This document shows, piece by piece, positions 1 to 64,000 of a stretch of DNA of 64,000 bases. The stretch is from Phycisphaerae bacterium (GTDB lineage: Bacteria; Planctomycetota; Phycisphaerae; UBA1845): positions 1,568,001-1,632,000 of the forward strand of contig CAXXGO010000001.1 of NCBI GenBank assembly GCA_963666835.2. The letters run 5' to 3'. The notes below the pieces were generated by a model. It was not told where the DNA came from. It did not search any database and worked only from the letters and a program-made list of their open reading frames with translations. Each line of letters begins with the position of its first letter. Positions within the stretch are counted from its first letter, which is position 1. Both the position numbers and the translations under genes were made by a program.

Positions 1-431
1 AATACCTTCGGTTCGGCGTCGAGAGACTCGGTCCAATACCGAACCGCATGGTCTTGGAGCCCGTCGTTTTTGGAGAAGAAGTAACGTCCGCCCTCCTTGT
101 AGGGCATGCCGTGCTTCTCGTAATCCCACAGCGAGGTGATGCGCTCCTTGATGCGCTCCCGCGCCGGAATGTCTTCCAGGAATCCGAACGTCAGCTTGTT
201 CTGGGCTTCGATCCACTCCCTGGTCTCCGGGGCGTCCGGGTCTTCCAGCCAACGATAGGGGTCCGCGACTTCCGCGCCATGGTAGACATCAACCTGATCG
301 CCCATGCGGGCCTGAGGATAGTCGTAACCGCCGCCGAACATGGCACAACCGGAGCACGCCAGCGCCAACGCCAAAGCGCCGGCACAAAGCGCGACCGCCG
401 GGTAACGATTTGAGGGTCTCAAAATTGCCAT
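1..431 (-). CDS. Prolyl oligopeptidase (S9A) family lipoprotein, N-terminal part (runs off the window)
   Basis: Manual translation from ATG at 431 (upstream GAAAGGGA): [29 protein letters not shown]...[44 protein letters not shown], the typical POP N-terminus. Not in the ORF track because it is open at the edge. Confidence 0.9.
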
Positions 432-1460
432 CAACTGTCCCTTTCACACAGAACCGGTTCACCAGTAAGAGCCGCCCCCAGCGGCCGTCAGGTCCGCCTC
501 GCCGAGTGGCGACGGCAGCACCTTCAACACCTGCAGCGCGGACTTGCCGCCCGGGGCACACCACGCCTTTGTAACCAACCCACGGACCCCGTACAAGCAG
601 AGCCGCCAAGACCACGCCCCAGTTGACATCTTTTAACAGGATTGTACCGTTCCGCCTTTCCCTGGACCCCCGCATGTCCTCTGGTCACCGGGCCCGCGTC
701 CCCGGACCTTCTCGACTTAATCGGTGCGGCACGCGCAAGCGACCGGCGTTTGGCGGATGAACGCGCAAGCTTGTCAGCCTTTGCGGCAGGTCTCGTACCG
801 CGACCATGCCCTTCGAACCAGCTCGGCATCTGGCGGCGTGGCCACGTTCTTTTGAGTTTGGCGAATGCCGCAGTTTGTAGCATACGCGCGCGGAGTAGGG
901 TCGCCTGAACACGGGGGAGCTGATGACAGTGCCTGCTCGCAGTCAACGGCAGATCTCGTGCGTTAACCTTCGTCAGCGTCCTGTACGTAACGTAGGGATC
1001 CTGCGTGCGGCCTTTCGCACATCGCACGGAGTGACGCGAGTTCTCCACCTCTGAAGATGTGGGCCACCCGACGCTTCAGGCGAGCGGGCTCGTCGAAGTC
1101 CTTATTGGCACCCAATGCTTCGTACGACCAGGACTGACGAATTCGCTCATCAGCCGGTTGCGTCTTTCACCCTGCGAGGTCCCGACCGACCTGGCAAACG
1201 ACGGAATTAGCGAGTAATTAGTAATGTCCCCTTTCTCCCTTTCTTTCCGGATGGGTTTCTGGGAGGCACAAGGAGCCAGAGGCCGCCGTAGGCCCCTGGA
1301 GCAGGCAAACAGGCGTGATTCACGGCGAGAGCAACCGTTTTCGCTTGAACCGAGCAGGCCGTCCAGGTAGAGTGATTGCTGGAAGTTCAATGACTGGAGT
1401 ATTCCGGCTAAAGGGAGGTTCCGCACTTCAAGCCAAGCACCCCTGGATGGAGGGAAAAGG

Positions 1461-2726
1461 ATGATACGCCTGGAGGTAGCCGTCTTTCTTGCATTTGCGG
1501 TAGCCCTCGGTAAGACCGCGTCCGAGGCGCAGGCACAGAACATATACTGGACGGACAGTGATGGTCGCTCCATTCGCCGCGCTGACCTAGACGGTACGAA
1601 CATTGAGGAACTGGTTACGCGCACGCCGGGGTTTCCAGCGGGAATAGCTCTGGACTTGTCGGCAGGCCGGATGTTTTGGGTCGAGTCGTCCGACGGAGAT
1701 TACTTTGGCGGTCGTGATCCATCGATTCGCCGCGGTCAGCTCGATGGTCTTGGCGTCGCGACGGTGTTCGCAGAGTCGTGGATGTACCCGCGGGACATCA
1801 CCCTCAACGTGAACGAGGGTAAGATGTATTGGAGTAGCGGAGTGTGTCGCGGCTGCTTGTGCAACGGCTTTCCCTCAATCCAGCGCGCTGACCTGGATGG
1901 TTCGGACCATGAGTTCCTCGCCGGGGAGACATCTTGTGCCCCGCGGGGGATTGCTCTCGATCCCTCGGCCGGCAAAATCTACTGGACCGACTGGGGAGGA
2001 TGCGGTATGCTCTTCACCATTCCTCCAACGCTCCAGCGCGCTAACCTGGACGGATCAGACCTCGAGATCCTCATCGACACCGACGTCTTCGACCCGGAGG
2101 CAATTGCTCTCGACTTGAGCGCCGGCAAGATGTACTGGACCGAACTCGCGACGTGGGGCGACGTTCCCGCAAGAATCCGGCGGGCCAATCTGGACGGATC
2201 CGAGATCGAAGACCTGGTGACTTACGGCCTATCCAAGCCCAAAGGGATCGCCCTTGATCTCGCCGCGAACAAGATGTACTGGACCGACTCGGGTACCGAC
2301 ACAATCAGGCGCGCCAATCTTGATGGCTCCGGCATTGAAACCGTGGTCTCCGCCACCTCGGCAGGCGCGAGCCCAACCGGTATTGCCCTCGATCTCACCG
2401 GCGCCTGCTGCCAAGTCAACGGAACGTGCGTCGACATGGACGGCACGGTCTGCGTGAATCAGGGTGGCAACCCCGGCGGGGCCGGTACAGTTTGCGACGG
2501 CGACCAGGACGGCGACGGCTTGGACAGATTCTGCGGCGACGACTGCCCGAACGACCCACACAAAACCTCCCTGGGCATCTGCGGCTGCGGCGTTGACGAC
2601 TCCCTTTTTGCCCCTGAATGCCTGGGTATTCCCACGGTCTCTGTGTGGGGGATGATAGTCTTGACGCTGCTTTTGCTCACCGCCGGGAAGGTCTGCTTCA
2701 CCAAGTACCGGCGCGAAGCTCAGTAG
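1461..2726 (+). CDS. Secreted YWTD (LDL-receptor class B) beta-propeller protein with Cys-rich segment and IPTL-CTERM sorting tail
   Basis: Signal peptide; repeated GIALDLSAGKMYWTD...IRRANLDGS blades; C-terminus GIPTVSVWGMIVLTLLLLTAGK...RR. Confidence 0.88.
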   Translation: MIRLEVAVFLAFAVALGKTASEAQAQNIYWTDSDGRSIRRADLDGTNIEELVTRTPGFPAGIALDLSAGRMFWVESSDGDYFGGRDPSIRRGQLDGLGVATVFAESWMYPRDITLNVNEGKMYWSSGVCRGCLCNGFPSIQRADLDGSDHEFLAGETSCAPRGIALDPSAGKIYWTDWGGCGMLFTIPPTLQRANLDGSDLEILIDTDVFDPEAIALDLSAGKMYWTELATWGDVPARIRRANLDGSEIEDLVTYGLSKPKGIALDLAANKMYWTDSGTDTIRRANLDGSGIETVVSATSAGASPTGIALDLTGACCQVNGTCVDMDGTVCVNQGGNPGGAGTVCDGDQDGDGLDRFCGDDCPNDPHKTSLGICGCGVDDSLFAPECLGIPTVSVWGMIVLTLLLLTAGKVCFTKYRREAQ

Positions 2727-3158
2727 CCTCCGAGGCCTTGGCCAGGGTCCTCGCGGCTTGCCTCCGGACTCCACGGCACCGCCAGGAGCCTCTGAAGCCC
2801 GGTCAGTCTTTCCGTGACTGCGGCGGAAAGAGACGTAACCATGGTACTGCGGTATCGCGACCCGAGCGGCCGAGCACAGTGCTCTGACACGGTGAGCGCT
2901 ACCGTGGTGATGGTCAAGCTGAAGCAGAAAGGTGTCAGGAGGAGTTTCTCGGGAACATTAACGCGAGTGCCGGGCTACGAGAACAGGATGCCTCTCTGTC
3001 AGAAGCGCCGGGGCTCGTCGATAACGCCTCGGTCTGCGGAGCGTTGCGTCGGCATGGCCATTCCCCAAAGCACTGGAAAACCAACCTGGGAAAGTTGCCC
3101 CCCTCGCGCGGAAACGACCCCTTTATCCAGATTCTCTCAATGCGTTATCTGCTATCTT

Positions 3159-3186
3159 CATGGCCACGCAAGCGTGGCGCATGGCA
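3159..3186. repeat. REP-like palindrome forming the 5' exon/target of the intron
   Basis: CATGGCCACGC-AA-GCGTGGCGCATGGCA hairpin; continues as CCCG at 4097 after the intron. Confidence 0.55.
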
Positions 3187-4096
3187 GGAGCAGCCGACAA
3201 GGCTGCGGATCTTATGGGGTGAGAGTCCCCTCGCCGTCAGTTTCCCGGTTCGGACGGCTAGCTTATTCGATGCACGTGTCTGGTAACAGCACGTGTTCTG
3301 CTCGAACGAAAACGCCACGGCTGCCCTGCAGGCTCAGAACTGCAGCGGTGGGAGCGATCGGGGTGGCAAGCAAACTTGGAGGCCTGAACATTAGTGAATG
3401 GCTGCAGCTGCGAAAGTACGCCCGCTCGGGAAATCGCTGGAGCGGATTATTGCGGGAAAGCCGACCCGATTGCCATGCGGGGAAGGCCGACGTCATCGAG
3501 GGAAGAAACGGGAATGTGCACCTCGACGACCCGCCGCGGTAGGGACCCAGGCATCCAAGGAAAGATCTGCAGAGATAACGTCGGGAAGGGCCATCTCCCA
3601 GCAGGGACTGGCGACAACCTGCGAAGACTCGCCGACCAAGGCAACGACCGTAGGCGGCGAGAGGGATTTGGTCCGGCGCATGGGCCCGTATGAGCGATGA
3701 AGGCGGGGTAATGCCCGCTGACGTAGCCCGCGAGGCTGCGACGTGACGGGTAACGCCCGAAGCGTGCAAAGGGGCCCTGGATACTTGGCGGTCCTGGGGC
3801 GCTCCCGGACATTGAGCCGGGATCGAGCGTACCCTTAAAGAGTGGACGAGCGTCGCATGCAAACCACAGCCAAGAGGGGCGTATACGAGCCAGCGTTTGA
3901 GTTTCCTTGGTTGTGGGCAGGCAGTGGCGGGACAAGCCAAGGTCAGAACCGGACTCGGGAAATCCGACCGTCCGGGATCGTAGGGGGGCCTCGGGAAACG
4001 TGGCTCATGGTGGAACTGTGAACCCACTCCGCAACCGAAAGGGCGGATCTGGAAACCCTCCACCTAAAAGCGCGCGCGCCCGAGTTCTATCCCGAC
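3187..4096 (+). mobile_element. ORF-less group II intron-like RNA (IIB-like) with atypical domain V
   Basis: D1 GGGGTGAGAGTCCCC hairpin; alpha TTTCCCG (3241-3247) pairs with alpha' CGGGAAA (3453-3459); EBS1 TGCCATG (3471-3477) in a stem-loop, complementary to 5' exon CATGGCA (3180-3186); D3-like GGGCCCGTATGAGCGATGAAGGCGGGGTAATGCCCGC...AAAGGGGCCC; D5 at 3946-3979; long D6 with bulged A4089 at -8 and AC terminus; D4 only ~150 nt with no RT ORF. The 5' junction is uncertain by 1 nt. Confidence 0.85.
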
Positions 4097-4142
4097 CCCG
4101 CCACCCGTTGCCTTCCTCTATAAGGGGCGGGGAATCCGGTGG

Positions 4143-6032
4143 TTAACCCGTTGCGTCTTTCACCAGCAAATCGTTTATCCGTTCGGCGAAGGCGGTGGGG
4201 TCCTCCAGCTTTGAGCCTTCGGCGATCAGGGCCTGGTCGTAGAAGAGGTGCGCGTATTTCTCGATCCGCGGGTCGGCGGGGTCTTTCTTGTGCAGATCAC
4301 GCACGGCCAGGACGGCTCGGTGCGCGGGGTTCAGTTCAAGCGTCTGCCGGGGACGGTCCGCGGCATCGCTGCGTCCGATTCGCTCCATGATCCGGCTTAT
4401 ATGCACGCCCATGGCGCCTTCGTCGAGGACCAGGCAGGCGGCGCTCTCGTTCATTCTCGTTGACAGGCGGACGTCCTTGACGCTCTCCAGGTGCTTACTC
4501 AGGTCCTTGAGCAGGTCGGCGAATTCGGTCCGGGCTTCGTCCAGCTTCTCCTTCTCGGTCTCGTCGGCGTCCAGCGCGCCTCTGTCCGCGGCCTTGAGCT
4601 TCTTGCCCTTGTATTCGGGCAGGGACGAGATCATGAACTCGTCGAACGGGTCGGTCATCAGAAGAACGTCGAATCCTCGGCTCCTGAACGCCTCGACGTG
4701 CGGGGAACGGGCGAGAAGGTCGCGGTCTTCGCCGACGAGGTAGAATATCTCTTCCTGCCCGTCGGGCATGGCCTCCACGTATTTGTCGAGGGTCGTGTAT
4801 TTGCCGGACTCAGTGGCGACGGACTCGAAGAGGGTGAGTCCGGCGATCCGCTCGCGGTTGGACCAGTCGTGAGTGACGCCTTCCCGGAGAATGCTCCCCA
4901 ACTCCTCGTGAAACTCGACGTAGGCGTCGTAGTCCTCGGTCCGCAGTTCCTCCAACGCCGAGAGGACCCGCTTGACGATGTTCTTCTGGATCTTGCCCAG
5001 AAGCGGGTTCTGTTGGAGCATCTCGCGGGATACGTTCAGGGGCAGGTCGGTGCAGTCCACCACGCCGCGCACGAACCGCAGGTAGCCGGGCAGAAGCGCC
5101 TCGCAATGGTCCGTGATGAACACCCGCCGGACGTAAAGGTGCAGTTGCGACTTCGGCTCCCCCCAAGCTAAGTCCAGCGGCTTGTGCTTGGGAATGTATA
5201 CGAGCACGCGGAACTCCGTAGCGCCCTCGGCGACGTAGTGGATCGTCTTGACCGGGTCGTGAAAGTCGCGCGAGATGTGTTTGTAGAACTCCTTGTGCTC
5301 TTCCTCGGTTACCTCGGACTTGGGGCGGAGCCAGATGGCCTTGCGGGTGTTGAGCGTCTCCTCCGTGACGGTTTTCACCCCTTCGTCGTCTTCCTTTTCG
5401 ACGTCCATGACTACGGGGTGCTCGATGAAGTCGGAGAACTTGGTCACCACGCGGCGCAGACGCATCGGCTGCAGGTATTCGCGGGCATCTTCGCGCAGGT
5501 GCAGGGTGACGTCCGTTCCACGGGTCTCTTTCTCGACCGATTCGATCGTATACTCGCCCTGGCCGTCGGATTCCCATCTGACTCCGGCGTCCTTCGCCCC
5601 GCCCGGCCGCGATAGCACCGTAACGCGATCGGCGACGATGAACGAAGCGTAGAAGCCGACCCCGAACTGTCCGATCAGGTCCGGGCGGTTCTTCACGTCG
5701 GCTTGGGCGAGGTTTTGCAGAAACGCCTGTGTGCCCGACTTGGCGATAGTGCCCAACTCGTCGACGATGGACTCACGGGACATGCCCGTTCCGTTGTCAG
5801 AGACGGTGAGCGTACCGGCGGTCTCGTCGACCGAGATACGGATCTTCCAATCGGAATCACCTTCCAGGAGATCCTCGTTTTCAAGCGAGTTGAACCGGAC
5901 GCGATCGATGGCGTCACACCCGTTACTGATCAGCTCCCTAAGGAACACATCCTTGTCGGAGTAGAGTGAGTGGGTGATGATGTCGAGGAGCTGTTTCAGT
6001 TCCGTCTTGAATTCGAGCGTTTCTGCGCTCAT
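4143..6032 (-). CDS. htpG: Chaperone HtpG (Hsp90)
   Basis: HSLYSDKDVFLRELISN, LGTIAKSGT, IGQFGVGFYASF, DLPLNVSRE motifs. Confidence 0.98.
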   Translation of the reverse strand: MSAETLEFKTELKQLLDIITHSLYSDKDVFLRELISNGCDAIDRVRFNSLENEDLLEGDSDWKIRISVDETAGTLTVSDNGTGMSRESIVDELGTIAKSGTQAFLQNLAQADVKNRPDLIGQFGVGFYASFIVADRVTVLSRPGGAKDAGVRWESDGQGEYTIESVEKETRGTDVTLHLREDAREYLQPMRLRRVVTKFSDFIEHPVVMDVEKEDDEGVKTVTEETLNTRKAIWLRPKSEVTEEEHKEFYKHISRDFHDPVKTIHYVAEGATEFRVLVYIPKHKPLDLAWGEPKSQLHLYVRRVFITDHCEALLPGYLRFVRGVVDCTDLPLNVSREMLQQNPLLGKIQKNIVKRVLSALEELRTEDYDAYVEFHEELGSILREGVTHDWSNRERIAGLTLFESVATESGKYTTLDKYVEAMPDGQEEIFYLVGEDRDLLARSPHVEAFRSRGFDVLLMTDPFDEFMISSLPEYKGKKLKAADRGALDADETEKEKLDEARTEFADLLKDLSKHLESVKDVRLSTRMNESAACLVLDEGAMGVHISRIMERIGRSDAADRPRQTLELNPAHRAVLAVRDLHKKDPADPRIEKYAHLFYDQALIAEGSKLEDPTAFAERINDLLVKDATG

Positions 6033-6129
6033 CGTACTCTCCTTCCGCCCGTCAACCGCAACATGAGTTTTCTAACGTCTCGCCCAGCCGGTCTCCCCGC
6101 CCGACCCTTGCTGGGGAGCTTGCGTGCGG

Positions 6130-6159
6130 ATTATACCGGCCGTCTCCGAGCCGGTGCAA
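6130..6159 (-). promoter_or_regulatory. Sigma70-type promoter for htpG
   Basis: Minus strand TTGCAC-N18-TATAAT about 100 nt upstream of the htpG start. Confidence 0.55.
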
Positions 6160-6261
6160 CGCCACGCAGGTGGCGGCGCGGATGTTGGCGGATAGAAGGG
6201 GGGAGGATAGACTCCGTGGTAGGATGCCTCGTCGGCGGTTGTTCAAACGGAGAAACCTCTA

Positions 6262-6822
6262 ATGGCCCGACTTGATGTAGACCCGAACCGGTGGATGGAA
6301 CGGCCGCAGATCGCGCAGGAGACCCACGCGCGGATGGCGGACGAGGGGATCATCCTCGCTGCTTCGGACAGAGGCGGCCGGCTTAATCCCATGACGATCG
6401 GGTGGGGCGTGTTCGGTTGGATCTGGGGCCGCCCGGTGTTCACGGTTCTGGTTCGGCCGTCGCGTTATACGTACGAGTGCGTTGAGGCCACCGGCGATTT
6501 TACTGTGAACGTTCAGCCGGCGGATCGGCGCGATCTGGCCGATATCTGCGGGGCATCATCGGGACGCGACAGGGACAAGATGGCGGATCTGGGTTTGACC
6601 ACACTGCCCAGCCGGAAGATTACGAGCCCCGGAATCGCCGAGTGCCCGATCGTCTTCGAGTGCATGGTCGTCCATTGCAACGACGTCCTTCCCCCGGAAC
6701 TGGCCGCGGACATCACGCGCACGTATTACACGGATGGGGACTTTCACCGTTGCTACTACGGGGAGATTCTCAATATCTCCGTTGACCGGGACAAGTTCGA
6801 CTGCGGATGGGACGCGTGTTGA
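6262..6822 (+). CDS. Flavin reductase-like / flavoredoxin family protein
   Basis: NPMTIGWG, VRPSRYT, CGASSGRDRDK, IAECPIVFEC, DFHRCYYGEI motifs. Confidence 0.88.
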   Translation: MARLDVDPNRWMERPQIAQETHARMADEGIILAASDRGGRLNPMTIGWGVFGWIWGRPVFTVLVRPSRYTYECVEATGDFTVNVQPADRRDLADICGASSGRDRDKMADLGLTTLPSRKITSPGIAECPIVFECMVVHCNDVLPPELAADITRTYYTDGDFHRCYYGEILNISVDRDKFDCGWDAC

Positions 6823-6940
6823 AAAAGGGAGACGGCTCCGAGCCGGTTTCTACTTACGGTATCAGAAGACCCCTTCGGCGAGTTGCCTGTGCCTTTCTTC
6901 ATTACGGGTGGAGAATCCGGCAGATTGGGAGGATTGAATT

Positions 6941-7450
6941 GTGGAAGTGCTTGACGTTATCACCAAACGGTGCAGCGTTCGCTCTTACTCAGACCGTGCC
7001 GTGGAACGCGACAAGATCGACCGGTTGCTCGAAGCGGCGCGGCTGGCGCCGTCGGCCAGCAACCGGCAGGAGTGGCGGTTTGTGGTGGTCACCGATCACG
7101 ACATGCGCAACGCTCTCATGGAGGCGGCGAGCCGGCAACCGTTTGTTGCGCAGGCGCCGGTGGTCATTGCCGCGTGTGCCCAGACCGACGGGCACGTAAT
7201 GCGTTGCGGGCAGCCGTGCTATCCAATCGATGTCGCTATTGCCGTTGACCATATCACGCTCCAGGCGGTGGCGGAGGGGTTGGGTACTTGCTGGATCGGG
7301 GCGTTCGATGAGATTCAGGTCAAGGAGCTTCTGGCCATTCCGCAGGACGTTCGGGTCGTGGAGCTTCTGACGGTGGGCTATCCGGCAGGCGGACGGCCGC
7401 AACGCTCCCGCGTGCCGATGGACCGGATCGTCCATTGGGAGAAATGGTAG
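6941..7450 (+). CDS. Nitroreductase family protein
   Basis: KRCSVRSY, LAPSASNRQEWRF, GLGTCWIGAF, VGYP motifs. Confidence 0.93.
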   Translation: MEVLDVITKRCSVRSYSDRAVERDKIDRLLEAARLAPSASNRQEWRFVVVTDHDMRNALMEAASRQPFVAQAPVVIAACAQTDGHVMRCGQPCYPIDVAIAVDHITLQAVAEGLGTCWIGAFDEIQVKELLAIPQDVRVVELLTVGYPAGGRPQRSRVPMDRIVHWEKW

Positions 7451-7461
7451 GGCTGCTCCCC

Positions 7462-8202
7462 TCAGAGATGGTTCACCCAGATGGCGGCCGGAATCGATGC
7501 GATCAGCAGAAACGCCGCTATCACATCCGCACGGGACACAGTTACTTCACGCAGGAAGGTGCGGTGGCGATGGAGACCGAAAGCTCGGCCCTCCATCGAT
7601 AGCGAGAGCGAATGGGCGGTGCGCAGAGCCGATACCAACAGCGGCAAGCAAAGGTGACGCAGGATCAGCCCCCAGCGACGCGGACCCCGGGCGTCGTAGG
7701 CGACCCCACGCACCAACTGGGCCTGATAGACGTTGTGGGCTTCCACGCGGAAGATCGGGGCCAGGCGCAGCGCTGTGACCAGCGTGAACCCCCAACGGTA
7801 GGGCAATCCAGCGCGCATCAGACCGCACGCCAGAGAGACCGGGTCGGTGGTGACCACGAATAGAGTGCTCATCAGCACGACGGCCAGCAGGCGACCTGCC
7901 GCACGGGTACCCGAGGTCAAGCCGGCGTCGGTGGCCGGTCCGAAGACCGGGTTCCCGCCACTGCCGGACAGGGAATGAGTCGCAAAGATTACGAGTCCGA
8001 GGGTCAGCCAAACCCTCTTGCCCGGGATACGCCACGGGGCGACCCCCGCGGTCCACAGCAGCACTATCGCAAGCCCCATGCCGATTAGCGGGGCGGCGGT
8101 CGAACTGGAGGCGAACACGATGATCGTTCCCCATGCAAGCCAACCGAGCTTCACCAGGGGGTGAAGACCGTGGGTGACTGACTTACCGGGCTGATAGTCC
8201 AT
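7462..8202 (-). CDS. ECF transporter T component (EcfT/CbiQ-like)
   Basis: GKSVTHGLHPLVKL start, TM helices, AQLVRG and SMEGRAF conserved Arg motifs. Confidence 0.92.
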   Translation of the reverse strand: MDYQPGKSVTHGLHPLVKLGWLAWGTIIVFASSSTAAPLIGMGLAIVLLWTAGVAPWRIPGKRVWLTLGLVIFATHSLSGSGGNPVFGPATDAGLTSGTRAAGRLLAVVLMSTLFVVTTDPVSLACGLMRAGLPYRWGFTLVTALRLAPIFRVEAHNVYQAQLVRGVAYDARGPRRWGLILRHLCLPLLVSALRTAHSLSLSMEGRAFGLHRHRTFLREVTVSRADVIAAFLLIASIPAAIWVNHL

Positions 8203-8205
8203 CGT

Positions 8206-9765
8206 TTATCCTGAAGCCGTCTCATCCGCAGTCGGATTACTTACCGACGGCGCGTACGCGCCAAATCCCATCTTTCGGAGCTGCTCGAAGGCCGCGTGGA
8301 CCGGTGCGTCGATGATTATGCGCCCGCCGGCTATGAATAGCACGCGCGTACAGGCTCGGACAACGACTCGCGGGTCATGGGTTACGAGCAAGCCTGCGCC
8401 CCATTGCGGCTTGCCGGCATCTTGGTCGCCATTCAAGGCGTCTTGGAGCTTGCCGCCGATCGTATCGAGCATAAGCGTTATATTGCGCGAGTCCTGCCCG
8501 GCGAACGGCTCGTCCATCAGGAGCAGCCGGGGGTGGTGCAGGATTGCCGAGATCAGGTTGAGCCGCCTTTTCTGCCCCCAGCTCAGCCGGTAGGGATGGT
8601 CCTCGCTCCGAGCGGCAAGTCCGGCAGTCTTCAGAAGACGAGCAGCCTCCGGTTCTTCTGCCGTGCCGGGTGGTTTGAGGTTACGCACGGCGAACAGCAA
8701 CTCACTCCAGACGGTGTCGGCCACCAGTTGGTGATCGGCGTTTTGAAACACCATGCCGACACGTTGAGCCAGGCGCGAGACCGCCACGGGGGTGACATCC
8801 ATATCGCACACGCGAATCGAGCCACGGACCGGTTGCACCAGGCCCATCAGGCAACGCAACAGGGTCGATTTCCCGCCGCCGTTGGGACCGAGAAGGGCCA
8901 CGACCTCACCCGGTCGGATAGTAAGGTCGATATCCTGGAGGATCGTGCTTCCGCCTAGTTCAACGGTAGTGTCCGACACTTCAACCAGCGGTTGTGCCGT
9001 GATTTCGACCCGAGTGCTAAGGTCGTTGCCCAGGCGTCCCGGATCCGGGTCCGCCAGGTACGACGGGCATACGTTTGACACGGCATCCCCACGCAGATCG
9101 GTAACGACCTGCCCTTCCTCCAGAACGACCAAACGCGGCTTCAGGGGAAGCAGATGGGCGAGCTTATGTTCTACAATGACCACGGTGAGTTTCTTCTCGC
9201 GGCACAACGCTGCCAGCGTGTGAAACAGGTCGCGGGACGCCTGGGGGTCGAGACTGGCGGTCGGTTCATCGAGAATAAGAGCCTCCGGATGACCCGCAAC
9301 CACCGAAGCGACGGCGACGCGTTGCTGCTCTCCGCCGGACAGCGTGGCCAGCGTCCGCCCGGCAAGGTGGGTGATCGACAGCAGCTCCATTGCTTCCGCG
9401 CGGCGTGCCAGGATCTCGTCCACCGGCAGGCCGCGGTTTTCCAGCCCGAAGGCGACCTCGTCATCGACGGTCAGAGTGGCGAAATGGGCTTCCGGGTTCT
9501 GTTGGACCAGAGCGATACTCTCGGAAACTTGGTGAAGGGGGGTGGTGAGGACATCGTGATCCGCAATGCGGATGCTGCCCTCAGTGTCGCCGGCGTGTCT
9601 TCCCACGAGGAGTCCGCAGGCGGCCAGTGCCAAAGAAGTTTTGCCGGATCCACTAGTGCCGGCGATTGCGACGAACTCTCCGCGGGCAATCTGCAGGGAG
9701 ACTTCGCGCAGCGCCCAGCATTCCGAGCCCTCGAAACGCCATCCGAATCGGTCGAGGTGGATCAT
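8206..9765 (-). CDS. ECF transporter fused double ATPase (A-A')
   Basis: Two Walker A motifs (GTSGSGKT, GPNGGGKST), signatures LSGGEQQR and LSWGQKRR, QNPEAHF..TVDDEVAFGLEN. Confidence 0.95.
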   Translation of the reverse strand: MIHLDRFGWRFEGSECWALREVSLQIARGEFVAIAGTSGSGKTSLALAACGLLVGRHAGDTEGSIRIADHDVLTTPLHQVSESIALVQQNPEAHFATLTVDDEVAFGLENRGLPVDEILARRAEAMELLSITHLAGRTLATLSGGEQQRVAVASVVAGHPEALILDEPTASLDPQASRDLFHTLAALCREKKLTVVIVEHKLAHLLPLKPRLVVLEEGQVVTDLRGDAVSNVCPSYLADPDPGRLGNDLSTRVEITAQPLVEVSDTTVELGGSTILQDIDLTIRPGEVVALLGPNGGGKSTLLRCLMGLVQPVRGSIRVCDMDVTPVAVSRLAQRVGMVFQNADHQLVADTVWSELLFAVRNLKPPGTAEEPEAARLLKTAGLAARSEDHPYRLSWGQKRRLNLISAILHHPRLLLMDEPFAGQDSRNITLMLDTIGGKLQDALNGDQDAGKPQWGAGLLVTHDPRVVVRACTRVLFIAGGRIIIDAPVHAAFEQLRKMGFGAYAPSVSNPTADETASG

Positions 9766-10502
9766 GGCAGCGCCGCAGACTGGATGGAGGACGTTTCCGG
9801 GTCTGGCGAGGGGCTATTCGGTGGGGCATCGGCGCGCGAAGATGCCAGGTAGATTACCGCGATGGTCAGAGCCACCGCCGCCGCGGAATACCCCACATCG
9901 GTCCAGCGGCGGCCGGCGGTCGGTTTAGCCGGGCTCATCCCCAACGTGCCGATTACGCCGGCGGTGTGCAGAGTTCGGAGCAGCCACCACCCGAGCACTC
10001 CGGCCAGCAGAGTCCCGCTGGCGAAGGCAACGAAGGCCAATGTGGTCAGGGCGGTGCTTACCTGCCCTTTCGCATTGAGTGAGGCGGCGCAGGATAGGAC
10101 GAGGACATTACTGGCGGTCCCGGCCCCGCCGGCGAGTATGAACGTCAACACGTGATGACGCCGGGCGAGAAGCAACCACACCAGGTCTACGGTGACGCCC
10201 GCCACCACGCAGTAGGCCATAACGGGCAAGCCGAGGGGACTCCCCGACAGCAGCTCGACCGAGCCCTTAAGTACGCCGGTTATGGTCGCGGCGCCGGGCT
10301 TGCGCACCAGCCCCACGGCCAGCACCAGCCAGAGAACGTGTACGCCCGCCGCCGGTTGCGCGCCTACCGGAATGACGATGACGGAGTGCATCGCGGCGCG
10401 GATATTGCTTACCGCTGCGCCGGACACGCCACCGAGAGCGGCCAGCGCCGCCATGACGAGCAACTCGTGCAAGGAGAAGAACTGACGTGGCGGCTGGCTC
10501 AT
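9762..10502 (-). CDS. ECF transporter S component (YkoE/PF09819-like)
   Basis: About 6-7 TM helices; FSLHELLVMAALAAL and VRKPGAA...ELLSGSPLG pattern; overlaps the ATPase start. Confidence 0.8.
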   Translation of the reverse strand: MSQPPRQFFSLHELLVMAALAALGGVSGAAVSNIRAAMHSVIVIPVGAQPAAGVHVLWLVLAVGLVRKPGAATITGVLKGSVELLSGSPLGLPVMAYCVVAGVTVDLVWLLLARRHHVLTFILAGGAGTASNVLVLSCAASLNAKGQVSTALTTLAFVAFASGTLLAGVLGWWLLRTLHTAGVIGTLGMSPAKPTAGRRWTDVGYSAAAVALTIAVIYLASSRADAPPNSPSPDPETSSIQSAALP

Positions 10503-10517
10503 ACCTTTCGCTCGAGG

Positions 10518-11063
10518 CTATGGCTTTGGCTCAAACGTAATCCGGCTGACGTTTCTAATCCAGTAGTCCCCGGCCTTCTTCGGGGGGATCAACTTGATGG
10601 GACGCTTGGGAGTCTTGTCGGCCAGCCAAACGCCCTCGCCGGTCTGCAGGGCTACGACGGCGTATTCAAGGTCGTCGCGGGTGCACTCTTTCTGGTAACC
10701 GTCCGAAGCTTCGACGATTACGGTCATAGGGCCGGGCTTGATGCCGGCTTCGGCCGTAAGGTGCGCCAGGGCCGGACCGCGCCAGCTTTCGACTCCGTCC
10801 GGACCGTGGGACCTCAACTGCTTGACTTCGTTGAGGTTCACCATCGGCATGCGGGCCATCTCTGCGAAGGTGAAGGACCTGGGGCTGGCAAGTCCCGAGC
10901 CGGCAAGTTCGAGCGTCCAGGTTATCTGAGGGATCTCCATCATTGACTCCGATTGTCCCGCGGTCGTTGAAGCGCCGCCCATCCGAGGCGTTGCGCACCC
11001 AGATAACACCAAAATGCCGATAGATGCAAATCCGATTGCCGGCGTCAGGCCGAACGACTTCAT
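10518..11063 (-). CDS. Lipoprotein with sulfite-oxidase/MsrP-type molybdopterin-binding domain, no obvious Mo-ligating Cys
   Basis: Lipobox LSGC; WTLELAG...FTFAEMARMP...WRGPALAHL...ASDGY...VALQTGE...PIKLIPP...YWIRNVSRI pattern. Confidence 0.75.
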   Translation of the reverse strand: MKSFGLTPAIGFASIGILVLSGCATPRMGGASTTAGQSESMMEIPQITWTLELAGSGLASPRSFTFAEMARMPMVNLNEVKQLRSHGPDGVESWRGPALAHLTAEAGIKPGPMTVIVEASDGYQKECTRDDLEYAVVALQTGEGVWLADKTPKRPIKLIPPKKAGDYWIRNVSRITFEPKP

Positions 11064-11081
11064 ATCATTCCTCTCGTACGG

Positions 11082-12254
11082 TTACTCGATTTCGAGAATC
11101 CGGAGCAAGTTAACGTAGTCCAGCAGGTCTACGTCTCCGTCGTAGTCCAGGTCCATCATCAGGCAGTGCTGAGTCGGGTGTCCGAAGTCGGGCCGGGCCC
11201 ACGCCGGCGGATCGCATCCCTCGCCGGCGGGGTCGCAGAGCGGCCCGGTGAGGCACTCGGCGAACCTGGCCAGGTCGCTTCCACTATCGACCTCTCCGTC
11301 GTTGTTGCCATCGCCGCAGATAGCCAGGTCCGCCGAGCTCAGAGTGATGAGCTGGTAGTAATCGTAGCCCGTGTCCGGGTTTGTGTATTGTTCGAACAGG
11401 CCTGTTACCGCGCAGAAGTGCCGTCCTTTCTCAATGAAAGGGTGGTAATCTTCCCAAGAGTCCTTGTCGGCGTTCATGTAGTCGGCGGCCCAGCAATCAT
11501 CCCCGTCGGGCGTCTGCAGGTTGTAGTTGTCGTTCTCTTTGCCCAGGTTCCATTCGGTGATCGTGACATTCCGCACAGTTAAACGCATCGCCTCGAGTGG
11601 TTCGGGGTCGTGATTCTCCACGTACCACTCGTCACCCGGGTATTGCAGAGGTGCCGGGATGCGCGTAACCGGGCATAGAATCGGTGGCGGCAGCGGGTTA
11701 TTTCGGCTGACGATCGTGCATGTGGGACTATTGATGGGGTACCATTGCAGAAACGTGCCTCCCCGATGCTCTTCCACCTCAATGTCCGTAATCGTCACCC
11801 AATCGCCTACGCGGATATTGTCGTACAAACCGGGTCCGCCCGTCCAGTCCTTGGCCTGGATGCCGCCCCAGGCATCCGGATGGCTGGGGTCCTGCAGCAT
11901 AATCCGGGGACGGTATCCCGGGAACTTGCCGATCACGATACCCCCGGCGAAATCGATCAGCTCTCCGTCGTATACGCTGACGTCGCCGTCGAACGTGTTG
12001 GATTGGAGCTCGTAGATCGTGAGGGGATCGGCTGAGACGGCATTGGCCGCCGGAGCCGGGGCCCACAGGGCGGCGGCGACGATCAATGCCGCTCCGATGG
12101 ACGTGAGGTTGCCTTTCCTCCCCGACTCACCAAGGAAGGGGGAGGGGAGGTTTGTCTCCGTTTGCCCGCCCGCCCCTCTTTCCCTCCTCGGCAAAGGGGG
12201 AAGAGTCCCGACCGATCTGTATCGAAACGGCAGTAGCAGCTTCTTTCCGCGCAT
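11082..12254 (-). CDS. Secreted OB-fold-like unit protein with C-terminal dockerin/EF-hand-like Ca-binding module
   Basis: RBS GAGGT; LTIYELQSNT...QDP...WGGIQ..GDWV...EE.RG.T unit; C-terminal GDGNNDGEVD...DLDYDGDVDLLDY. Confidence 0.75.
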   Translation of the reverse strand: MRGKKLLLPFRYRSVGTLPPLPRRERGAGGQTETNLPSPFLGESGRKGNLTSIGAALIVAAALWAPAPAANAVSADPLTIYELQSNTFDGDVSVYDGELIDFAGGIVIGKFPGYRPRIMLQDPSHPDAWGGIQAKDWTGGPGLYDNIRVGDWVTITDIEVEEHRGGTFLQWYPINSPTCTIVSRNNPLPPPILCPVTRIPAPLQYPGDEWYVENHDPEPLEAMRLTVRNVTITEWNLGKENDNYNLQTPDGDDCWAADYMNADKDSWEDYHPFIEKGRHFCAVTGLFEQYTNPDTGYDYYQLITLSSADLAICGDGNNDGEVDSGSDLARFAECLTGPLCDPAGEGCDPPAWARPDFGHPTQHCLMMDLDYDGDVDLLDYVNLLRILEIE

Positions 12255-12392
12255 TCTTTCGTTTACCTCGTCAGCCCGCCTGTTGCGGGAGATTATGAAG
12301 ATCTTTCAGGGGTCGATGCCGCAAGCTCAAGTTTCCGCATGCCACTGATGTGGCACGGTTACCGATTCGTGAACTTGGTCAATAGATCCATA

Positions 12393-13292
12393 CTACGCGA
12401 CGCTCGTTTGCCGGCGGGTGTACAAGACAGTTCCCGCCGTCAGCAGCAACAGTAGCATCACGATAGCCCCCCACGCTGACACGGTGGGGACGCCGTCGCC
12501 GTGCTCTGCAATATCCGCCGCCGATGCCGTGCAAAGCTGATAGTAGTCCCAGTCGGTATCCGGGTTCTTGTACTGTTCGAGCATGCCGGTCACGCTGGCG
12601 AAGCTCGCCCCGGTGACGATACGCGAGTCGTATTCGTTGGGGGGCTCGAGGTCGGCATTCATGTAGTCCGCCGCCCAGAGCAGGTCGCTGTCCTGGCTCA
12701 GTTCGTAGTTATCCGCGGCTTTGCCAAGCCCCATTTGCGCGACGGTGACGTCGCCGACGGTCACGCGCATGGCCTCATAGGGTTCAGCGTCGTGATTCTC
12801 CACGAACCAGCCGCCCGTCTCGTCGTCGTAAACCGGGGCGGGGATCTGGCTTGCCGTCAGGGCGATCGGCGCGGGCAGGGGGTTCCCCTGGCTGACGACC
12901 GTGAAACCGGGAGTGTACGGGGGCTGCCAGTGCAGCATGGTGTTACCCCGATACTCCTCCACGAGCATGTTGGTCAGGCTAACCCAATCTCCGATCTCGA
13001 CATTGTTGTAGAGTTCGTCGTTTGTCCAGTCTTTGACCTGAATTCCTCCCCAGCCGGTCGCATTCGCCGGATCCTGCAGGGCGATGCGATACCGGTAACC
13101 GGGGAACTTGCCGACGACGATTCCTCCGACGCAGTCGATAGTCTGCGTGTCGTAAACGCTGGCATCGCCGTCGGTGGTGTTGGACTGAAGCTCATAGATC
13201 GTAAGCGGGTCGGCCGATGCCGGGGCGGCGCATGCGGCGATTCCCGTCAGCCCCAACATCCCCCAGGCGATTGATCTGCAGATTCCGGACAT
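12393..13292 (-). CDS. Secreted single-unit OB-fold-like protein with IPTL-CTERM tail
   Basis: ATG 13292 after GGAGAGGAG; same unit as its neighbours; C-terminus GVPTVSAWGAIVMLLLLLTAGTVLYTRR. Confidence 0.8.
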   Translation of the reverse strand: MSGICRSIAWGMLGLTGIAACAAPASADPLTIYELQSNTTDGDASVYDTQTIDCVGGIVVGKFPGYRYRIALQDPANATGWGGIQVKDWTNDELYNNVEIGDWVSLTNMLVEEYRGNTMLHWQPPYTPGFTVVSQGNPLPAPIALTASQIPAPVYDDETGGWFVENHDAEPYEAMRVTVGDVTVAQMGLGKAADNYELSQDSDLLWAADYMNADLEPPNEYDSRIVTGASFASVTGMLEQYKNPDTDWDYYQLCTASAADIAEHGDGVPTVSAWGAIVMLLLLLTAGTVLYTRRQTSVA

Positions 13293-13325
13293 GGTCTCCT
13301 CTCCTTCGCTGTAAAGCACGAAACG

Positions 13326-13373
13326 GCCGACCGATCCATCGCCTCCTTTATTGAAGGCGACGAATCGGTCGGC
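13326..13373. other. Intergenic stem-loop within the operon
   Basis: GCCGACCGAT..TCGCCT-loop-AGGCGA..ATCGGTCGGC, no U-tract; possible mRNA stabiliser or processing site. Confidence 0.5.
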
Positions 13374-13405
13374 ACGCTCGCCTTATCTACTCAAGCCGCT
13401 TAATG

Positions 13406-15622
13406 TCAATCGCAATGCACACGGCGGCCATTCCCGAAGTTCACCTTGGCCGCGGTGATAAGCAGCAGGGCCAGGATAGCCAAGCCCCACTCTGATACGG
13501 TCGGGATAGTCCCCATCGACTCGAGGTCGTCGGCCGACCGTGTACACACCTGGTAGTAGTCCCATCCGGCCGACGATTTCGTGTACTGCTCCACAATGCC
13601 CGTAATCCGGGGAAGCAGCGCGTCGGTGTGAATCCGTGGGTCGTACGGACCCCCGGCGTCGGTGTTCATGTAGTCGGTTGCCCAGGCGATGGTGCCGCTG
13701 CGGGTCACTTCGTAGTTGTCATCGGCCTTGCCCAGGTCCATCTGGCCGACGACGACGTTCTGCAGCGTCACGAGCATACTCTCGTAAGGCTCGGTCAGCC
13801 CGTGGTTAGGGGGGTAAACCAAGTCTGCCGGATCCAGCAGTTTGGGCGCCGGGACGGTGTTCCCGCTGCTCTCCACGGTGAAGCTGACGTTCGGGGAGTA
13901 ACTCGTCCGATACTGCAGGAACGTCGTACCGCGGTACTCTTCCACGAAGATGTTCTCGAAGCTGATCCAATCTCCGACGGACACGTTGTTGGAAAGCGCT
14001 CCGCCTTGGCCGTCTTTGACGACGATGGCGCCCCAGGTCGACTGACCCGGATCGCGCAGGTACACGCGGTCGTTGAATCCCTGCCAAACGTGCGTCACTA
14101 CGCCGCCTACGACGTCGACAATCTGATCCGCGTAGGGTGAATCCCCGTTCGGATCCGTGGTGTACTGGATTTCCGCGATGGACAGCGGTGGCGGCACCGG
14201 CACGATGTCGGCGGCCGAGCGGCTGAGTAGTTGATAGTAGTCCCATCCGGAAGACGTCTTGGTGTATTGCTCGACGACTCCGGTGACGCTCTGCAGCTTG
14301 GCTCCGGGGAAGACCCGCGGGTCGTACGGTGCTCCGGCGTCGACGTTCATGTAGTCACTGCCCCACGCCAGATCACTACCCTGGAACAGCTCGTAGTTGT
14401 CTCCCGCCTTGCCCAGATCGATCTGGCCCACGATGGGGCCGACCAGCTTGACTACCATGCTCTCGTACGGCTCACTCGCCGCGTGATCGACCAGCACCGG
14501 GAGGTCCTCTACGCTCAGCTCGGTTACCTCGGGAACCTCGTTACCGGTGCTCTCGATGGTAAAGCTGACGTTCGGAGAGAAACTCGTTCGATACTGCAGG
14601 AACGTGGTCCCCCGGTACTCCTCCGCCAGGATGTTCTCGAAGCTGACCCAGTCTCCGACGGATACATTGTTGGAAAGCGCTCCGCCCTCGCCGTCTTTCA
14701 CGACGATTGCGCCCCAGGTGGGCTGGGCCGGATCGCGCAGGTACACACGGTCGTTGAACCCGTGCCAGATATGAGTCACCACGCCGCCCACAACGTCGAT
14801 GATCTGATCCGCATAGGGCGAGTCCCCGGCCGGGTCCGTGGTGTACTGGATGTCGTAGATGGACAGCGGCGCCGGTACCGGCACGATGTCGGCGGCCGCA
14901 CGGCTGAGCAACTGGTAGTAATCCCATCCGGAGGACGTGTTGGTGTACTGCTCGACGATTCCGGTGATGCTCTGCAGCTTGGCCCCGGGGAAGATCCGCG
15001 GGTCATACGGAGCTCCGGCGTCGACATTCATGTAGTCACTGCCCCACGCAAGATCACTACCCTGGAACAGCTCGTAGTTGTCCTCGGCCTTACCCAAATC
15101 GATCTGGCCCACGATGGGGCCGACCAGCTTGACGATCATGCTCTCGTACGGCTCACTCGCCGCGTGATCGACCGGCACCGGGAGGTCTTCAACACTGAGC
15201 TCGGTTACTTCGGGAACCTCGTTACCGGTGCTCTCGACGGTAAACGCGACGGCCGGGGCGTTCGCGCGATCGAACTGCAGGAAGGTTGTCCCCTTGCTTT
15301 CTTCGATCAGGATGGCGTCGAAGCTGACCCAGTCGCCGATTTCGACTCCGGCGATCAAATCACCTTCGGAGTCCTTGACGCAGATGGCTCCCCAGGTCGG
15401 TTGGGTGGGATCCTGCAAGTACACCCGGTCTCGAAAGCCCGACCACTTGTGAATCACGACGCCGCCGGTCACGTCGTGGATCTGTCCGTCGTAACTCGAT
15501 GCATCTCCGTCGGTGGTGTTGGATTGGATTTCGTAGATTGACAGCTCTGCCGCTTCCCCGACGCCCGCCCAACTAGCCGCGGCTGCCAGAGCCAAGGCGA
15601 ACATCAGACAGTCCCGTTTCAT
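13406..15622 (-). CDS. Secreted three-unit OB-fold-like protein with IPTL-CTERM tail
   Basis: Signal peptide; three ~227-aa units; C-terminus TIPTVSEWGLAILALLLITAAK...RR. Confidence 0.85.
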   Translation of the reverse strand: MKRDCLMFALALAAAASWAGVGEAAELSIYEIQSNTTDGDASSYDGQIHDVTGGVVIHKWSGFRDRVYLQDPTQPTWGAICVKDSEGDLIAGVEIGDWVSFDAILIEESKGTTFLQFDRANAPAVAFTVESTGNEVPEVTELSVEDLPVPVDHAASEPYESMIVKLVGPIVGQIDLGKAEDNYELFQGSDLAWGSDYMNVDAGAPYDPRIFPGAKLQSITGIVEQYTNTSSGWDYYQLLSRAAADIVPVPAPLSIYDIQYTTDPAGDSPYADQIIDVVGGVVTHIWHGFNDRVYLRDPAQPTWGAIVVKDGEGGALSNNVSVGDWVSFENILAEEYRGTTFLQYRTSFSPNVSFTIESTGNEVPEVTELSVEDLPVLVDHAASEPYESMVVKLVGPIVGQIDLGKAGDNYELFQGSDLAWGSDYMNVDAGAPYDPRVFPGAKLQSVTGVVEQYTKTSSGWDYYQLLSRSAADIVPVPPPLSIAEIQYTTDPNGDSPYADQIVDVVGGVVTHVWQGFNDRVYLRDPGQSTWGAIVVKDGQGGALSNNVSVGDWISFENIFVEEYRGTTFLQYRTSYSPNVSFTVESSGNTVPAPKLLDPADLVYPPNHGLTEPYESMLVTLQNVVVGQMDLGKADDNYEVTRSGTIAWATDYMNTDAGGPYDPRIHTDALLPRITGIVEQYTKSSAGWDYYQVCTRSADDLESMGTIPTVSEWGLAILALLLITAAKVNFGNGRRVHCD
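13870..15240. repeat. Tandem 681-bp intragenic duplication
   Basis: Matching anchors 681 nt apart: AAGCTGACGTTCGG at 13881/14562 and GGGAACCTCGTTACCGG at 14531/15212. Confidence 0.9.
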
Positions 15623-15695
15623 AGCTACCCTCCGTACTCAGCGTGTTTCTCGCGATGGTCGACCGAGCCTACTCGGACGACATACTCGCGTAGGT

Positions 15696-16598
15696 TCATC
15701 TCTTCTTCCGCGTTCGTCGCGTGGCGTCGTCTGCGACCTTGATTTCTTCAGGTGCCGGGTAGGGATACCAGTTGATATCATCCCGCGGCGGAAGTTCCTG
15801 ATCCGCGTCCCATTCATCCTTCCAGACGCGGGTGCGCAATTCCGTGTGGCCGTCGGCATACAAGAGGTTACCCCCAAGCCCGGATTGCCCTTGGCGGTGC
15901 CGGGCGGAGAACGACTTGGGATAACTTCCGCTGTGCTTACCCGCGCCTCGGTAGGTGATCTTCCCGTCAAAACCCTTGCGCGGATCCAGCAACTGATCGA
16001 ACATTACGATGGTTCGCTGTGGGCATGTGATTCTCGCGGAATCCAGAAACGACGGCATCGGGTAGCCCAGGCTATCCGGAGGAGGCCACGCATTCCGATC
16101 CAGCTCCAGACACGAGTTCATCGAGTAGCTGAAGTAGCCGTCCCGCTCCGGGCGATAGCTGTATACCTCGCGTCCGCCAATCGGCACTGCGGAAGGACAC
16201 TGGAAGAACGTGCTGTCGTCCGGACGCTCGAATCGCGGATGGTCTCGCCAAGCGGGCAGATCCAGCATGGGAGGAAGAACGTCCGCCCAGCCGTGCCAAT
16301 CGGCCACGTCTTCTTCGCTGACACGCGGATGGTCCAATGCCCGCGGGCCTCGATCAAGCCCGTCGCAGTGCGGATAATACCCTGCGTTCTCGGCTGCGTA
16401 GCACGTGAACGCGACGCCCCATTGCTTCATGCGAGAAGCACATACCACCTGCTTGGCCTGGGCTCTGGCGGCACTTAGCGACGGCGACAGAATGGCCAAC
16501 AACAGCGCCACAATCGCTATGACCACGAGCAGCTCGATCAGCGAGAAACCTGCCCTTGGGTGCAATTCGGCCTTAAACCGTTGTGTTTTGTGGAGCAT
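15696..16598 (-). CDS. Prepilin-type N-terminal cleavage / H-X9-DG (DUF1559, SBP_bac_10-like) protein
   Basis: GFSLIELLVVIAIVALLLAILSPSLSAARAQAKQVVCAS and RH...GGNLLYADGH. Start is probably ATG 16598 or TTG 16565 rather than 16706. Confidence 0.88.
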   Translation of the reverse strand: MLHKTQRFKAELHPRAGFSLIELLVVIAIVALLLAILSPSLSAARAQAKQVVCASRMKQWGVAFTCYAAENAGYYPHCDGLDRGPRALDHPRVSEEDVADWHGWADVLPPMLDLPAWRDHPRFERPDDSTFFQCPSAVPIGGREVYSYRPERDGYFSYSMNSCLELDRNAWPPPDSLGYPMPSFLDSARITCPQRTIVMFDQLLDPRKGFDGKITYRGAGKHSGSYPKSFSARHRQGQSGLGGNLLYADGHTELRTRVWKDEWDADQELPPRDDINWYPYPAPEEIKVADDATRRTRKKR

Positions 16599-16602
16599 AT
16601 CG
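16579..16602. promoter_or_regulatory. Putative ModE-family operator
   Basis: CGTTGT-GTTTTGTGGAGC-ATATCG: two mismatches to CGTTAT-N12-ATAACG, at the 5' end of the ECF operon. Confidence 0.55.
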
Positions 16603-16780
16603 CGATGCAAAAAAAAAGACAACCACTCGCAAACACCCGCCGCGCCAGGCGATGGACCAACCTGCGTCTTTTTCCTGGCGCAAACGATCCGGGAATAGTG
16701 TATCATAGCGTCCGATAGGGCGGCAATAGGGTTTCTTTGGTTTTTTGGGACCCGCCCAAGCGATTCTCAGGGTCTGCGCC

Positions 16781-17299
16781 GTGGGCATCACGATCGTCTC
16801 AGCCGGCAAGGGTGAAGGTAAGACCACGTTCCTGTGTGAGAGCGCGGCTCGGCTAGCGGCGCTGGGGCGAACGGTGGGTGGGATCGCCTCACCCGCAGTG
16901 TTCGAGGATGACCGCCGGGTCGGGTATGACCTCTTGGACCTGAGGGCGGGCAACCGCAGACGGCTTGCCCAGGTCGCGAAATCCTCGACGGCCACTAATA
17001 CTGTAGGAATGTATCGTCTAGGGGACGCGGCCGTGACCGAGGGGAACATCAGCATCATCTCGGCCGTGCGGGACCGCCTGGACGTCGTCATTCTCGATGA
17101 GGTCGGCCCGCTGGAGTTTCGGGGGGGCGGCTGGGCGCCTGCTTTGGAGGTCGCGCTGCGGGAATGTTCGCCGGGGCAGGAGCTGATTATCGTGGTTCGG
17201 CCGTCGCTTGTGGATGAACTGCCCAAGCGCTTTCCGTCCGACATGTGGGCCTCTGCCGAGCGGATCTCTCCACCCTGGCCTGCCTCGCTGTGGCGGTGA
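16781..17299 (+). CDS. P-loop NTPase (NTPase_1/DUF2478-like)
   Basis: AGKGEGKTT, VGGIASP, RVGYDLLDL, VVILDEVGPLEFRGGGW. Start is uncertain (GTG 16781 or TTG 16745). Confidence 0.82.
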   Translation: MGITIVSAGKGEGKTTFLCESAARLAALGRTVGGIASPAVFEDDRRVGYDLLDLRAGNRRRLAQVAKSSTATNTVGMYRLGDAAVTEGNISIISAVRDRLDVVILDEVGPLEFRGGGWAPALEVALRECSPGQELIIVVRPSLVDELPKRFPSDMWASAERISPPWPASLWR

Positions 17300-17447
17300 C
17301 CAAAGCCGGCTATGCCGTTCTTATTACGCCCCTTCTCATAGAGTGAGCGGGTTCCTTCATTTGACGCTACGGCCTCAAGCCGGGAAGCTGTGGGCGAACA
17401 AGTGCGCTCAAGCCGCGGTGGCTCGAGCCCGGTTCGCGGAGGAGCAA

Positions 17448-17891
17448 GTGACCAGAAACCACCCCGGTCCCCGTAGGCCTCAGACGCATTCCGAAGACGA
17501 GCCCGAAAACAAGGGCTGGGAGGGACGTTTGCGCCTTTGGGTCGCGGTCAATGGGCACAATGCCCTCGGGCCCGGCAAGGTTCGATTGCTCGAAGCGATA
17601 GCCAGGACCAGTTCATTGTCGGCGGCCGCAAAGGACCTGCGGATGAGCTACCGATTGGCGTGGCAGCACCTGCGAGTGATTGAGGAACGAACGGGTTTAA
17701 CGGTCGTGGAGCCCCAGCGCGGCGGCCCGAGCGGGGGCGGCACCGATCTAACGCCGGAGGGTCGGGCGCTGCTCAAGGCGTACGACAGTTTCCGGCGGGA
17801 GGTCGAGGAGTTCATGGACTCGGCCTGCGCCCGACACTTCTCGGCGTGGGCGCCGCCACCGGGCGGAGAGTCCGACTCTGACTCAGAGTAG
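17448..17891 (+). CDS. ModE-family winged-helix regulator (N-terminal domain only, no TOBE domains)
   Basis: GTG after GGAGGAG; LGPGKVRLLEAIARTSSLSAAAKDLRMSYRLAW...QRGGPSGGGTDLTPEG. Confidence 0.9.
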   Translation: MTRNHPGPRRPQTHSEDEPENKGWEGRLRLWVAVNGHNALGPGKVRLLEAIARTSSLSAAAKDLRMSYRLAWQHLRVIEERTGLTVVEPQRGGPSGGGTDLTPEGRALLKAYDSFRREVEEFMDSACARHFSAWAPPPGGESDSDSE

Positions 17892-17902
17892 TAGACGAAG
17901 CG

Positions 17903-18556
17903 CTACGCGGACGCACCGGAAGAGGAACCGGCTATTGCTGCGCGCAGACGTGCGACCATTGCCGGTGGCGGTGGGGCTGTTGCCAAGTCGGCCAGCCACG
18001 TGAAACGCGGGCGAAGCGTGGGATACTCGCGTACGAGCCGGTCGGCCTCGGTTGCCGCCAGGCTGGTCGGCGCATTGATGAGCAAGTCCGAGACGAGCGG
18101 CAGAACGGTCTCGGTACTCGGCTTCATTTCCTTTGGCGGGGGGCGGACGATCAAAATGACGGCAACGGGTCGCAGCAGCCGCACAGCGCTGGAACTCTCG
18201 ACGATGATCGGTGTGTCTATGGGGAAGAGGTCGAGGGCGTGTTGCAGCCCAGGGTCGAGTCCGGCACCCTCGTGCCGGAGGATCTCGACCTGTTTCGCCC
18301 CGGCTTGCAGGTATTGCTCCGTATCCATGCCCACCCGGTCGAGATCGGCGGAATCCTCCATGAAGTACCGCCCGGCGCCGGCTTGATCTGCAGGCGTTCT
18401 TGCGTCGTGGCGTCTGTGAAGAGGGCGGACCTTCAGGCATCCCAGACCTCCCCCGAGGCAGCGGAGCAGCCGCGTCACGAAGACGGTCTTTCCAGAACCG
18501 GAGTGCGGTCCGATGACCGAGAGAATCGTTCTGCTCGTCGCGGCAGATCCGCCCAT
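17903..18556 (-). CDS. MobB-like P-loop protein
   Basis: ILSVIGPHSGSGKTVFVTRLL, DTEQYLQAGA, IIVES; immediately downstream of fdhD. Confidence 0.6.
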   Translation of the reverse strand: MGGSAATSRTILSVIGPHSGSGKTVFVTRLLRCLGGGLGCLKVRPLHRRHDARTPADQAGAGRYFMEDSADLDRVGMDTEQYLQAGAKQVEILRHEGAGLDPGLQHALDLFPIDTPIIVESSSAVRLLRPVAVILIVRPPPKEMKPSTETVLPLVSDLLINAPTSLAATEADRLVREYPTLRPRFTWLADLATAPPPPAMVARLRAAIAGSSSGASA

Positions 18557-18557
18557 C

Positions 18558-19406
18558 TCAGTCCACCACCCGCTGGTATCCGGTATAGATATTCATCCGG
18601 CGACCACGAAGGAAGCCGACCACGGTGAGCCCGAAACGGCGAGCCCACTCCACCCCCATCGCAGTCGGCGCGGACGACGACGCGAGGATGGGGACGCCGT
18701 GGGCAACGGCCTTGCCGATGATCTCGGCCGAGACCCGACCGCTGGTGAGCGCGATCTTGTCTGACAGATCCAGCTTGCGTTGCACGGCCATTCCGGCCAC
18801 TTTATCGAAGGCGTTGTGGCGGCCGACATCTTCAGCGGTAAAAAGGAGACTTTCGGTGTCGGCAATGCCGCAGGCGTGTACCCCGCCGGTCAGGCGGTAA
18901 AGGGAGCTGGCGCGGCCGAACTCTCGCCCCCGAGCGGCAAGTTGCTCCGCAGAGATTGTGACGGGGTTGTCCAAAGGGCGGCAATCAGCCAGGCGGGACG
19001 GGTCACGGCCGGTCCCGCCGCCGCCGCATCCTGTTCCAAACGTCCACCTCCGATGGATTGCCTCCATGGCGTCATCGTCGAACAGCCCGGTGCATCTGAC
19101 TTGCCCGCTCTCGGTGTCGAAGCACACTTCCGGCATCTCCCGGCGGTCTCGGCACAGGCCCTCGGATATCAGGAATCCCAGAGCCAACGCCTCGACATCG
19201 CGCGGAAGCGCCAGCATAGCGAGAATAGGTGTATCGTTGACGACCAGCTCGATTCTGCGCTCCCGAATAAGCCGGTCGTTTACGGCCGTGCATTCTCCGG
19301 AGGGTGAATACCGGCGAATCGGCCATGCGATCATCTGATCTGCGTCGGCGGCATCGTTTGGTGGCGGTCCATCCACGTTTTCTTCGAGATGCTCGTTCTC
19401 TGTCAT
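18558..19406 (-). CDS. fdhD: Formate dehydrogenase accessory sulfurtransferase FdhD
   Basis: LALGFLISEG, TGCG, TGGVHAC, EDVGRHNAFDKVAG, SGRVSAEI, SAPT, LTVVGFLRG. Confidence 0.95.
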   Translation of the reverse strand: MTENEHLEENVDGPPPNDAADADQMIAWPIRRYSPSGECTAVNDRLIRERRIELVVNDTPILAMLALPRDVEALALGFLISEGLCRDRREMPEVCFDTESGQVRCTGLFDDDAMEAIHRRWTFGTGCGGGGTGRDPSRLADCRPLDNPVTISAEQLAARGREFGRASSLYRLTGGVHACGIADTESLLFTAEDVGRHNAFDKVAGMAVQRKLDLSDKIALTSGRVSAEIIGKAVAHGVPILASSSAPTAMGVEWARRFGLTVVGFLRGRRMNIYTGYQRVVD

Positions 19407-19718
19407 GTTGCCTCGGGTGGCTCGGTGTTCCAGCGTCAGCTTTCAACGGATTCAGCAGCCTGCGTGCGATGGCTGAGCGAAAGTCAGCATAGGGGGATAG
19501 CCGAGATCGTTCAACGCGGCTTGCACAAGGAAGCGGATCGTCGGCACGGGCTCGCGTGCGGCGGGAAGCGCGGGGCGGTTTCCGGTGGGACCGGCAAAGG
19601 ACGTCGTTGAGTGACGTTACGACAACCGGTGTCATTCGCCGAACACAAGGTGCGCTCCGCACGGAAAGCGTGCGAAACAAGTCTGCATTTGACGTGCGGC
19701 CCGGCGGGCGCGCGGCGT

Positions 19719-19742
19719 GGTTATGTTCAGGGAAGCATAACG
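19719..19742. promoter_or_regulatory. Putative ModE-family operator in the fdhD/fdhA divergent region
   Basis: GGTTAT-GTTCAGGGAAGC-ATAACG; perfect GTTATG-N10-CATAAC palindrome. Confidence 0.72.
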
Positions 19743-20094
19743 CAAGCCCTTGATCCAAACGAACTTACGTAGTGCCACGGTTGACGCTGGTAGATGCGGT
19801 GTCTAAGCTGAGCGTGAGCTGGCGAGGTCAGGTTGGTGAAGTAAACGTGGCGTCGAGGATCTCGTCGCAGTGCCGGGTTTCGTGCCGGCGTGTTCTCTTT
19901 CGATTCGGTGGTGCCTGCTCCCCATCGGCGCGGCGTCGTTTTGGCGTGGTGCGGCTGCTGTCAGGGGGCGGCCGGCGACCTTTGGAGATACAGCCTGAAA
20001 TGGTGCCGTGCAGTTGGCACCTTTAATCTAGTTTACGGATTTTGTATCGGCCAATGAGACGTATCCAACGTTTTCGTAGGTATAGGAGATACCG

Positions 20095-23000
20095 ATGCTA
20101 TTGACACGCAGAGAATTCCTTAAGACTTCTGCGGTTACCGCCGGGGTCGCCGTCACCGGGATGGGCTTTGCGCTCAGTCCGGTGAAAGCGCACGCGGCGG
20201 AACTCCGCAAGAATCTCGAGGAGGCTACGCAAACGACGACTATATGCCCGTATTGCGGTTGCGGGTGTGGGTTTGTCGTGCACGCCTCGGGCGGCAAGGT
20301 CATCAACATCGAGGGCGATTCCGAGCACCCCATCAATCAGGGTACGGCATGCTCGAAGGGGTCCGCGTTGTTCCAGATGGCCGGTGGAAACAACGAGAAC
20401 CGTTTGCAGACGGTGCGCTACCGTGCACCGAATGCAACCGAGTGGGAGGAAGTGAGTTGGGAGTGGGCGGTGGAGCGTATCGCACAGCGGGTCAAGGAAA
20501 CTCGCGACGCGACGTTCGAGACGGTCAACGCTGCCGGCAATACGGTCAACCGCACGCTGGCGATCGGTTCGTTGGGTAGTGCCGCTCTCGATAACGAGGA
20601 GTGCTGGCTCTATCAGAAGATGTTGCGTGCCCTCGGCCTGGTGTACATCGAACACCAGGCGCGGAACTGACACTCTGCCACAGTCTCCAGTTTGGCGACT
20701 TCGTTCGGCAGAGGGGCCATGACTAACCACTGGATCGACATCGGCAACAGCGATGTCATCCTGATCATGGGATCCAACGCAGCAGAGAACCATCCGATCT
20801 CGATGCGTTGGGTGAACAAGGCTCGCGAGAGCGGGGCCAAGATGATCCACGTCGACCCCCGGTTCACCAGAACTTCGGCGGTTGCGGACATCTATGCATC
20901 GCTTAGAAGCGGGTCCGACATTGCGTTCTTGGGTGGGATGATCAATTACATCCTTGAGAACGGGTATATTCACGAGGAGTACGTCAAGGAATATACGAAC
21001 GCCAGTTTCCTGATTAATGAGGATTTCGCGTTTAACGACGGGTTGTTCAGCGGCCACGACGGCGATAGGACCTACGATACGACGACGTGGGCTTTCCAGA
21101 CGGACGCCGACGGGGTTATTGTCAAGGACAAGACCCTTGAGGATCCCAACTGCGTTTACCAGTTCCTCAAGACGCATTATTCTCGCTACGACCTGGAGAC
21201 CGTATCAGGCATCACCGGTACTCCCGAGGACAAGCTTCAAGAGGTCTACGAGGCCTACGTTGGCGCGTGCTACGAACCGGGTAAAGCCGGAACGATCATG
21301 TACGCGATGGGCTGGACCCAGCACACGGTCGGTGCTCAGAACATCCGGGCAATGTCGATCGCCCAGTTGTTGTTGGGCAACATCGGCGTGTCGGGCGGCG
21401 GAGTCAACGCTTTGCGCGGTGAGTCCAATGTGCAGGGCTCCACGGACCAATGTCTGCTGTACCATATTCTGCCGGGTTACCTCAAGAGTCCGCAGGACAA
21501 CTGGACGGATCTGGACACATATAACGAGTCGGCGCGGGCGCTTACGACGCTCGAACCGCGCAGCGCCAACTGGTGGAGTCATACGCCGGAGTATATAGCC
21601 AGCTTCCTAAAGGCCATGTACGGCACCGAGGCTACGGCGGACAACGACTTCGCGTATAGTTGGCTGCCGAAGCGCGATGCCGGGGTCAATTATGCGTGGC
21701 AGCCGATGTTCGATGCCATGTACAAGCAGGAGGAGGGGAAGGAGATTAAGGGCTTCTTCGCCTGGGGGCAGAACCCCGCCTGCAGCAGCGGTAACGTCAA
21801 CAAGATCCGGGCCGCCTTGGCCAAGCTGGACTGGTTGGTGTGCGTCAACATCTACAGCACCGAAACCTCGGAGTTCTGGCGCGGGCCTGACATGGACCCG
21901 GAGAACATCGCTACTGAGGTGTTCGAGCTGCCCGCAGCCGCGTCGTTCGAGAAGGAAGGCAGCGTCACCAACTCGGGCCGGTGGGCTCAGTGGCGCTATG
22001 CGGCGATTGACCCTCCGGGCGATGCGAAGCCGGACGCGGAGATTATGAACGATCTGTGGATCGCCATCACCGGGCTCTACGAGGCGGACGGTGAATTCCC
22101 CGATCCGATTCTCGGCTGCAAGTGGGATTACTTTGACGGGCCGGACATCCCAACCGTCATGCTTGCCAAGGAAATCAACGGGTACAACCTTGACGCGGAC
22201 GGCAATCCCACCGGACTGGTTGACAAGTTCACCTTGCTGGCGAGTGACGGGACGACGTCTTCGGGTAACTGGCTCTACTGCCAGTCGTACAACGAAGACG
22301 GCAACAACATGGCTCGGCGCACTGTGGAGACCGAGGGTATCGGTTTGAACGCCGAGTGGGCGTGGTGCTGGCCGATCAATCGCCGGATCATCTACAACCG
22401 CGCCAGCGTCGATTTGCTGGGGCAGCCGTACGATGAGGATCACCCGGTCATTACCTGGAACGGAACCGGCTGGGACGGTGATGTTCCGGACGGTGGTTGG
22501 GCTCCGATGAACAACGAGGACGGGACGGAGAATCCGGATTCGAAGTTGCCCTTCATTATGCAGACCAACGGGGTAGCGCAGGTCTTCGGTAATATGACGG
22601 ATGGTCCGGTCCCCGAGCACTATGAACCGCTGGAGTCGCCGTTGACGGAAAACCCGATGACGGGCAACTCGCAGCGGTTGAATCCGGCAGTATACGTGCC
22701 TCCGGCCGACGAGATGAACGCGGTAGCCACGCCGGGAGGTACGGACTACCCGATCATCTGTTCGACGTACCGGGTGACCGAGCACTGGCAGAGCGGGGTG
22801 ATGACGCGGTGGATACCCTGGTTGAACGAGCTTCATCCGGACATGTTTGTCGAGATGTCGGAAGAGCTTGCTGAAGAGAAGAGCATCACCAACGGTGAAT
22901 GGGTCAAGGTGAGTAGTGCTCGCGGTGAGGTTCGGGCGGTGGCTGTCGTTACGAAGCGCTTCAAACCGTTCACTATCGAGGGCAATACGGTTCATCAAGT

Positions 23001-23151
23001 CGGAATACCGTGGTGTTACGGCTGGGTTGCACCGCTGATGGACAAGACTCGGGCGAGTAGCGCCAATCTATTGAGTCCGAACGTCGGCGATCCGAATACC
23101 CGAATTCCGGAAAGCAAGGCCTTTATGGTCAATATTGAGAAGGAGGCTTAG
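20095..23151 (+). CDS. fdnG: Selenocysteine-containing formate dehydrogenase alpha subunit (FdnG/FdhA type), Tat-exported, ~1018 aa
   Basis: The two tracked ORFs are in one frame joined by TGA 20668-20670 in EHQARN-U-HSATVSSLATSFGRGAMTNHW; TRREFLK Tat motif; CPYCGCGC...C Fe-S motif. Confidence 0.96.
20671..20714 (+). promoter_or_regulatory. Bacterial SECIS element
   Basis: Directly after the UGA: CTCTGCC...AGTC-T-CCA-GTT-TGG-C-GACT...GGCAGAG stem-loop. Confidence 0.8.
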
Positions 23152-23154
23152 ACC

Positions 23155-23826
23155 ATGGCAGTCAACGGAAAAGCATTCTTGATCGACACGACCAAGTGTA
23201 CTGCTTGCCGGGCCTGCCAGGTGGCCTGCAAGCAGTGGAACGAGTTGGCGGCGGAGACGACCGAGAACCGCGGCGGCTACGAAAACCCGCCGGATTTCAC
23301 GGCTAACACGTGGCTGCGTGTGCAATTCAAAGAGACCGAGCGTTCGGATGGTTCACTGGCGTGGACGTTCGTTCGGAGCTCGTGCCGGCATTGCATCGAT
23401 GCTCCGTGTAAGCAGGAAGCTGCCAATAGCGATTCGATCACTATTGATAGTGACACCGGAGCGGTGCTCTTCGGCGAGGGTACGAAGGACGAATCCTACG
23501 CGGCAATCCGAACGGCGTGCCCGTTCGACATTCCGCGGCAGGATTCCGAAGGGCAGCTCTTCAAGTGTCGGATGTGCGTGGATCGGGTGGACAACGAGGA
23601 TCTGGAGGCAGCCGCTGACAGAATCCCGGCCTGTGCCAAGGTCTGTACGACCGGGGCAATCACGTTTGGCGATTACGCGGACATAACCGCGGCGGCGGAC
23701 GCCCGGCTGGCTGAAGTCATTGCCGAGGGGTTCACCAACGCCACGATTCTGGATCGAAATGACGTGCGGCTGCTTATCTTGTTGGCCGAGCCGGCCGGCA
23801 TGTATTCGCTGACTACGCGTGGATGA
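23155..23826 (+). CDS. Formate dehydrogenase iron-sulfur (beta) subunit, soluble three-cluster type
   Basis: CTACRACQVACKQWN, CRHC..APC, ACPF, KCRMC..PACAKVC; one Cys group incomplete; no TM anchor. Confidence 0.92.
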   Translation: MAVNGKAFLIDTTKCTACRACQVACKQWNELAAETTENRGGYENPPDFTANTWLRVQFKETERSDGSLAWTFVRSSCRHCIDAPCKQEAANSDSITIDSDTGAVLFGEGTKDESYAAIRTACPFDIPRQDSEGQLFKCRMCVDRVDNEDLEAAADRIPACAKVCTTGAITFGDYADITAAADARLAEVIAEGFTNATILDRNDVRLLILLAEPAGMYSLTTRG

Positions 23827-24755
23827 TGTACGGGATGAGTAAGTCTGCATCATTAGGTATGAAAGACCGCCCGTCGGTAGAGACGCTTGAGCGCCGGGCC
23901 AAGGCTATACTCAAAGCCCGCCCCGCCTACAAGGAAATGGTCGATTTCTATTTGACCGTTTTCCGTAAGCAGTTGGAGTGGCGGGACCGGCTGACGGTTC
24001 GGCCCGAGGCGGTAACCCCGGAGCAGGTACGAGACTGCCTGTCCGGTGGGGCGCCCCTGGCCGAGAGTTACGATCCGGGGATCGCGAAGGAGTCTCTCGT
24101 CGAGTTCTGGCGGGAGATGAAGTCCGTATTCGGTCGCGGGAACGAGACTCTGCAGGCGGCGGTCACGCAGATCGACGGTGCTGAGCAAGCCGGCGAGTTC
24201 AAACCGGGGGCTTGGTTGTTGCGACAGCGCCCGGATTGTCCGGAGCTTCTTTCGGACACCGCGCGCGAGCTCGGCGTTGCTGAGCCCATCTTGGCCTCGT
24301 TGACCAGGGCGGTGGTCTTTCCGCACTGGCAGGTTGTGGCCGAGAGCTGGCTTCCGGACGATCGCCTTGATTACTGGCGGAAGTTCCGGTGTCCGGTCTG
24401 TGGAGGCGCTCCGGAGTTGGCGGAGACCTGCACGGAGGCCAGCACTTCCGAATGTGTTTCCGCGGCGGTTCGGCGTTTGATGCACTGCGCGTTCTGCAGT
24501 GCCCGTTGGGCGGTTCCGGTGCTGGAGTGTCCCTCCTGCGGGTCTACGCAATCAGGTGATGCCAAGTATCTGTTTACGTCTGACGAGCCGGAGTTGCGGA
24601 TAGATTTTTGTAAGAGTTGCAGCCACTACGTTAAGGTGGTTGACGGTGACAAGGTTGGTGGGCGGATCTACGTGGGGCTCGAGCTGCTGGCCGCGGCTCA
24701 TCTCGATATGATTGCCCAGGAGAAGAACCTTTCGCCGCTGCAAGTGTGTGCGTGA
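23823..24755 (+). CDS. fdhE: Formate dehydrogenase maturation protein FdhE
   Basis: CPVCG, CAFC..RW, CPSCG, CKSCSHYVK, HLDMIAQE motifs. Confidence 0.9.
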   Translation: MMYGMSKSASLGMKDRPSVETLERRAKAILKARPAYKEMVDFYLTVFRKQLEWRDRLTVRPEAVTPEQVRDCLSGGAPLAESYDPGIAKESLVEFWREMKSVFGRGNETLQAAVTQIDGAEQAGEFKPGAWLLRQRPDCPELLSDTARELGVAEPILASLTRAVVFPHWQVVAESWLPDDRLDYWRKFRCPVCGGAPELAETCTEASTSECVSAAVRRLMHCAFCSARWAVPVLECPSCGSTQSGDAKYLFTSDEPELRIDFCKSCSHYVKVVDGDKVGGRIYVGLELLAAAHLDMIAQEKNLSPLQVCA

Positions 24756-24793
24756 TGTTTCGTAAGTGTATTGAGGAATAAGGGGCTACAACG

Positions 24794-25381
24794 ATGAAGA
24801 TTACCGCTCCTAGATATGGAAGCACGGTAGTTTCGTTAGCCATAAGCGTGTTTCTGGTGGGCTTCGTCTTCCTGGGCGTGGGTTGTCCGCCGGTGACGCC
24901 AATGCCGGAATGTACGGCGGACGCCGACTGCGATGACGGGCTCTTCTGCAACGGTGCGGAAACCTGTGTCGCCGAGGCGTGCGTGGCCGGAACGGACCCG
25001 TGTGACGGCGGTGAGTGCGACGAGGAGAACGACCAGTGTGTCGCGGCCGGATGCACGTCCGATGCGGATTGCGCTGATGGCGAGTTCTGTGATCTTGTTT
25101 CCGGTGAGTGTGCGACGAACGAGAACCTCTACGAGGAAGCTGCGTTCGATCACGACCTGCACCGGACCACAATGAGCATTGCCTGCGATTCGTGCCATCA
25201 CGATGGCGCCGGGTTCGTGACCTGTGATACGTGTCACGATCGGGACGAGGTTGTCGGCGGAATCGTGGTGCTGAAGGATGCCATGCACAACGCAGATAGC
25301 GGGTGCCGGGCATGCCACGACGACGAAACGGCGGACGGGCTCTGGGACTGTTCGAAGTGCCACACGGGGCTTAGCGACTGA
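24794..25381 (+). CDS. Tetraheme cytochrome c3-like lipoprotein with Cys-rich linker
   Basis: Lipobox GVGC; FDHDLH plus CDSCHH, CDTCH, AMH..CRACH, CSKCH. Confidence 0.88.
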
Positions 25382-25457
25382 TCTACGCCGAAGCCTCAAG
25401 GCCAAGTGGGCACATGCCGTGCCCGGGTTTGTGTTGTTAGCTGATTGAGATCACCCT

Positions 25458-25492
25458 GGGGGTGTCGGCCGTTGGTCGGCACCCCCTTACTT
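25458..25492 (+). terminator. Probable terminator of the fdh operon
   Basis: GGGGGTGTCGGCC-GTT-GGTCGGCACCCCC followed by TTACTTT. Confidence 0.6.
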
Positions 25493-25987
25493 TGCGCGCG
25501 GACATTGCGGGTCTGCCGGGGTGGGGCAGAAGCACTGCAAGCACTGGGGCAGCCGGTTTCAGGTGGCCAAGGCAAGCTGGCGGTTGGCGAGGATAACCGT
25601 GGAGTTCGTGCAGCACCACGTTCCGGTTTCGGCCAGCCCATGTCTCCGATATCCACACAGGGCCGTAGGTGACTGACATGTGTCATTTCTTATAGGACGA
25701 CGATATCGGACCAGGGATGTCCCTGTGGTTGTGGGAGACGGGATATCGTCATGGCGGTGATCCGGGCCGCCGATCAAGCAGGAGGATACGTTCGTTGGAT
25801 TGGGCGTTAGTGTGGAGACGGTGTGCGGGGGCGCGAGCGCAACCGGTGCTGCCTTCTCCTTGAGCCGCTTCGCGACGCGGACCGGGTGAAAAACGGTTGC
25901 GGGAGCGGATAGGCTGACGTGTGGGAACACTGAGCGTCGGGCGCGCCGGAGCCGGATGGGTGATTGCGTAAGCGGAGCATCCTAAAG

Positions 25988-28900
25988 ATGATCAACAGCC
26001 GCCTACTCGTTGTCGTGGGGATTGTGTTTCTCTTGGTACTCGGCGCTGGAATCGGCTCCGCCCGCCGGATCCAGCAGTCCGGCCTCGAGGAGGATCTCCG
26101 GCTCCGGGCCGCGGGTTTTGAACGACATTTCAATAAGCTCGTTTCCACCGAGGCGGAGGTGATGTCCGGCAGGGTCGGACCGCTTCCGGATGACGGGAGC
26201 CTCCCGGGCGTTTGGATAGCCCGCGAGCCGGCTGCCGTGCTGAGACACGTCGCTCCGAAGCTGGCCGCGATCCGGCGGGATTGGGATGTCGAGTTCGTGC
26301 TCGCAATCGAGAAGCAGCACACAAGCCCGGGCGACTGGGACAAGCACACTGGGGTTCCCGAACGGAATGGGTATCCAGCCCAGTTCAGCGAGTTCGTGGT
26401 CATTGAACACTCGCTCCCGCAAGTGCCCCCGGGCCTGGAACGCCGGTTGGCCGTGACGCAACAAGAGACGGGGCGGGCTGTGTTTGATATCGATGCCGGT
26501 GCGCGGTCGTACGTCGGGCAGGGACTGCCCGTTGTTGACGCGGAGGGTGATCGGATCGGCAGTGTTCTGGTCCTCAGCGACGTTACTTCCCAACGATCCG
26601 CGATGTGGGTCTGGAGTGTCGGGTTCGGTCTCACGGCCGGGTTGGTGATGTGCGCGGGACTTCTGCTGTCTGGCGTATTGGGGCAGCGCGGGCAACTCCG
26701 GCCTGCTGCCGCGCAGGACGCCGCGGGCTCGATCGAACAGGAAAGGGAGCCCGGCGGTATCGCTGGAGGATTCGGTAGCGGTCCCGCTGAGGGCGATTCG
26801 ACAACGGATGCGTTACGCAGATCGGAACAAGTGATCGCGGCCGCATTCCGGGCGAGTCCGATGGCAATCGGAGTAAGTGCGCTTGAGGACGGGCGTTTCA
26901 TCGAGGTGAACGATAGCTTCATTCGCGCTGCCGGTTACGACCGTGGCTCGATTATCGGGCACACGCTCGTGGAACTCGGTATCTGGGCGGATGAAGGCGA
27001 GCGCAAGCAGTTTGTGCGCGAGCTTGCACATGAGGGGCTTGTGCGCGATCGGGAGTTCAAATTTCAGTCCGGTACGGGCGAGCGTCTTACGATGCAGGTA
27101 TCGGCAGAGCTGATTGAACTTGACGGTCGGCAGTACATTCTGACTACCGCGATAGATGTTTCGGCGCGTAGCCGAGCGGAGGACGAACTTCGACGCAACC
27201 GAGAGTTACTGCAGAACGTCCTGGCTAATACCCCCGATTGCGTCTCGTGGAAGGACAGAGACTCGGTCTATCTCGGGTGTAATGAGAATTTCGCCAAAGT
27301 CGCCGGAATAGGCTCCCCGGCGGATATCGTCGGGAAGAGGGACCACGACTTACCGTGGACGACGGGAGAGGCGAGCTTCTTCATTGAGTGCGATCGCGCC
27401 GTCATGGACCATGGCCATCCCATGGTCAACATCGAGGAGACGCAGGTTCGATCTGACGGCACGGAAGCGGTCATTCTCACGAACAAAATCCCGCTCAGTG
27501 ACGCCACCGGTCAGGTCGTCGGCATTCTCGGAATCTACGCGGATATCACGGAACGCAAGCGGTCCGAGGAGGCTATCCGCGAGAGTGGCCGGCGGTTGTC
27601 GATGGCACTCAACGCAAGTAATGCGGCGGTCTGGGAGATGGACTGCGAGACGGGCGAATTCCTGACGGATGACTCGTCGACCAGGCTTCTGGGGTATCCG
27701 ATTGGAGAGCTGGGCCGGACTCTCGGGGAGTGGAGCAAGCTGCAGCACCCCGATGACGTGGACGACGTGGCGAGGGCCTACAACGCCTTCCTTAGTGGGA
27801 ATACGGAGAGCTACACGTGCGAGTACCGCATACGGGCGGCGGACGGCCAATGGAAATGGCTCCACACGCAAGGCAAGGCCGTCGAGTGGGATAATGAGTG
27901 CCGGCCGGTGCGGATGGTCGGGACAACCATGGATGTCACGTCGCGGCGGACGGCCGAGGAGACCGTACGAAGGCACAATGAGATTCTGGAGAAGACGGTT
28001 GCCGAGCGGACGGTGGAGTATGAGGCCGCTAAGGAGGCCGCCGAGGCCGCCAATCGCACCAAGAGCGAGTTCCTGGCAAACATGAGCCACGAGATTCGCA
28101 CCCCGATGACTGCGATTCTGGGCTACGCCGACATCCTCCTGCGTCATGGCCGCCGAGCGGGCGAGGCGTGCGAGGGACTCGACGCCGTTCGCACGATCAA
28201 GCGTAACGGAGAACACCTGCTCGGTCTGATCAATGATATCCTGGATCTGTCGAAAATCGAAGCGGGTAAGATGATTGTGGAGAGCATCCCGTACTCGCCC
28301 TGCAGGCTTATCGCGGAAGTTGCCTCGGCTGTGGCATTCCGCGCGGAAGAGAAGGGGCTCTCTTTCGACAACGAGTATATCGGAGAGGTGCCCGAGACGA
28401 TCCAAACCGACCCGATGCGCTTGCGACAGATCCTCATCAATCTCATTGCCAACGCCGTCAAGTTCACCGAAGTCGGCGGCGTGCGGCTTGTGACCCGCTA
28501 TATCGGCGATGCCGACGGCCCTCAAATGCAATTCGACGTTATTGACACCGGTATTGGCATGACCGAGGAGGAGTCACGGAGGTTATTCCGCCCCTTCACG
28601 CAGGCAGATGCGTCCACGACCCGACGGTTCGGCGGTACGGGCTTGGGGTTGACGATCAGCAAACGTTTCGCCAACGCGCTGGGAGGAGACGTTGAGGTCG
28701 TCGAGACCAACGAAGGGGTTGGGACGCGCTTCCGTGCAGTGGTAAGCGCAGGGTCGATGGGTCGGGTGAAGATGGTTTACGATCCCCTCGCGGCGACGGT
28801 TGTCGCTGCTTACGAAGCCAAAGAGGCGAGCGATACCAGTGACATCAATCTGCACGGGTGTAGTATCCTGCTGGCCGAAGACGCCCCGGTCAACCGGGAT

Positions 28901-29656
28901 TTGATCAGCTATCTCCTCGGCGAAGCCGGGGCGGACGTTCACGCCGTCGAGAACGGGGAGGCTGCCGTAGACGCTGCGTTGAGCGCGGCCGACATGGGCA
29001 ATCCGTATGACATGATCCTCATGGACATGCAGATGCCCGTTATGGATGGATACGAGGCCACGCGACTGTTACGCGACAAAGCGTACACCGGGCCGATCAT
29101 CGCCCTTACGGCTCACGCTATGGCCGGGGACCGTGAGAAGTGCATCCGGGCCGGCTGTGACGACTTTGCCACCAAGCCGATAGACCGGATCCGACTGTTG
29201 TCGACGATTCGGGCGTACGTTCCCGAGACGGGCGAGGGTCTCGCGCCGGAAGTGTTGGAGCCGGCGGTCGATTTGGACGGTTTCACCCCGGCCGAGTCTG
29301 CTTCGGAGTCGTTTGACTATGAAGCCTTACTCGGTCGGTGCGTGGGCAATGTCGAGTTTGCGGGCAAGATGATCTCCAAATACCTCGAGTCGCTCGCCGG
29401 TGAGTTGGAGCAGATTGAACAGGCGGTTCGGGGCGGGGTCCTTGATGAGGCGGCCCGCAGAGCTCACAAACTCAAAGGTGCGTCCGGCAACGTCGGAGTC
29501 GTCGGTCTGCAAAGAATCGCCAGAGACCTCGAACAGGCAGCCAGGGAGGAAGACGCGGAGCGGTGCAGTATGCTGCTGCCGCGTCTGCACAAGGAATCTC
29601 AAGCGGTGCAGCAGGTAATCGCTCAATTCTTGGAGCTTGAAACGGAGGTGTCTTAG
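25988..29656 (+). CDS. Membrane hybrid sensor histidine kinase (3 PAS, HisKA, HATPase, REC, Hpt)
   Basis: FLANMSHEIRTPM, NAVKFT, DTGIGM, GGTGLGL, LMDMQMPVMDG, AHKLKGASGNVG. Confidence 0.95.
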   Translation: MINSRLLVVVGIVFLLVLGAGIGSARRIQQSGLEEDLRLRAAGFERHFNKLVSTEAEVMSGRVGPLPDDGSLPGVWIAREPAAVLRHVAPKLAAIRRDWDVEFVLAIEKQHTSPGDWDKHTGVPERNGYPAQFSEFVVIEHSLPQVPPGLERRLAVTQQETGRAVFDIDAGARSYVGQGLPVVDAEGDRIGSVLVLSDVTSQRSAMWVWSVGFGLTAGLVMCAGLLLSGVLGQRGQLRPAAAQDAAGSIEQEREPGGIAGGFGSGPAEGDSTTDALRRSEQVIAAAFRASPMAIGVSALEDGRFIEVNDSFIRAAGYDRGSIIGHTLVELGIWADEGERKQFVRELAHEGLVRDREFKFQSGTGERLTMQVSAELIELDGRQYILTTAIDVSARSRAEDELRRNRELLQNVLANTPDCVSWKDRDSVYLGCNENFAKVAGIGSPADIVGKRDHDLPWTTGEASFFIECDRAVMDHGHPMVNIEETQVRSDGTEAVILTNKIPLSDATGQVVGILGIYADITERKRSEEAIRESGRRLSMALNASNAAVWEMDCETGEFLTDDSSTRLLGYPIGELGRTLGEWSKLQHPDDVDDVARAYNAFLSGNTESYTCEYRIRAADGQWKWLHTQGKAVEWDNECRPVRMVGTTMDVTSRRTAEETVRRHNEILEKTVAERTVEYEAAKEAAEAANRTKSEFLANMSHEIRTPMTAILGYADILLRHGRRAGEACEGLDAVRTIKRNGEHLLGLINDILDLSKIEAGKMIVESIPYSPCRLIAEVASAVAFRAEEKGLSFDNEYIGEVPETIQTDPMRLRQILINLIANAVKFTEVGGVRLVTRYIGDADGPQMQFDVIDTGIGMTEEESRRLFRPFTQADASTTRRFGGTGLGLTISKRFANALGGDVEVVETNEGVGTRFRAVVSAGSMGRVKMVYDPLAATVVAAYEAKEASDTSDINLHGCSILLAEDAPVNRDLISYLLGEAGADVHAVENGEAAVDAALSAADMGNPYDMILMDMQMPVMDGYEATRLLRDKAYTGPIIALTAHAMAGDREKCIRAGCDDFATKPIDRIRLLSTIRAYVPETGEGLAPEVLEPAVDLDGFTPAESASESFDYEALLGRCVGNVEFAGKMISKYLESLAGELEQIEQAVRGGVLDEAARRAHKLKGASGNVGVVGLQRIARDLEQAAREEDAERCSMLLPRLHKESQAVQQVIAQFLELETEVS

Positions 29657-29658
29657 CC

Positions 29659-30708
29659 ATGGCCAGAGAGATACGCGCATGCCCGGTGCTTGTGGTGGAT
29701 GACGACGAGATCACGCGGAGCATGCTTAAACACGTCCTCGAGGCCGCGGATTACGAGGTTTACACGGCGTCCGGTGGGAACGAGGCCTGGGAAGTTCTTA
29801 ACCGAACCGGCTGCCGACTGGTGATCTCTGACTGGATGATGCCCGACGGCGACGGCCTGCAGTTGTGCGAGCGCATTCGGCAGAACGACCTGTTCGGTTA
29901 TGTGTACGTGATCCTCCTGACCAACCGCGATAAGCCGGAGGACATTGTCCAGGGGCTCACCGCGGGGGCCGACGATTTTCTCACCAAGCCTTTCAACCCT
30001 GATGAAATACGAGTTCGCGTTCGGGCCGGTGAGCGGATTATCACGTTGGAAGCGCGCGACGTCGCTATCTTCGCGATGGCCAGGTTGGCCGAGTCCCGCG
30101 ATCCGGAGACCGGGGCGCACCTCGAGCGGATGCGGTGTTTCTGCCGCATCCTGGCCGAAGATCTTCGAGAACGGGGCATCTTCCCGGAGGTCGATGAATC
30201 GTACGTACGCATGATCTACTTGACGGCTCCGCTGCACGACATTGGCAAGGTAGGGATTCCGGATGTCGTGTTACTCAAACCGGGGAGGCTGGTCGACTCG
30301 GAATTCGAGATCATGAAGACGCACACGCTCATCGGGGCGGAAACGCTGGAGGCTGCGCTGCGTCAGTACCCCAAGGCCGACTATCTACAGATGGCCTACG
30401 ATATTGCTCTGTCCCACCATGAACGCTACGATGGCTCCGGTTACCCGCGAGGTTTAAGTGGGAACGACATTCCGCTGTCAGGTCGGATTACCGCTCTGGC
30501 GGATGTGTACGATGCGATTAGCTCGGCGCGGGTGTACAAGTCGGCCTTCAGCCACGATGTTACCCGCGAGATAATCATCAAGGGCGAAGGTACGCATTTC
30601 GATCCGGAGGTAGTGGAGTCGTTTCGCAGGACCGAAGATGTCTTTGATGAGACGCGGCGACGCTTGGAGACTGCTGATCCGAGCAGTCTTGCGTTGCAGT
30701 CAGCCTAG
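29659..30708 (+). CDS. Response regulator with HD-GYP c-di-GMP phosphodiesterase domain (RpfG family)
   Basis: VLVVDDD/ISDWMMP receiver; LHDIGK and HHERYDGSGYP. Confidence 0.95.
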   Translation: MAREIRACPVLVVDDDEITRSMLKHVLEAADYEVYTASGGNEAWEVLNRTGCRLVISDWMMPDGDGLQLCERIRQNDLFGYVYVILLTNRDKPEDIVQGLTAGADDFLTKPFNPDEIRVRVRAGERIITLEARDVAIFAMARLAESRDPETGAHLERMRCFCRILAEDLRERGIFPEVDESYVRMIYLTAPLHDIGKVGIPDVVLLKPGRLVDSEFEIMKTHTLIGAETLEAALRQYPKADYLQMAYDIALSHHERYDGSGYPRGLSGNDIPLSGRITALADVYDAISSARVYKSAFSHDVTREIIIKGEGTHFDPEVVESFRRTEDVFDETRRRLETADPSSLALQSA

Positions 30709-30887
30709 GTCGGCGCGGAGCACCGGAGGCGGCCGTTCGGAGGCGAGTTGACTCGGCGGTTGCCGCGCGGAGCTGGCTTCTCTCGCCGGCGGATCGAGGA
30801 TCTGATTCGGTTCGGGCAGGTGGCTTGTCGATGGTCATGCGGATGTCAGAATCGCAATATCACTCCGCAATCTCTCGGATCTGCCGG

Positions 30888-32069
30888 ATGACGAAGCGCT
30901 CCGTGTTCCTGGGAGTGCTGGCCGTCGGCCTGTCGGCGATTGGCTGCGGCGTTGATTGGAGCTACGTGCTTCCTGCGGCTGCCGGCCAGATCCGCTTGCT
31001 TAGTGAGAGCATTCCAATCTCGCAGGCGATTGCCGGCGGCGATCTGACGGAGGAACAAGTCGCCAAGTTGGAGCTGATCCGAGACGTTCGAGTATATGCG
31101 CGGGATGTGCTCGGTTTGGAAGTGGCGAACAACTACACGAGATTCTACGACTCCCACGGTGAGCCGGTGGCGTTCAACATCTCGGCCAGTCGAAAGGACC
31201 GCTTCGAACCGACCACGTGGACGTTCCCCATCGTAGGGACCATGCCTTATCTCGGGTACTTCGACGCCGCGGCGGCGAACGCGGAATATGAGGAGCTCTC
31301 CGCCCAGGGGCTGGACGTCTTCATGTATGAGATAGACGCCTACAGCGGATTGGAGTACTTTGCGAATCCGGTTCTGTCTCCAATGCTGGAGCGAAACGAA
31401 ATCGGCCTGGCTGAGACGGTTATCCATGAGCTTCTGCACGCTACAGTGTGGCGGCCCAGCGACACGACCTTCAACGAGAGCCTGGCCACGTTTTACGGGC
31501 GGACCGGAGCGGTGGAGTATTTCGCCAGCGAGTTCTCCGACCGGCCGGATCTGGTCCAGGATGCCGAGGAGAGGTTCGAGGATGCCGATCGGTATAGTGA
31601 CTTCGCATTGTCACTATATCAGGAGTTGGACGCGTTTTATTCGTCCGACCTTGCCAGCGCGGACAAGATTGCCGGTCGCGAGGCAGTCTATCAAGACGGG
31701 CGGGATCGGTTCGCCGCTGAGGTGCAACCGTTGATGAACCAGCCGGAACGGTATGAGTGGGTCGCGGTTCTGCCCACGAACAACGCCTGGATGCTCGGAG
31801 TACGGCGATACAACCTCGATCTCGACGTGTTTGATCGGGTACTCGAAGCTGCGGGGCGAGATTGGGCGGAAGCGCTGCAGCGGTTTCGGTCAGCGGCTGC
31901 GGCGGCGGATCCGTATTCCTACCTGGAACAATGGTTAGAATCCGGGTCAGAGCCGAAGACCTCTACGGCGGCTCCGCAAGGCGATGTCGAGCACGCCCGG
32001 TCTGCGGCACTCAAGACGCGCGGCCCTTGTCCGGCGCGGCGCACCACTACGCTTATCTCCTCCCAGTGA
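30888..32069 (+). CDS. Putative zinc aminopeptidase lipoprotein (DUF2265-like)
   Basis: Lipobox AIGC; WTFPIVGTMPYLGYF; IHELLH...FNESLA. Start is uncertain. Confidence 0.82.
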   Translation: MTKRSVFLGVLAVGLSAIGCGVDWSYVLPAAAGQIRLLSESIPISQAIAGGDLTEEQVAKLELIRDVRVYARDVLGLEVANNYTRFYDSHGEPVAFNISASRKDRFEPTTWTFPIVGTMPYLGYFDAAAANAEYEELSAQGLDVFMYEIDAYSGLEYFANPVLSPMLERNEIGLAETVIHELLHATVWRPSDTTFNESLATFYGRTGAVEYFASEFSDRPDLVQDAEERFEDADRYSDFALSLYQELDAFYSSDLASADKIAGREAVYQDGRDRFAAEVQPLMNQPERYEWVAVLPTNNAWMLGVRRYNLDLDVFDRVLEAAGRDWAEALQRFRSAAAAADPYSYLEQWLESGSEPKTSTAAPQGDVEHARSAALKTRGPCPARRTTTLISSQ

Positions 32070-32086
32070 ATCGCGCCGGCGGTGGT

Positions 32087-32938
32087 TTAATCGGCGGCTT
32101 GTCGGACCAGGCGGTCGATCGCTCGGCGGGTTGCGGCATCAAAGGGCTGGGCGTATCCGCGGGCGCGATCGGAACCGTCCGGGCCGGAGGCGGCGACGTT
32201 GACACCGACCAGGCGGCCGTGTGCGTCGATCAGCGGTCCGCCGCTGAACCCCGTTTCGAGTTTCGTCGTGCTCTCCAGGAGGTTGTCGTACAGCCGCCGG
32301 CCGGTGGGATCGAGTTGGTCCTGCAGCGATACCGACTCGTCTACAACAGTGCCGGTGCGATGGCAGCGCGGGCGATCATACCGCCGGGCGGCCAGGGCGA
32401 TTACTATCGCACCCTCCGTAATCGGCTTGTCGGTTATTTGCAGTGCCCCGAGACTTCTTGCGTCGATTCTCAGAACGGCGAGGTCTCGCCTGTTGTCAAC
32501 CAAGACTCGCTGAGCCGGATACGCCGATCCGTCGGGTAGAGTCACCGTGACCGTTTCCGCTCCGCGAACCACATGTTCGGCGGTTAGGATAATGCCTTCC
32601 GCAGCGATGATGATGCCGGTACCTCCGGATCGGTGCGCTGTGGCGCGGAGGTTTGCGTCAGAGCTCCGAACGCCTTGGTCGCGCTCGAGAGTCGCTTGGA
32701 TCCGGACCACGGATGCCATTGCTGCGCGGGCGGTTGCGTCGAGTTCGTCACGCAGTTCGTTCGTAAGCAGCGCCGAGTGAAGCGATGACACGGGCAGAAC
32801 CGTGGCCGGCGGGTAAACGGTCCCGCCGGCGGTAACTGCCTGTGACCGGCAGGTCTGAATATCGGTCGTTACCGAAGATGCGCAACCTGAGGCCAGAACC
32901 ATAGCGCATACAAGTAGATTCCTCAGGCTTCGCGCCAT
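32087..32938 (-). CDS. Trypsin-like (S1C) serine protease lipoprotein
   Basis: Lipobox ASGC; GTGIII, LTAEHVV, DLAVL, GFSGGPL. Confidence 0.88.
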   Translation of the reverse strand: MARSLRNLLVCAMVLASGCASSVTTDIQTCRSQAVTAGGTVYPPATVLPVSSLHSALLTNELRDELDATARAAMASVVRIQATLERDQGVRSSDANLRATAHRSGGTGIIIAAEGIILTAEHVVRGAETVTVTLPDGSAYPAQRVLVDNRRDLAVLRIDARSLGALQITDKPITEGAIVIALAARRYDRPRCHRTGTVVDESVSLQDQLDPTGRRLYDNLLESTTKLETGFSGGPLIDAHGRLVGVNVAASGPDGSDRARGYAQPFDAATRRAIDRLVRQAAD

Positions 32939-33313
32939 CCATCCCCTCCGGCCGTTCAATTGCCGCGCGCCAATGCGCTCGGTCAGAGAAAGCATAGAAT
33001 ACGAAAGCGGCGGGTGACAAAACGGTGGCAGGTTCACCGCCGCTGTAATGCCGGTGCGGTCTGTATATGGGACCGCCCGAAAAGACCCCGCATTGGCGGC
33101 GGTTATTCGGGCAAGGCGGCGAGGGCGGGGCGGACCGATCTCATGCTCATCGGCATCGCGCCGTCACCGCATAGCCGGGAGTAAGTCCGCCATCGGCGGA
33201 CGCCGCCTGCGGACCCGCTTCGTAGGGCACGGTCGAGGAACGAGACCTGCCATCGATTTCTGAAAGAGGCTGGGCAGCGGAAACCGACGCATGGTTTATC
33301 GACGCCGTCACTT

Positions 33314-33412
33314 TCGCCCTGTCAGGGTGATTGGGATTGTTGGGTTCCCACCGGGGGCGGCGGCCGCTGCGCGGCCTTGCCCCCGGCTATCGTCTTGCAG
33401 GCTTTCAGCCTG
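33314..33412. repeat. REP/MITE-like three-hairpin element
   Basis: CGCCCTGTCAGGGTG, CCGGGGGC...GCCCCCGG and CAGGCTTTCAGCCTG hairpins in intergenic space. Confidence 0.5.
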
Positions 33413-33662
33413 AACACCGAGCCGCTCGCAGCTTGCCACGTTGGGGAATGCGTCGCCGCGGAGTCGGACGGATACGCTTCGCTCGCCCGGCAAAGATGTG
33501 TAGAAGAGGCTCCACACCCCTGGCTCCACACTTTTGCTCCGGCCGGGGCAAGTCGTGCGATGGGCTAGTTCATCGCCGTTTCGGCTCGCCGCGATACGGT
33601 TCAGATCGAAGAGCCAAGTAGGCCGGGCTTTGCCCGACACACGCCTTCGGGTCGACGGTGCG

Positions 33663-35222
33663 TTACTCCAGCACTTGCCGAACGCAGTCGATTACGGTGC
33701 CGTCGACCCATTTGATTGCGGCCACGATCTTCTCGCCGAGCACCGGGGGGGCGGGCGGTCCGCCGCACAAGGCGTCGACCTCGGTCTTGATCTCCTCGAT
33801 GGATCGGATCGGCAGGCCCGAGCCCTTTACGGACTCGATCAGATCGGTCCGGCGGGGATTGATGGCGATACCGCGTTCTGTGACGATCACGTCGATCAAC
33901 TCGCCCGGTCCACACACGGTCGTCACGCGATCCACGATGACGGGGATCCGGTCGCGCATGGAAGGAATCGGCAGGATTACGCACTTGCCGGCCAGGCAGT
34001 TCTGCCAGCCACCGATGCCGTGCAGCAATCTGCCGTCCGAGTGGGTCACGACGTTGGCATTGAAGTGAACGTCGACTTCGGTGGCTCCCAACACGACGGC
34101 GTCGAGCATTGAGGCGAAGCAGCCCTTGCCGTGGAAGTTGTAGCTGGTGAACGGGCTGGTGTCCTGATGGCAGGGGTTCTCCCGCATGGAGCGTACACCG
34201 TCGAGATCGAAGGTCTGCCCGTCAAGGATGTAGTCGGCCAGACCCTCCTCGAGCATCTCGACCAGGTACTTGTTACTCCCCCCGCGAATGAAACGTGCCT
34301 TGATACCGGCTTCCTTCATCATCTCCTTGAGGTAGATGGCAAAGCCGAGCGACGTTCCCCCGGCACCGGCCTGGAACGAGAATCCATCCTTCATGATTCC
34401 GGAATCGCGTACGAACTGGGCGGTTAGCTCCGAGATCAGAAGGCGATCGGGACTCTTGGTGATCATCGTGGTCCCCGAAACGATTTTCTCCGGGTCCCCC
34501 ACGGAATCCATGACGACAACCTGATCCACGTTGTTGCCCTGGATCTGCCAGGGGATACACGGGAACGGAACAGGGTTGTCGGTGACGACGATTACATGGT
34601 CGGCGTAGATGGAGTCGGCCAGGGCGAACCCGAGCAGACCACACGCGGAAGGACCCGTCACGCCGTTGGCGTTGCCGAAGGCGTCGGCCGTGGGGGCGGC
34701 GATGACGGCGATGTCGATGTGGACTTCGCCGTCCTGAATGGCCTGCCAGCGCCCGCCGTGCGAGCGGAGCACGCCCATCCCGCGCATTCTTCCCGTTGCG
34801 CAGTAGTTGCCGAGCGGGCCGTTCATACTCCCCTCGATATGGTGGATAAGTCCACTTTCGAGGTGGTCGATGATCTCCGCTTGGCAAGGAAACGATGCGC
34901 TGGGGAACCAGCGCAGGTCCTTAACTCCCATCTGCGCGGCCGCCCGGAACACTTCGTTGGCGACTTTGTCGCCGTCGCGGAAATGGTGATGCGACGAGAT
35001 GGTCATTCCGTCGCGCAAACCCGCATTCTTCAGGGCCGTAGCTATGGAATCGACGATCTTGTTGCCATCTGCCGGATAGTCGGCGCAAGTACGAATGGAC
35101 GGGGCGGTTTTGTTCCCGGAAGGGCGGTACTTGCCGACGCCCATGAACGGGGTGGCCGGTCGCCCGTTGATTTCAGTAGGCACCATACGCCCGACGGCGT
35201 TTTCGATGAGTTTGTTAGTCAT
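33663..35222 (-). CDS. citF: Citrate lyase alpha subunit-like CoA/ACP transferase
   Basis: GLRDGMTISSHHHFRDGD, LRSHGGR, SFQAGAGG, GATEVDVHFNANVVT, VTERGIAINP. Confidence 0.93.
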   Translation of the reverse strand: MTNKLIENAVGRMVPTEINGRPATPFMGVGKYRPSGNKTAPSIRTCADYPADGNKIVDSIATALKNAGLRDGMTISSHHHFRDGDKVANEVFRAAAQMGVKDLRWFPSASFPCQAEIIDHLESGLIHHIEGSMNGPLGNYCATGRMRGMGVLRSHGGRWQAIQDGEVHIDIAVIAAPTADAFGNANGVTGPSACGLLGFALADSIYADHVIVVTDNPVPFPCIPWQIQGNNVDQVVVMDSVGDPEKIVSGTTMITKSPDRLLISELTAQFVRDSGIMKDGFSFQAGAGGTSLGFAIYLKEMMKEAGIKARFIRGGSNKYLVEMLEEGLADYILDGQTFDLDGVRSMRENPCHQDTSPFTSYNFHGKGCFASMLDAVVLGATEVDVHFNANVVTHSDGRLLHGIGGWQNCLAGKCVILPIPSMRDRIPVIVDRVTTVCGPGELIDVIVTERGIAINPRRTDLIESVKGSGLPIRSIEEIKTEVDALCGGPPAPPVLGEKIVAAIKWVDGTVIDCVRQVLE

Positions 35223-35300
35223 TGCGTGTTTCCGTGGATAACGAAGCTTCAATCTTCAGCAACCGGCACTTCTCGTATGTGCCGTCGGCCCTTTCTTCGG

Positions 35301-36518
35301 CTAGTTGACTAACTTCATTGCCTTAGCTAGCTCTACCGTGTGTTGGGCGCGCTTTACCACCGGCGGATCGATCATCTTGCTGCCCAGCGATACTGCGGCC
35401 AGGCCCTTCTGCTGGGCTTCCTCGAAGGCGGCCACGATTCGTTGAGCCTTCTCCAACTCCGCCGCTGCCGGCGCGAAGGCCTCGTGGATGACCGCAATCT
35501 GCCGCGGGTGGATGCATCCCTTACCGTCAAAGCCGAGGGACTTGGCCTCCAATACGCTGGCTCGCAGGCCCTCCATATCCGCCACATCGGAATAAACCGT
35601 ATCGATCGGCTGCACGCGCGCCGCCCGCGCCGCGTTGACCACCTGGCAGCGAGCCCAGAAGCTCTCGCGGCCTTCGTCCGTTCGCTGCGTGCCGATGTCG
35701 GCTGTGTAATCTTCCAGGCCTATAGTCAAAGCGCAGACGTTGTCCGACGCAGTGGCGATCTCGTAAGCCCTGATGCACCCGAGAGCGCTTTCCACAATCG
35801 GCATCAAGAGCACCGTGCGGTCGATACCTTTGGCTTTCAGAATGCCCGCGATCTTCTCGTCGACTTGCCGCACCTGGTCGGGGTCTTCGACCTTCGGAAT
35901 CAGGATTACGTGAACATTATGCGGGGCGATGAAGTCGAGATCCTCGAGGCCGCGCCTGCCCTGGTTGATCCGAACCATCCGTTCGGCTCCATGGAAGTTC
36001 AGAGTTCGCAAGGCGTTACGAACCAACAGGCGGGCGGCGTCTTTCTCCGAAGGAGCCACACTGTCCTCCAGGTCGAGGATGACCCCGTCGGGACGGTGAA
36101 GCCCGGCGTTGATCATGAACTTCGATTCGTTGCCCGGCAGATAGAGCCGCGAGCGCCGAAAGCGGTTACGTTCCGTACCATACTCGGTACCGGGGGCGAA
36201 GTCGGGTATGTAGCCGTCCCCGACGTCAACTCCGGCGCGGCGAACGGCCGCTTCGACTCGCGCGGTGATAACAAACGGAAGAGCCCCGGTATCCTCGATC
36301 TCTACCTTGGCATTCTTTACGTTCAAGGCGTCCAGAACATCGCGAACCAACTTGCGAGTGACTTCGCCGTACATAGACTCGACCTTGGTTTTGAGATGCA
36401 GATCGATGCCCCCGGCTTCGGTCAGAGCGATCCGGACCCAGCAATCGGACCGGATATCCGGGCCGTAGCGACCCGCCTCGGCGGCTCCTGACGCGTTACA
36501 GTCTTTGGATGTCGTCAT
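35301..36518 (-). CDS. CitD (ACP-like)-CitE (citryl-CoA lyase family) fusion
   Basis: First ~95 aa CitD-like (EIEDTGALPFVITARVEAAVRRA), then RRSRLYLPGN, ILDLEDSV, GKGCIHPRQ, KMIDPP. Confidence 0.9.
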   Translation of the reverse strand: MTTSKDCNASGAAEAGRYGPDIRSDCWVRIALTEAGGIDLHLKTKVESMYGEVTRKLVRDVLDALNVKNAKVEIEDTGALPFVITARVEAAVRRAGVDVGDGYIPDFAPGTEYGTERNRFRRSRLYLPGNESKFMINAGLHRPDGVILDLEDSVAPSEKDAARLLVRNALRTLNFHGAERMVRINQGRRGLEDLDFIAPHNVHVILIPKVEDPDQVRQVDEKIAGILKAKGIDRTVLLMPIVESALGCIRAYEIATASDNVCALTIGLEDYTADIGTQRTDEGRESFWARCQVVNAARAARVQPIDTVYSDVADMEGLRASVLEAKSLGFDGKGCIHPRQIAVIHEAFAPAAAELEKAQRIVAAFEEAQQKGLAAVSLGSKMIDPPVVKRAQHTVELAKAMKLVN

Positions 36519-36636
36519 TGTCGAAATTCCCGGTGTTCAATAGACAGTCATTAAGCTTGTTTCCCGGCGGGAGCGGCGATCGCCCGGCTACCGGATGATG
36601 ATGCCGCGATAGCCCGCGCGAATGCCGCCCGTCCGG

Positions 36637-37215
36637 CTACTCTATCAGCGTACCGTTCTCCATCATGACCAGCGGGTTGAAGGTCCCGAAATCCGCTTGG
36701 TGGATCAGCACCGTCTCGACCACCTGGGGACGACCGTCGCCCTCCTTCGCATGGCATGCGATGGTGTTGAGGGCTTTGTCCGGTAGACCGACCTCGTACG
36801 CTAAAGCCGTTCCGGAGATGGGGTGCCGCGCACACTTGCCGGAGAGGCTCTTGCGAAAACCCCCGTTCCCGTCCGGTTCGAACTCGAGCAACTTGCCGAC
36901 GTCGTGGAGCAGACCGCCGGCGAGAAGTCGGTCGAAGTCGATCTTATAAGGCATCTCGCGGTAGGCGCTTTCCTGTGCCTTGGCGAGTCCGAGCGCCCCC
37001 TCAGTGACCGCGATGGTGTGTTCGATGAAGTTCACTCCGCGCGTGTTGGTCAGAAGGGTAAACGGCATGGCCTTAAGATCATCGACGCTCTTCCAGCCGC
37101 CGCGCTCGCAGGCCAATACCCAGGCCTGCACCGTTTTGGCACTAAGGTCGGCGTCCTTGATTCGCTGGAGAATGCCTCCGAAGAGACCCTCAATGTCTTT
37201 GGCAGTAATCATCAT
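36637..37215 (-). CDS. HD-domain phosphohydrolase
   Basis: IEHTIAV, GLLHDVGK, RHPISG, IACH, IHQAD. Confidence 0.88.
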   Translation of the reverse strand: MMITAKDIEGLFGGILQRIKDADLSAKTVQAWVLACERGGWKSVDDLKAMPFTLLTNTRGVNFIEHTIAVTEGALGLAKAQESAYREMPYKIDFDRLLAGGLLHDVGKLLEFEPDGNGGFRKSLSGKCARHPISGTALAYEVGLPDKALNTIACHAKEGDGRPQVVETVLIHQADFGTFNPLVMMENGTLIE

Positions 37216-37273
37216 CTTACTCCGGGAGTTCTTTGCTCGTTGGGCGCCGTCGACCGGCGTCGCGCTGTCGGGC

Positions 37274-39259
37274 CTACCCGTTACCTCGATTCATCTCCGC
37301 CAGTTGGTCTCGAATGACTGCTTCGAACCCGCCCTTAACGACCAGTTCCTGAGCGATTTCGCCCAGCGGAGCGAAAGTGTACGTCTTGCCGTCGTATTCA
37401 ATTGCCGCGTTTACGAAATCCACCTTGGCGACTCGGCCGGTCCGAATGGTCGCGCTCTTATCGTCTGCGAATGCCTGCACGAGATCTTCTACCAGCTCCG
37501 GGCACTCTATCACGATATAACCGTTGTTGAAGGCGTTTCGCTTGTACGTCTGAGAATACGAACCGGCGATGACCATCTGCAGTCCGCGGTACTTCAGGGC
37601 GGTCGCGGCCTGTTCGCGCGACGACCCCGAGCCGAAGTTGTAGCCTCCGACCAACAGATCCCCCTCCTTGGCCAGCTCCTGGAACTTCGGGTCATAGTTC
37701 AACATGGCCTTGGAGCCCATTTCCGCCGGGGCAAGGTTGTCCTGATAGGTGAACTCCTTGCCGTAGATGCCGTCGGTGTTCATGTTGTCCTTCGGGACGA
37801 ACAGCAGCTCACCTTCGAGCGTCTTGGGGAACCCATCCAGAATCGTGGTTGCCTTGGATTCGGCTGGTGGTCTGGTCGCCGTACGTACCGTGCTCCCGCG
37901 CTTAAGGGCACTGCGCGATTCGTCCGCACTCATCCCACCCGGGGTCGGATCGGCAATCCTACCGGCGACCGCAGACGCCGCGACAACCGTCGGGCTGGCC
38001 AAGTACACTTGAGAATCCGGGGCGCCCATTCGCCCCTTGAAGTTCCGGTTGGTCGCGGAGATGCCGACCTGCCCACTGTCGAGCACCCCATCTCCCAGCC
38101 CGATGCACGGTCCGCACCCGGGTGGTAAGGCGATGGCCCCGGCGTCCAACAGAGTACCCCATGCTCCGGCTTGCCGGGCCTGCTCTTCAACCTCGCTGGA
38201 GGCGGCGGCAATGTAGAGCTTGACTCCGTCGGCAACACGTTTTCCGGCGATGACCTTGGCGGCGTCTACGAAGTCCTCCAGCCGCCCGTTCACACAACTG
38301 AGCAGGTACGCCTTATCGATCCTGACGTTGCGTTGCTCCATCTCCGGCAGCGGTACGATGGTCTTCACTTCGTTCGGCCCGGCCACGTGAGGAGTGACGG
38401 CCGCGAGGTCGAAGTCCAACTCCTTGGCATAGAAGGAATCGGCATCTGCCTGTGGTGCATCGGCGCTGATTCGTTCAACGATCTCGGCGGTCAGGCGGGG
38501 TTGGGCATCGCCGCGCTTCGCCATTACCTCTGCACGCTGGAGCAGGTAGCGGCGGGTGACGTCATCGAAGGGGAATACTCCCGCGAGGGCGCCCCATTCG
38601 GTACTCATGTTGGCTATGGCGATACGACCTTCCATGCTCAACTTGGCGATGCCGGGTCCGGCGAACTCCAGACAGCAGTTGAGCACTTCGTCGTTGTTGA
38701 AAGTGCCGATCAGCGCGATTACCACATCCTTGCCGCTGACGCCGGCACGAGGTTCACCCGTCAGGTTCACCCGAACGACGTCCGGTACTTGCCACCACGT
38801 CCGGCCTGTGGCCCAGATTGCGGCCGCATCGGTCCGGACCACGGGAGTCCCCAGCGCGGCCATCGCCCCGTATATATTGGAGTGAGAATCCGAGCCCACG
38901 ACGAACGTGCCGGGCAGGGCGAAGCCTTCTTCGATCATGATCTGATGTCCGATCCCACGACCGACCGGATAGAAGGCTACGCCGTTCTTCTTGGCGAACG
39001 CTTCGATCTTGGCATACTTCGCCAGATTCGCCTCGCTTTTGTTCTGGATGTCGTGGTCCAGGGCATACATCGGTTGTTCGGGATGGCACACGCGCTGCGC
39101 GCCCATACTCTCGAATTTGGGAATAACCGCGCCGGTATTGTCATGTGTCATGACGTGGGCGGGGCGGATGGACAGAAAGTCACCGCTACGAACGGTGTGT
39201 CCTTCCGGAAGCCCGACGGCGAAACGCTGGGCGATCTTCTCAACCAGATTGGATCCCAT
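37274..39259 (-). CDS. Single-chain homoaconitase-like (LysF/Lys4-type) aconitase-family enzyme
   Basis: HVMTHDN, GRGIGHQIMIEEG, DSHSNIYG, SCVNGR, GCGPCIGLG, NRNFKGRMG, fused swivel domain GSSREQAA. Confidence 0.85.
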   Translation of the reverse strand: MGSNLVEKIAQRFAVGLPEGHTVRSGDFLSIRPAHVMTHDNTGAVIPKFESMGAQRVCHPEQPMYALDHDIQNKSEANLAKYAKIEAFAKKNGVAFYPVGRGIGHQIMIEEGFALPGTFVVGSDSHSNIYGAMAALGTPVVRTDAAAIWATGRTWWQVPDVVRVNLTGEPRAGVSGKDVVIALIGTFNNDEVLNCCLEFAGPGIAKLSMEGRIAIANMSTEWGALAGVFPFDDVTRRYLLQRAEVMAKRGDAQPRLTAEIVERISADAPQADADSFYAKELDFDLAAVTPHVAGPNEVKTIVPLPEMEQRNVRIDKAYLLSCVNGRLEDFVDAAKVIAGKRVADGVKLYIAAASSEVEEQARQAGAWGTLLDAGAIALPPGCGPCIGLGDGVLDSGQVGISATNRNFKGRMGAPDSQVYLASPTVVAASAVAGRIADPTPGGMSADESRSALKRGSTVRTATRPPAESKATTILDGFPKTLEGELLFVPKDNMNTDGIYGKEFTYQDNLAPAEMGSKAMLNYDPKFQELAKEGDLLVGGYNFGSGSSREQAATALKYRGLQMVIAGSYSQTYKRNAFNNGYIVIECPELVEDLVQAFADDKSATIRTGRVAKVDFVNAAIEYDGKTYTFAPLGEIAQELVVKGGFEAVIRDQLAEMNRGNG

Positions 39260-39262
39260 CTG

Positions 39263-41080
39263 TCAGTCCTTTCCACCGGCTAAAAGCCCGCCGCGCCGAT
39301 AGATGGCCAACTGGGCTTCCGGAAATGCAAGACCTTGAATTCTCTCAGTGCCGGTCGTTCGCGTTACGGTTCCGGACTCGAAATCCACTTCGAGATCCTC
39401 GCCGTTTTCGATACTAGTGCTCAAGGCGTCGGCGCAAAGGACGGCGAGTCCGGCGTTGATGGCGTTACGTTCGTAAATAGCGCCGAACGACTCCGCCACG
39501 ATCACCGAGACGCCGAGGGCTTTGAAGCAGTCGACGGCCTGCTGTCGCGAACTTCCGCACCCGAAGTTCTTTCCTGTCACGATAATGTCACCCGGCTTGA
39601 CCTTCCTAGAGAAATCCTCCCACCCGTCGAGGTTGCCGAAGGCATACTGCTTCATCTCCTCCGGGTCGGTCACGGTCAGGTGCCGGTTGTGGTAGATCAT
39701 ATCTGTATCGATATTGTCCTGCCGGATCACCCACGTCCGACCTTGGACCTTCGTTGGGTGGGCGGAGTCCCCGGCCGCCGAGCGTTTGCCCGGCGCGGCG
39801 CCGGCTGCCGCAGGCTTCTCGAACTGCACGGGTTGGTCGGGGATTTTGTCGGCCGTGGTGATTACCCCGGCTACCGCCGAGGCTGCCGCCGTCTGCGGCG
39901 AGGCAAGGTACACGAGCCCCTTGCCCTGCTTGCCCGGGAAGTTCCGATTGCCCGTGCTGACGGTGGTCTCTCCGGGGCCGTTCTGACCGATTTGCCCCGC
40001 GGCGCATCCCGCGCATCCCGCGTTGCCCAACAAGGCCCCGGCATCTTTGAATACCTTAATCAGCCCTTCATCGAGCAGCCGCCGCCAGACGACATCCGTG
40101 GCCGGGACGATCTTCAGCACTACCCCCGGAGCCACTGTTCGGCCCGTGAGAACGTCCGCCGCCGCGGCGAGGTCCTCGTACCGCCCATTGGTGCATGACC
40201 CGATGAACACCGAGCCCACCTTGGTGCCGGCAGCTTCCGTAACCGGGACGACGTCGTCCGGACGTCCGGGCCGGGCGATCATCGGTCCGACGCCGCCGAT
40301 ATCGACGACAACCTCGTCCGAATACACGGCGTCCGGATCCGCGAAGACCGGAGTGACGTCACGTCCCGCTGCCTTGCGGCAGTAATCGAGGACTTTTTGA
40401 TTGGGGGGGAACAGCATGATGATCCCGCCCATTTCCGTACACATTGACGCCAGCGTGGCGCGCCCGGCCAGATCGAGCTGGTCGACATAGGGGCCATAGA
40501 ACTCCGCGGCCAGTCCGAGCAGTCCGTTAGCGCCGAAATGGCCAACGAGTGCCAGAGTGACATCCTTCGGCGCGGCGCCTTCGGCCGGCATGCCCTTCAG
40601 GGTGACCTTGATGGTCTTGGGGACCTTGAACCAGACCGTCCCATGGGCAAACGCGTGGGCGATGTCCTGATCGCCCATCCCCTGACCAAATGCGCCGATC
40701 GCGCCCAGGATGTTGGCGTGGGAGTCCGTTGAAACGAGGGTGCCGCCCGGGCCCACCAACCCAAGATCGATGGCTAAGTGCGTTCCGATCCCCGCGTCGA
40801 TGTCGTGTACGGTGATTCCGTGCTCCCGGGCGAAGACGCGGCAGAGCTGCTGGTTCTTGGCATAGTTCTGATCCGAACCGCCCGGGTTGCAGTCGAAGGT
40901 GAAGAAGGTTTGCGCCGGTTCGGCCACCGGGAGCTCGTTGTCCCGGATGTTCTTGACTACGTTGGCGCCTCCGAAATCGCGGGCGATCCTAGCGTCGATA
41001 GCCAGATCGACCACTTCTCCGGCTTTCGCCGGTTTTGCGGAGTGTTCGGTGATGATCTTCTCGATTAACGTCTGTCCCAT
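39263..41080 (-). CDS. Fused large+small LeuC/LeuD(HacAB)-like hydro-lyase
   Basis: DSHANILGA, GSCTNGR, GCAGC, NRNFPGKQG, linker, DNIDTDMI, NFGCGSSRQQA. Confidence 0.88.
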   Translation of the reverse strand: MGQTLIEKIITEHSAKPAKAGEVVDLAIDARIARDFGGANVVKNIRDNELPVAEPAQTFFTFDCNPGGSDQNYAKNQQLCRVFAREHGITVHDIDAGIGTHLAIDLGLVGPGGTLVSTDSHANILGAIGAFGQGMGDQDIAHAFAHGTVWFKVPKTIKVTLKGMPAEGAAPKDVTLALVGHFGANGLLGLAAEFYGPYVDQLDLAGRATLASMCTEMGGIIMLFPPNQKVLDYCRKAAGRDVTPVFADPDAVYSDEVVVDIGGVGPMIARPGRPDDVVPVTEAAGTKVGSVFIGSCTNGRYEDLAAAADVLTGRTVAPGVVLKIVPATDVVWRRLLDEGLIKVFKDAGALLGNAGCAGCAAGQIGQNGPGETTVSTGNRNFPGKQGKGLVYLASPQTAAASAVAGVITTADKIPDQPVQFEKPAAAGAAPGKRSAAGDSAHPTKVQGRTWVIRQDNIDTDMIYHNRHLTVTDPEEMKQYAFGNLDGWEDFSRKVKPGDIIVTGKNFGCGSSRQQAVDCFKALGVSVIVAESFGAIYERNAINAGLAVLCADALSTSIENGEDLEVDFESGTVTRTTGTERIQGLAFPEAQLAIYRRGGLLAGGKD

Positions 41081-41177
41081 GATGTTGCCTCGCTTGGCTG
41101 GACGGCCTTTCGATCCGTCAAGTCGTGGACGGGTGGTGTATTACCCGACGCCGACCACGGTTTGTTCCTTCTTTCGC

Positions 41178-42359
41178 TCAGAGCTTCGCGATGATTGCGT
41201 CGATCATCTGCGTCGTTGTCGCGGCCCCCTGGTCGAGCACTTCCTGGCAGCCGGTAAGCCGCATCATGTCGTAAGTGCGGGTCTTGCCTTCCGCGATGAC
41301 CGCCGCCGTTGCTTTGCGGATTCGGTCGGCCGTCTCCGTTTCGTTGATGTGGTCCAGCATCATGCAGGCCGATAGGACCATGGCGATCGGGTTGACGATC
41401 GGAGGGTCGAGGTTCTCATATTTCGGGGCGGAGCCGTGGGTCGGCTCGAACACGGCAACTTCCTTGCCGATGTTGGCGCTGCAGGCGAAACCGAGTCCGC
41501 CGACCAGTCCGGCGAACCCGTCGGAGACGATGTCTCCGAACATGTTGCCACTGACCAGGACTCCATAGTCCTCCGGGTTCTTGGTCAGCCACATCATCTG
41601 GGCGTCGATGTTCGTTTCCCAAAGGGCGATTCCCGGATAGTCCTGTGCGGCGAGTTTGGCCTCAGCGCGCATCATGCCGGAAGTCTCGCGGATGACGTTG
41701 GGCTTCTCGCAGACGGTTACGGACTTGTAGCCGAACTTCTTGGCGTAGGCGAAGGCCTCGCGCACGATTCGACGGCAGGCCTTGCGGGTGAAGATCCGCG
41801 TCGATATCGCGAGATCCTCACTGGGGCAGTCCTTGAACCTGGCCATCCTCGGGTGCGTCTCCAGGGCGCTGCGGACGTTTGCAGGCGGGTTGGTCCATTC
41901 GACCCCGCCGTAGAGTCCCTCAGTGTTCTGCCGGAAGATCACGGCGTCGACCTTGGGCTCCACAAACCCGTCACCGTCGCGCCGAATGAAGTTCAGCGGG
42001 TTTCCGGGGAATGACTGGCACGGGCGGATGCTTATATCCAGGTCGAAGTGCTGCCGCAGGCCGACGATCGGACTGCTGTAAACAAAACCCTTGTCCCTCA
42101 GTTTCGGCGAAAGCTCTGCGGCGGCTTGGTCCTTCGGCTTGGACGTGATCGCCCCGAACAGGCCAATCTTGTGCTCTTCCAGGAGCTTGATCGTCCGCTC
42201 GGGCAGGGCGTTTCCTTCGTTGATCCAGAACTCCCATCCGATGTCCGCGTGAACGTAATCCGCTTCGAAGCCGGCGGTCTCCAAGACCTGAATGGTCCCC
42301 GGCAGAACCACCTTCCCGATGCCGTCGCCCGGCATGCTCACAATCGTCCTTTTTGCCAC
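41178..42359 (-). CDS. Isocitrate/isopropylmalate/homoisocitrate dehydrogenase family protein
   Basis: PGDGIG, RQNTEGLY, KPNV, NMFGDIVSD, FEPTHGSAPK, NPIAMVLS. Confidence 0.92.
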   Translation of the reverse strand: MAKRTIVSMPGDGIGKVVLPGTIQVLETAGFEADYVHADIGWEFWINEGNALPERTIKLLEEHKIGLFGAITSKPKDQAAAELSPKLRDKGFVYSSPIVGLRQHFDLDISIRPCQSFPGNPLNFIRRDGDGFVEPKVDAVIFRQNTEGLYGGVEWTNPPANVRSALETHPRMARFKDCPSEDLAISTRIFTRKACRRIVREAFAYAKKFGYKSVTVCEKPNVIRETSGMMRAEAKLAAQDYPGIALWETNIDAQMMWLTKNPEDYGVLVSGNMFGDIVSDGFAGLVGGLGFACSANIGKEVAVFEPTHGSAPKYENLDPPIVNPIAMVLSACMMLDHINETETADRIRKATAAVIAEGKTRTYDMMRLTGCQEVLDQGAATTTQMIDAIIAKL

Positions 42360-42564
42360 GGTCTATCTCCCCAAAGAATGGTCGGAGTTACGGTCTCCGC
42401 AAGTTCTCTATGTCCTTTGCCGCTCGCCTTCCAAGCGTGCTCCACATACGGCGCGGGCACTCTAGGCGACGACCGACTGCTAAGCAAGCCTTGTGCCAAC
42501 AAGGTGCGCAACACGGGTGTACCGGAAACGGCTGAAGGCGAGCGTAACTCCCAACATTATACCT

Positions 42565-43044
42565 TCAACCGGCAGCGCCGCGGTGGGACTTGGGTCCGCC
42601 CAACGGCTGAAATAATAGAGTACATTGGCCGTTAGCTCCGGCGGCAGTCTTGCGCATTTGTCGGGTCAGCCAGTGTTCGATGACCCGCCCGACATAGGCA
42701 ACCTCCGACGCATCCAACGGGCGGCCTCGTTCGATGTGATGCCACTTGGCCAGACACGATCGACAGCACGTGGCCGTGGCGTGCTGGGCGACAAACACGG
42801 GGTGTCCGCACATAGGGGTTTGCCGGCCGTCGTTTTTCGGCGCGGCTGGCGCCAGGCGGACCTCAATGAACTTGCGACCGTGCGCCAGGACCGTTTCCAA
42901 GCCCTTGGTTTGCAGGTAAGCGGACTCGGCTCTCCCGAGGCGGAAACGTCGCCGGAAGGCCGAGCGTGCCAACCTCGCCAGCACGATCTCGATCTGCGAA
43001 TCGTCGTTCTGTTCGGCCGTCTCGTTTTGATTGGTTTCCGTCAC
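42565..43044 (-). CDS. DUF4186 family protein
   Basis: RLARSAFRRRFRL...NDGRQTP..GHPVFVAQHATATCCRSCLAKWH. Confidence 0.85.
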   Translation of the reverse strand: MTETNQNETAEQNDDSQIEIVLARLARSAFRRRFRLGRAESAYLQTKGLETVLAHGRKFIEVRLAPAAPKNDGRQTPMCGHPVFVAQHATATCCRSCLAKWHHIERGRPLDASEVAYVGRVIEHWLTRQMRKTAAGANGQCTLLFQPLGGPKSHRGAAG

Positions 43045-43121
43045 CGCCGATCATCCGTTGGAAGGGCGGTACTTCGCCCATGATGAGGCGCGCCACGACT
43101 ATCGGACCTGCCGGGCAGGCG

Positions 43122-44096
43122 TCAGAAAATCCGGCAGTCTTTGGGGAAGGCCTCATCCAAGGCCGCCGCCATATCGTCCGTTATTTCAACGCTCAACGCG
43201 TCGAGGTTCTCGCGGAGTTGATCGATGCGGGTCACTCCGAGGATGACGCTCGATACGCCGGGCTGGGCCGCCGCCCAGGCAAGGGCCAATTGAGCCCGGC
43301 TGCAGCCGGCTCGGTCCGCTTGCGTCTTGAACTTGCGGACTCGTTCTATTCTCTCGTCGGCAATGGCTTCTTCGCGGAGCCACTCCAGCCGCTGCAGACG
43401 TGACCCTTGCGGCAGACCATCGTCGTACTTGCCGGTCAACATACCGAACGCCAGCGGGCTCCACAGAACCAGCCCCATGCCGTATTCTACTGCCACCGGG
43501 CGCACGTCTTGTTCGAATTTCGCTCTAGCCAGCAAGCTGTATTGGGGCTGCTCTACCTGTGGACGATACAGGTTCGCCGCGTTGCACAGATCGTTGACCT
43601 CCCGTAGTTGGCTACCGGTCCACTCGCTTGTGCCCCAATATAGAATCTTGCCCTGGTGGATCAGGTCGTCCATTGCCCGGGCCGTTTCCTCGATCGGTGT
43701 CTCTTTGTCGAAGCGGTGGCAGAAGTATATGTCCAGATAGTCCGTGCCGATGCGGCGAAGGCTCTTGTCCACCGATTCCATGATGTGCTTGCGGGACAGG
43801 CCCCGGTTGTTGATGTGCCCGCTCATCGGGTAGAAGACCTTCGACGATATCACCAGCTCGTGACGGGGGAAGTCGCCGAGCACCTTACCCATGGCCCGCT
43901 CGGTCTCGCCGGTCGCGTAAATGTCGGCGGTGTCGAAGAAGTTGATCCCGGATTCGAAACCGGCCTGGAGGATATCCCGGACCGCCGCCTCGTCCTTCAC
44001 GCTATCCCCAAAGGTCGTCCAGCCTCCCAGGCCGAACGTGCTGACTTTCGTTCCACAGCGCCCCAGCGGGCGATAGGTCGTTTTCGACTCCGGCAT
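43122..44096 (-). CDS. Aldo/keto reductase (Kv-beta-like)
   Basis: ATG 44096 after GAGGAGG; GINFFDTADIY, GLSRKHIMESV, YWGTSEW, WSPLAFGMLTGKY. Confidence 0.94.
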   Translation of the reverse strand: MPESKTTYRPLGRCGTKVSTFGLGGWTTFGDSVKDEAAVRDILQAGFESGINFFDTADIYATGETERAMGKVLGDFPRHELVISSKVFYPMSGHINNRGLSRKHIMESVDKSLRRIGTDYLDIYFCHRFDKETPIEETARAMDDLIHQGKILYWGTSEWTGSQLREVNDLCNAANLYRPQVEQPQYSLLARAKFEQDVRPVAVEYGMGLVLWSPLAFGMLTGKYDDGLPQGSRLQRLEWLREEAIADERIERVRKFKTQADRAGCSRAQLALAWAAAQPGVSSVILGVTRIDQLRENLDALSVEITDDMAAALDEAFPKDCRIF

Positions 44097-44145
44097 GTGG
44101 TACCCTCCTCGGTCTGATCTCCCCCGTGAGGGACGCTGGCGTCCT

Positions 44146-44610
44146 TCACTCGGTTTCCAGGAAGACGTAGTCCGTGGGCGACATTCCCAGCCCGCGGTAC
44201 GTATTAATGGCCCGCCGGTTGTCCCGGCGAACGTAAAGCCGCAGCCCTCGTATCTCGTGCCGGCTCTGAGCCAGTTTGTGGATGTGCTCGTAGAGCGCGC
44301 GAAACACGCCCTGGCCGCGATGCTCGGGGGCCACGTAAACACTCTGAATCCACCAGAAGAAGCCGTTTCGCCAGTCACTCCACTCGGTGGTTACCATTGT
44401 CTGGCCCACCACCGTGCCGTCGACCTCGGCCAGGTAGTACGTGCCCAGCCGGGGATTGCCCAGAGCTCTTCGGACACCGTCCCCGACGGCGGCGGGGTCC
44501 AGAGTGATTCCCTCGGTTTCTGCGGCCATCGCCTGGTTGAAAGCGGCGATCGTGCGGGCGTCGGTCAGGGTTGCGTGTCGAACCACCGGGGACGTTTCGC
44601 TTGTGTCCAT
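44146..44610 (-). CDS. GNAT family acetyltransferase
   Basis: EWSDWRNG..WWIQSVYVAPEHRGQGVF...RLYV..DNRRA..TY. Confidence 0.92.
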   Translation of the reverse strand: MDTSETSPVVRHATLTDARTIAAFNQAMAAETEGITLDPAAVGDGVRRALGNPRLGTYYLAEVDGTVVGQTMVTTEWSDWRNGFFWWIQSVYVAPEHRGQGVFRALYEHIHKLAQSRHEIRGLRLYVRRDNRRAINTYRGLGMSPTDYVFLETE

Positions 44611-44837
44611 GGGACCTCCCTTGCGACGTTCCGCTCCGGCGATAGTGGTAGCCGTTGGGGCGGCGAGCCAGGTTAGGACCGGCGTCGGCGAGCAACTGCG
44701 TCCGCTCCAACCGGTCAGTTATACATCGTATCGATTCCGCCGCTGGGGACAAACGGTCGGACCCCGGTTGGTGGCCACCCTTGAGGCGTGTCGAACGCTT
44801 CCCGGTCACCACGCCTCCCGCCGGGAACGTCCGATCC

Positions 44838-44994
44838 TGTCAATATGGCACGCCGCGACGCGAGCGGCGGGTCGGTCTGCCATGCTGGCAGTCGCGCAGG
44901 GGCGGAAAGTGCCGCGGTCAGGGGGTGCAAGTCGTTATATTTCAAGGAGTTATCGTGAATACGCCGTCTTGCGAGGACTGGCCCGAGAGTTGCT
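44838..44994 (+). promoter_or_regulatory. Sigma54-type promoter with two upstream palindromes and an IHF-like site
   Basis: TGTCA-ATA-TGGCA (44838-44850), TGCCA-TGC-TGGCA (44878-44890), TTTCAAGGAGTTA (44940-44952), TGGCCCG-AGAG-TTGCT (44979-44994). Confidence 0.7.
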
Positions 44995-45093
44995 TTTGAT
45001 ATACCGGCGTTCGGTGCGCGATGATACGCGCGCCGGGTTTAACGATGAAAACCCGTCGGGTTTTGAGTGTTTTCGAAAGAGGAGACAGGCGAT

Positions 45094-46728
45094 ATGGCGG
45101 TCAAGCAGTTGGCCTACGAACAGGAGGCGCGGCAGGCCCTGTGGAGCGGGGTCGAGAAGTTGGCCAGTGCGGTCAAATCGACGCTCGGTCCTCGCGGCCG
45201 GAATGCTGTCATCGACAAGGGGTGGGGCGGTCCGACCGTTACGAAGGACGGCGTTACGGTGGCCGAGGAAGTCGATCTCGAAGACAAGTACGAGAATATG
45301 GGGGCTCAGCTTGTCAAAGAGGCCGCGAGCAAGACGAGTGAAGTGGCCGGTGACGGCACCACCACGGCGACCGTCCTGGCGGAAGCGATTTTTCGGCAGG
45401 GGCTCAAGAACGTAGCGGCGGGGGCCAGCGGAAACGCGATCAACCGGGGGATTGTGAAGGCCGTCGATGCCGTTATTGAGGCGGTCAAGGGGATGTCCCG
45501 TCCGGTACGGGTCAACAAACGCGAGGACATCGTCAATGTCGCGAAGATCTCGGCCAACAATGACGAGACGATCGGGAAGCTGTTGGCGGATTGCTTCGAC
45601 AAGGTGGGCAAAGACGGCGTAATCACTGTCGAGGAAGGCAAGACGGCCGATACGGTCATCGAGGTCGTGGAAGGGATGCAGTTCGACCGGGGGTTCCTTT
45701 CGCCGCACTTTGTGACGGATCAGGATGCCGTCGAGTGCGCATTGGACAGGCCGCTGATTCTCATTCATGAGGAGAAGATCAGCAGTGTCCCCAAGTTGGT
45801 TCCACTGCTGGAGAAGGTGGCCAAGGCGAAGAAACCGCTGTTGATCATCGCCGAGGACGTTGAAGGCGAGGTTCTGGCGACGTTAGTCGTGAACAAACTC
45901 CGGGGCATCCTGGATGTCTGTGCGGTCAAGGCGCCGGGTTACGGCGATCGCCGCAAGGCTATGCTGGAGGATATTGCGGCGCTGACTGGGGCGACGGCGA
46001 TAATGAAGGACCTCGGCTTGGATCTCGAGAAGGTCTCAATCAAGGATCTCGGGCAGGCCAAGAAGGTACGCATCGACTCGAATAACACGACCATCGTCGA
46101 GGGGGCCGGCTCGACAGCCGCTATCAAAGAGCGGATCACGCAAATCGGAGCGGAGATCGAATCTACAACTTCTGACTACGATCGGGAGAAGCTCGAGGAG
46201 CGTCGGGCCAAGCTGGTCGGCGGTGTCGCCCAGATCAACGTTGGGGCGGCTACCGAAACCGAACTTAAGGAAAAGAAGGCTCGGATCGAGGACGCTTTGC
46301 ACGCTACCCGGGCGGCTATTGAAGAGGGTATCGTCGTCGGTGGCGGAGTTGCCCTGCTGCGGGCGACCGAAGCTCTTGATGGGCTGAAGTTGAAGGGTGA
46401 CGAGCGTACCGGAGCGGATATCGTTCGCGCGGCGCTGGAGGCCCCCTTACGGCAGATCGCGGCGAACGCCGGGCTCAACCCCGGAGTGGTTCTGCACAAA
46501 GTCCGGGCGGGCACCGGGACGTTCGGCTTCAACGCTGAGACCGGCGAGTATACTGACCTGATGAAGGATGGCGTGATCGACCCCACCAAGGTCGTGCGTG
46601 CCGCTCTGGAGAACGGTAGTAGCGTTGCCCGCATTCTGCTCAGTGCGGATGTGTGCATTTCCGAGAAGCCGTCGGATGACGCTGACGCCGAAGCCGGGCC
46701 CGGTATGGGCGACGAAATGGACTACTAG
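45094..46728 (+). CDS. groEL: Chaperonin GroEL (paralog 1)
   Basis: [30 protein letters not shown] 45094 after GAGGAG. Confidence 0.98.
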
Positions 46729-46840
46729 AAGACGGCGTTTCGCTACGCCGGGAGGAGTTGGGCAGAGACTCAACCGAACCAGGAAAGAACGAGGCGGCCG
46801 AGTCGACCTCGATCCAATAATTGACGGAGACAACCCAATC

Positions 46841-47161
46841 ATGGCAACCACAACCTCATGTAAGACGAAGATTAAGTTCCGCCCGATGGATGATCGCGTG
46901 CTGGTGCAGCCCGGCGAAGCCGAGGAGACCACCGTCGGTGGTATCATCCTGCCCGATACCGCCCGGGAAAAGCCGCAGCGCGGAGTGATTGTGGCGATGG
47001 GGCCGGGCAAGCTGCTCGACAGCGGAAAACGCGGCGAGATGTGTGTCAAGCTTGGTGACGAAGTGTTCTACGGGAAGTACTCGGGAACGGACGTCGAATT
47101 CGGCGGCGAGAAGCTCGTTGTGATCCGTGAGAACGATATTCTGGCGATTGTGGACAAGTAA
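46841..47161 (+). CDS. groES: Co-chaperonin GroES
   Basis: RPMDDRVLV...TVGGIILPDTAREKPQRG...KYSGT...ENDILA. Confidence 0.97.
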   Translation: MATTTSCKTKIKFRPMDDRVLVQPGEAEETTVGGIILPDTAREKPQRGVIVAMGPGKLLDSGKRGEMCVKLGDEVFYGKYSGTDVEFGGEKLVVIRENDILAIVDK

Positions 47162-47216
47162 CCAGACAATCCGGCCACGGCGATTGTCGTGCCGAGCATG
47201 AAGATAGGAGTTGGCT

Positions 47217-48827
<1,611 letters not shown>

Positions 48828-48849
48828 GTTTCCTTGGGTAGATTCATTC

Positions 48850-48882
48850 CGGGGGCGGGCGTTGTCGTCCGCCCCCGTTTCT
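48850..48882 (+). terminator. Internal terminator/stabiliser hairpin between groEL and dnaJ
   Basis: CGGGGGCGGGCG-TTGT-CGTCCGCCCCCG followed by TTTCT. Confidence 0.6.
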
Positions 48883-48905
48883 CCAACATGGATCTGTAAA
48901 GAGAG

Positions 48906-50033
48906 ATGGCGGTGGCCGGCGGAAAACGCGATTTCTACGACGTGCTCGGGGTCGCCCGCGACGACGCTCCGGAAGCGATCAAGAAGGCCTATCGCCGCCT
49001 TGCGCATAAGTACCACCCCGATCGGAACACGCAGGATCCGGACGCTGAGAAGAAGTTCAAGGAGGCGGCCGAGGCCTATGAGGTTCTCTCCGATCCGCAG
49101 AAGCGGCAGCGGTACGACCAGTTCGGTCACGCCGGGCTCAGCGGCGCTGGGCTCCACGACTACAGCCACATGGGCGTCGATGACATCTTCTCGATGTTCA
49201 CCGACATCTTCGGGGGTGGCGGCCGCCGCCGACGGCGGGGGGCGGATCTGCAGACGCAGGTTGAACTTACTCTGGCGGAAGTGTCCGCCGGGGCCGAGAA
49301 GACAATCGAGTTCTCCCGCCGAGATTTCTGTGACGTTTGCGGAGGGAGTGGGGCTGCTCCCGGATCCGAAAGGAAGACCTGTCCGACCTGCGGCGGGTAC
49401 GGACAAGTGGAGCAGTCCGGAGGTCTGGGCGGATTGTTCGGAAGGGTAATCACCAATTGTCCGCATTGTGGAGGACGCGGCTCGACCATCGTCACCCCGT
49501 GCAAGACGTGCCGGGGTAATGGCACGGTGGTGAAGGACCGGGTTGTGAACGTGCATATTCCTCCGGGGATTCACGACGGGCAGGCCGTGCGGGTCCGCGG
49601 CGAGGGCGAGCCGGGCGAGGCCGGGACCGAGCGAGGAGATCTCCATTGCTACGTTCGGGTGACTCCTCATCCTTTCCTCGAGCGGAACAATAACGACGTT
49701 CTTTGCCCGATGCCGGTTAGCTTCACTCAGGCCGCTCTCGGAGCCAAGGTGGAAGTCCCCACTCTGGCGGGCAAGGCGGATCTGACGATTCCCGCCGGCA
49801 CGCAACACGGGCAGATGTTCCGGCTGCGCGGGCTCGGACTGCCGGACATGCGCACGCGGCGGACGGGGGACGAGATCGTCCAAGTGTTGGTAGAGGTTCC
49901 GCGGAAGTTGAACCGCAAGCAGGAGGGCATTCTCCGGGAGTTTGCCGAGACGGAAGACAAATCCGTCCTGCCGGAGTCGAGGGGTTTCTTCGATAAACTT
50001 GTGGACTATCTTGGTAGTCTGGGAGAAAAATAG
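48906..50033 (+). CDS. dnaJ: Chaperone DnaJ
   Basis: J-domain HPD motif, four CxxCxGxG repeats. Confidence 0.97.
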   Translation: MAVAGGKRDFYDVLGVARDDAPEAIKKAYRRLAHKYHPDRNTQDPDAEKKFKEAAEAYEVLSDPQKRQRYDQFGHAGLSGAGLHDYSHMGVDDIFSMFTDIFGGGGRRRRRGADLQTQVELTLAEVSAGAEKTIEFSRRDFCDVCGGSGAAPGSERKTCPTCGGYGQVEQSGGLGGLFGRVITNCPHCGGRGSTIVTPCKTCRGNGTVVKDRVVNVHIPPGIHDGQAVRVRGEGEPGEAGTERGDLHCYVRVTPHPFLERNNNDVLCPMPVSFTQAALGAKVEVPTLAGKADLTIPAGTQHGQMFRLRGLGLPDMRTRRTGDEIVQVLVEVPRKLNRKQEGILREFAETEDKSVLPESRGFFDKLVDYLGSLGEK

Positions 50034-50060
50034 GAGTCGGACGGAACCGGCGACGGGATC

Positions 50061-50696
50061 ATGAAAAAGAGGAAAGACAAGAAGACGGCAGCGGGCGATA
50101 AGCCCGAAATCGCTGAGGTCGCAGAGGAAGCCGACCCGACGGGGGCGGATGCGGAGTCTGTGGTCGTGGCGGAAGACACCGTTGAGTCGCTCCGCGAGAA
50201 GGTTGCGGCATTGGAGGATAATCTGCTTCGGGCCCGCGCCGAGGGGCAGAATCTGCAGAAACGCGCTGCCCGCGAGTACGCGGAAGCGATCCGTTTCGCC
50301 AACGCGGAGCTATTACAGTCGATTCTCGGGGTTCTGGATGACTTCGATCGGTCCTTAGCCGCGGCGGACAAGGGCGAGAGCGGTGAGGCCGTGATCGACG
50401 GGGTCCGATTGGTCCACGAGAACCTCATGAAGGCATTGCGGAGTCACGGACTCGAGGAGATCGAAGCCCTGCAGTGTCCGTTTGATCCGCATGTGCATGA
50501 GGCGATGATGCAACAACCCAGTGAGGATCACGCTCCGGGGACGGTTCTCGTCGAGATCGCCAAGGGGTATCGGCTGCGCGAGCGGGTGCTGCGCCCGGCC
50601 CGAGTGGTGGTGTCGAAAGCGGTGGCGGAAGAAGAGCCTTCGACTGCAGGTGAGGCCGCCGAGGATAAGGACGCGTCGGAAGGGGGAGCCCGGTAA
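50061..50696 (+). CDS. grpE: Nucleotide exchange factor GrpE
   Basis: FDPHVHEA, KGYRLRERVLRPARVVV. Confidence 0.95.
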   Translation: MKKRKDKKTAAGDKPEIAEVAEEADPTGADAESVVVAEDTVESLREKVAALEDNLLRARAEGQNLQKRAAREYAEAIRFANAELLQSILGVLDDFDRSLAAADKGESGEAVIDGVRLVHENLMKALRSHGLEEIEALQCPFDPHVHEAMMQQPSEDHAPGTVLVEIAKGYRLRERVLRPARVVVSKAVAEEEPSTAGEAAEDKDASEGGAR

Positions 50697-50718
50697 GGGC
50701 AATGCAGGAGTAACCGGT

Positions 50719-51069
50719 ATGCCAACCTATGAATACGAATGCACTAAATGCGGGGCGGTGACGGACGTTTTTCAGCCCATCACCGAACCGGCGCGGCGCC
50801 GGCTGAAGAAGAGCGATAAGCCGACGTGCGCGTGCGGAGCGGAAGTTATTCGCCGGATCGGCATCGGCGGCGGAATCCTCTTTCGCGGCAGCGGCTTCTA
50901 CGAAACGGATTACCGCAGCGAAAGCTACAAGAAGGCGGCCAAGGCGGAGAAGGACGCCGTCAGCGGCAAGACCAAACCTGACGACGGCAAGGCGGAGAAG
51001 AAGACTAAGAGTGGCAGCGAGAAGTCGTCGGGGGCGGAGAAGGTTGCCAAACCGTCAACTGCTGCCTGA
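50719..51069 (+). CDS. FmdB family zinc-ribbon protein
   Basis: MPTYEYECTKCG...FRGSGFYETDY. Confidence 0.9.
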   Translation: MPTYEYECTKCGAVTDVFQPITEPARRRLKKSDKPTCACGAEVIRRIGIGGGILFRGSGFYETDYRSESYKKAAKAEKDAVSGKTKPDDGKAEKKTKSGSEKSSGAEKVAKPSTAA

Positions 51070-51114
51070 CGGTCCGGTGGCACGCAATGAGCCCGACGTC
51101 TGGTAGAATCTGCA

Positions 51115-51306
51115 ATGCCAGTTTTTGAGTGCCCAACCTGTGGGAAGAACCTGGCGGTAGACCACCTGGAAGACGCCCCGTTCCGCCCTTTCTGCTGTGA
51201 GCGGTGCAAGCTCGTAGACCTCGGGCGGTGGTTGGATGGCACCTATCGCGTCAGCGAGCCGGACACGCCGGATGAACCGGAGGACGCCTCCGCGGGCGAC
51301 GATTGA
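51115..51306 (+). CDS. yacG: DNA gyrase inhibitor YacG
   Basis: CPTCGK...RPFCCERCKLVDLGRW. Confidence 0.92.
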   Translation: MPVFECPTCGKNLAVDHLEDAPFRPFCCERCKLVDLGRWLDGTYRVSEPDTPDEPEDASAGDD

Positions 51307-51484
51307 CTACCGGTCGGTTCACGCGGACATTCCTCTTCAGAAGCCTTGGAAGTGCCCCGTCCGCACGCCGCACCCCGGGATCCGCCAATATTGATTGGGA
51401 TGCGCGGCTTCGCAGAGAAAACGGGCACCTCAGGGAGGTATTCCCCGAGATGCCCGTGTCTTACTCCGCTTATGCGGCCAAAAC

Positions 51485-52978
51485 CTAGCGCGTGAGCGTG
51501 TCGGGATCACGCAACGGCAATCTGGTTACCTTCCCGAAAAAATCCAGGTGAAGATCAGGGTTCTTGTCGTGCCCGCCGGCGATGACCGTGTCGGTTTCGC
51601 CGACCACGAGAATCACGAGTTCGTCGGGATGCAAGTACTTCTTCGCGACTCGGAGAACGTCGTCGACCGTGACCTTCTTGAGGTTGTCGGTATACGTCTG
51701 CCAGTATGCGGGATCCCGTCCGGTGTACTCGTCGTTTGCGTACGTGTTTAGTACCGCCATTATCGTGGGGAACTGCTGAGGGAAGTACTCGGTCAGCAAC
51801 GAAATCGTCACGTCGAGGTCGTCCTGGTCCACCTTCTCGGTGCGGATCCGGTCGATCTCCGCCAGAGCCAGACCTGTGGCATAGGCGCACGCGTTACTCT
51901 TGGTCTGGAAGTAGCATTGGAAGTCGCCGGGGTAGTACGCTCCCTGGCCGAACTGGCTGCCTACGGTGTAAGCCAACCCCTCGTCGGAGCGGATCTTCCC
52001 GGTCAGACGCGACTGAAAACCCGAGCCACCGAGGATCGCGTTCATGATCCTCAGCGGGAACTCGTCCGGGCTGCCACGCATTATCGACTTATGGCCGATG
52101 GATACGCGGCCCTGGTTGACACCTTCCTTGTCGACCACATACACGCCGGGGACCGGTTGGTGTTGGGGAGCGGGGAAGGTGGTCGGGCCGGGTTCGCCGA
52201 TCGGCCAGTCGGCGAAGGCCTTGCTGATCTTGTTTAGCATCTCGGTGCGGTCGAAGTCTCCGGACACCGTGACAATCATGTTTCCCGGATGATAGTACTT
52301 CCGGTGGAACGCCAGCAGATCCTCTCGGTTGATGGCGTCGATCGACTCCGAGCTGGGATAGCGGGTGCTGAAGTGGGCGTCTCCGTTCATCAGGAAATCC
52401 CACTCGATGCTCTCGATGCTGTCTGTGGAATCGTTGCGGCGCTTAATTTGCTGGACGATGCGTTCCTTGGCCAGTTGCAGTCGGCGCTCGTCAAACCGCG
52501 GATGCCGCAGCATGTCGATCAGCAGCGCCAAGCCGTCGTCCAGGTCCTTGGATAGCACGGAGAGGTTCGCATTCCCTCTGGTGTCGGAAACGTAGGACAT
52601 CAGTCCGGCGGCGAGGAAATCGACGCGTTCATCCAGTTCCTCCGGAGAGAGGTTCTCCGTTCCGCCGTCGCGGATTTGTTCCCCCATCAGCGAGGCCAAG
52701 CCCGCCTTGCCGGGCGGGTCGAAAGCCCCGCCGGTTCGGATTGTTACGCTCATGTCGAAGGTGGGAAACATTCGGTCTTCGGCAATGTACACGACCATGC
52801 CGTTGGGCAGGACCTCCCGGAACTGATCGGCGGGCGGCAGCCGGTAGTCAAGCGGGGCGTAGACCAGATCGTCAGGATGCGCCGGGATCGGCTTGGCGAC
52901 CGGAGAGTCTGCCAAAACGGTGGCACAGATACAAAAGCTCAGCCCGAGGGCGAGCGCGGTTTTTTGGTATGTTGGCAT
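51485..52978 (-). CDS. M16 peptidase family, non-catalytic subunit
   Basis: Signal peptide; M16 fold without HxxEH; SRL..KIRSDEGLAY motif. Confidence 0.9.
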   Translation of the reverse strand: MPTYQKTALALGLSFCICATVLADSPVAKPIPAHPDDLVYAPLDYRLPPADQFREVLPNGMVVYIAEDRMFPTFDMSVTIRTGGAFDPPGKAGLASLMGEQIRDGGTENLSPEELDERVDFLAAGLMSYVSDTRGNANLSVLSKDLDDGLALLIDMLRHPRFDERRLQLAKERIVQQIKRRNDSTDSIESIEWDFLMNGDAHFSTRYPSSESIDAINREDLLAFHRKYYHPGNMIVTVSGDFDRTEMLNKISKAFADWPIGEPGPTTFPAPQHQPVPGVYVVDKEGVNQGRVSIGHKSIMRGSPDEFPLRIMNAILGGSGFQSRLTGKIRSDEGLAYTVGSQFGQGAYYPGDFQCYFQTKSNACAYATGLALAEIDRIRTEKVDQDDLDVTISLLTEYFPQQFPTIMAVLNTYANDEYTGRDPAYWQTYTDNLKKVTVDDVLRVAKKYLHPDELVILVVGETDTVIAGGHDKNPDLHLDFFGKVTRLPLRDPDTLTR

Positions 52979-52979
52979 G

Positions 52980-54776
52980 CTACTCGGACTCCTTATCGGC
53001 GGCTTCCAGCTCAGCCACGCGGGCTTTGATGGTCTTAATCATGTACTCGAGCATCGGCGTGCGTTCCTCCGGGACGTTCCCCGAGCTAAGCGCCTGCTCC
53101 ATCATCGACAGTTGTTGTCGCAGTTGGTCCAGACTGTCAGCGTCTTTGAGTTGCTGAATCATGGCTTTGATCTGAGGCACGGCCTCGGGCGGCACGTCGG
53201 CCAGCAAAGCCGCCAGTTCCGGATCGACCTCCGGCGAGGTTCCACCCTTCGTGCGGTATACGGCCACGGTTCGAGTCTTCGGATCGAGATACTTGCGGAC
53301 GACGCGACGGACGTCTTCCGCCGTTACCGCCAGCATCCGGTCCGACGATTCGTTGATGTAGTTCCAATCATACCAGGTTTCGTAGAGGGCCAACTGGAAC
53401 ATCAATCCGACGTTGTTGCGGACCCGACGGATCGAGGATGCCAATACCTGGTTCTTGACTTTCTGCAGCTCATAATCGGTGATCTCACCGTCGCGGAGCT
53501 TGTCGATTTCTTCCAAGAGCAGGCCTTCCACCTCCTCAGGGGTTCGGCCTTCCTTGACCGTAGCGTCGACTTCGAAGTACCCGGCATACTTGCGGGAGTT
53601 ATTCCCGCCGCCGGGCCGGCCGATTGCCACATCTTCGGCAGTGACCAGACGTTTGAACAACCGCCCGCTCTTGCCGGAGAGTAGTTCCCCGGCCACCTCG
53701 AGCGCGGCCTCGTCAGCGTGTCCGATAGCAACGCCGTGATACCGTATTCGAACCTCGGAGTTGGCCTCAACTTCGGCATTGAAGCGACGTTCGGCGATCG
53801 GGGCAGGTTCTTCGGTGACGAGCATCGGGGGTTCGACTTTGCCTCGCGGAATCCGCCCGAAATACCGCTCGGCCAGCTCGATCGCGTGGTCGGAATCGAA
53901 ATCCCCAATGAGCACCATCGTGGCATTGTTGGGGGCGTAATAGACCTTCATGAAGTTGCGAACGTCGTCGCGGGTGATGGACTCCACTTCCGAGGCCCAG
54001 CCGAGCACCGGGCGTCCGTACGGATGACTCTGCCAGAACAGAGCCTCGAAAGCCTCGTCGAACTTACCGGTGGGGGTGCTTTCGGTCGAGAGGCGGCGCT
54101 CTTCGCGGACGTTCTCACGCTCCACGTAGAACTCCCGCATAACGGCGTTGGCCAACCGATCGGAGTCCAGCCAGAAGAACAGCTCCAGCTTGTTGGATGG
54201 AAGCTGCACGAAGTAGATCGTCATGTCTTCGGCGGTCCCCGCGTTCAACATCGCTCCGCCGTTGGCTGAGTAGATCTTGTCGAGCTCGTTGTCCACCATT
54301 AACTCACGCTCGGATGCGAGGAGTCTGTCGTACTCCTTCTTCATGGCCGTGTATTCGGGCGTCCATTGTCCGGGGTCGAGGACGTCCTCGATCTGCCCGC
54401 GCCGTTTGAGTAGGCGCATCCGGCTCATCTCGGTGTTCATTTTCTCGCGGAGCCGGTCCTGCTTGTCGATCAGCGCCTTCTCGGTTGCGTAGTCCGTCGT
54501 ACCGATCGTGGTGGTACCCTTGAACATCATGTGCTCGAACATGTGCGCGATGCCGCTGGTGCCGGCCGGGTCGTTGCACGAGCCCACTTTGAAGATGAGG
54601 CAGGCGGCCACGGTCGGTTGCTCGTGACGCTCGACGAGCAGAAGCTTGAGCCCGTTGTCCAGCGTGTGGACCCGCGGTTGGACGCCTTTCTTCGGCGCGG
54701 CCTCGATCCGCCCAATCGGGGCCAGCCCGCATATAGCTGCGAGCAACAGGATCCGCAGGCGTAGTCTTGTGGTCAT
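52980..54776 (-). CDS. M16 zinc peptidase, catalytic subunit
   Basis: GIAHMFEHMMFKGT (HxxEH), ERENVREERR, HPYGRPVLGW. Confidence 0.94.
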   Translation of the reverse strand: MTTRLRLRILLLAAICGLAPIGRIEAAPKKGVQPRVHTLDNGLKLLLVERHEQPTVAACLIFKVGSCNDPAGTSGIAHMFEHMMFKGTTTIGTTDYATEKALIDKQDRLREKMNTEMSRMRLLKRRGQIEDVLDPGQWTPEYTAMKKEYDRLLASERELMVDNELDKIYSANGGAMLNAGTAEDMTIYFVQLPSNKLELFFWLDSDRLANAVMREFYVERENVREERRLSTESTPTGKFDEAFEALFWQSHPYGRPVLGWASEVESITRDDVRNFMKVYYAPNNATMVLIGDFDSDHAIELAERYFGRIPRGKVEPPMLVTEEPAPIAERRFNAEVEANSEVRIRYHGVAIGHADEAALEVAGELLSGKSGRLFKRLVTAEDVAIGRPGGGNNSRKYAGYFEVDATVKEGRTPEEVEGLLLEEIDKLRDGEITDYELQKVKNQVLASSIRRVRNNVGLMFQLALYETWYDWNYINESSDRMLAVTAEDVRRVVRKYLDPKTRTVAVYRTKGGTSPEVDPELAALLADVPPEAVPQIKAMIQQLKDADSLDQLRQQLSMMEQALSSGNVPEERTPMLEYMIKTIKARVAELEAADKESE

Positions 54777-55190
54777 ACGATTCTCCTAGTTCTGATTACG
54801 GTCGGTCCGGGATCCGATGTCGTGTAACGGACGATGGCGTGAGCCCGGTCGGCTTCCGTACGAAGCCGATTCGATTACAGGGCAGAGCCCTGCTGTTTAC
54901 CCTGACGGCATTGTACGAGATTACCGCAGTTGGCGGACCACTCTGACAATGCTGTGCAGCAATTGACAACATCGTACGAATATGGGATCTGCGGGTTGGA
55001 GCGATATCAGACACGGGTGGGTCTTCGGCTGAGAACTGCCAAGCGGTTTGCGCGGTTGGCTCGGCTAGGACCCCGCCGAATGAACTGCAGGCCGATGCCC
55101 GTCGTCAGCCTTGAGTTGCTTAAGGACGGAGGATTGCCAACGGTAATACGTGTTCCAGGTTGTTCGATCGCAATACTAGCCTGAATTCGC

Positions 55191-55670
55191 TCAACAGTGC
55201 GAGCGTGCCAACGCTGGAGTTGGCCCAGACGAATCCGTATCCCACGTTGGACCGAGGTCATAATGAGGGCCGCGCTCTTGCTCACCTTCAACCAAGGGAC
55301 ATCCGATCGCCGCCACCAGCCGACCCAGGCATTTCAAATCCGCGAGGTCTGGTACCGCAGTGCCTTGATCCGCCAAACGTGCCGAGAGCTCTCGGAACTT
55401 CTGAGCTGCAACGGCGGGTCTGTCCGAAACCTCTGCAGCTTCGACTGGGCAAACCTGTTCCATGATCGCCTGCCGCGAACCGCCGGTGAGCAGCTCGTCA
55501 ACACGAGCATCAACGACCTCGTCCGCAAGTCGGTCGAGGAACGTCCGCAGGACCCGACGTGCATCCTCGCCGCTTTATCCGCTGTGGGAAAGGTGTCCTT
55601 TGGCGGTGAGGTAGAGGGTTCGCACCGCGGCGTTAAGCTCGCCGAACTGTCTCAGTCATTGCGCAGTCAT
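55191..55670 (-). pseudogene. Possible interrupted ORF of unknown family
   Basis: One frame from ATG 55670 to 55191 with stops at 55656-55658 and 55575-55577; promoter-like TTGACT-N16-TATAAG upstream. Confidence 0.3.
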
Positions 55671-55821
55671 CAGTCTCTTATCGGTTTTCCATTCGGGCCA
55701 ACCGAGATCAGCTATGTACACGGTGATCTTATAGGACGCAATGCCTCAAAGTCAAGTGGAGAACGTGTTCGAATGCTCCACGCTGCAATCCGTGCAACCT
55801 GACTGCAGGAACGTTGACGTC

Positions 55822-57336
55822 TCAGTCCGCACGCCAGACAGTTCCCTCCGGGCGGTCTTCCAGGGTGATCTTGGATTCGGCCAGCAGGTCGCGGATCATG
55901 TCGGACGTCTCGAAGTCCTTCTTGCCGCGAAGATGCTGACGCACCTTAATGAGCACCTGCATTGCCGCGTCCGTCAGGCCGTCGTCGCCGCCCCCGGATT
56001 TCTCCTGGCGGTCGATGAAGATCCCGATCAGACGCGCAACCGCGATCAGCCAGCCGGCCGCCCCCAGCACCGCCTCTTTGGCTTCGTCGGAACCGCCGGA
56101 TTCGAGCCCTTCCTTCTCGATGAACCGGTTAATCGTTCCGGCAAAGTCGAACAGCGAGGCAATCGCTCCTGCGGTGTTGAAGTCATCGTCCATAGCCTTC
56201 TTGAAGGCCTCGTAGTGTTCGTCACACGCCGATCCGAACTCCGCGTGGCGAACCTCGACCAGCGCGGAAGCACCCGGCTCGCCGATGCGGTTGGCCCTTT
56301 CGTACGGGCACCGGCCGCACACGCGCTCGACCCGCTCGAAGAGACGGTAGAACGTGACCAGCCCCTTGCGCTTGCTCTCGATTTCCTCCTCGGAGTATTC
56401 AATGGGCCGGCGGTACTGCGTGCTCAGTACGAAGAACCGGATCAACTCTCCAGGGTATTCCTCCAGGAGGTTGACGAGGGTCATCTTGAGGAGGGCGGCC
56501 TGCATCTCCGGCGAGGCATCGGACTTCGAGATCTTCTTGGTGTTGACCTTGGTCAGTCCATGGTGCATCCAGGTGTTGGCAAAGGGCTTGCCCGCGGCGC
56601 ACTCGGACTGGGCGATCTCGTTCTCATGATGCGGGAAGATCAGGTCCATCCCGCCGCCGTGAATATCGAAGGTCTCGCCGAGATAGCGGCAGGCCATCGC
56701 CGAGCATTCGATGTGCCACCCCGGGCGGCCATCGCCCCACGGTGATTCGAACTTCACCTCCTTCGGCTCCTCCGGTTTGGCGGCCTTCCAGAGCGCAAAG
56801 TCACCGGCACTACGCTTCTCACCGCTTTTGAGTTCGCGTTGGCCGGTCTGGTCCTCCAGGCGGCGGTTCGACAGCTTCCCGTATTCACGATCCTTTGTCA
56901 CGTCGAAGTATACATCGCCTCCGGATTCGTAGGCGAAGCCCTTACTAACGAGCTTCTTGATGAAGTCGATGATGTCGGAAATATGCTCCGACGCCTTGGG
57001 CATTATGTCTACCGTGTCAACGTGCAGTTTGGCCATCGCCGCGAGATAGTCTGCGGTGATGCGCTCGGCCAGAGCTTCGGTGGTCATGTTCTGACGGGTG
57101 GCTTCCTCTATCAGTTTGTCGTCAACGTCCGTTATGTTGACTACCCACGTCACATCGTACCCGCTGAACACCAGGTAGCGTTTCACGGCGTCGAAGATGA
57201 TCGGTCCGACGGCATGCCCGATGTGGCTGGGTTTGTAGACGGTGGGGCCGCAGACATAGATGCCCACCTTGCCGGGGTTCACCGGCTCGAAAGGCCTCTT
57301 ATCCCGCGTAAGAGTGTTGTATACGACCAAGGCCAT
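55822..57336 (-). CDS. cysS: Cysteine--tRNA ligase
   Basis: YVCGPTVY..SHIGH, DFALWK, GRPGWHIECS, HGGGMDLIFPHHENE. Confidence 0.98.
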   Translation of the reverse strand: MALVVYNTLTRDKRPFEPVNPGKVGIYVCGPTVYKPSHIGHAVGPIIFDAVKRYLVFSGYDVTWVVNITDVDDKLIEEATRQNMTTEALAERITADYLAAMAKLHVDTVDIMPKASEHISDIIDFIKKLVSKGFAYESGGDVYFDVTKDREYGKLSNRRLEDQTGQRELKSGEKRSAGDFALWKAAKPEEPKEVKFESPWGDGRPGWHIECSAMACRYLGETFDIHGGGMDLIFPHHENEIAQSECAAGKPFANTWMHHGLTKVNTKKISKSDASPEMQAALLKMTLVNLLEEYPGELIRFFVLSTQYRRPIEYSEEEIESKRKGLVTFYRLFERVERVCGRCPYERANRIGEPGASALVEVRHAEFGSACDEHYEAFKKAMDDDFNTAGAIASLFDFAGTINRFIEKEGLESGGSDEAKEAVLGAAGWLIAVARLIGIFIDRQEKSGGGDDGLTDAAMQVLIKVRQHLRGKKDFETSDMIRDLLAESKITLEDRPEGTVWRAD

Positions 57337-57433
57337 CGGATTCGATCCTCATTAATGGTAACACGTGATCTTTCGGGCTCGAGCTTATCCCTGCGGCCTC
57401 CGCTTCCGGACGGCCGAGGAGCCTCTCGCAGAC

Positions 57434-57928
57434 CTACACTTCGCCCGCATTTGCCAGCGAGGCTACCGCTGTGCAGGCGATTGCGTCGGCATAGCCCAAC
57501 GGGCCCATGCCTTCGTTCGTCTTTGCCTTTACGCTGACACGTTCGGGATCCAGCCCGGTTAGCACGGCGATGGACTCGCCGATCCGGCGCTTGTACGGGG
57601 ACATCTTCGGAGCCTCCGCATGGATGATTATGTCTAGATTACTCGGCCTGAATCCCCGGCCCCGCACCCGCTCCATAGCGTCGGCCAGGAGCACGCGGCT
57701 GTCGGCATCCTTGTACTTCGGATCGGTGTCCGGGAATAGATCGCCGATGTCCGGTAGCCCTGCCGCGCCAAGAAGGGCGTCGGTGACGGCGTGAAGAACC
57801 ACGTCGGCGTCACTATGGCCGACCAAGCCCTTCTCGTGTTGGAGTTCGACTCCGCCCACAACCAGCCGGCGCCCCTCGGCAAGCCGGTGGATGTCGTAAC
57901 CGATGCCGACACGGAATGAATCTGCCAC
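57434..57928 (-). CDS. ispF: 2-C-methyl-D-erythritol 2,4-cyclodiphosphate synthase
   Basis: RVGIGYDIH, GHSDADVVLHA, DIGDLFPDTD, KAKTNE. Confidence 0.97.
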   Translation of the reverse strand: MADSFRVGIGYDIHRLAEGRRLVVGGVELQHEKGLVGHSDADVVLHAVTDALLGAAGLPDIGDLFPDTDPKYKDADSRVLLADAMERVRGRGFRPSNLDIIIHAEAPKMSPYKRRIGESIAVLTGLDPERVSVKAKTNEGMGPLGYADAIACTAVASLANAGEV

Positions 57929-58191
57929 TTCAATGATCCTCCAGGTGTCCGTTGTCGGGTCCCACAGGGAACCCGGCTTCTGTATGGAGCCAGCCTATTC
58001 AGATTATCGGCGTTTTTCAAGCCCTCGATTGGACGCGGATGGATCCGGACGCGACGCGGTCGACTGCGAGCCGGTCGAGCCGCTTGCCTGGAACCTTAGT
58101 GTTGGCGTAGAGTTACCGTGCCCCGGTGTGGGCTGGCCGCCCCGGTTGAGGGCGAATCTACCTTGACAAGCTCGTTTTCGGAGAAGTTCGT

Positions 58192-60444
58192 ATGCACCGT
58201 GAAATCTCCCGTAGCCTATGGAGGCTGGCTCTGGTGGCAGCCATGCCCTTGTTAGTTGTTGCTTTGGTTGGATGCGCGACCACGACTCCGCCGGACGACA
58301 ACACGAACGACAACGGTAATACGAACGCCAACACGAACACGAACGACAACACCAATGTCAACGGCGACCCCAACGGAAACAGCGGAACCGACGACGCAGA
58401 CGGTGACGGCGTTGTTGATGGGTCTGATAATTGCCCTGACGTAATCAACGCGGATCAGGTGGATGGCGACGAGGACGGGGTGGGTGATGCGTGCGACAAC
58501 TGCGCGGATCTGGCTAACGCCGACCAAACCGACACCGACGGGGACGGTGTCGGCGACGTTTGCGACGTAGACGACGAAGACGAGGACGGCGTTCCTGACA
58601 TTACAGACAACTGTCCAGCCGATGCCAATGCCGGACAAGAGGACGGAGACGAAGACTCGGTTGGTGACGTTTGTGACAACTGCCCGGAGTTGGCCAATAC
58701 CGACCAGGCCGATACTGACGGAGACGGTACAGGCGATGTTTGCGAGGACTCCGACGGTGATGGAATCGTGGATGGCTCAGACAACTGTCCGGCCGTTGCC
58801 AACGAAGGACAAGCCGATGGCGACGAGGACGGCGTTGGCGACGACTGTGACAACTGCGTGGAGGTTGCCAATCCCAGCCAGGGTGATGCCGATGACGATG
58901 GCATCGGCGATGCGTGCGACGAAGGCGACACGGACGGCGATGGTATCGCGGACAATGCGGATAACTGCCCGGCCGTGTCGAATGATACCCAGGCGAACGG
59001 CGACGGTGACAGTCTGGGAGATGCGTGCGACAACTGCCCCGCCGCTTCCAATGAGGATCAAGCAGATGAGGATGGTGATGGGGTCGGAGATTCGTGCGAT
59101 GATTGTGCGGGCACGCCGGCCGGGGCGGTTGCGGGGTCGAACGGCTGCGCCGATAGCGACGGAGACGGAGTGAGCGACAACGTGGATCAGTGCCCGGATA
59201 CGCCGAGCGGGGACGTGGTGGATGCCACGGGCTGCACGACGACCGATCCCGTCGTTGGCTCGTGCGGAGATGGGATCCTCGATCCGGATAATTCAGAGCA
59301 GTGTGATCCGCCCGATGGTGGTACCTGCGGGGCTGACTGCAGACTGACCGAGCCCGGTAGTGACTCGTGTGCCGATCCGACGGTTGTCGGGCTGGGCAGC
59401 CGGGAGTTTACCAACGTCGGGGCCGACACCGACGGTCCTGAGGCGTGTACGTTGTTCGGTAATCCCCAGATCGACTCAGATCTCTGGTTCTGCTACACCT
59501 CGTCCGCCAGCGAGACGGTTGTCATCAGCCTCTGCGGAAGCAAGTTTGATACGAAGATGGCCGTCTATAACGGCTGCGACTGTCCGGACGCCACGGATGA
59601 TTGGGCTCGGTGCAGCGACGACAGCTGCGGCGCGGGGCAGGAGACGAGGGTCTCTCTGACCATGGTCGAGGACGAGTCGTATTTGATTCGCGTTGGGGGG
59701 TTCCGCAGTCTGCGTTGTGATGGGGGCACTTCGGACGGTGCGGAGTGCGCCGAAGACGCCGATTGTGTCGGTGGCTCGTGCGAACTGAGCGACGTGGTTG
59801 GGTCAACTGAGCAGGGCGAGGGCATTCTTACAATCTATCGCGATGACGATGCCGACCACGGTCTGAATGCGTGCGGGGCCGGATCCGGGGATTGTTTCAC
59901 TGCTAACGGGTCGCCGGGGTGCGAGTTAGAGCAGGTCTGCATCACGACCTGCACGGCAGATCCGTTCTGTTGCGATTCCCGATGGGATGAGTATTGCAGC
60001 GAAAAGGCTGACGGGATTGCGAACGGCTTCGATACTTGTGCATTAGGGGTCGGCGATTGCTTCAATCCTGATGACCCGGTCACTTGTACTACGGACGAAG
60101 ACTGTCCCACGGGAAGCACGTGTACGGATGATGATGAATGCACGCCGCGGAGTGGATGCGAGGATCAGGACTGTTGTCAGGCTGTGTGCGAACTCGACCC
60201 GTTCTGCTGTCTGACGGAATGGGATTCCAAGTGTGCCGAGTCGGTGTCCGATACCTGTCAGATCTACGAAGTGTGCGGTGATCGGGGAAATTGTTCCGCG
60301 GTCCATGAGACGCCGGGATGCTCCGACGTGGACTGCTGCAACGCGGTCTGTGCGGAAGATGTCACGTGCTGCATGGAAGCTTCCGAAGGTGAGGATGCTT
60401 GGGATCAGGTCTGCGTTGATAAGGCCGCCGAAGTGTGCGACTAG
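58192..60444 (+). CDS. Thrombospondin type-3 repeat, Cys-rich surface lipoprotein
   Basis: Lipobox LVGC; Asn/Thr linker; repeated DNCP..AN..Q.D.D.DGVGDACD; C-terminal DPFCC...WD..C repeats. Confidence 0.88.
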   Translation: MHREISRSLWRLALVAAMPLLVVALVGCATTTPPDDNTNDNGNTNANTNTNDNTNVNGDPNGNSGTDDADGDGVVDGSDNCPDVINADQVDGDEDGVGDACDNCADLANADQTDTDGDGVGDVCDVDDEDEDGVPDITDNCPADANAGQEDGDEDSVGDVCDNCPELANTDQADTDGDGTGDVCEDSDGDGIVDGSDNCPAVANEGQADGDEDGVGDDCDNCVEVANPSQGDADDDGIGDACDEGDTDGDGIADNADNCPAVSNDTQANGDGDSLGDACDNCPAASNEDQADEDGDGVGDSCDDCAGTPAGAVAGSNGCADSDGDGVSDNVDQCPDTPSGDVVDATGCTTTDPVVGSCGDGILDPDNSEQCDPPDGGTCGADCRLTEPGSDSCADPTVVGLGSREFTNVGADTDGPEACTLFGNPQIDSDLWFCYTSSASETVVISLCGSKFDTKMAVYNGCDCPDATDDWARCSDDSCGAGQETRVSLTMVEDESYLIRVGGFRSLRCDGGTSDGAECAEDADCVGGSCELSDVVGSTEQGEGILTIYRDDDADHGLNACGAGSGDCFTANGSPGCELEQVCITTCTADPFCCDSRWDEYCSEKADGIANGFDTCALGVGDCFNPDDPVTCTTDEDCPTGSTCTDDDECTPRSGCEDQDCCQAVCELDPFCCLTEWDSKCAESVSDTCQIYEVCGDRGNCSAVHETPGCSDVDCCNAVCAEDVTCCMEASEGEDAWDQVCVDKAAEVCD

Positions 60445-60612
60445 TGCTACGTCCACTGCTTCTGAGCAGTGCAGCGGTGGGATACCGTAGCTATACGGCC
60501 GGGGGTGTCGGTCCGCCGGCTTCTCGCTCGGAAAGCGTGAATCCGGGCTCTGGCGATAGCGTAGGCGCAGTTCTCGCTCGGGCGGCGAGTCGGTGATATC
60601 AGTGGAGGGGCT

Positions 60613-61095
60613 ATGACCGATCGACGACGAAGAGTGCTCTTTCTGTGTACCGGCAACTCATGCCGCTCCCAGATGGCCGAGGCTATATTGCGCGCGGTTG
60701 GCGGCGATCGCTTCGAAGCCTTGAGCGCAGGATCGCACCCGGCCGGGTTCGTCCACGCGTTGGCGATTGACGCTCTGCGGCGGATGGGGATCTCGATCGG
60801 AAAGCCCGAATCCAAAAGCTGGGACCGGTTTGCGGATTCGCCGGTCGACGTCGTCATTACGCTTTGTGATTCGGCGGCAGCCGAAACGTGTCCGGTCTGG
60901 CCGGGGGATCCGATTCGAGCACATTGGTCGTTGCCCGACCCGGCACAGCATGTCGGACCGGAAGACGAATGCCGCGAGTATGCTCTGCGGGTGGCCAAGC
61001 GGTTGCGCATCAAAGTGCGGGAGCTTGTCAGACTGGATTGGTCGGCGGATCGCACCGAGCTGGAGCGGCAGTTGAGGCGGCTCGGGGAGATCTGA
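60613..61095 (+). CDS. arsC: Arsenate reductase / LMW phosphatase family
   Basis: [36 protein letters not shown]. Confidence 0.88.
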
Positions 61096-61125
61096 GAGAC
61101 CGTCCGGCGATCGGGAGTCAAGTCC

Positions 61126-61599
61126 ATGTCCAGCGCCCGGGATGATGAGCGGTACATGACCATCGCGATCGACGAGGCGTCTAGGGCTCAAAGCGACGGT
61201 GACGTTCCGGTCGGGGCGGTAGTTGTGCGCAACGGCCGGGTGATCGGGCGCGGCTGCAATCAACGAGAGAGGCTCAATGATCCGACCGCGCATGCGGAGA
61301 TGATCGCCCTGACGGCGGCGTCCGCAGCGGTAGGAAGCTGGCGTCTGGAGGATTGCACGCTCTATGTTACGTTGGAGCCGTGTGCGATGTGTGCGGGGGC
61401 GCTGGTGCTTGCCCGGATTGAACGGCTGGTATTCGGGGCGGTCGACCCCAAGGCCGGGGCGTGCGTCTCGCTTTTCTCGATTCCCACGGATGATCGGCTC
61501 AACCACCAGGTAGACGTAAGCCACGGGGTTCTTGGCGACGAGTGCGCCATGCTCCTGCGCGACTTCTTTGCAGCGCAGCGGGCGCTGGGTAAGAAATAA
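61126..61599 (+). CDS. tadA: tRNA adenosine(34) deaminase
   Basis: [38 protein letters not shown]. Confidence 0.95.
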
Positions 61600-61735
61600 G
61601 CGGCGTTGGCGGTTGCGGGCGTTGTTGATTCGGCACGGCGGGCGGGATCCCGCCGCCCTCCGGGTGCCGGACGACGCTTCACGCAGGTCGGCGTCGTTCG
61701 GCACCCCAAGGCGCCGGGTGTTGGTGTACTACCTA

Positions 61736-63187
61736 CTATCCGCCGAGCAACTGCAGCACGTTCTGAGACTGGGCGTTGGCGATGGCGAGAATGCTGTTGC
61801 CCGCCTGCACCAGAATCTGCGCTCGGGTAAGCTCCGAAGTCTCTTGCGCGAAGTCGGTGTCGCGGATGACCGACTGCGAGGAAGTTAAGTTCTCCGAAGT
61901 AATCTGCAGTTGGTTGATATTCGGCTGCAGAGTATCTCGCTCGAACGCGCCAAGTCGTCCGCGTAGGACCGAGACCTGCGTAGTGACTTCATCAACCACG
62001 TCGGAGGCCTCTTTGAAGTTCTCGCTGTGCAGCGAATACCGCTGCCCGCTCTTCAGCTCGGACAAGTAACCGACTAGAGCGTTGCCGAGCTTGTTGGCCT
62101 GCATGCTCTTTACGCCGATGTTGTCCTGCAGGTTGGTGTTGACCTGCGGTCCGAGCTGGAACAGAGCTCCGCCGTCCGTGATCGCAAAGTCTGACGTGCC
62201 CAGACCGGTGGATCCACCCCCAAACGTGGGGCTCAAGGTGAGCTGCGCCTTGAGATTGGTGGTCCTCACCGAGAGCTTAAGTCCATCCGCTCTGCCCGAC
62301 ACTCCGTTGATAGTGGCGACGGCGTCGATTCCGGTAGTGCGGATCACCTGAGAGTCATTCCGATCAACGACGGTGAAGTTCGATTGACCCGCCATCTCGG
62401 TAACGGCGACGAAGGCTCTGCTGCCGTATTCCTGGCTTGCGATGCTCACCCCGCCGACCCCGCTTGTGCCGATCAGAGAGGCGACAACGCCCGTATCATC
62501 GCTCTGGGCATTGATCGCGGTGACGATGTCGTTGCTGGTAGCGCTGGCCGGGAAGCTCAACGTGATGATGCCGTCGGGTCCGGCAATGTCCACCGTAGCG
62601 CCGTTGGCTCCAACGGTCGATTGAGTATACCGAAGTTGAGCGACCGCCGCTGACGTCGACACGTTGACTTCGACCGGTACGTAGGCCCGGGTCCCGAACT
62701 TCGCTCCAAGGATGGATACGTCGGCGAGCTCGCTGGTGTTGACCCCGCTGACTACGTAGTCGAGTTCACCATTGAGCAGTTTCCGTCCGGCGAAGTTGGT
62801 TGTATTGGCGATACGGGTGATTGAATCGATCGATGCGTCTATCTGAAGCTGGTTGGCATCGACCTCCTCGTCTGAGAACGCTCCCCGGTTGGCTGCCTCG
62901 ATGACGAGGGCCTGAATGTCGGTGAGCAAAGAGGCGACCTCGTTAAGCGCTCCTTCGGTGGTTGCGATGACGTTGATGGCTCGGGCGGAGTTCTTCACCG
63001 CCTGATTGACCGCCGCGATCTCGGAACGCAAACGTTCCGATACAATGAGACCGGCCGGATCATCCGCTCCGCGGTTGATTCGCAATCCGCTGGCGAGCCT
63101 TTCAAGCGACAGGCTCAGCGAACGTTGCGACACAGCTAACTGCCTCTGTGCAACAACGGAAGGGATATTACTATTGATCCGTGACAT
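61736..63187 (-). CDS. fliC: Flagellin
   Basis: SRINSN...LERLASGLRINRGADDPAGL; IRDTDFAQE..ELTRAQIL...ANAQSQNVLQLL; RBS AGGAGG. Confidence 0.96.
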   Translation of the reverse strand: MSRINSNIPSVVAQRQLAVSQRSLSLSLERLASGLRINRGADDPAGLIVSERLRSEIAAVNQAVKNSARAINVIATTEGALNEVASLLTDIQALVIEAANRGAFSDEEVDANQLQIDASIDSITRIANTTNFAGRKLLNGELDYVVSGVNTSELADVSILGAKFGTRAYVPVEVNVSTSAAVAQLRYTQSTVGANGATVDIAGPDGIITLSFPASATSNDIVTAINAQSDDTGVVASLIGTSGVGGVSIASQEYGSRAFVAVTEMAGQSNFTVVDRNDSQVIRTTGIDAVATINGVSGRADGLKLSVRTTNLKAQLTLSPTFGGGSTGLGTSDFAITDGGALFQLGPQVNTNLQDNIGVKSMQANKLGNALVGYLSELKSGQRYSLHSENFKEASDVVDEVTTQVSVLRGRLGAFERDTLQPNINQLQITSENLTSSQSVIRDTDFAQETSELTRAQILVQAGNSILAIANAQSQNVLQLLGG

Positions 63188-63257
63188 GAGCAATCCTCCT
63201 TGATTAGCCCGGGTGTCTTCTTGAACACCCTAAGAGGGTCTCCATTCCTGGAGGTTC

Positions 63258-63587
63258 CTATCCTTGTGTCCGGCGAGGCTCGCTCGGCCGGTTCGACTTT
63301 TCCGAGGTTCCATTCTGGTTTTCTGTACGTTGCCCGCCGCCGACCTGTCCCTCTCGGGGCGGGCCCTGATCCGGCTCGACCGGTATGGACAGGTCTTGCG
63401 GATTCAGCTTGGCGGCTTGCTGGTTCTCACGCTTTATGGCTTCGTAGACTTCCTTGCGATGAACCTGAATGCTCCGCGGGGCGGTGATTCCCAAGCGCAC
63501 CTTGTCCCCGCGAATATCAACGACCGTGATTTCGACTTCATCACCGATCATGATGGTCTCATCGCGTTGTCTCGATAGCACCAACAT
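63258..63587 (-). CDS. csrA: Carbon storage regulator CsrA with C-terminal extension
   Basis: [51 protein letters not shown]. Confidence 0.96.
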
Positions 63588-63807
63588 ACTTGGCTCCTTC
63601 CTTGCAATGCCGATGCGTCGATTGTACACCTCGCGCCGGTAGCGTCGTCGGTGCGAAACCGTCCCCGGGAGGGCTGAGCCCACCAAGGAGCGCTTCGCAA
63701 CTCCGGCTGCCCGACACGCCGACTGTGGATCCGGTCAGCGACGCGGAACCGGCTTCGTTCAATTCGAAGCCGCTATCCCGTCCGTCCGACGCGGTTCGCA
63801 CATTCCG

Positions 63808-64000
63808 CTAGGCCGTCTTGCCGAGGGCGGCGGGTTTGGACAACCGCATCAGGGGATGCCGGGTGGAATACCGTTTGTCACTCAGCACAAGCTGGCGTCC
63901 GTGACGATTCGCCACGTTAATGACCAACGGTCCCTGGCAGTTGCCGGTGAGGAGGTCGTTCACCTTGTTGACGATGATGAACACCTGCGCGCTCTCGACG
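63808..64000 (-). CDS. fliW: Flagellar assembly factor FliW, C-terminal part
   Basis: Manual translation: ...VFIIVNKVNDLLTGNCQGPLVINVANRHGRQLVLSDKRYSTRHPL...; lies upstream of csrA. Confidence 0.88.
   Translation of the reverse strand, partial: VESAQVFIIVNKVNDLLTGNCQGPLVINVANRHGRQLVLSDKRYSTRHPLMRLSKPAALGKTA

What the first reader, a model, noticed from the sequence alone, without database searches (positions are those of the whole stretch)
3187..4096. ORF-less group II intron-like RNA with a rewritten catalytic centre
Seen: all six domains are recognisable and long-range pairings are intact (alpha-alpha' 7 bp, EBS1-IBS1 7 bp, D1 closing CCGAC/GTCGG, branch A at -8, AC end). D5 reads GAACCGGACTCGG-GAAA-TCCGACCGTCCGGGATC, so the triad is AAC instead of AGC/CGC, the bulge is CC instead of AC, and the triad faces GAT (an internal loop). 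The 5' end is GGAGC/GAGCA rather than GUGYG, and D4 has no RT. Known: the triad G, the AC bulge and the GUGYG start are nearly invariant in active introns. Inference: changes concentrated at catalytic positions in an otherwise preserved fold do not look like random decay. This may be a distinct lineage, either with altered chemistry or a non-catalytic passenger RNA spliced or mobilised in trans.
Basis: partly seen in the sequence, partly recalled or inferred. Interest (0 to 1): 0.85.

Follow-up and report, generated by a model that had tools for sequence, protein, structure and literature searches.

The report
Gene-less group II intron, odd core
A 910-base self-inserting RNA element (a group II intron) with no enzyme gene of its own sits behind a repeated hairpin, and it belongs to a very widespread bacterial family whose catalytic hairpin and first bases break the textbook rule yet are strictly conserved.

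Summary
Window 3187-4096 is one discrete 910-nt element. Its ends are fixed exactly by four near-identical copies in this genome and by empty target sites.

It is not a decayed single copy. It belongs to a roughly 840-940-nt, consistently ORF-less family found in many bacterial phyla. An alignment of 38 full-length members folds into six group II domains, and 34 of 38 predicted helices carry compensatory changes. A 7-nt EBS1 and a 1-nt EBS3 covary with the flanking DNA. Alpha-alpha' and beta-beta' pairings also covary.

The odd catalytic features are lineage-wide:
- The D5 triad reads AAC in 78 of 79 pattern-found copies, and in 58 of 68 copies found through an unrelated motif. None of the 68 read AGC or CGC.
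- The 5' end reads GGAGC in 44 of 54 copies, and none reads GUGYG.

Copies truncated at the 5' end but intact at the 3' end point to reverse transcription. The enzyme is probably supplied in trans by the 12 copies of an RT-encoding intron in this genome. That step is inferred.

Many relatives sit inside other introns; this copy sits in a REP hairpin. I found no paper describing the lineage (nine searches). Earlier notes of this scan report the same family on other DNA. No splicing activity was shown.

The parts
3156..3186 (+). REP-type palindromic repeat that serves as the target. Its last 7 nt, CATGGCA (3180-3186), are IBS1.
   Evidence: Three of the 4 full copies and one truncated copy abut this repeat. 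Empty sites read ...CCATGGCA|CCCGG. The genome holds 36 exact copies of the 3' shoulder AAGCGTGGNCCATGGCA.
3187..4096 (+). The whole ORF-less group II intron-type element (910 nt).
   Evidence: Ends defined by 4 copies and by empty sites. Full-length homologues in other genomes.
3187..3191 (+). Non-canonical 5' end, GGAGC.
   Evidence: G1 and G2 invariant, A3 in 36 of 38, G4 in 36 of 38, C5 in 33 of 38. GGAGC in 44 of 54 ends of an independent sample; none reads GUGYG.
3194..3584 (+). Domain 1 (closing helix 3194-3198 / 3580-3584).
   Evidence: RNAalifold consensus of 38 sequences with compensatory pairs in nearly all D1 helices. RF02003 match at 3213-3393.
3242..3247 (+). Alpha (pairs with alpha' at 3509-3514).
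   Evidence: 6 bp, 4 with compensatory changes, found by a scan for pairings outside the nested structure.
3354..3358 (+). Beta (pairs with beta' at 3433-3437).
   Evidence: 5 bp, 4 with compensatory changes.
3471..3477 (+). EBS1, UGCCAUG.
   Evidence: Each of its 7 columns pairs with flank positions -1 to -7 in 29-32 of 32 elements with distinct flanks; the next-best columns reach 19-27. Confirmed in a second sample.
3542..3542 (+). EBS3, G (pairs with C4097, the first base after the element).
   Evidence: Watson-Crick pair with the +1 base in 31 of 32 elements; the next-best column reaches 21.
3585..3677 (+). Domain 2.
3675..3678 (+). J2/3 region, GGCG (G 37/38, R, C 38/38, G 37/38).
   Evidence: Assigning these bases to the catalytic triple helix is inference.
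3679..3779 (+). Domain 3.
3780..3944 (+). Domain 4: structured, no ORF.
   Evidence: Family lengths are 836-937 nt.
3946..3979 (+). Domain 5, 34 nt: triad AAC (3947-3949), CC bulge (3968-3969), GA (3976-3977) facing the middle A.
   Evidence: 12 bp, 100% paired. The closing pair covaries G-C / C-G / A-U. AAC in 78 of 79 and in 58 of 68 copies. 75.5% identical over 49 nt to the D5 of a canonical intron of this genome.
3983..4093 (+). Domain 6, long form, with bulged branch-type A at 4089.
   Evidence: The base helix is supported by G-C to A-U and G-U to A-U changes. A903 invariant in 38 of 38.
4094..4096 (+). 3' end, GAC.

Best explanation
Window 3187-4096 is an intact, recently mobile, non-autonomous group II intron of a widespread and structurally distinct ORF-less lineage.

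**Shown**
- It has the six-domain group II fold with alpha-alpha' and beta-beta' pairings.
- It reads its DNA target with a 7-nt EBS1 (3471-3477) and a 1-nt EBS3 (3542). There is no EBS2.
- It is inserted precisely and without target duplication between ...CAUGGCA and C... at the 3' shoulder of a REP hairpin.
- It stands in 4 near-identical copies.
- The lineage keeps AAC instead of AGC/CGC in D5, GA opposite the middle A, and GGAGC instead of GUGYG at the 5' end.

**Inferred**
- The RNA is transcribed by read-through and excises itself.
- It reverse-splices into single-stranded or replicating DNA at sites matching EBS1 and EBS3.
- It is copied into DNA by a reverse transcriptase made by another intron. 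The 12-copy RF02005-type RT intron of this genome is the obvious candidate.
- Because the variant core bases are conserved in a family that keeps moving, they most likely form a working active site, not a dead one.
For: **Copies and ends.**

**Family.**
- At least 122 stretches in genome contigs across many phyla.
- Full-length nhmmer matches.
- At least 120 stretches in metagenomes found with a motif that is not in D5.

**Fold.** 34 of 38 predicted helices carry at least one compensatory pair. Alpha and beta pairings covary. The D6 base helix covaries.

**Guides.**
- EBS1 columns pair with the flank in 29-32 of 32 elements, and EBS3 in 31 of 32.
- In a second sample, 21 of 45 distinct flanks pair at 6-7 of 7 positions in strictly aligned columns.
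- All 4 own copies fit, including the non-REP copy CGUGGCA|C.

**Conserved core.**

**Retro-mobility.** Copies truncated at the 5' end share the exact 3' end: G084 holds 457-, 661-, 795- and 797-910, and the own genome holds two of about 70-76 nt.

**RT supply.**
- The genome-wide RVT_1 search gave 14 matches, 12 of them near-identical with open frames of 451-508 aa. RF02005 and RF00029 matches lie around them.
- All 4 of the 101 family genomes that carry the D5 pattern also carry RF02005 introns, against 43 of 101 overall.

**Precedent.** RTs that splice and mobilise ORF-less introns in Thermosynechococcus elongatus (abstract of PMC2882425).
Against: - No activity was shown. The reads laid were contigs only and showed no ligated-exon junction.
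- Rfam's D5-D6 model does not match at all, and RF02003 is below its cut-off in this copy.
- The G of the triad is held to be near-invariant in active introns. This is recalled knowledge plus a passage in PMC8637638. An AAC core could therefore be crippled and need help.
- RT in trans is inferred. The element shares no nucleotide similarity with the co-resident RT introns apart from 49 nt at D5, so there is no recognisable shared RT-binding site.
- G059 holds deletion derivatives of the element but no RF02005 match.
- The 4-of-4 co-occurrence gives about p=0.03 if relatedness is ignored, which is weak.
- The first sample fixed most D5 bases through the search pattern. The second sample is anchored on another family-specific motif, so relatives lacking that motif were not sampled.
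- My covariation counts are simple. They carry no phylogenetic correction, and the structure was predicted from the same alignment.
Confidence: 0.8

Rival explanations
1. Non-catalytic passenger. The AAC domain 5 is inactive, and the element is cut out and inserted with catalytic help from elsewhere. The help could be a canonical D5 of a co-resident or host intron acting in cis or in trans, or host RNases together with the RT.
For: - Six of 32 full-length relatives sit in the terminal loop of a canonical host D5, so an AGC-type D5 helix closes directly around the element's two ends.
- Others sit elsewhere inside RF02005 introns.
- That triad G is important is recalled knowledge.
Against: - The four copies here and the copy in G028 lie in REP or other non-intron sites, and their EBS1 is tuned to those sites. 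So copies outside a host D5 keep moving.
- D5 is the most conserved part of the element, including AAC and the opposing GA. A useless hairpin would not be expected to stay that way.
Confidence: 0.12
2. Domesticated or dual-use RNA. The family is kept mainly for a cellular or anti-mobile-element job, for example as an RNA-guided hydrolytic nuclease like the HYER ribozymes, and not as a selfish intron.
For: - Sequence conservation across phyla is very high.
- The element is ORF-less like HYERs, which are ORF-less IIC introns that cut DNA guided by a 6-nt site (passages in PMC11754743 and PMC12990946).
- Many targets are other mobile elements.
Against: - The distribution is patchy: 4 of 101 genomes of the family.
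- Copies are multiple and near-identical.
- There are truncated and internally deleted derivatives.
- Insertion sites change with EBS1.
All four points are the behaviour of a selfish element.
Confidence: 0.06
3. Degenerate relic. This is one decayed copy of an ordinary group II intron that lost its ORF and collected random hits in D5 and at the 5' end.
For: This copy scores below Rfam's thresholds.
Against: The same bases are found in relatives only 76-78% identical and in other phyla. Four copies are 99.6-100% identical. The guides match the flanks.
Confidence: 0.01
4. DNA transposon or REP-associated element (for example a non-autonomous IS200/IS605- or IS110-type element) that only resembles an intron.
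For: It inserts next to a palindromic repeat without target duplication.
Against: - RNA-type covariation runs through the whole length.
- Internal guide loops are complementary to both flanks.
- There are D5/D6 with a bulged A and 5'-truncated copies.
- No transposase is associated with it.
Confidence: 0.01

Closest known systems
ORF-less group II introns of Thermosynechococcus elongatus, spliced and mobilised by RTs of related introns (Mohr, Ghanem & Lambowitz 2010, PMC2882425; I read the abstract)
   Same: - No RT gene.
- Multiple copies.
- Divergence of target specificity.
- Preferential insertion into other mobile introns or IS elements.
- RT supplied in trans.
   Different: - Going only by a section title in that paper's outline (I did not read the section), those introns derive from one ORF-containing intron of the same genome by ORF deletion.
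- That their cores are canonical is my recollection.
- This element shares only 49 nt of similarity with the RT introns beside it.
- It belongs to a lineage spread over many phyla that is always ORF-less.
- It has AAC and GGAGC.
Nested introns of Methanosarcina acetivorans, ORF-less and RT-encoding (Dai & Zimmerly 2003, as summarised in the review PMC4424553; I read passages)
   Same: Site-specific homing of introns into other group II introns, which builds nested arrays.
   Different: - Relatives of this element target specific RNA-structural spots of RF02005-type introns: the D5 loop, sites in D1, and a hairpin after the RF02005 match.
- The window copy itself is not nested.
Class C (IIC) introns, and the RF02005-type RT introns of this genome
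   Same: - No EBS2 and an EBS3-type 3' exon contact.
- D1 5' region of the same Rfam clan (RF02003/RF02005).
- Similar 3' end (CUAUCCCGAC against CUACUCCGAC) and branch A position.
- D5 sequence similarity.
- Three of 4 copies lie behind a hairpin.
   Different: - EBS1 is 7 bp, whereas IIC introns use a short one plus a hairpin (review passage, and recall).
- The ribozyme is about 0.9 kb.
- The triad is AAC.
- The 5' end is GGAGC, against GUGGG/GUGCG in the co-resident and host introns.
- There is no ORF.
HYER ribozymes (Liu et al. 2024 Science; known to me only through passages in PMC11754743 and PMC12990946)
   Same: ORF-less bacterial group II intron derivatives guided by a short pairing sequence.
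   Different: - HYERs are described there as IIC introns of 0.4-0.6 kb (HYER1 is 637 nt) with a 6-nt site.
- I could not see their sequences, so whether any has an AAC triad is unknown to me.
- This element is 0.9 kb, and insertions show that it integrates fully.
Circularly permuted group II introns (Roth et al. 2021, PMC8637638; I read passages)
   Same: A natural group II-type lineage without an ORF that departs from the standard D5 (unpaired A of the triad, UN bulge).
   Different: Those keep the AGC letters and have permuted domains. This element has the normal domain order and AAC.

Membership tests
Group II intron (ribozyme/retroelement) | Six helical domains around a central wheel | tested here: met
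   RNAalifold on 38 full-length relatives. 34 of 38 helices have compensatory pairs.
Group II intron (ribozyme/retroelement) | EBS1-IBS1 pairing with the 5' exon | tested here: met
   7 columns pair with flank positions -1 to -7 in 29-32 of 32 elements. In a second sample, 21 of 45 flanks pair at 6-7 of 7 positions.
Group II intron (ribozyme/retroelement) | 3' exon contact (EBS3-IBS3 or delta-delta') | tested here: met
   Element position 356 forms a Watson-Crick pair with the +1 base in 31 of 32 elements.
Group II intron (ribozyme/retroelement) | Long-range D1 pairings alpha-alpha' and beta-beta' | tested here: met
   6 bp and 5 bp, each with 4 compensatory pairs. The names are assigned by position, which is inference.
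Group II intron (ribozyme/retroelement) | D5: about 34-nt hairpin with a 2-nt bulge, just before D6 | tested here: met
   Window 3946-3979. 12 bp, CC bulge, 3-nt linker to D6.
Group II intron (ribozyme/retroelement) | Catalytic triad AGC (or CGC) at the base of D5 | tested here: not met
   AAC here. AAC in 78 of 79 and in 58 of 68 relatives; AGC in 1 of 79.
Group II intron (ribozyme/retroelement) | 5' end GUGYG | tested here: not met
   GGAGC here. GGAGC in 44 of 54 ends, and none reads GUGYG.
Group II intron (ribozyme/retroelement) | 3' end AY, and a bulged A in D6 7-8 nt from the end | tested here: met
   Ends ...CUAUCCCGAC. A903 invariant. The helix below it covaries.
Group II intron (ribozyme/retroelement) | Match to the curated Rfam models | tested here: not met
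   RF00029: none at E<=10. RF02003: 30 bits against a cut-off of 49. Relatives pass RF02003 in 3 of 20 loci.
Group II intron (ribozyme/retroelement) | Intron-encoded RT/maturase in D4 | tested here: not met
   No ORF with a Pfam match. No RVT_1 match in the element. Family lengths are 836-937 nt.
Group II intron (ribozyme/retroelement) | Self-splicing / reverse splicing activity | not testable with these tools
   Only indirect evidence: precise insertions, matching guides, truncated copies.
Class C (IIC) introns | Short EBS1 plus a stem-loop upstream of the site; no EBS2 | tested here: inconclusive
   No EBS2, and a REP hairpin lies upstream in 3 of 4 own copies. But EBS1 is 7 bp, and relatives' flanks show no constant hairpin.
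HYER ribozymes | ORF-less IIC intron, 0.4-0.6 kb, hydrolytic cleavage guided by a 6-nt site | not tested
   ORF-less, but 0.9 kb.

The most novel reading that the evidence does not exclude
A lineage of group II introns spread across bacterial phyla, missed by D5-based searches, works with a rewired active site: AAC triad, extra GA opposite it, and a GGAGC 5' end. It carries out full splicing and reverse splicing and lives as a hyperparasite. It has no RT, borrows that of other introns, and often homes into them, even into the loop of their domain 5. If so, the G of the triad that introns share with U6 snRNA is not indispensable, and ORF-less introns are not rare in bacteria.
Probability: 0.5. 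Interest if true: 0.82.

Novelty: new variant of a known kind. Interest (0 to 1): 0.7.

Why it matters
- **The catalytic core.** The AGC/CGC triad and the GUGYG start are treated as near-invariant marks of the group II active site. The same triad is found in U6 snRNA; that point is recalled. A large, evidently mobile natural lineage that keeps AAC and GGAGC instead would show which parts of that core can be rebuilt, and it offers a ready set of natural compensating changes to test.
[quoted passage not shown] Later census pipelines find introns through RF00029 (passage in PMC8919778), which does not see this family.
- **Hyperparasitism.** The nesting inside other introns makes hyperparasitism among retroelements directly testable.
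- **Possible tool.** A 0.9-kb protein-free RNA that reads 8 nt of DNA could also be of practical interest.

Tried and rejected
- **Rfam at gathering thresholds** over the whole window found nothing.
- **Bigger intron, 5' truncated?** I first thought the element might be the 3' part of a bigger intron. In G176 and G047 a strong RF02005 match and a GUGCG start lie just upstream. I rejected this because the sequence after the element's 3' end continues the host intron, matching the uninterrupted copy in this genome. So it is an insertion, a twintron.
- **Upstream GUGCG as the true 5' splice site?** GUGUGCG lies 2-4 nt upstream in many relatives. I rejected this reading because it is the 5' half of a host D5 whose 3' half follows the element.
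- **RNAalifold's pairing of G1G2 with C905C906**. I rejected it in favour of the D6 base helix, which covaries.
- **A local 5' hairpin GCAGCC/GGCUGC.** I did not adopt it, because the long-range D1 helices have compensatory support.
- **Sequencing runs**. All four runs are kept as contigs. No joint across 3187-4096 was seen. Three other joints involve relatives in metagenomes. Contigs of relatives do occur in two RNA libraries, but DNA carry-over cannot be excluded. None of this bears on splicing.
- **Promoter and terminator scan** of 2600-4300: no promoter-like site, and terminator-like sites at chance level.
- **Simon et al. 2008** (PMC2525955), the D5-based search for ORF-less introns, is not held. 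It may bear on novelty.
- **The HYER paper itself** is not held.
- **Plasmid collection:** three partial, unannotated matches.
- **Ten of 68 metagenome loci** had no D5 in the expected place. Six are truncated or rearranged copies by nhmmer, and four gave no HMM match.

Full report
**What is there.**
The stretch lies between two convergent genes. One is a beta-propeller protein with LDL-receptor class B repeats (1461-2726, +). The other is an Hsp90/HtpG homologue (4143-6032, -). The ORFs that overlap the stretch match no Pfam family. A BLAST of 3150-4130 against the window's own genome found four full-length copies. They differ from the window copy at 3, 4 and 3 of 910 positions. It also found two short pieces that carry only the last 70-76 nt.

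**Exact ends.**
Aligning the copy ends and reading unoccupied target repeats fixes the element at exactly 3187-4096. It starts GGAGCAG and ends UAUCCCGAC. It lies between ...CCATGGCA and CCCG... with no target duplication. Three of the four copies sit at the 3' shoulder of a REP-type palindrome. Exact copies of that shoulder occur 36 times in the genome. The fourth copy sits at CGTGGCA|CC.

**Is it intron-like by the standard tools?**
Only weakly.
- Rfam at gathering thresholds finds nothing in the window.
- With permissive settings, RF02003 (group-II-D1D4-4) matches 3213-3393 at 30 bits (cut-off 49, E=2e-4).
- RF02005 matches 3406-3540 at 16 bits.
- The D5-D6 model RF00029 does not match at E<=10.

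**Relatives.**
- In 101 genomes of the same taxonomic family, 6 have BLAST matches. In 279 genomes of the order, 9 do.
- These include a 99% copy in another genus (G028), full-length copies at 76-78% identity (G176, G047), four 5'-truncated copies in G084 (element positions 457-, 661-, 795- and 797-910), and internally deleted derivatives in G059.
They come from Bacillota, Acidobacteriota, Actinomycetota, Desulfobacterota, Planctomycetota, Nitrospinota, Proteobacteria and others, as titled in the records.
- An HMM built from three copies aligns end to end with many of them.
- I extracted 38 full-length members of 836-937 nt. None contains an RT.
- Of 22 long neighbouring ORFs tested, 5 are group II RTs. 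These belong to other introns beside or around the element. The remaining 17 ORFs were ordinary genes or transposases (14) or had no Pfam match (3).

**Fold.**
- MAFFT plus RNAalifold on the 38 sequences gives a six-domain structure. In element numbering (window = element + 3186): D1 8-398, D2 399-491, D3 493-593, D4 594-758, D5 760-793, D6 797-907.
- By a simple count, 34 of 38 predicted helices contain at least one pair with compensatory changes. A compensatory change here means two standard pair types, each in at least 2 sequences, that differ on both sides. Paired fractions are mostly 90-100%.
- A scan for pairings outside the nested structure found 56-61/323-328 (6 bp) and 168-172/247-251 (5 bp), each with four compensatory pairs. 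By position these are alpha-alpha' and beta-beta'.
- These counts have no phylogenetic correction, and the structure comes from the same alignment.

**Guides.**
- For each flank position I asked which alignment column pairs with it across 32 elements with distinct flanks.
- Positions -1 to -7 are matched by columns 285-291 in 29-32 of 32 elements. The next-best columns reach 19-27.
- Position +1 is matched by column 356 in 31 of 32 elements, all Watson-Crick.
- Positions -8 to -13 and +2 to +4 have no partner.
- So the family reads 7 + 1 nt by EBS1 and EBS3 and has no EBS2.
- In the window, UGCCAUG (3471-3477) pairs with CAUGGCA (3180-3186), and G3542 pairs with C4097. The non-REP copy fits as well, with one G-U pair.
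- In a second sample, found through a D1/D2 junction motif in metagenomes, 19 of 45 distinct flanks pair 7 of 7 and 2 pair 6 of 7 in strictly aligned columns. Several of the rest look shifted by 1-2 nt.

**The odd core is a property of the lineage.**
- Among 79 distinct D5 contexts from the pattern scan, which allowed A or G at the middle position, 78 read AAC and 1 reads AGC. That pattern fixed most other D5 bases, so it says little about them.
- I therefore drew a second sample with a motif 375 nt upstream of D5.
- Of 68 distinct usable loci, 50 match a loose D5 expression and all 50 read AAC.
- Eight more have AAC hairpins with compensatory stem variants.
- Ten have no D5 at the expected place. 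Six of these ten are truncated or rearranged copies by nhmmer, and four gave no HMM match.
- None reads AGC or CGC.
- The closing pair covaries (G-C, C-G, A-U). The base opposite is GA, or CA in one subfamily. The bulge is CC or CU.
- The 5' end is GGAGC in 44 of 54 ends of the second sample. The others read GTAGC, GGAGT, TGAGC, GGAAC and GGGGC. None reads GUGYG.
- D6 has an invariant bulged A eight positions from the end. The helix below it shows G-C to A-U and G-U to A-U changes.
- D5 is still recognisably homologous to a canonical D5 of this genome: 75.5% over 49 nt, the only similarity between the two kinds of intron.

**Where the family lives.**
- In G176 and G047 the element sits 19-38 nt after a strong RF02005 match (198.6 and 118.6 bits). 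The host intron sequence resumes after the element's 3' end. These are twintrons.
- G018 has the same arrangement.
- In 6 of 32 full-length relatives the flanks are the two halves of a canonical host D5, so the element lies in that D5's terminal loop.
- Others lie in host D1.
- In one locus an RT-encoding intron has inserted directly after the element's own D5.
- Eight of 20 loci scanned have another group II Rfam match within 3 kb.
- The window copy is a stand-alone insertion in a REP.

**How it most likely works.**
- Shown: precise, guide-matched, duplication-free insertions; near-identical copies; 5'-truncated copies that keep the exact 3' end. These are the marks of reverse splicing followed by reverse transcription from the 3' end.
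- Inferred: the RT comes from elsewhere. The genome-wide RVT_1 search gave 14 matches, 12 of them near-identical with open frames of 451-508 aa. They lie within RF02005-type introns that start GUGGG and sit behind another palindrome.
- All 4 of the 101 family genomes that carry the element's D5 also carry RF02005 introns, against 43 of 101 overall. That is weak support. G059, which has only deletion derivatives, has none.
- Precedent: the T. elongatus RTs that splice and mobilise ORF-less introns (abstract of PMC2882425).
- Because the element keeps moving from non-intron sites while AAC, GA and GGAGC stay fixed, I think the variant core is active. This was not tested, and a helper-dependent passenger remains possible.

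**Known or new?**
- ORF-less, trans-mobilised and nested group II introns are known. ORF-less IIC-derived HYER ribozymes are also known.
- In nine searches and readings I found no description of a lineage with an AAC triad and a GGAGC start, or of homing into D5 loops.
- The review PMC4424553 names such a gap explicitly.
- Simon et al. 2008 and the HYER paper were not available to me, so prior description cannot be excluded.
- Earlier notes of this scan report the same or a very similar family in at least eight other genomes. I treat them as leads, and my tests agree with them.

**Verdict.**
It is a group II intron by fold and by target recognition, but it fails three textbook marks: the triad, the 5' end and the ORF. 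I file it as a new variant of a known kind.

Noticed in passing
window 3156-3186; G000 genome-wide: REP-type palindrome CTTCATGGCCACGCAAGCGTGGNCCATGGCA. The genome holds 36 exact 3' shoulders, 33 on one contig strand and 3 on the other, some in arrays about 120-240 nt apart (for example C6:794399, 794595, 794791). It is often paired with a second repeat, GGCAGGTCTCGT(A/T)CCTCGACC(A/G)TGCCCTAC.
   Followed up: partly
L035-L046 (G000, 12 places): A 12-copy RT-encoding intron of RF02005 type. It starts GUGGG, always sits just after another long palindrome (CCATCCATTCCGGCG...CGCCGGAATGG), and has a D5 in which the triad G faces an A, not a U.
   Followed up: partly
L083 2-99, 613-1953, 2046-2140: The reverse nesting: an RT-encoding intron inserted directly after the D5 of a relative of the element. 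The element's D6 follows about 1.9 kb later.
   Followed up: partly
L069 (minus strand), L094-L098: Two copies of the element 890-1006 nt apart in Solirubrobacterales records. In L069 one copy ends 13 nt before the next, and those 13 nt are the 5' half of a host D5.
   Followed up: no
L131 (minus strand, D5 at 1770): The single relative with AGC instead of AAC in an otherwise family-typical D5.
   Followed up: no
L006 1469-1576 (G000:C1:375980-376086): A 5'-truncated copy (last 65-70 nt or so) sits directly behind a REP. The bases CCCGGCA appear to stand on both sides of it, a possible short duplication or microhomology join.
   Followed up: partly
L023, L027, L020 (G059): Internally deleted mini-derivatives of the element (for example positions 1-247 joined to 768-909, about 360 nt) in a genome with no RF02005 match.
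   Followed up: partly
L048 (G000:C6:1809235-1809837): A further RVT_1 match inside a 958-aa open frame, unlike the intron RTs. I did not examine it.
   Followed up: no
plasmid records NZ_OY970457.1, NZ_CP095745.1, NZ_CP073678.1: Partial matches to the element on three plasmids, with no annotated feature under them.
   Followed up: no

Follow-up and report, generated by a model that had tools for sequence, protein, structure and literature searches.

The reverse-strand gene at 10518..11063 encodes a Cys-less lipoprotein with a sulfite oxidase fold, which probably binds a molybdopterin-type cofactor outside the inner membrane and feeds a co-encoded ECF importer in a cell that lacks the biosynthetic pathway. 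With less confidence, we lean toward the narrower reading that the protein serves as capture subunit in a bacterial importer dedicated to the intact Mo/W cofactor. We infer both the binding of the cofactor by the lipoprotein and its direct hand-over to the S component. The gene lies within the window, the whole stretch of 64,000 nucleotides that was analysed. An initial annotation had proposed a periplasmic protein, lacking the catalytic Cys, that would capture Moco or a pterin for the ECF system. That proposal is supported by the auxotrophy of the genomes that carry the lipoprotein, by the Moco riboswitch on homologous operons, and by the fusion of S to a like domain.

Fold, export signal and conserved residues of the lipoprotein

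The 181-residue product begins with MK, followed by a hydrophobic stretch and the lipobox L-S-G-C23, and its domain spans approximately residues 44–181. No twin Arg was found within the first 35 residues, in agreement with the initial claim of a Sec lipobox and no Tat signal. When 55 full-length homologues were scanned with regular expressions, the lipobox pattern was present in 38 and the Tat pattern in none. Extracytoplasmic molybdoenzymes of the sulfite oxidase family are generally exported by Tat. PF00174 matched the lipoprotein at 30.1 bits (cut-off 24), and this was the sole PF00174 match across the source genome (G000). With 74 homologues as input, AlphaFold gave a model of pLDDT 87, which was compared with known structures over residues ~45–180, giving Z scores of 17.4 for SoxC, 16.6 for SorA, 14.5 for PruR and 12.6 for YedY/MsrP. 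With SorT, nitrate reductase and sulfite oxidase included, the scores ranged from 12.3 to 17.4, and the next fold scored 6.3. A PDB sequence search with the lipoprotein as single query gave nothing significant (best E 0.7). The initial annotation had called for a structural comparison with MsrP and had considered a fold unrelated to Oxidored_molyb; the fold is shared with MsrP, and the unrelated fold does not hold against the PF00174 and structure matches.

The absence of the catalytic Cys, also claimed at the outset, is borne out by the alignments. The segment ahead of W94-R-G, EVKQLRSHGPDGVES, is free of Cys. In a 50-sequence profile, position 83 of the lipoprotein is where SorA and SoxC have their catalytic Cys, and MAFFT placed the Cys of Cys-bearing relatives at the same position; neither position 83 nor position 84 is Cys. 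Homologues were gathered with a 4-sequence profile, which yielded 81 proteins, including 77 with E < 1e-24 (the lone query recovered only itself, 1 of 131 candidates). The family alignment (n = 74) comprised the query and 73 proteins, with a query duplicate, three fragments and four weak matches omitted; those homologues that carry names come from Phycisphaerae/Planctomycetota. Position 83 is L, Q, R or E, and Cys is absent there in these 74 close homologues and in 80 distant ones. Within positions 74–95, a Cys occurs in one of the 74 (at 93) and in none of the 80.

The conserved motifs are K/R84-S/T85-H86-x-x-D89, W94-x-G96, D121-G-Y123, W146, R/K157, P161 and W168. Both S/T85 and W168 are present in all 74 sequences, D121 in 73, W146 in 72, D89 in 71, H86 in 69, Y123 in 68 (with F in five), R/K157 in 67 and K/R84 in 59. 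Position 170, where a Lys would follow the last Trp, is not conserved; we take this Lys to correspond to the Moco-phosphate ligand of sulfite oxidases.

A protein that is still a molybdoenzyme, in which C127 or S85 binds the metal, would fit the PF00174 score above cut-off, the invariance of S/T85 and the label 'molybdopterin-dependent oxidoreductase', which databases attach to the homologues. However, C127, the KECT Cys that the initial annotation had considered as an occupant of the Mo site, is Cys in just 30 of the 74 close homologues and I, V or M in all 80 distant ones; SorA has a Leu at the aligned position, and C127 sits in strand E124–128 of the model. C127 is therefore not the Mo site. 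Position 85 is Ser in some homologues and Thr in others, and the minimal domain of 140 residues comes with neither a Tat signal nor a redox-partner gene, which makes retained catalysis extremely improbable.

A search of the whole library with the lipoprotein family gave 1103 matches at E ≤ 1e-3; lipoproteins or S-layer proteins in which the domain is repeated 2–10 times make up many of these. P0084, P0108, P0111, P0121 and others are large lipoproteins or S-layer proteins carrying up to 10 copies. As far as can be judged from sequence, this repeated-domain architecture suggests ligand capture rather than catalysis.

The ECF operon, its neighbours and distant homologous loci

The cluster runs on the reverse strand in the order pilin-like protein, three secreted DUF5689/OB-like proteins, lipoprotein, S, A-A and T. 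As first annotated, the lipoprotein gene is directly upstream of the S component, which starts 15 nt downstream. The neighbouring module is a group I ECF system, with S, T and ATPase genes co-encoded and a six-helix S fold: the S component (PF09819/YkoE fold) at 9762..10502, the double ATPase (an A-A fusion) at 8206..9765, which overlaps S by 4 nt, and, after a 3-nt gap, the CbiQ-family T component at 7462..8202. On the other side of the lipoprotein gene are a secreted protein with a DUF5689/OB-like module (11082..12254; co-conserved upstream of the lipoprotein and S, with the family lead coming from a paralogue), a second such protein with an IPTL-CTERM-like tail (12393..13319), and a third with repeated modules and the same kind of tail (13406..15622). 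The prepilin-type N-methyl protein that heads the cluster (15696..16706) likely starts near 16598. The pilin-like and secreted proteins (11082–16706, reverse strand) are candidates for outer-surface capture or an outer-membrane-crossing step. They also accompany S in four genomes without the lipoprotein (G123, G124, G039 and G014).

Several genes beyond the cluster relate to molybdenum enzymes. FdhD sulfurtransferase is encoded at 18558..19406 and a weakly matching MobB-like protein at 17903..18556, both on the reverse strand. On the forward strand, the FdnG-type formate dehydrogenase alpha subunit (20095..23151) has a Tat signal and a lone in-frame TGA at codon 192, and is a client for the cofactor; the FDH beta subunit and an FdhE-like chaperone follow (23155..24755, both below cut-off). 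A forward-strand ORF at 17208..17891 contains a ModE-like repressor domain in residues 120–205 (TIGR00637, E 1e-22, below cut-off), and its true start is probably downstream. The NTPase_1/DUF2478 gene (16745..17299, forward strand) is a recurrent neighbour of the system, both in close relatives and in 3 loci among the best 80 of 186 distant ones; its product possibly has a role in cofactor salvage.

An Rfam scan detected no riboswitch within the window, RF01055 included, and none in six close-relative loci. Conservation in the aligned upstream DNA of five loci was limited to a T-run and the start-codon region, and no ModE box was established from that alignment. Promoter and terminator predictions at the locus were at chance level.

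Metagenomes were also scanned with a more distant lipoprotein subfamily, and the best 80 of 186 loci were analyzed, many of them near-alike and many short. Among these 80, T was present in 45, ATPase in 39 and S in 23. The S proteins matched the window-type S profile at E 1e-48 to 1e-60. The RF01055 Moco riboswitch immediately precedes S in 14 of the 23 S loci (60–83 bits, cut-off 36), and several of the riboswitch-less ones end close to the S start. In 21 of the 23, the S protein carries a fused sulfite-oxidase-like domain (E ≤ 1e-4); the remaining two comprise one fusion at 1e-3 and one split arrangement. The fused domain is degenerate, and PF00174 matched only one of the four tested, at E 0.009.

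The operon at L101 contains, in order, the riboswitch, the S fusion, A-A, T, a CxxCH protein, a phosphatase-like gene (4850–5989, presumably a phosphatase-like lipoprotein by motif), the lipoprotein and a second small lipoprotein. Some ECF operons of close and distant lineages encode such a CxxCH-motif, membrane-anchored protein with a degenerate sulfite-oxidase-like domain (hhalign 92%; L007:6424–7302, L011:2771–3622, L012:8981–9850 and L101:3930–4853). One might speculate that it keeps the cofactor reduced. Two cofactor-related operons stand in tandem at L101 and nine other distant loci, where a cobalamin riboswitch (L101:7030–7167) follows the Moco-riboswitch operon and precedes a secreted repeat protein.

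The S model superimposes on YkoE (5EDL) with a TM score of 0.81. YkoE binds thiamine through Y46, W49, E77, Q95 and D131, as given in the sections available of that study (PMC5037267). Four of these five ligands are changed in the S family: W49 is replaced by an invariant His, Y46 by Ala (Gly in one), Q95 by Ala or Gly, and D131 mostly by Lys. Thiamine appears unlikely as the cargo of S because E77 alone of the five is kept. The window's own S has SPLG where the family has NPHG.

These changes bear on the proposal that the lipoprotein binds a small non-Moco pterin, a folate or a thiamine-type vitamin that the ECF system imports, much as PruR and YkoF bind such ligands. Its attractions are the fold match to PruR, the YkoE-like S and the short pocket of PruR, which in the accessible text of that work suits small pterins better than Moco (PMC11194511). 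Against it, four of the five thiamine ligands in S have changed, the riboswitch of the homologous loci is the Moco motif, and the lipoprotein lacks both the PW motif of PruR and a DcpA-type neighbour. The distribution of the system, moreover, tracks moaC loss together with Mo enzymes, and a plain pterin cannot substitute for the products of moaACDE. We consider a cargo of this kind quite improbable.

Probable cofactor auxotrophy and distribution among related genomes

The source genome is 92% complete, in seven contigs without N. No match to MoaC, MoeA_N, Mob_synth_C, MoaE or ModA was found in it. Searches by tblastn with a relative's MoaC, MoeA, MoaE and MoaD returned nothing at 1e-4, and MoaA gave radical-SAM matches at 26–33% only. 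TupA was not found either, the single PBP_like_2 match being PstS, and the two top SBP_bac_11 matches had no NCBIfam match, ModA included. The one PF00994 match was not counted as MogA/MoaB; it directly precedes an ORF that we take to resemble the CinA C-terminal domain. The same genome has an intact selenocysteine formate dehydrogenase, tRNA-Sec, FdhD, an AOR-like gene and a MobA-like gene (below cut-off).

Across the order, 243 genomes at least 80% complete were surveyed. The lipoprotein is present in 20. Its carriers lack moaC in 16 of 20 cases versus 66 of the 223 other genomes; put the other way, moaC is found in 161 of the 243, comprising 4 of the 20 carriers (one match weak) and 157 others. 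For S carriers the corresponding figures are 23 of 30 without moaC versus 59 of the 213 genomes that lack S. Every lipoprotein carrier (20/20) has FdhD, AOR or XDH. Of the 20 carriers, 4 have MoaE and 14 have MoeA, compared with 9 and 12, respectively, of 13 moaC-positive congeners; moeA is kept in 10 of the 16 moaC-less carriers.

Among all genomes without moaC (n = 82), 75 were searched for all three markers (FdhD, AOR and XDH) and seven for FdhD only. The lipoprotein or S is present in 24 of the 39 that have a Mo/W-enzyme marker and in none of the 36 that do not. Four of the seven were FdhD positive, and two of those four have S. Fisher P values for the order-wide associations range from 1e-5 to 1e-9, values that are overstated since the genomes are related MAGs. 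Contrasts within genera agree with the order-wide pattern. In genus g62, the two carriers both lack moaC and the three non-carriers all have it; in g21, a single-contig carrier lacks moaC and a non-carrier has it; of seven moaC-less g91 genomes, the carrier alone has Mo enzymes.

These counts weigh on the idea that the lipoprotein is the binding protein of a molybdate or tungstate uptake system. The nearby ModE-like gene and the lack of a detected ModA or TupA in the source genome would suit it, conserved K/R84-S/T85 could hold an anion, and Moco riboswitches also control oxyanion transporters. The metal alone, however, is useless without moaA, moaC and moaE, and the source genome is without moeA as well. 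Most prototrophs, which need the oxyanion, do not have the system (154 of the 213 S-less genomes have moaC). An oxyanion ligand is very improbable.

S immediately follows the lipoprotein gene in 18 of 21 loci. The S profile matched 30 of the 243 genomes, 17 of them lipoprotein carriers and 13 not, and in three of the 20 carriers (G104, G111 and G122) the lipoprotein gene stands by itself and no PF09819 S was found. The lipoprotein is an accessory to the S system and not an obligatory part of it, because 13 of 30 S genomes do without the lipoprotein and 3 of 20 carriers without a detectable S. Three of the S-only loci are associated with molybdoenzyme genes: S is directly before an XDH subunit in G073, closes an XDH cluster in G018, and is near an FDH gene in G039. 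The S gene adjoining the xanthine-dehydrogenase-type clusters of G073 and G018 is more divergent (L086:12249–12872; L084/L085; L094), and no T or ATPase gene was seen near it in the stretches fetched. Both genomes are without moaC, moaE and moeA. In G079 and G080, S is fused to the double ATPase (L087:2139–4325; L088:1–1746).

Such a patchy pairing raises the alternative that the lipoprotein stores, shields or extracts Moco in the periplasm without ever contacting S, whatever the uptake route, the cofactor coming from donor proteins or an outer-membrane step. The three carriers with no S are moaC-less and have Mo enzymes, as this alternative would allow; the 13 S-bearing genomes without the lipoprotein, and the tandem repeats of related domains in large lipoproteins and S-layer proteins, point the same way. 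It accounts less readily for the gene order in the 18 loci and for the fusion of a like domain to S in 21 of the 23 S loci among the best 80 of 186 distant ones. We judge it unlikely.

Other observations tell against the reading that we prefer, in which the lipoprotein captures the cofactor for the importer. Four of the 20 carriers keep moaC, and 17 moaC-less genomes with markers have neither the lipoprotein nor S. The fused domain of distant S is degenerate, position 170 is unconserved, the window's own S has SPLG, and no riboswitch was found in the window or in six close-relative loci. Divergent versions were sought in the 17 genomes, yielding no PF09819 match and two weak PF00174-like ones. 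In five of the 17, moaE and moeA are both present, and these assemblies are probably incomplete. Also among the 17 are the five genomes of family f3 (G038, G056, G128, G129 and G130), which lack moaC, S and the lipoprotein and have Mo-enzyme markers; moaE and moeA are also missing in all three of its genomes that were tested, and this family possibly uses another uptake route.

Proposed mechanism and comparison with known systems

We propose that the old cofactor cleft would hold the pterin ring between Y123 and W168, with D121, in the manner of Y104, W160 and N102 of PruR; this mapping is by motif, not superposition. Binding to the lipoprotein would shield the labile cofactor, which could then pass to S, whose YkoE-like pocket appears remodelled. 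Inside the cell, the MobA-like protein, FdhD and FdhE would mature it for formate dehydrogenase. The cargo may be metal-loaded Moco or Wco, or MPT. The source genome would need the metal-loaded form because neither MoeA nor a molybdate/tungstate binding protein was found there; the moaC-less carriers with moeA (10 of 16) could reload MPT. The presence of MoaE in just 4 of the 20 carriers argues against cPMP, and cPMP was rejected as cargo, moaE being missing in 14 of the 16 moaC-less carriers.

A literature search, chiefly of open-access sources, found no description of a bacterial Moco or MPT importer. One survey, in the portion available, lists 305 bacteria that have molybdoenzymes and no complete pathway, for which incomplete sequencing could be the cause (PMC6147048). 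With this locus, bacterial Moco uptake becomes directly testable, since it points to a specific transporter, a predicted cargo and a small soluble protein as the candidate binder. If the preferred reading is correct, many anaerobes would be Moco auxotrophs living on cofactor made by their neighbours, and Moco would be exchanged between organisms as a vitamin, much as B12 is; the protein catching it would be a disarmed version of the very enzyme domain that normally uses it. Moco would then join the cross-fed cofactors of anaerobic communities, and orphan molybdoenzymes would be explained. In that case the system may also aid the culturing of these uncultured Planctomycetota, and it would offer a 140-residue carrier for a labile cofactor.

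The closest known counterpart is PruR, a Cys-less sulfite oxidase fold that binds pterins according to the available sections of two reports (PMC11194511, PMC13259868). Like the lipoprotein, PruR (Agrobacterium Atu3496; PDB 7KOU, 7KOS, 7KOM, 7KP2, 7RKB) is a small, exported, non-catalytic SUOX fold; 122 residues align at Z 14.5, and the Tyr/Trp pair is apparently kept. As described there, PruR is a soluble protein of the periplasm in which a PW motif occupies the Cys site; its ligands are small pterins, and it signals to DcpA/DTB sensors. The lipoprotein, in contrast, carries a lipid anchor and lacks the PW motif, and its gene accompanies that of an ECF importer in cofactor auxotrophs. The PW-motif site reads K-Q-L83-R-S-H in the lipoprotein, with no W among the common residues at positions 81–86. 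By motif, the PruR contacts N102, Y104 and W160 may correspond to D121 (73/74), Y123 (68/74) and W168 (74/74). No operon with a DcpA/DTB sensor was seen, the gene after the lipoprotein being the ECF S in 18 of 21 loci. On sequence grounds, the lipoprotein appears to work like PruR; it does not belong with PruR because the PW motif and the DcpA/DTB partner are missing.

The enzymes of the sulfite oxidase family (SoxC, SorA, SorT and MsrP/YedY; PF00174) share the fold (Z 12–17, rmsd 2.2–2.7 Å) and the W-x-G, DG[YF] and P-x-R-L motifs; unlike them, the lipoprotein has no catalytic Cys, Tat signal, extra domain or redox partner. The thiamine system YkoEDC(+YkoF), also a group I ECF transporter, has the same S fold, a dedicated S-AA-T operon and an optional extra binding protein. 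Riboswitch control is common to YkoEDC and the distant homologous loci, by a THI box in the former and a Moco riboswitch in the latter. The accessory protein of YkoEDC has a different fold from the lipoprotein, and four of the five thiamine ligands are altered in S. C. elegans likewise takes its cofactor from another organism, by uptake of protein-bound Moco; that system belongs to a eukaryote, and the part of the report available names no transporter (PMC7849362). The initial idea of an enzyme fold repurposed as a binding protein is thus supported here but is not new, since PruR is a precedent in the text available (PMC11194511). A Cys-less sulfite oxidase fold acting as a pterin binder was already known; what is likely new is the cargo and the job of the protein.

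Follow-up and report, generated by a model that had tools for sequence, protein, structure and literature searches.

A six-gene operon of a Phycisphaerae bacterium proposed to convert 2-oxoadipate to 2-oxoglutarate and acetate through homocitrate

The operon described here probably runs 2-oxoadipate, CO2 and NAD(P)H through homoisocitrate, cis-homoaconitate and (S)-homocitrate to 2-oxoglutarate and acetate, fed by lysine catabolism; sequence comparison favors this assignment without making it secure. The operon lies in a 64,000-nucleotide stretch of DNA (the window). It would be a catabolic exit for 2-oxoadipate, mostly lysine-derived, in peptide-fermenting bacteria. No published description of such a lysine-breakdown route was found in the literature search. 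More tentative, though far from improbable, is the broader proposal that lysine is widely broken down without oxygen by an undescribed route that fixes CO2 and depends on three new enzyme activities. The first would be a 2-oxoadipate reductive carboxylase. The second would be a hydro-lyase for (S)-homocitrate that arose on two occasions, once as a PrpD-type enzyme and once as an Fe-S enzyme whose active site is inverted. The third would be an (S)-homocitrate lyase that works without a prosthetic group and has Arg in place of the serine in its ACP domain.

The six ORFs are co-oriented, as the sequence-only reading had stated, and are read from 42359 to 33663 with intergenic gaps of 97, 3, 58, 118 and 48 nt (Table 1). 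The family order is Iso_dh, two Aconitase plus Aconitase_C single chains, HD, CitE-like and CitF. For the CitF gene, the ATG at 35222 is a more likely start than 35252. The same families are clustered in records from Planctomycetota, Bacteroidota, Acidobacteriota, Cloacimonadota and Eisenbacteria and at 80 metagenome loci. Such recurrent clustering indicates that the gene block is not due to chance.

Table 1. Genes and domain of the operon, with positions in the window.
Feature	Position	Strand	Basis and proposed role
Beta-decarboxylating dehydrogenase, 393 aa	41178..42359	-	PF00180; proposed homoisocitrate dehydrogenase acting as 2-oxoadipate reductive carboxylase
ACN2, single-chain aconitase-family hydro-lyase, 605 aa	39263..41080	-	PF00330 + PF00694; proposed cis-homoaconitate to (S)-homocitrate (PrpD slot)
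HACN, Lys4-type single-chain homoaconitase, 661 aa	37274..39259	-	TIGR00139; proposed homoisocitrate to cis-homoaconitate
HD-domain metalloprotein, YhaM-like fold, 192 aa	36637..37215	-	PF01966
CitD(ACP)-CitE fusion, 405 aa	35301..36518	-	PF06857 + PF03328; proposed (S)-homocitryl-CoA lyase
ACP-like domain of the CitD-CitE fusion	36234..36452	-	Alignment with E. coli CitD and canonical-type CitD
CitF-type family II CoA/ACP transferase, 529 aa	33663..35252	-	TIGR01584; proposed acetyl-CoA:homocitrate CoA-transferase

The top two NCBIfam models for the dehydrogenase are homoisocitrate dehydrogenases, with no equivalog cut-off reached. The four best PDB matches to residues 1-150 are all homoisocitrate dehydrogenases; over the whole length, isocitrate and homoisocitrate dehydrogenases score nearly equally (177.5 vs 175.4 bits). 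The substrate-loop motif at residues 94-102 agrees with that of Schizosaccharomyces pombe homoisocitrate dehydrogenase (3ty3) at eight of nine positions, and has Ile at the position held by Asn in isocitrate dehydrogenases. Its S-P-I core is kept in 80/80 metagenome homologues. There are two insertions relative to the solved homoisocitrate dehydrogenases. The enzyme may catalyze the first step, the reductive carboxylation of 2-oxoadipate, consuming CO2 and NAD(P)H and yielding homoisocitrate.

Both hydro-lyases are single chains with a fused swivel domain and three Fe-S cysteines, as had been noted earlier (C322/C382/C385 in HACN; C296/C356/C359 in ACN2). HACN passes the homoaconitase model TIGR00139 with 744 bits (cut-off 529.9), as do the HACN of two relatives (740.5 and 755.8 bits), and its active-site residues are canonical in 12/12 aligned rows. 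ACN2 keeps DSH and SSR in its active site. In 17/17 ACN2 rows (one gene counted twice), R34, C64, T100, K384 and Q513 stand in place of residues conserved in other families. With this remodelled active site, ACN2 takes the place of PrpD across phyla. Two slots are observed, one filled by HACN or ACN3 and the other by module-type PrpD or ACN2, and both members of one slot were seen together in no genome or locus. Among the 80 metagenome loci, 14 have PrpD, 11 have ACN2, and none has both. A PrpD-family gene, 23% identical to E. coli PrpD, is present at 8/36 genome loci. These exchanges support the earlier claim that the two hydro-lyases have separate roles.

In the sections available of PMC3556520, fungal homoaconitases catalyze only the step between homoaconitate and homoisocitrate. 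PrpD converts (2S,3S)-methylcitrate to 2-methyl-cis-aconitate, and the other arm is attacked by aconitase-type enzymes, according to excerpts of PMC3556520 and PMC5690661. From the family model, the Lys4-type homoaconitase, or ACN3 in Bacteroidales, is predicted to convert homoisocitrate to cis-homoaconitate. ACN2, or PrpD in other lineages, would then rehydrate cis-homoaconitate at C3 to (S)-homocitrate. CitE is a citrate (pro-3S)-lyase subunit by the name of the matching model. CitE and PrpD both work in the Si/(S) series, and from this we infer that the intermediate is (S)-homocitrate, the enantiomer of its fungal counterpart.

The proposed pathway resembles the fungal upper alpha-aminoadipate pathway (Lys20/21, Aco2/AcoA, Lys4/LysF, Lys12) in that homocitrate and homoisocitrate are connected by two hydro-lyases, the homoaconitase passes TIGR00139, and the dehydrogenase has the S. 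pombe motif. Unlike the fungal pathway, it has a CoA-transferase/lyase pair instead of homocitrate synthase, ACN2 or PrpD instead of a TCA-type aconitase as the homocitrate hydro-lyase, and no Lys2 or LysW route downstream; its direction is likely to be catabolic and its homocitrate (S) rather than (R). With the 2-methylcitrate cycle (PrpC, PrpD or AcnD/PrpF, AcnB, PrpB) it would share the demand of a chiral Si-series tricarboxylate for a first dehydratase of its own, and in both PrpD can be exchanged for an Fe-S enzyme. It differs from that cycle in ending in a beta-decarboxylating dehydrogenase, which cannot oxidize the tertiary alcohol of methylisocitrate. PrpF was found in 0/5 genomes tested, and tblastn gave no PrpC or PrpB match in the genome that carries this operon (G000; 92.3% complete).

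Homologues of CitF, CitE and CitD of bacterial citrate lyase (CitCDEFGX; EC 4.1.3.6) are all present, with 39%, 39% and 37% identity to the E. coli subunits, respectively. CitF reaches TIGR01584 at 502.3 bits (cut-off 501.45). The CitE part scores 281.1 bits against the citE equivalog TIGR01588, below the cut-off of 443.4. The family is a large one: 8000/8000 scored candidates passed E 1e-60, a count that includes canonical CitE relatives. PF06857 (CitD/ACP) matches residues 24-95 of the fusion product, and NF009726 gives 67.9 bits (cut-off 65); thus, all three citrate-lyase subunit types are encoded by two genes. This fused CitD domain was overlooked in the sequence-only reading.

Unlike in bacterial citrate lyase, CitD is fused to CitE, and Arg23 of the fusion is aligned with E. 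coli CitD Ser14, which we take to be the attachment site of the prosthetic group. Arg occupies this column in 38/38 genome rows, 25/26 metagenome rows and 119 of the 120 closest database homologues (one row read by eye). The residue after it is Ser in most rows and Ala or Gly in some. CitG is found in 0/37 module genomes, and CitC and CitX neither in G000 nor at the 80 metagenome loci. In a quick tree, the 34 CitF rows of the module group into a single clade that excludes E. coli CitF (SH-aLRT 99), and the genes cluster with a dehydrogenase and hydro-lyases rather than with a citrate transporter. Because Arg replaces the attachment serine and CitG is missing from all 37 genomes, the lyase probably uses free CoA instead of a prosthetic group. 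The cycle would then run on free CoA esters, with no need for CitC, CitG or CitX.

The transfer-then-cleave logic would be that of citrate lyase, as described in the part available of PMC10798043. CitF would pass CoA from acetyl-CoA to homocitrate, freeing acetate, and CitE would cleave homocitryl-CoA to 2-oxoglutarate and regenerated acetyl-CoA. The net reaction would be 2-oxoadipate + CO2 + NAD(P)H to 2-oxoglutarate + acetate, and 2-oxoglutarate would exit via 2-oxoacid:ferredoxin oxidoreductase and succinyl-CoA synthetase. The proposal that a CitE/CitF step replaces the synthase is supported, but its description as thioester-conserving does not stand: CitF does no more than exchange CoA between the tricarboxylate and acetate, and the net products are therefore the 2-oxoacid and free acetate, not acetyl-CoA.

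Upstream, lysine would enter via LKR/SDH or lysine 6-aminotransferase, followed by P6C dehydrogenase and an aminotransferase. A lysine-entry enzyme is present in 31/39 genomes. Long saccharopine dehydrogenase is found in 25 of 37, and lysine 6-aminotransferase in 4/12 genomes without it and 0/25 with it; these genomes are related, and the counts are therefore not independent. Two further Planctomycetota without LKR both have lysine 6-aminotransferase and P6C dehydrogenase over the cut-off. The background rate of LKR, 22/251, is for Planctomycetota, whereas the saccharopine counts come mostly from Bacteroidota. It counts against the supply from lysine that P6C dehydrogenase is over the cut-off in only 14/37 module genomes, no higher than the Planctomycetota background of 100/251, and that physical linkage to lysine catabolism is observed at one of 36 genome loci and at none of the 80 metagenome loci (31 of these at least 15 kb). 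In the linked case, G032, a co-oriented run of citDE-citF-DH-HD-ACN2-ACN3-P6C dehydrogenase-LKR-SDH follows hutU-hutI-ftcD, and its P6C dehydrogenase scores 810 bits (cut-off 730; catabolic P6C type). Eight of the 39 genomes have no entry enzyme; of these, G034 has at least four of the six genes, and G027, G035 and G036 have the full set. Four Acidobacteriota are without lysine-entry enzymes.

G000 itself encodes LKR, SDH and P6C dehydrogenase, and its LKR is closer to human AASS than to yeast Lys1 (280 vs 65 bits). In favor of a catabolic role, G000 has no matches to lysA, leuA, ilvD, his and argBC, and PepD dipeptidase is the commonest non-core neighbor of the module (22/132 loci). Known routes from 2-oxoadipate, reached by the same LKR, SDH, LAT and P6C dehydrogenase, are 2-oxoadipate dehydrogenase plus glutaryl-CoA dehydrogenase, or the O2-dependent HglS. 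The exit proposed here differs in being reductive and CO2-fixing, with no need of O2 or a high-potential acceptor. G000 has no SucA and no YdcJ/HglS match. It does encode an OFOR and a protein resembling glutaryl-CoA dehydrogenase (466 bits to 2eba), which are a possible competing exit for 2-oxoadipate. The lack of a synthase and of citC, citG and citX, first noted for the operon, extends to the whole G000 genome: no HMGL-like synthase (PF00682) is found, as in 8/37 module genomes, and of the genes that might have lain elsewhere, CitG and CitC are not found and CitX is not over the cut-off; tblastn with the three E. coli queries gives nothing.

The same chemistry may act on another substrate or source, namely a different 2-oxo-dicarboxylate (2-oxopimelate or a methyl-branched one, for example), 2-oxoadipate not from lysine, or scavenged external homocitrate. 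This is unlikely, but to be taken seriously: some Acidobacteriota have the full module and none of the three lysine-entry enzymes tested, the active sites of ACN2 and the HD protein are unlike those of characterized enzymes, and the dehydrogenase has its two insertions. However, a C6 2-oxoacid is indicated by the gene run of G032, by the fungal-type motifs and by the complementary occurrence of saccharopine enzymes and aminotransferase, and no recurring transporter was found near the module in 132 loci. It is quite unlikely that the operon belongs to the citrate series and encodes an ATP-independent citrate lyase together with a dedicated dehydrogenase and aconitases. Such a system could serve citrate fermentation, the breakdown of glutamate by reductively carboxylating 2-oxoglutarate, or a reverse TCA cycle of an unconventional kind. 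In its favor, CitF reaches the cut-off of the citF equivalog, and PrpD also dehydrates citrate (PMC5690661, in the text available). CitF and a CitE-CitD fusion of Ignavibacterium album (IALB_1146/1147) were proposed as an ATP-independent citrate lyase in the available part of PMC3362086. G000 has a broken acnA, no intact citrate synthase and a retained NADP-type IDH, so that a role with citrate is conceivable in this genome. It has no PF00285 match, a family that presumably also covers the lyase domain of ATP citrate lyase and citryl-CoA synthetase-lyase, and in this lack of either enzyme it differs from the reverse TCA cycle. Against citrate are the Ile-for-Asn motif, the homoaconitase model, and the citE equivalog missed by 160 bits. 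For prochiral citrate a single ordinary aconitase is enough, and a pair of dedicated hydro-lyases would not be required; moreover, an ordinary citrate synthase (32/37) and a separate large aconitase are kept in most module genomes. The motif, the TIGR00139 match and the separate synthase thus agree with the earlier preference for the homocitrate series.

Very unlikely is forward biosynthesis, with CitE/CitF in place of homocitrate synthase: acetate (via acetyl-CoA) and 2-oxoglutarate would yield homocitrate, 2-oxoadipate and then aminoadipate, from which lysine or some other product would be made, and HD might be a thioesterase. Citrate lyase and IDH-family reactions are near equilibrium, and all module steps should be so. 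Moreover, G000, G001 and G002 have dapB and both saccharopine enzymes, with no lysA match and no HMGL-like synthase. However, lysA and dapB are both present in G027 and G032, and auxotrophy accounts for the missing lysA in G000, since matches to leuA, ilvD, his and argBC are also missing there. Biosynthesis as the likely direction, suggested earlier, is disfavored by LysX over the cut-off in only 1/37 genomes, by the search of G000, which found no Lys2-like (EntF query) or AOR-like reductase, and by the catabolic type of the genes linked in G032, including the aldehyde dehydrogenase.

If the 2-oxoadipate pathway is true, it would give uncultured Bacteroidales, Planctomycetota, Acidobacteriota and candidate phyla a way to dispose of 2-oxoadipate, and hence to break down lysine, that consumes NAD(P)H and is independent of oxygen. 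A biosynthetic chain-elongation pathway would here run in reverse, with its irreversible synthase exchanged for a lyase. Genomes credited with ATP-independent citrate lyase or unconventional reverse TCA on these genes would have been misread, and the annotation behind a suggested reverse-TCA carbon fixation (PMC3362086, as far as its accessible text goes) would be corrected. Six soluble proteins make every step assayable, and (S)- versus (R)-homocitrate is a sharp test.

The HD protein is modeled with a pLDDT of 92.3, and its best fold match is YhaM (9h3f; E 4.4e-4, TM 0.66). This protein retains the His of the HD dyad, but only 2/16 aligned genome rows and 12/46 metagenome rows do so. Our best guess is a repair hydrolase that acts on homocitrate lactone or on a CoA thioester formed as a dead end.

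It is rather likely that the six-gene module of the window functions in 2-oxoadipate catabolism via homocitrate. In the proposed route, 2-oxoadipate, CO2 and NAD(P)H would give homoisocitrate, which would be converted through cis-homoaconitate to (S)-homocitrate and then cleaved to 2-oxoglutarate and acetate. The full version of this route, in which the intermediate is (S)-homocitrate and the lyase is cofactor-free, is possible but held more tentatively. The module belongs neither to the citrate lyase system nor to aminoadipate biosynthesis nor to the methylcitrate cycle; it would work like the upper aminoadipate pathway reversed, ending in a citrate-lyase-type cleavage.

Pfam and NCBIfam models bear out the gene labels of the sequence-only reading. 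Its CitE label also stood, but an ACP domain at the start of that ORF had been overlooked. The gaps between the six ORFs are 97, 3, 58, 118, and 48 nt in operon order, and their GC3 is 0.74-0.82. A promoter and terminator scan gave no signal beyond chance. A chaperone cluster is seen at 45067-50696 of the window (groEL, groES, second groEL, dnaJ, and grpE, named by reading the translations).

ORFs of the tricarboxylate module, in operon order
Gene	Position	Strand	Remark
Dehydrogenase (proposed homoisocitrate dehydrogenase)	41178-42359	minus	First
ACN2 (aconitase-family hydro-lyase)	39263-41080	minus	Second
HACN (aconitase-family hydro-lyase)	37274-39259	minus	Third
HD (HD-domain metalloprotein)	36637-37215	minus	Fourth
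CitD-CitE fusion (CitDE)	35301-36518	minus	Fifth; N-terminal ACP domain (Pfam, NCBIfam)
CitF	33663-35252	minus	Sixth

The source genome (6.0 Mb, completeness 92.3%) has a Phycisphaeraceae MAG as its nearest relative, at 90% identity. Its locus L003 on contig C6 includes, at 2379-3884, a reverse transcriptase/maturase-like ORF of the group II intron type, labeled from the translation. Similar sequence is found again at C6:686991 and in another locus, L252. The lack of a homocitrate or isopropylmalate synthase and of citC, citG, and citX, noted earlier for the operon, extends to the whole genome: no HMGL-like synthase, CitG, or CitC matched, and no CitX match was over the cut-off.

With the CitDE fusion as a query, 44 loci were found in GTDB genomes. 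Thirty-six are of the module type (52-90% identity), and the other eight are lone CitE relatives, excluded from the module counts. CitF follows the fusion in 34 of the 36 loci. The other partners in the same locus are the dehydrogenase (17), HD (16), the module aconitases (11), and a PrpD-family gene (8). Module-type records come from Planctomycetota, Bacteroidota, Acidobacteriota, Fibrobacterota, Krumholzibacteriota, Eisenbacteria, Cloacimonadota, Aminicenantes, and Chloroflexota. Among 251 sampled Planctomycetota, the module CitF is present in three, the source genome counted, and a distant CitF in three more. In metagenomes, neighborhoods were taken around the dehydrogenase; the best 80 of 594 loci contain HD in 47, CitDE in 26, CitF in 24, HACN in 26 (one a 36% fragment), ACN3-like genes in 10, PrpD in 14, and ACN2 in 11 (one a 42% fragment), and citC, citG, or citX in none. 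The 34 module CitF rows form one clade separate from E. coli CitF (quick tree, SH-aLRT 99). The conserved six-gene module is real. No seventh core gene was found across 132 loci. What look like CitD-E-F triple fusions in two genomes, G162 (open frame of 947 aa) and G226 (925 aa), are actually separate overlapping ORFs.

The substrate series is indicated by the dehydrogenase and HACN. When the dehydrogenase is compared with the PDB over residues 1-150, its top four matches are all homoisocitrate dehydrogenases. Residues 94-102, whose motif positions we take to determine isocitrate use, are identical to those of S. pombe 3ty3 at eight of nine positions. The motif carries Ile in place of the Asn of isocitrate dehydrogenases and Val in place of the Arg of the Thermus enzyme, and its S-P-I core is conserved in 80/80 metagenome rows. 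Because isocitrate and homoisocitrate dehydrogenases score alike over the full length, the homoisocitrate assignment is a motif argument. HACN is over the cut-off of the fungal homoaconitase model. Both proteins are bacterial, yet one passes a fungal model and the other has the fungal homoisocitrate dehydrogenase motif. Fungal Lys4 and Lys12 may stem from a source closely related to these two proteins.

Replacement of citrate synthase by the module was considered. In the source genome, no intact citrate synthase matched anywhere. Citrate synthase is a short C-terminal remnant (C6:684539-684799) and acnA is internally deleted (C6:350365-351440), while an intact NADP-type IDH lies outside the operon (C6:561722). 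The citrate branch thus seems to be decaying there; its close relative G001 keeps both acnA and citrate synthase. Replacement is ruled out, since 32 of 37 module genomes retain citrate synthase, and the module therefore stands beside the citrate branch. CitF and a CitE-CitD fusion of Ignavibacterium album were taken as citrate lyase that might serve a reverse TCA cycle, and no lysine synthesis was found in this species (PMC3362086). In the full-text literature searched, which covers a minority of subscription journals, homocitrate lyase, homocitryl-CoA, and homocitrate cleavage are not found, and no paper mentions citrate lyase, homoaconitase, and homoisocitrate dehydrogenase together. Nothing decisive came from PMC9560492, PMC6313988, PMC3534657, or PMC6232273. 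No paper was relevant by title to anaerobic saccharopine or 2-oxoadipate catabolism.

The carrier domain also differs from that of citrate lyase. Ser14 of E. coli CitD is presumably the prosthetic-group attachment residue. Its column holds Arg in 38/38 genome rows of the fusion, in 119 of the 120 closest database proteins, and in 25/26 metagenome rows. The Ser after this Arg is unlikely to carry the cofactor, because Ala or Gly replaces it in some rows (2/38 and 7/120). CitG was found in none of 37 module genomes versus 5 of 14 controls. Canonical citrate lyase requires CitG, CitX, and CitC (PMC10798043). Loading of the ACP by HD or by a PPTase was abandoned as an idea, since the attachment serine is Arg. 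Isolated CitE and CitF accept CoA esters, as PMC6232273 states in part. The simplest reading of the sequences is a cycle of free CoA esters, which would be primed by cellular acetyl-CoA and have free acetate as its net product.

Two hydro-lyase slots are observed. Among classified aconitase-family matches, HACN is present in 14 of 37 genomes and ACN3, which replaces HACN in Bacteroidales (a single chain of ~590 aa, at least 60% to the gene of the Bacteroidales genome G032), in 14 others, with zero overlap. ACN2 is not among the aconitase matches of the eight genomes with PrpD in the cluster. Module-type PrpD is found in 0/5 ACN2 genomes checked: G001, G017, and G032 have no match, and the source genome and G013 have relatives at 35% and 25%. 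The cluster of G226 contains neither PrpD nor ACN2, and a 71% PrpD is located elsewhere in that genome. The aconitase tree was made with FastTree only, without fungal sequences. The canonical aconitase active site is retained in HACN (12/12 rows) and ACN3 (14/14 rows). ACN2 retains the three Cys, DSH, and SSR, and has Arg34, Cys64, Thr100, Lys384, and Gln513 in 17/17 rows, one gene being represented twice. Arg34 and Thr100 align to Gln72 and His147 of pig aconitase (numbering checked), and the counterparts of Cys64, Lys384, and Gln513 are presumably His101, Arg452, and Glu645.

The homoaconitate-homoisocitrate step is the only reaction of fungal homoaconitases (PMC3556520). It follows that HACN or ACN3 would handle this step, and PrpD or ACN2 would handle the homocitrate step. 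The model matched by CitE is named citrate (pro-3S)-lyase subunit. CitE relatives use (S)-citramalyl- and (S)-malyl-CoA, and the product of fungal homocitrate synthase is (R)-homocitrate. If CitE keeps the same attack face on 2-oxoglutarate, the product would, by analogy, be (S)-homocitrate. An ordinary aconitase acts on the arm that does not come from acyl-CoA (PMC5690661), so that it could not join (S)-homocitrate to cis-homoaconitate. With (2S,3S)-methylcitrate, PrpD directs the dehydration to the acyl-CoA-derived arm (PMC3556520, PMC5690661). This predicted stereochemistry would be the reason why the module always supplies the second hydro-lyase, as PrpD or a rebuilt aconitase. It also predicts a chiral substrate, which citrate is not. 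An AcnD/PrpF-type isomerase was rejected, PrpF-type genes being found in 0/5 genomes.

The origin of 2-oxoadipate is suggested by lysine-entry enzymes. In G032, the run citDE-citF-dehydrogenase-HD-ACN2-ACN3 is followed on one strand by P6C dehydrogenase (810 bits against a cut-off of 730), LKR, and SDH, all downstream of hutU-hutI-ftcD. Long saccharopine dehydrogenase is present in 25/37 genomes (E 1e-60 or better; BLAST-confirmed). LKR adjoins it in 12 genomes; PF05222 also matches alanine dehydrogenase and transhydrogenase, hence only these 12 BLAST-confirmed genes are verified. Lysine 6-aminotransferase, present in only 4/37 genomes, was rejected as the general upstream enzyme; instead, it complements saccharopine dehydrogenase: none of the 25 genomes with the long form has it, whereas 4 of the 12 without that form do (three over the cut-off, one split in two). 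Neither G162 nor G226 has LKR, yet in each of them the aminotransferase and P6C dehydrogenase exceed their cut-offs. In total, 31/39 genomes have a lysine-entry enzyme. The background of LKR, taken from Planctomycetota, is 22/251; the module genomes are related to one another. P6C dehydrogenase is uninformative as an enrichment marker (14/37 versus 100/251).

The source genome encodes LKR of the human AASS type, SDH, and P6C dehydrogenase away from the operon. OFOR, SucCD, and glutamate dehydrogenase are present and SucA has no match; aminoadipate reductase or AOR was not found. There are no matches to lysA, leuA, ilvD, ilvA, four his genes, argB, and argC, a gene content that is the profile of a putative peptide feeder. 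LysX is over the cut-off in 1/37 genomes. Leucine or LysW-type lysine biosynthesis is ruled out by the searches for HMGL-like synthase, LysX, and leuA. In the source genome, G001, and G002, dapB is present and lysA unmatched, and the source genome also has dapA and dapF. These dap genes probably provide diaminopimelate for the wall, without known lysine synthesis.

Several results stand against a lysine origin. Linkage of the G032 type is a single event, with none in the best 80 of 594 metagenome loci. G034 and three genomes with all six genes (G027, G035, and G036) have no LKR/SDH, aminotransferase, or P6C dehydrogenase, and the two class III aminotransferases scanned there belong to the PRK05769 family. 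The other four genomes without an entry enzyme are G028, G030, and G031, which are small assemblies (2.0-3.4 Mb), and G012 (Chloroflexota, with LysX). In the source genome, a stand-alone glutaryl-CoA dehydrogenase-like gene adjoins a phosphate-uptake operon (C3:169737-171008), and a second 2-oxoadipate exit may therefore exist. One possible rationalization is that the flavoprotein exit would depend on a respiratory acceptor, with the module serving under fermentation.

HD is the steadiest companion of the dehydrogenase in genome and metagenome loci. Its fold is like the HD domain of YhaM, and fold or language-model neighbors gave nothing beyond this likeness. The His of the HD dyad is usually absent from its homologues, and the proposed route contains no phosphate ester. 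Homocitrate forms a gamma-lactone and citrate does not. The best guess for HD, held at low confidence, is a repair enzyme; misplaced CoA transfer would likewise yield the gamma-lactone.

Some loci have distinct gene contexts. In L015 (9935-12869) of G012, CitDE and CitF lie within a sugar-utilization region, with other module genes not nearby. Its CitF is basal in the CitF clade, and G012 is the sole genome with LysX over the cut-off. L250:8690-10309 (G086) and L251:6248-7861 (G052) have a distant CitF-like CoA-transferase (31-33% identity, long separate tree branch), with no CitE or CitD match near it. In three Bacteroidales loci (L195:9138-10172, L197, and L198:9232-10266), an asnA aspartate-ammonia ligase gene is located between ACN2 and ACN3. 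In four others (L016, L019, L023, and L437), citDE-citF comes immediately after an operon for methylmalonyl-CoA epimerase and a Na+-translocating decarboxylase, a context that would fit onward conversion of 2-oxoglutarate to propionate.
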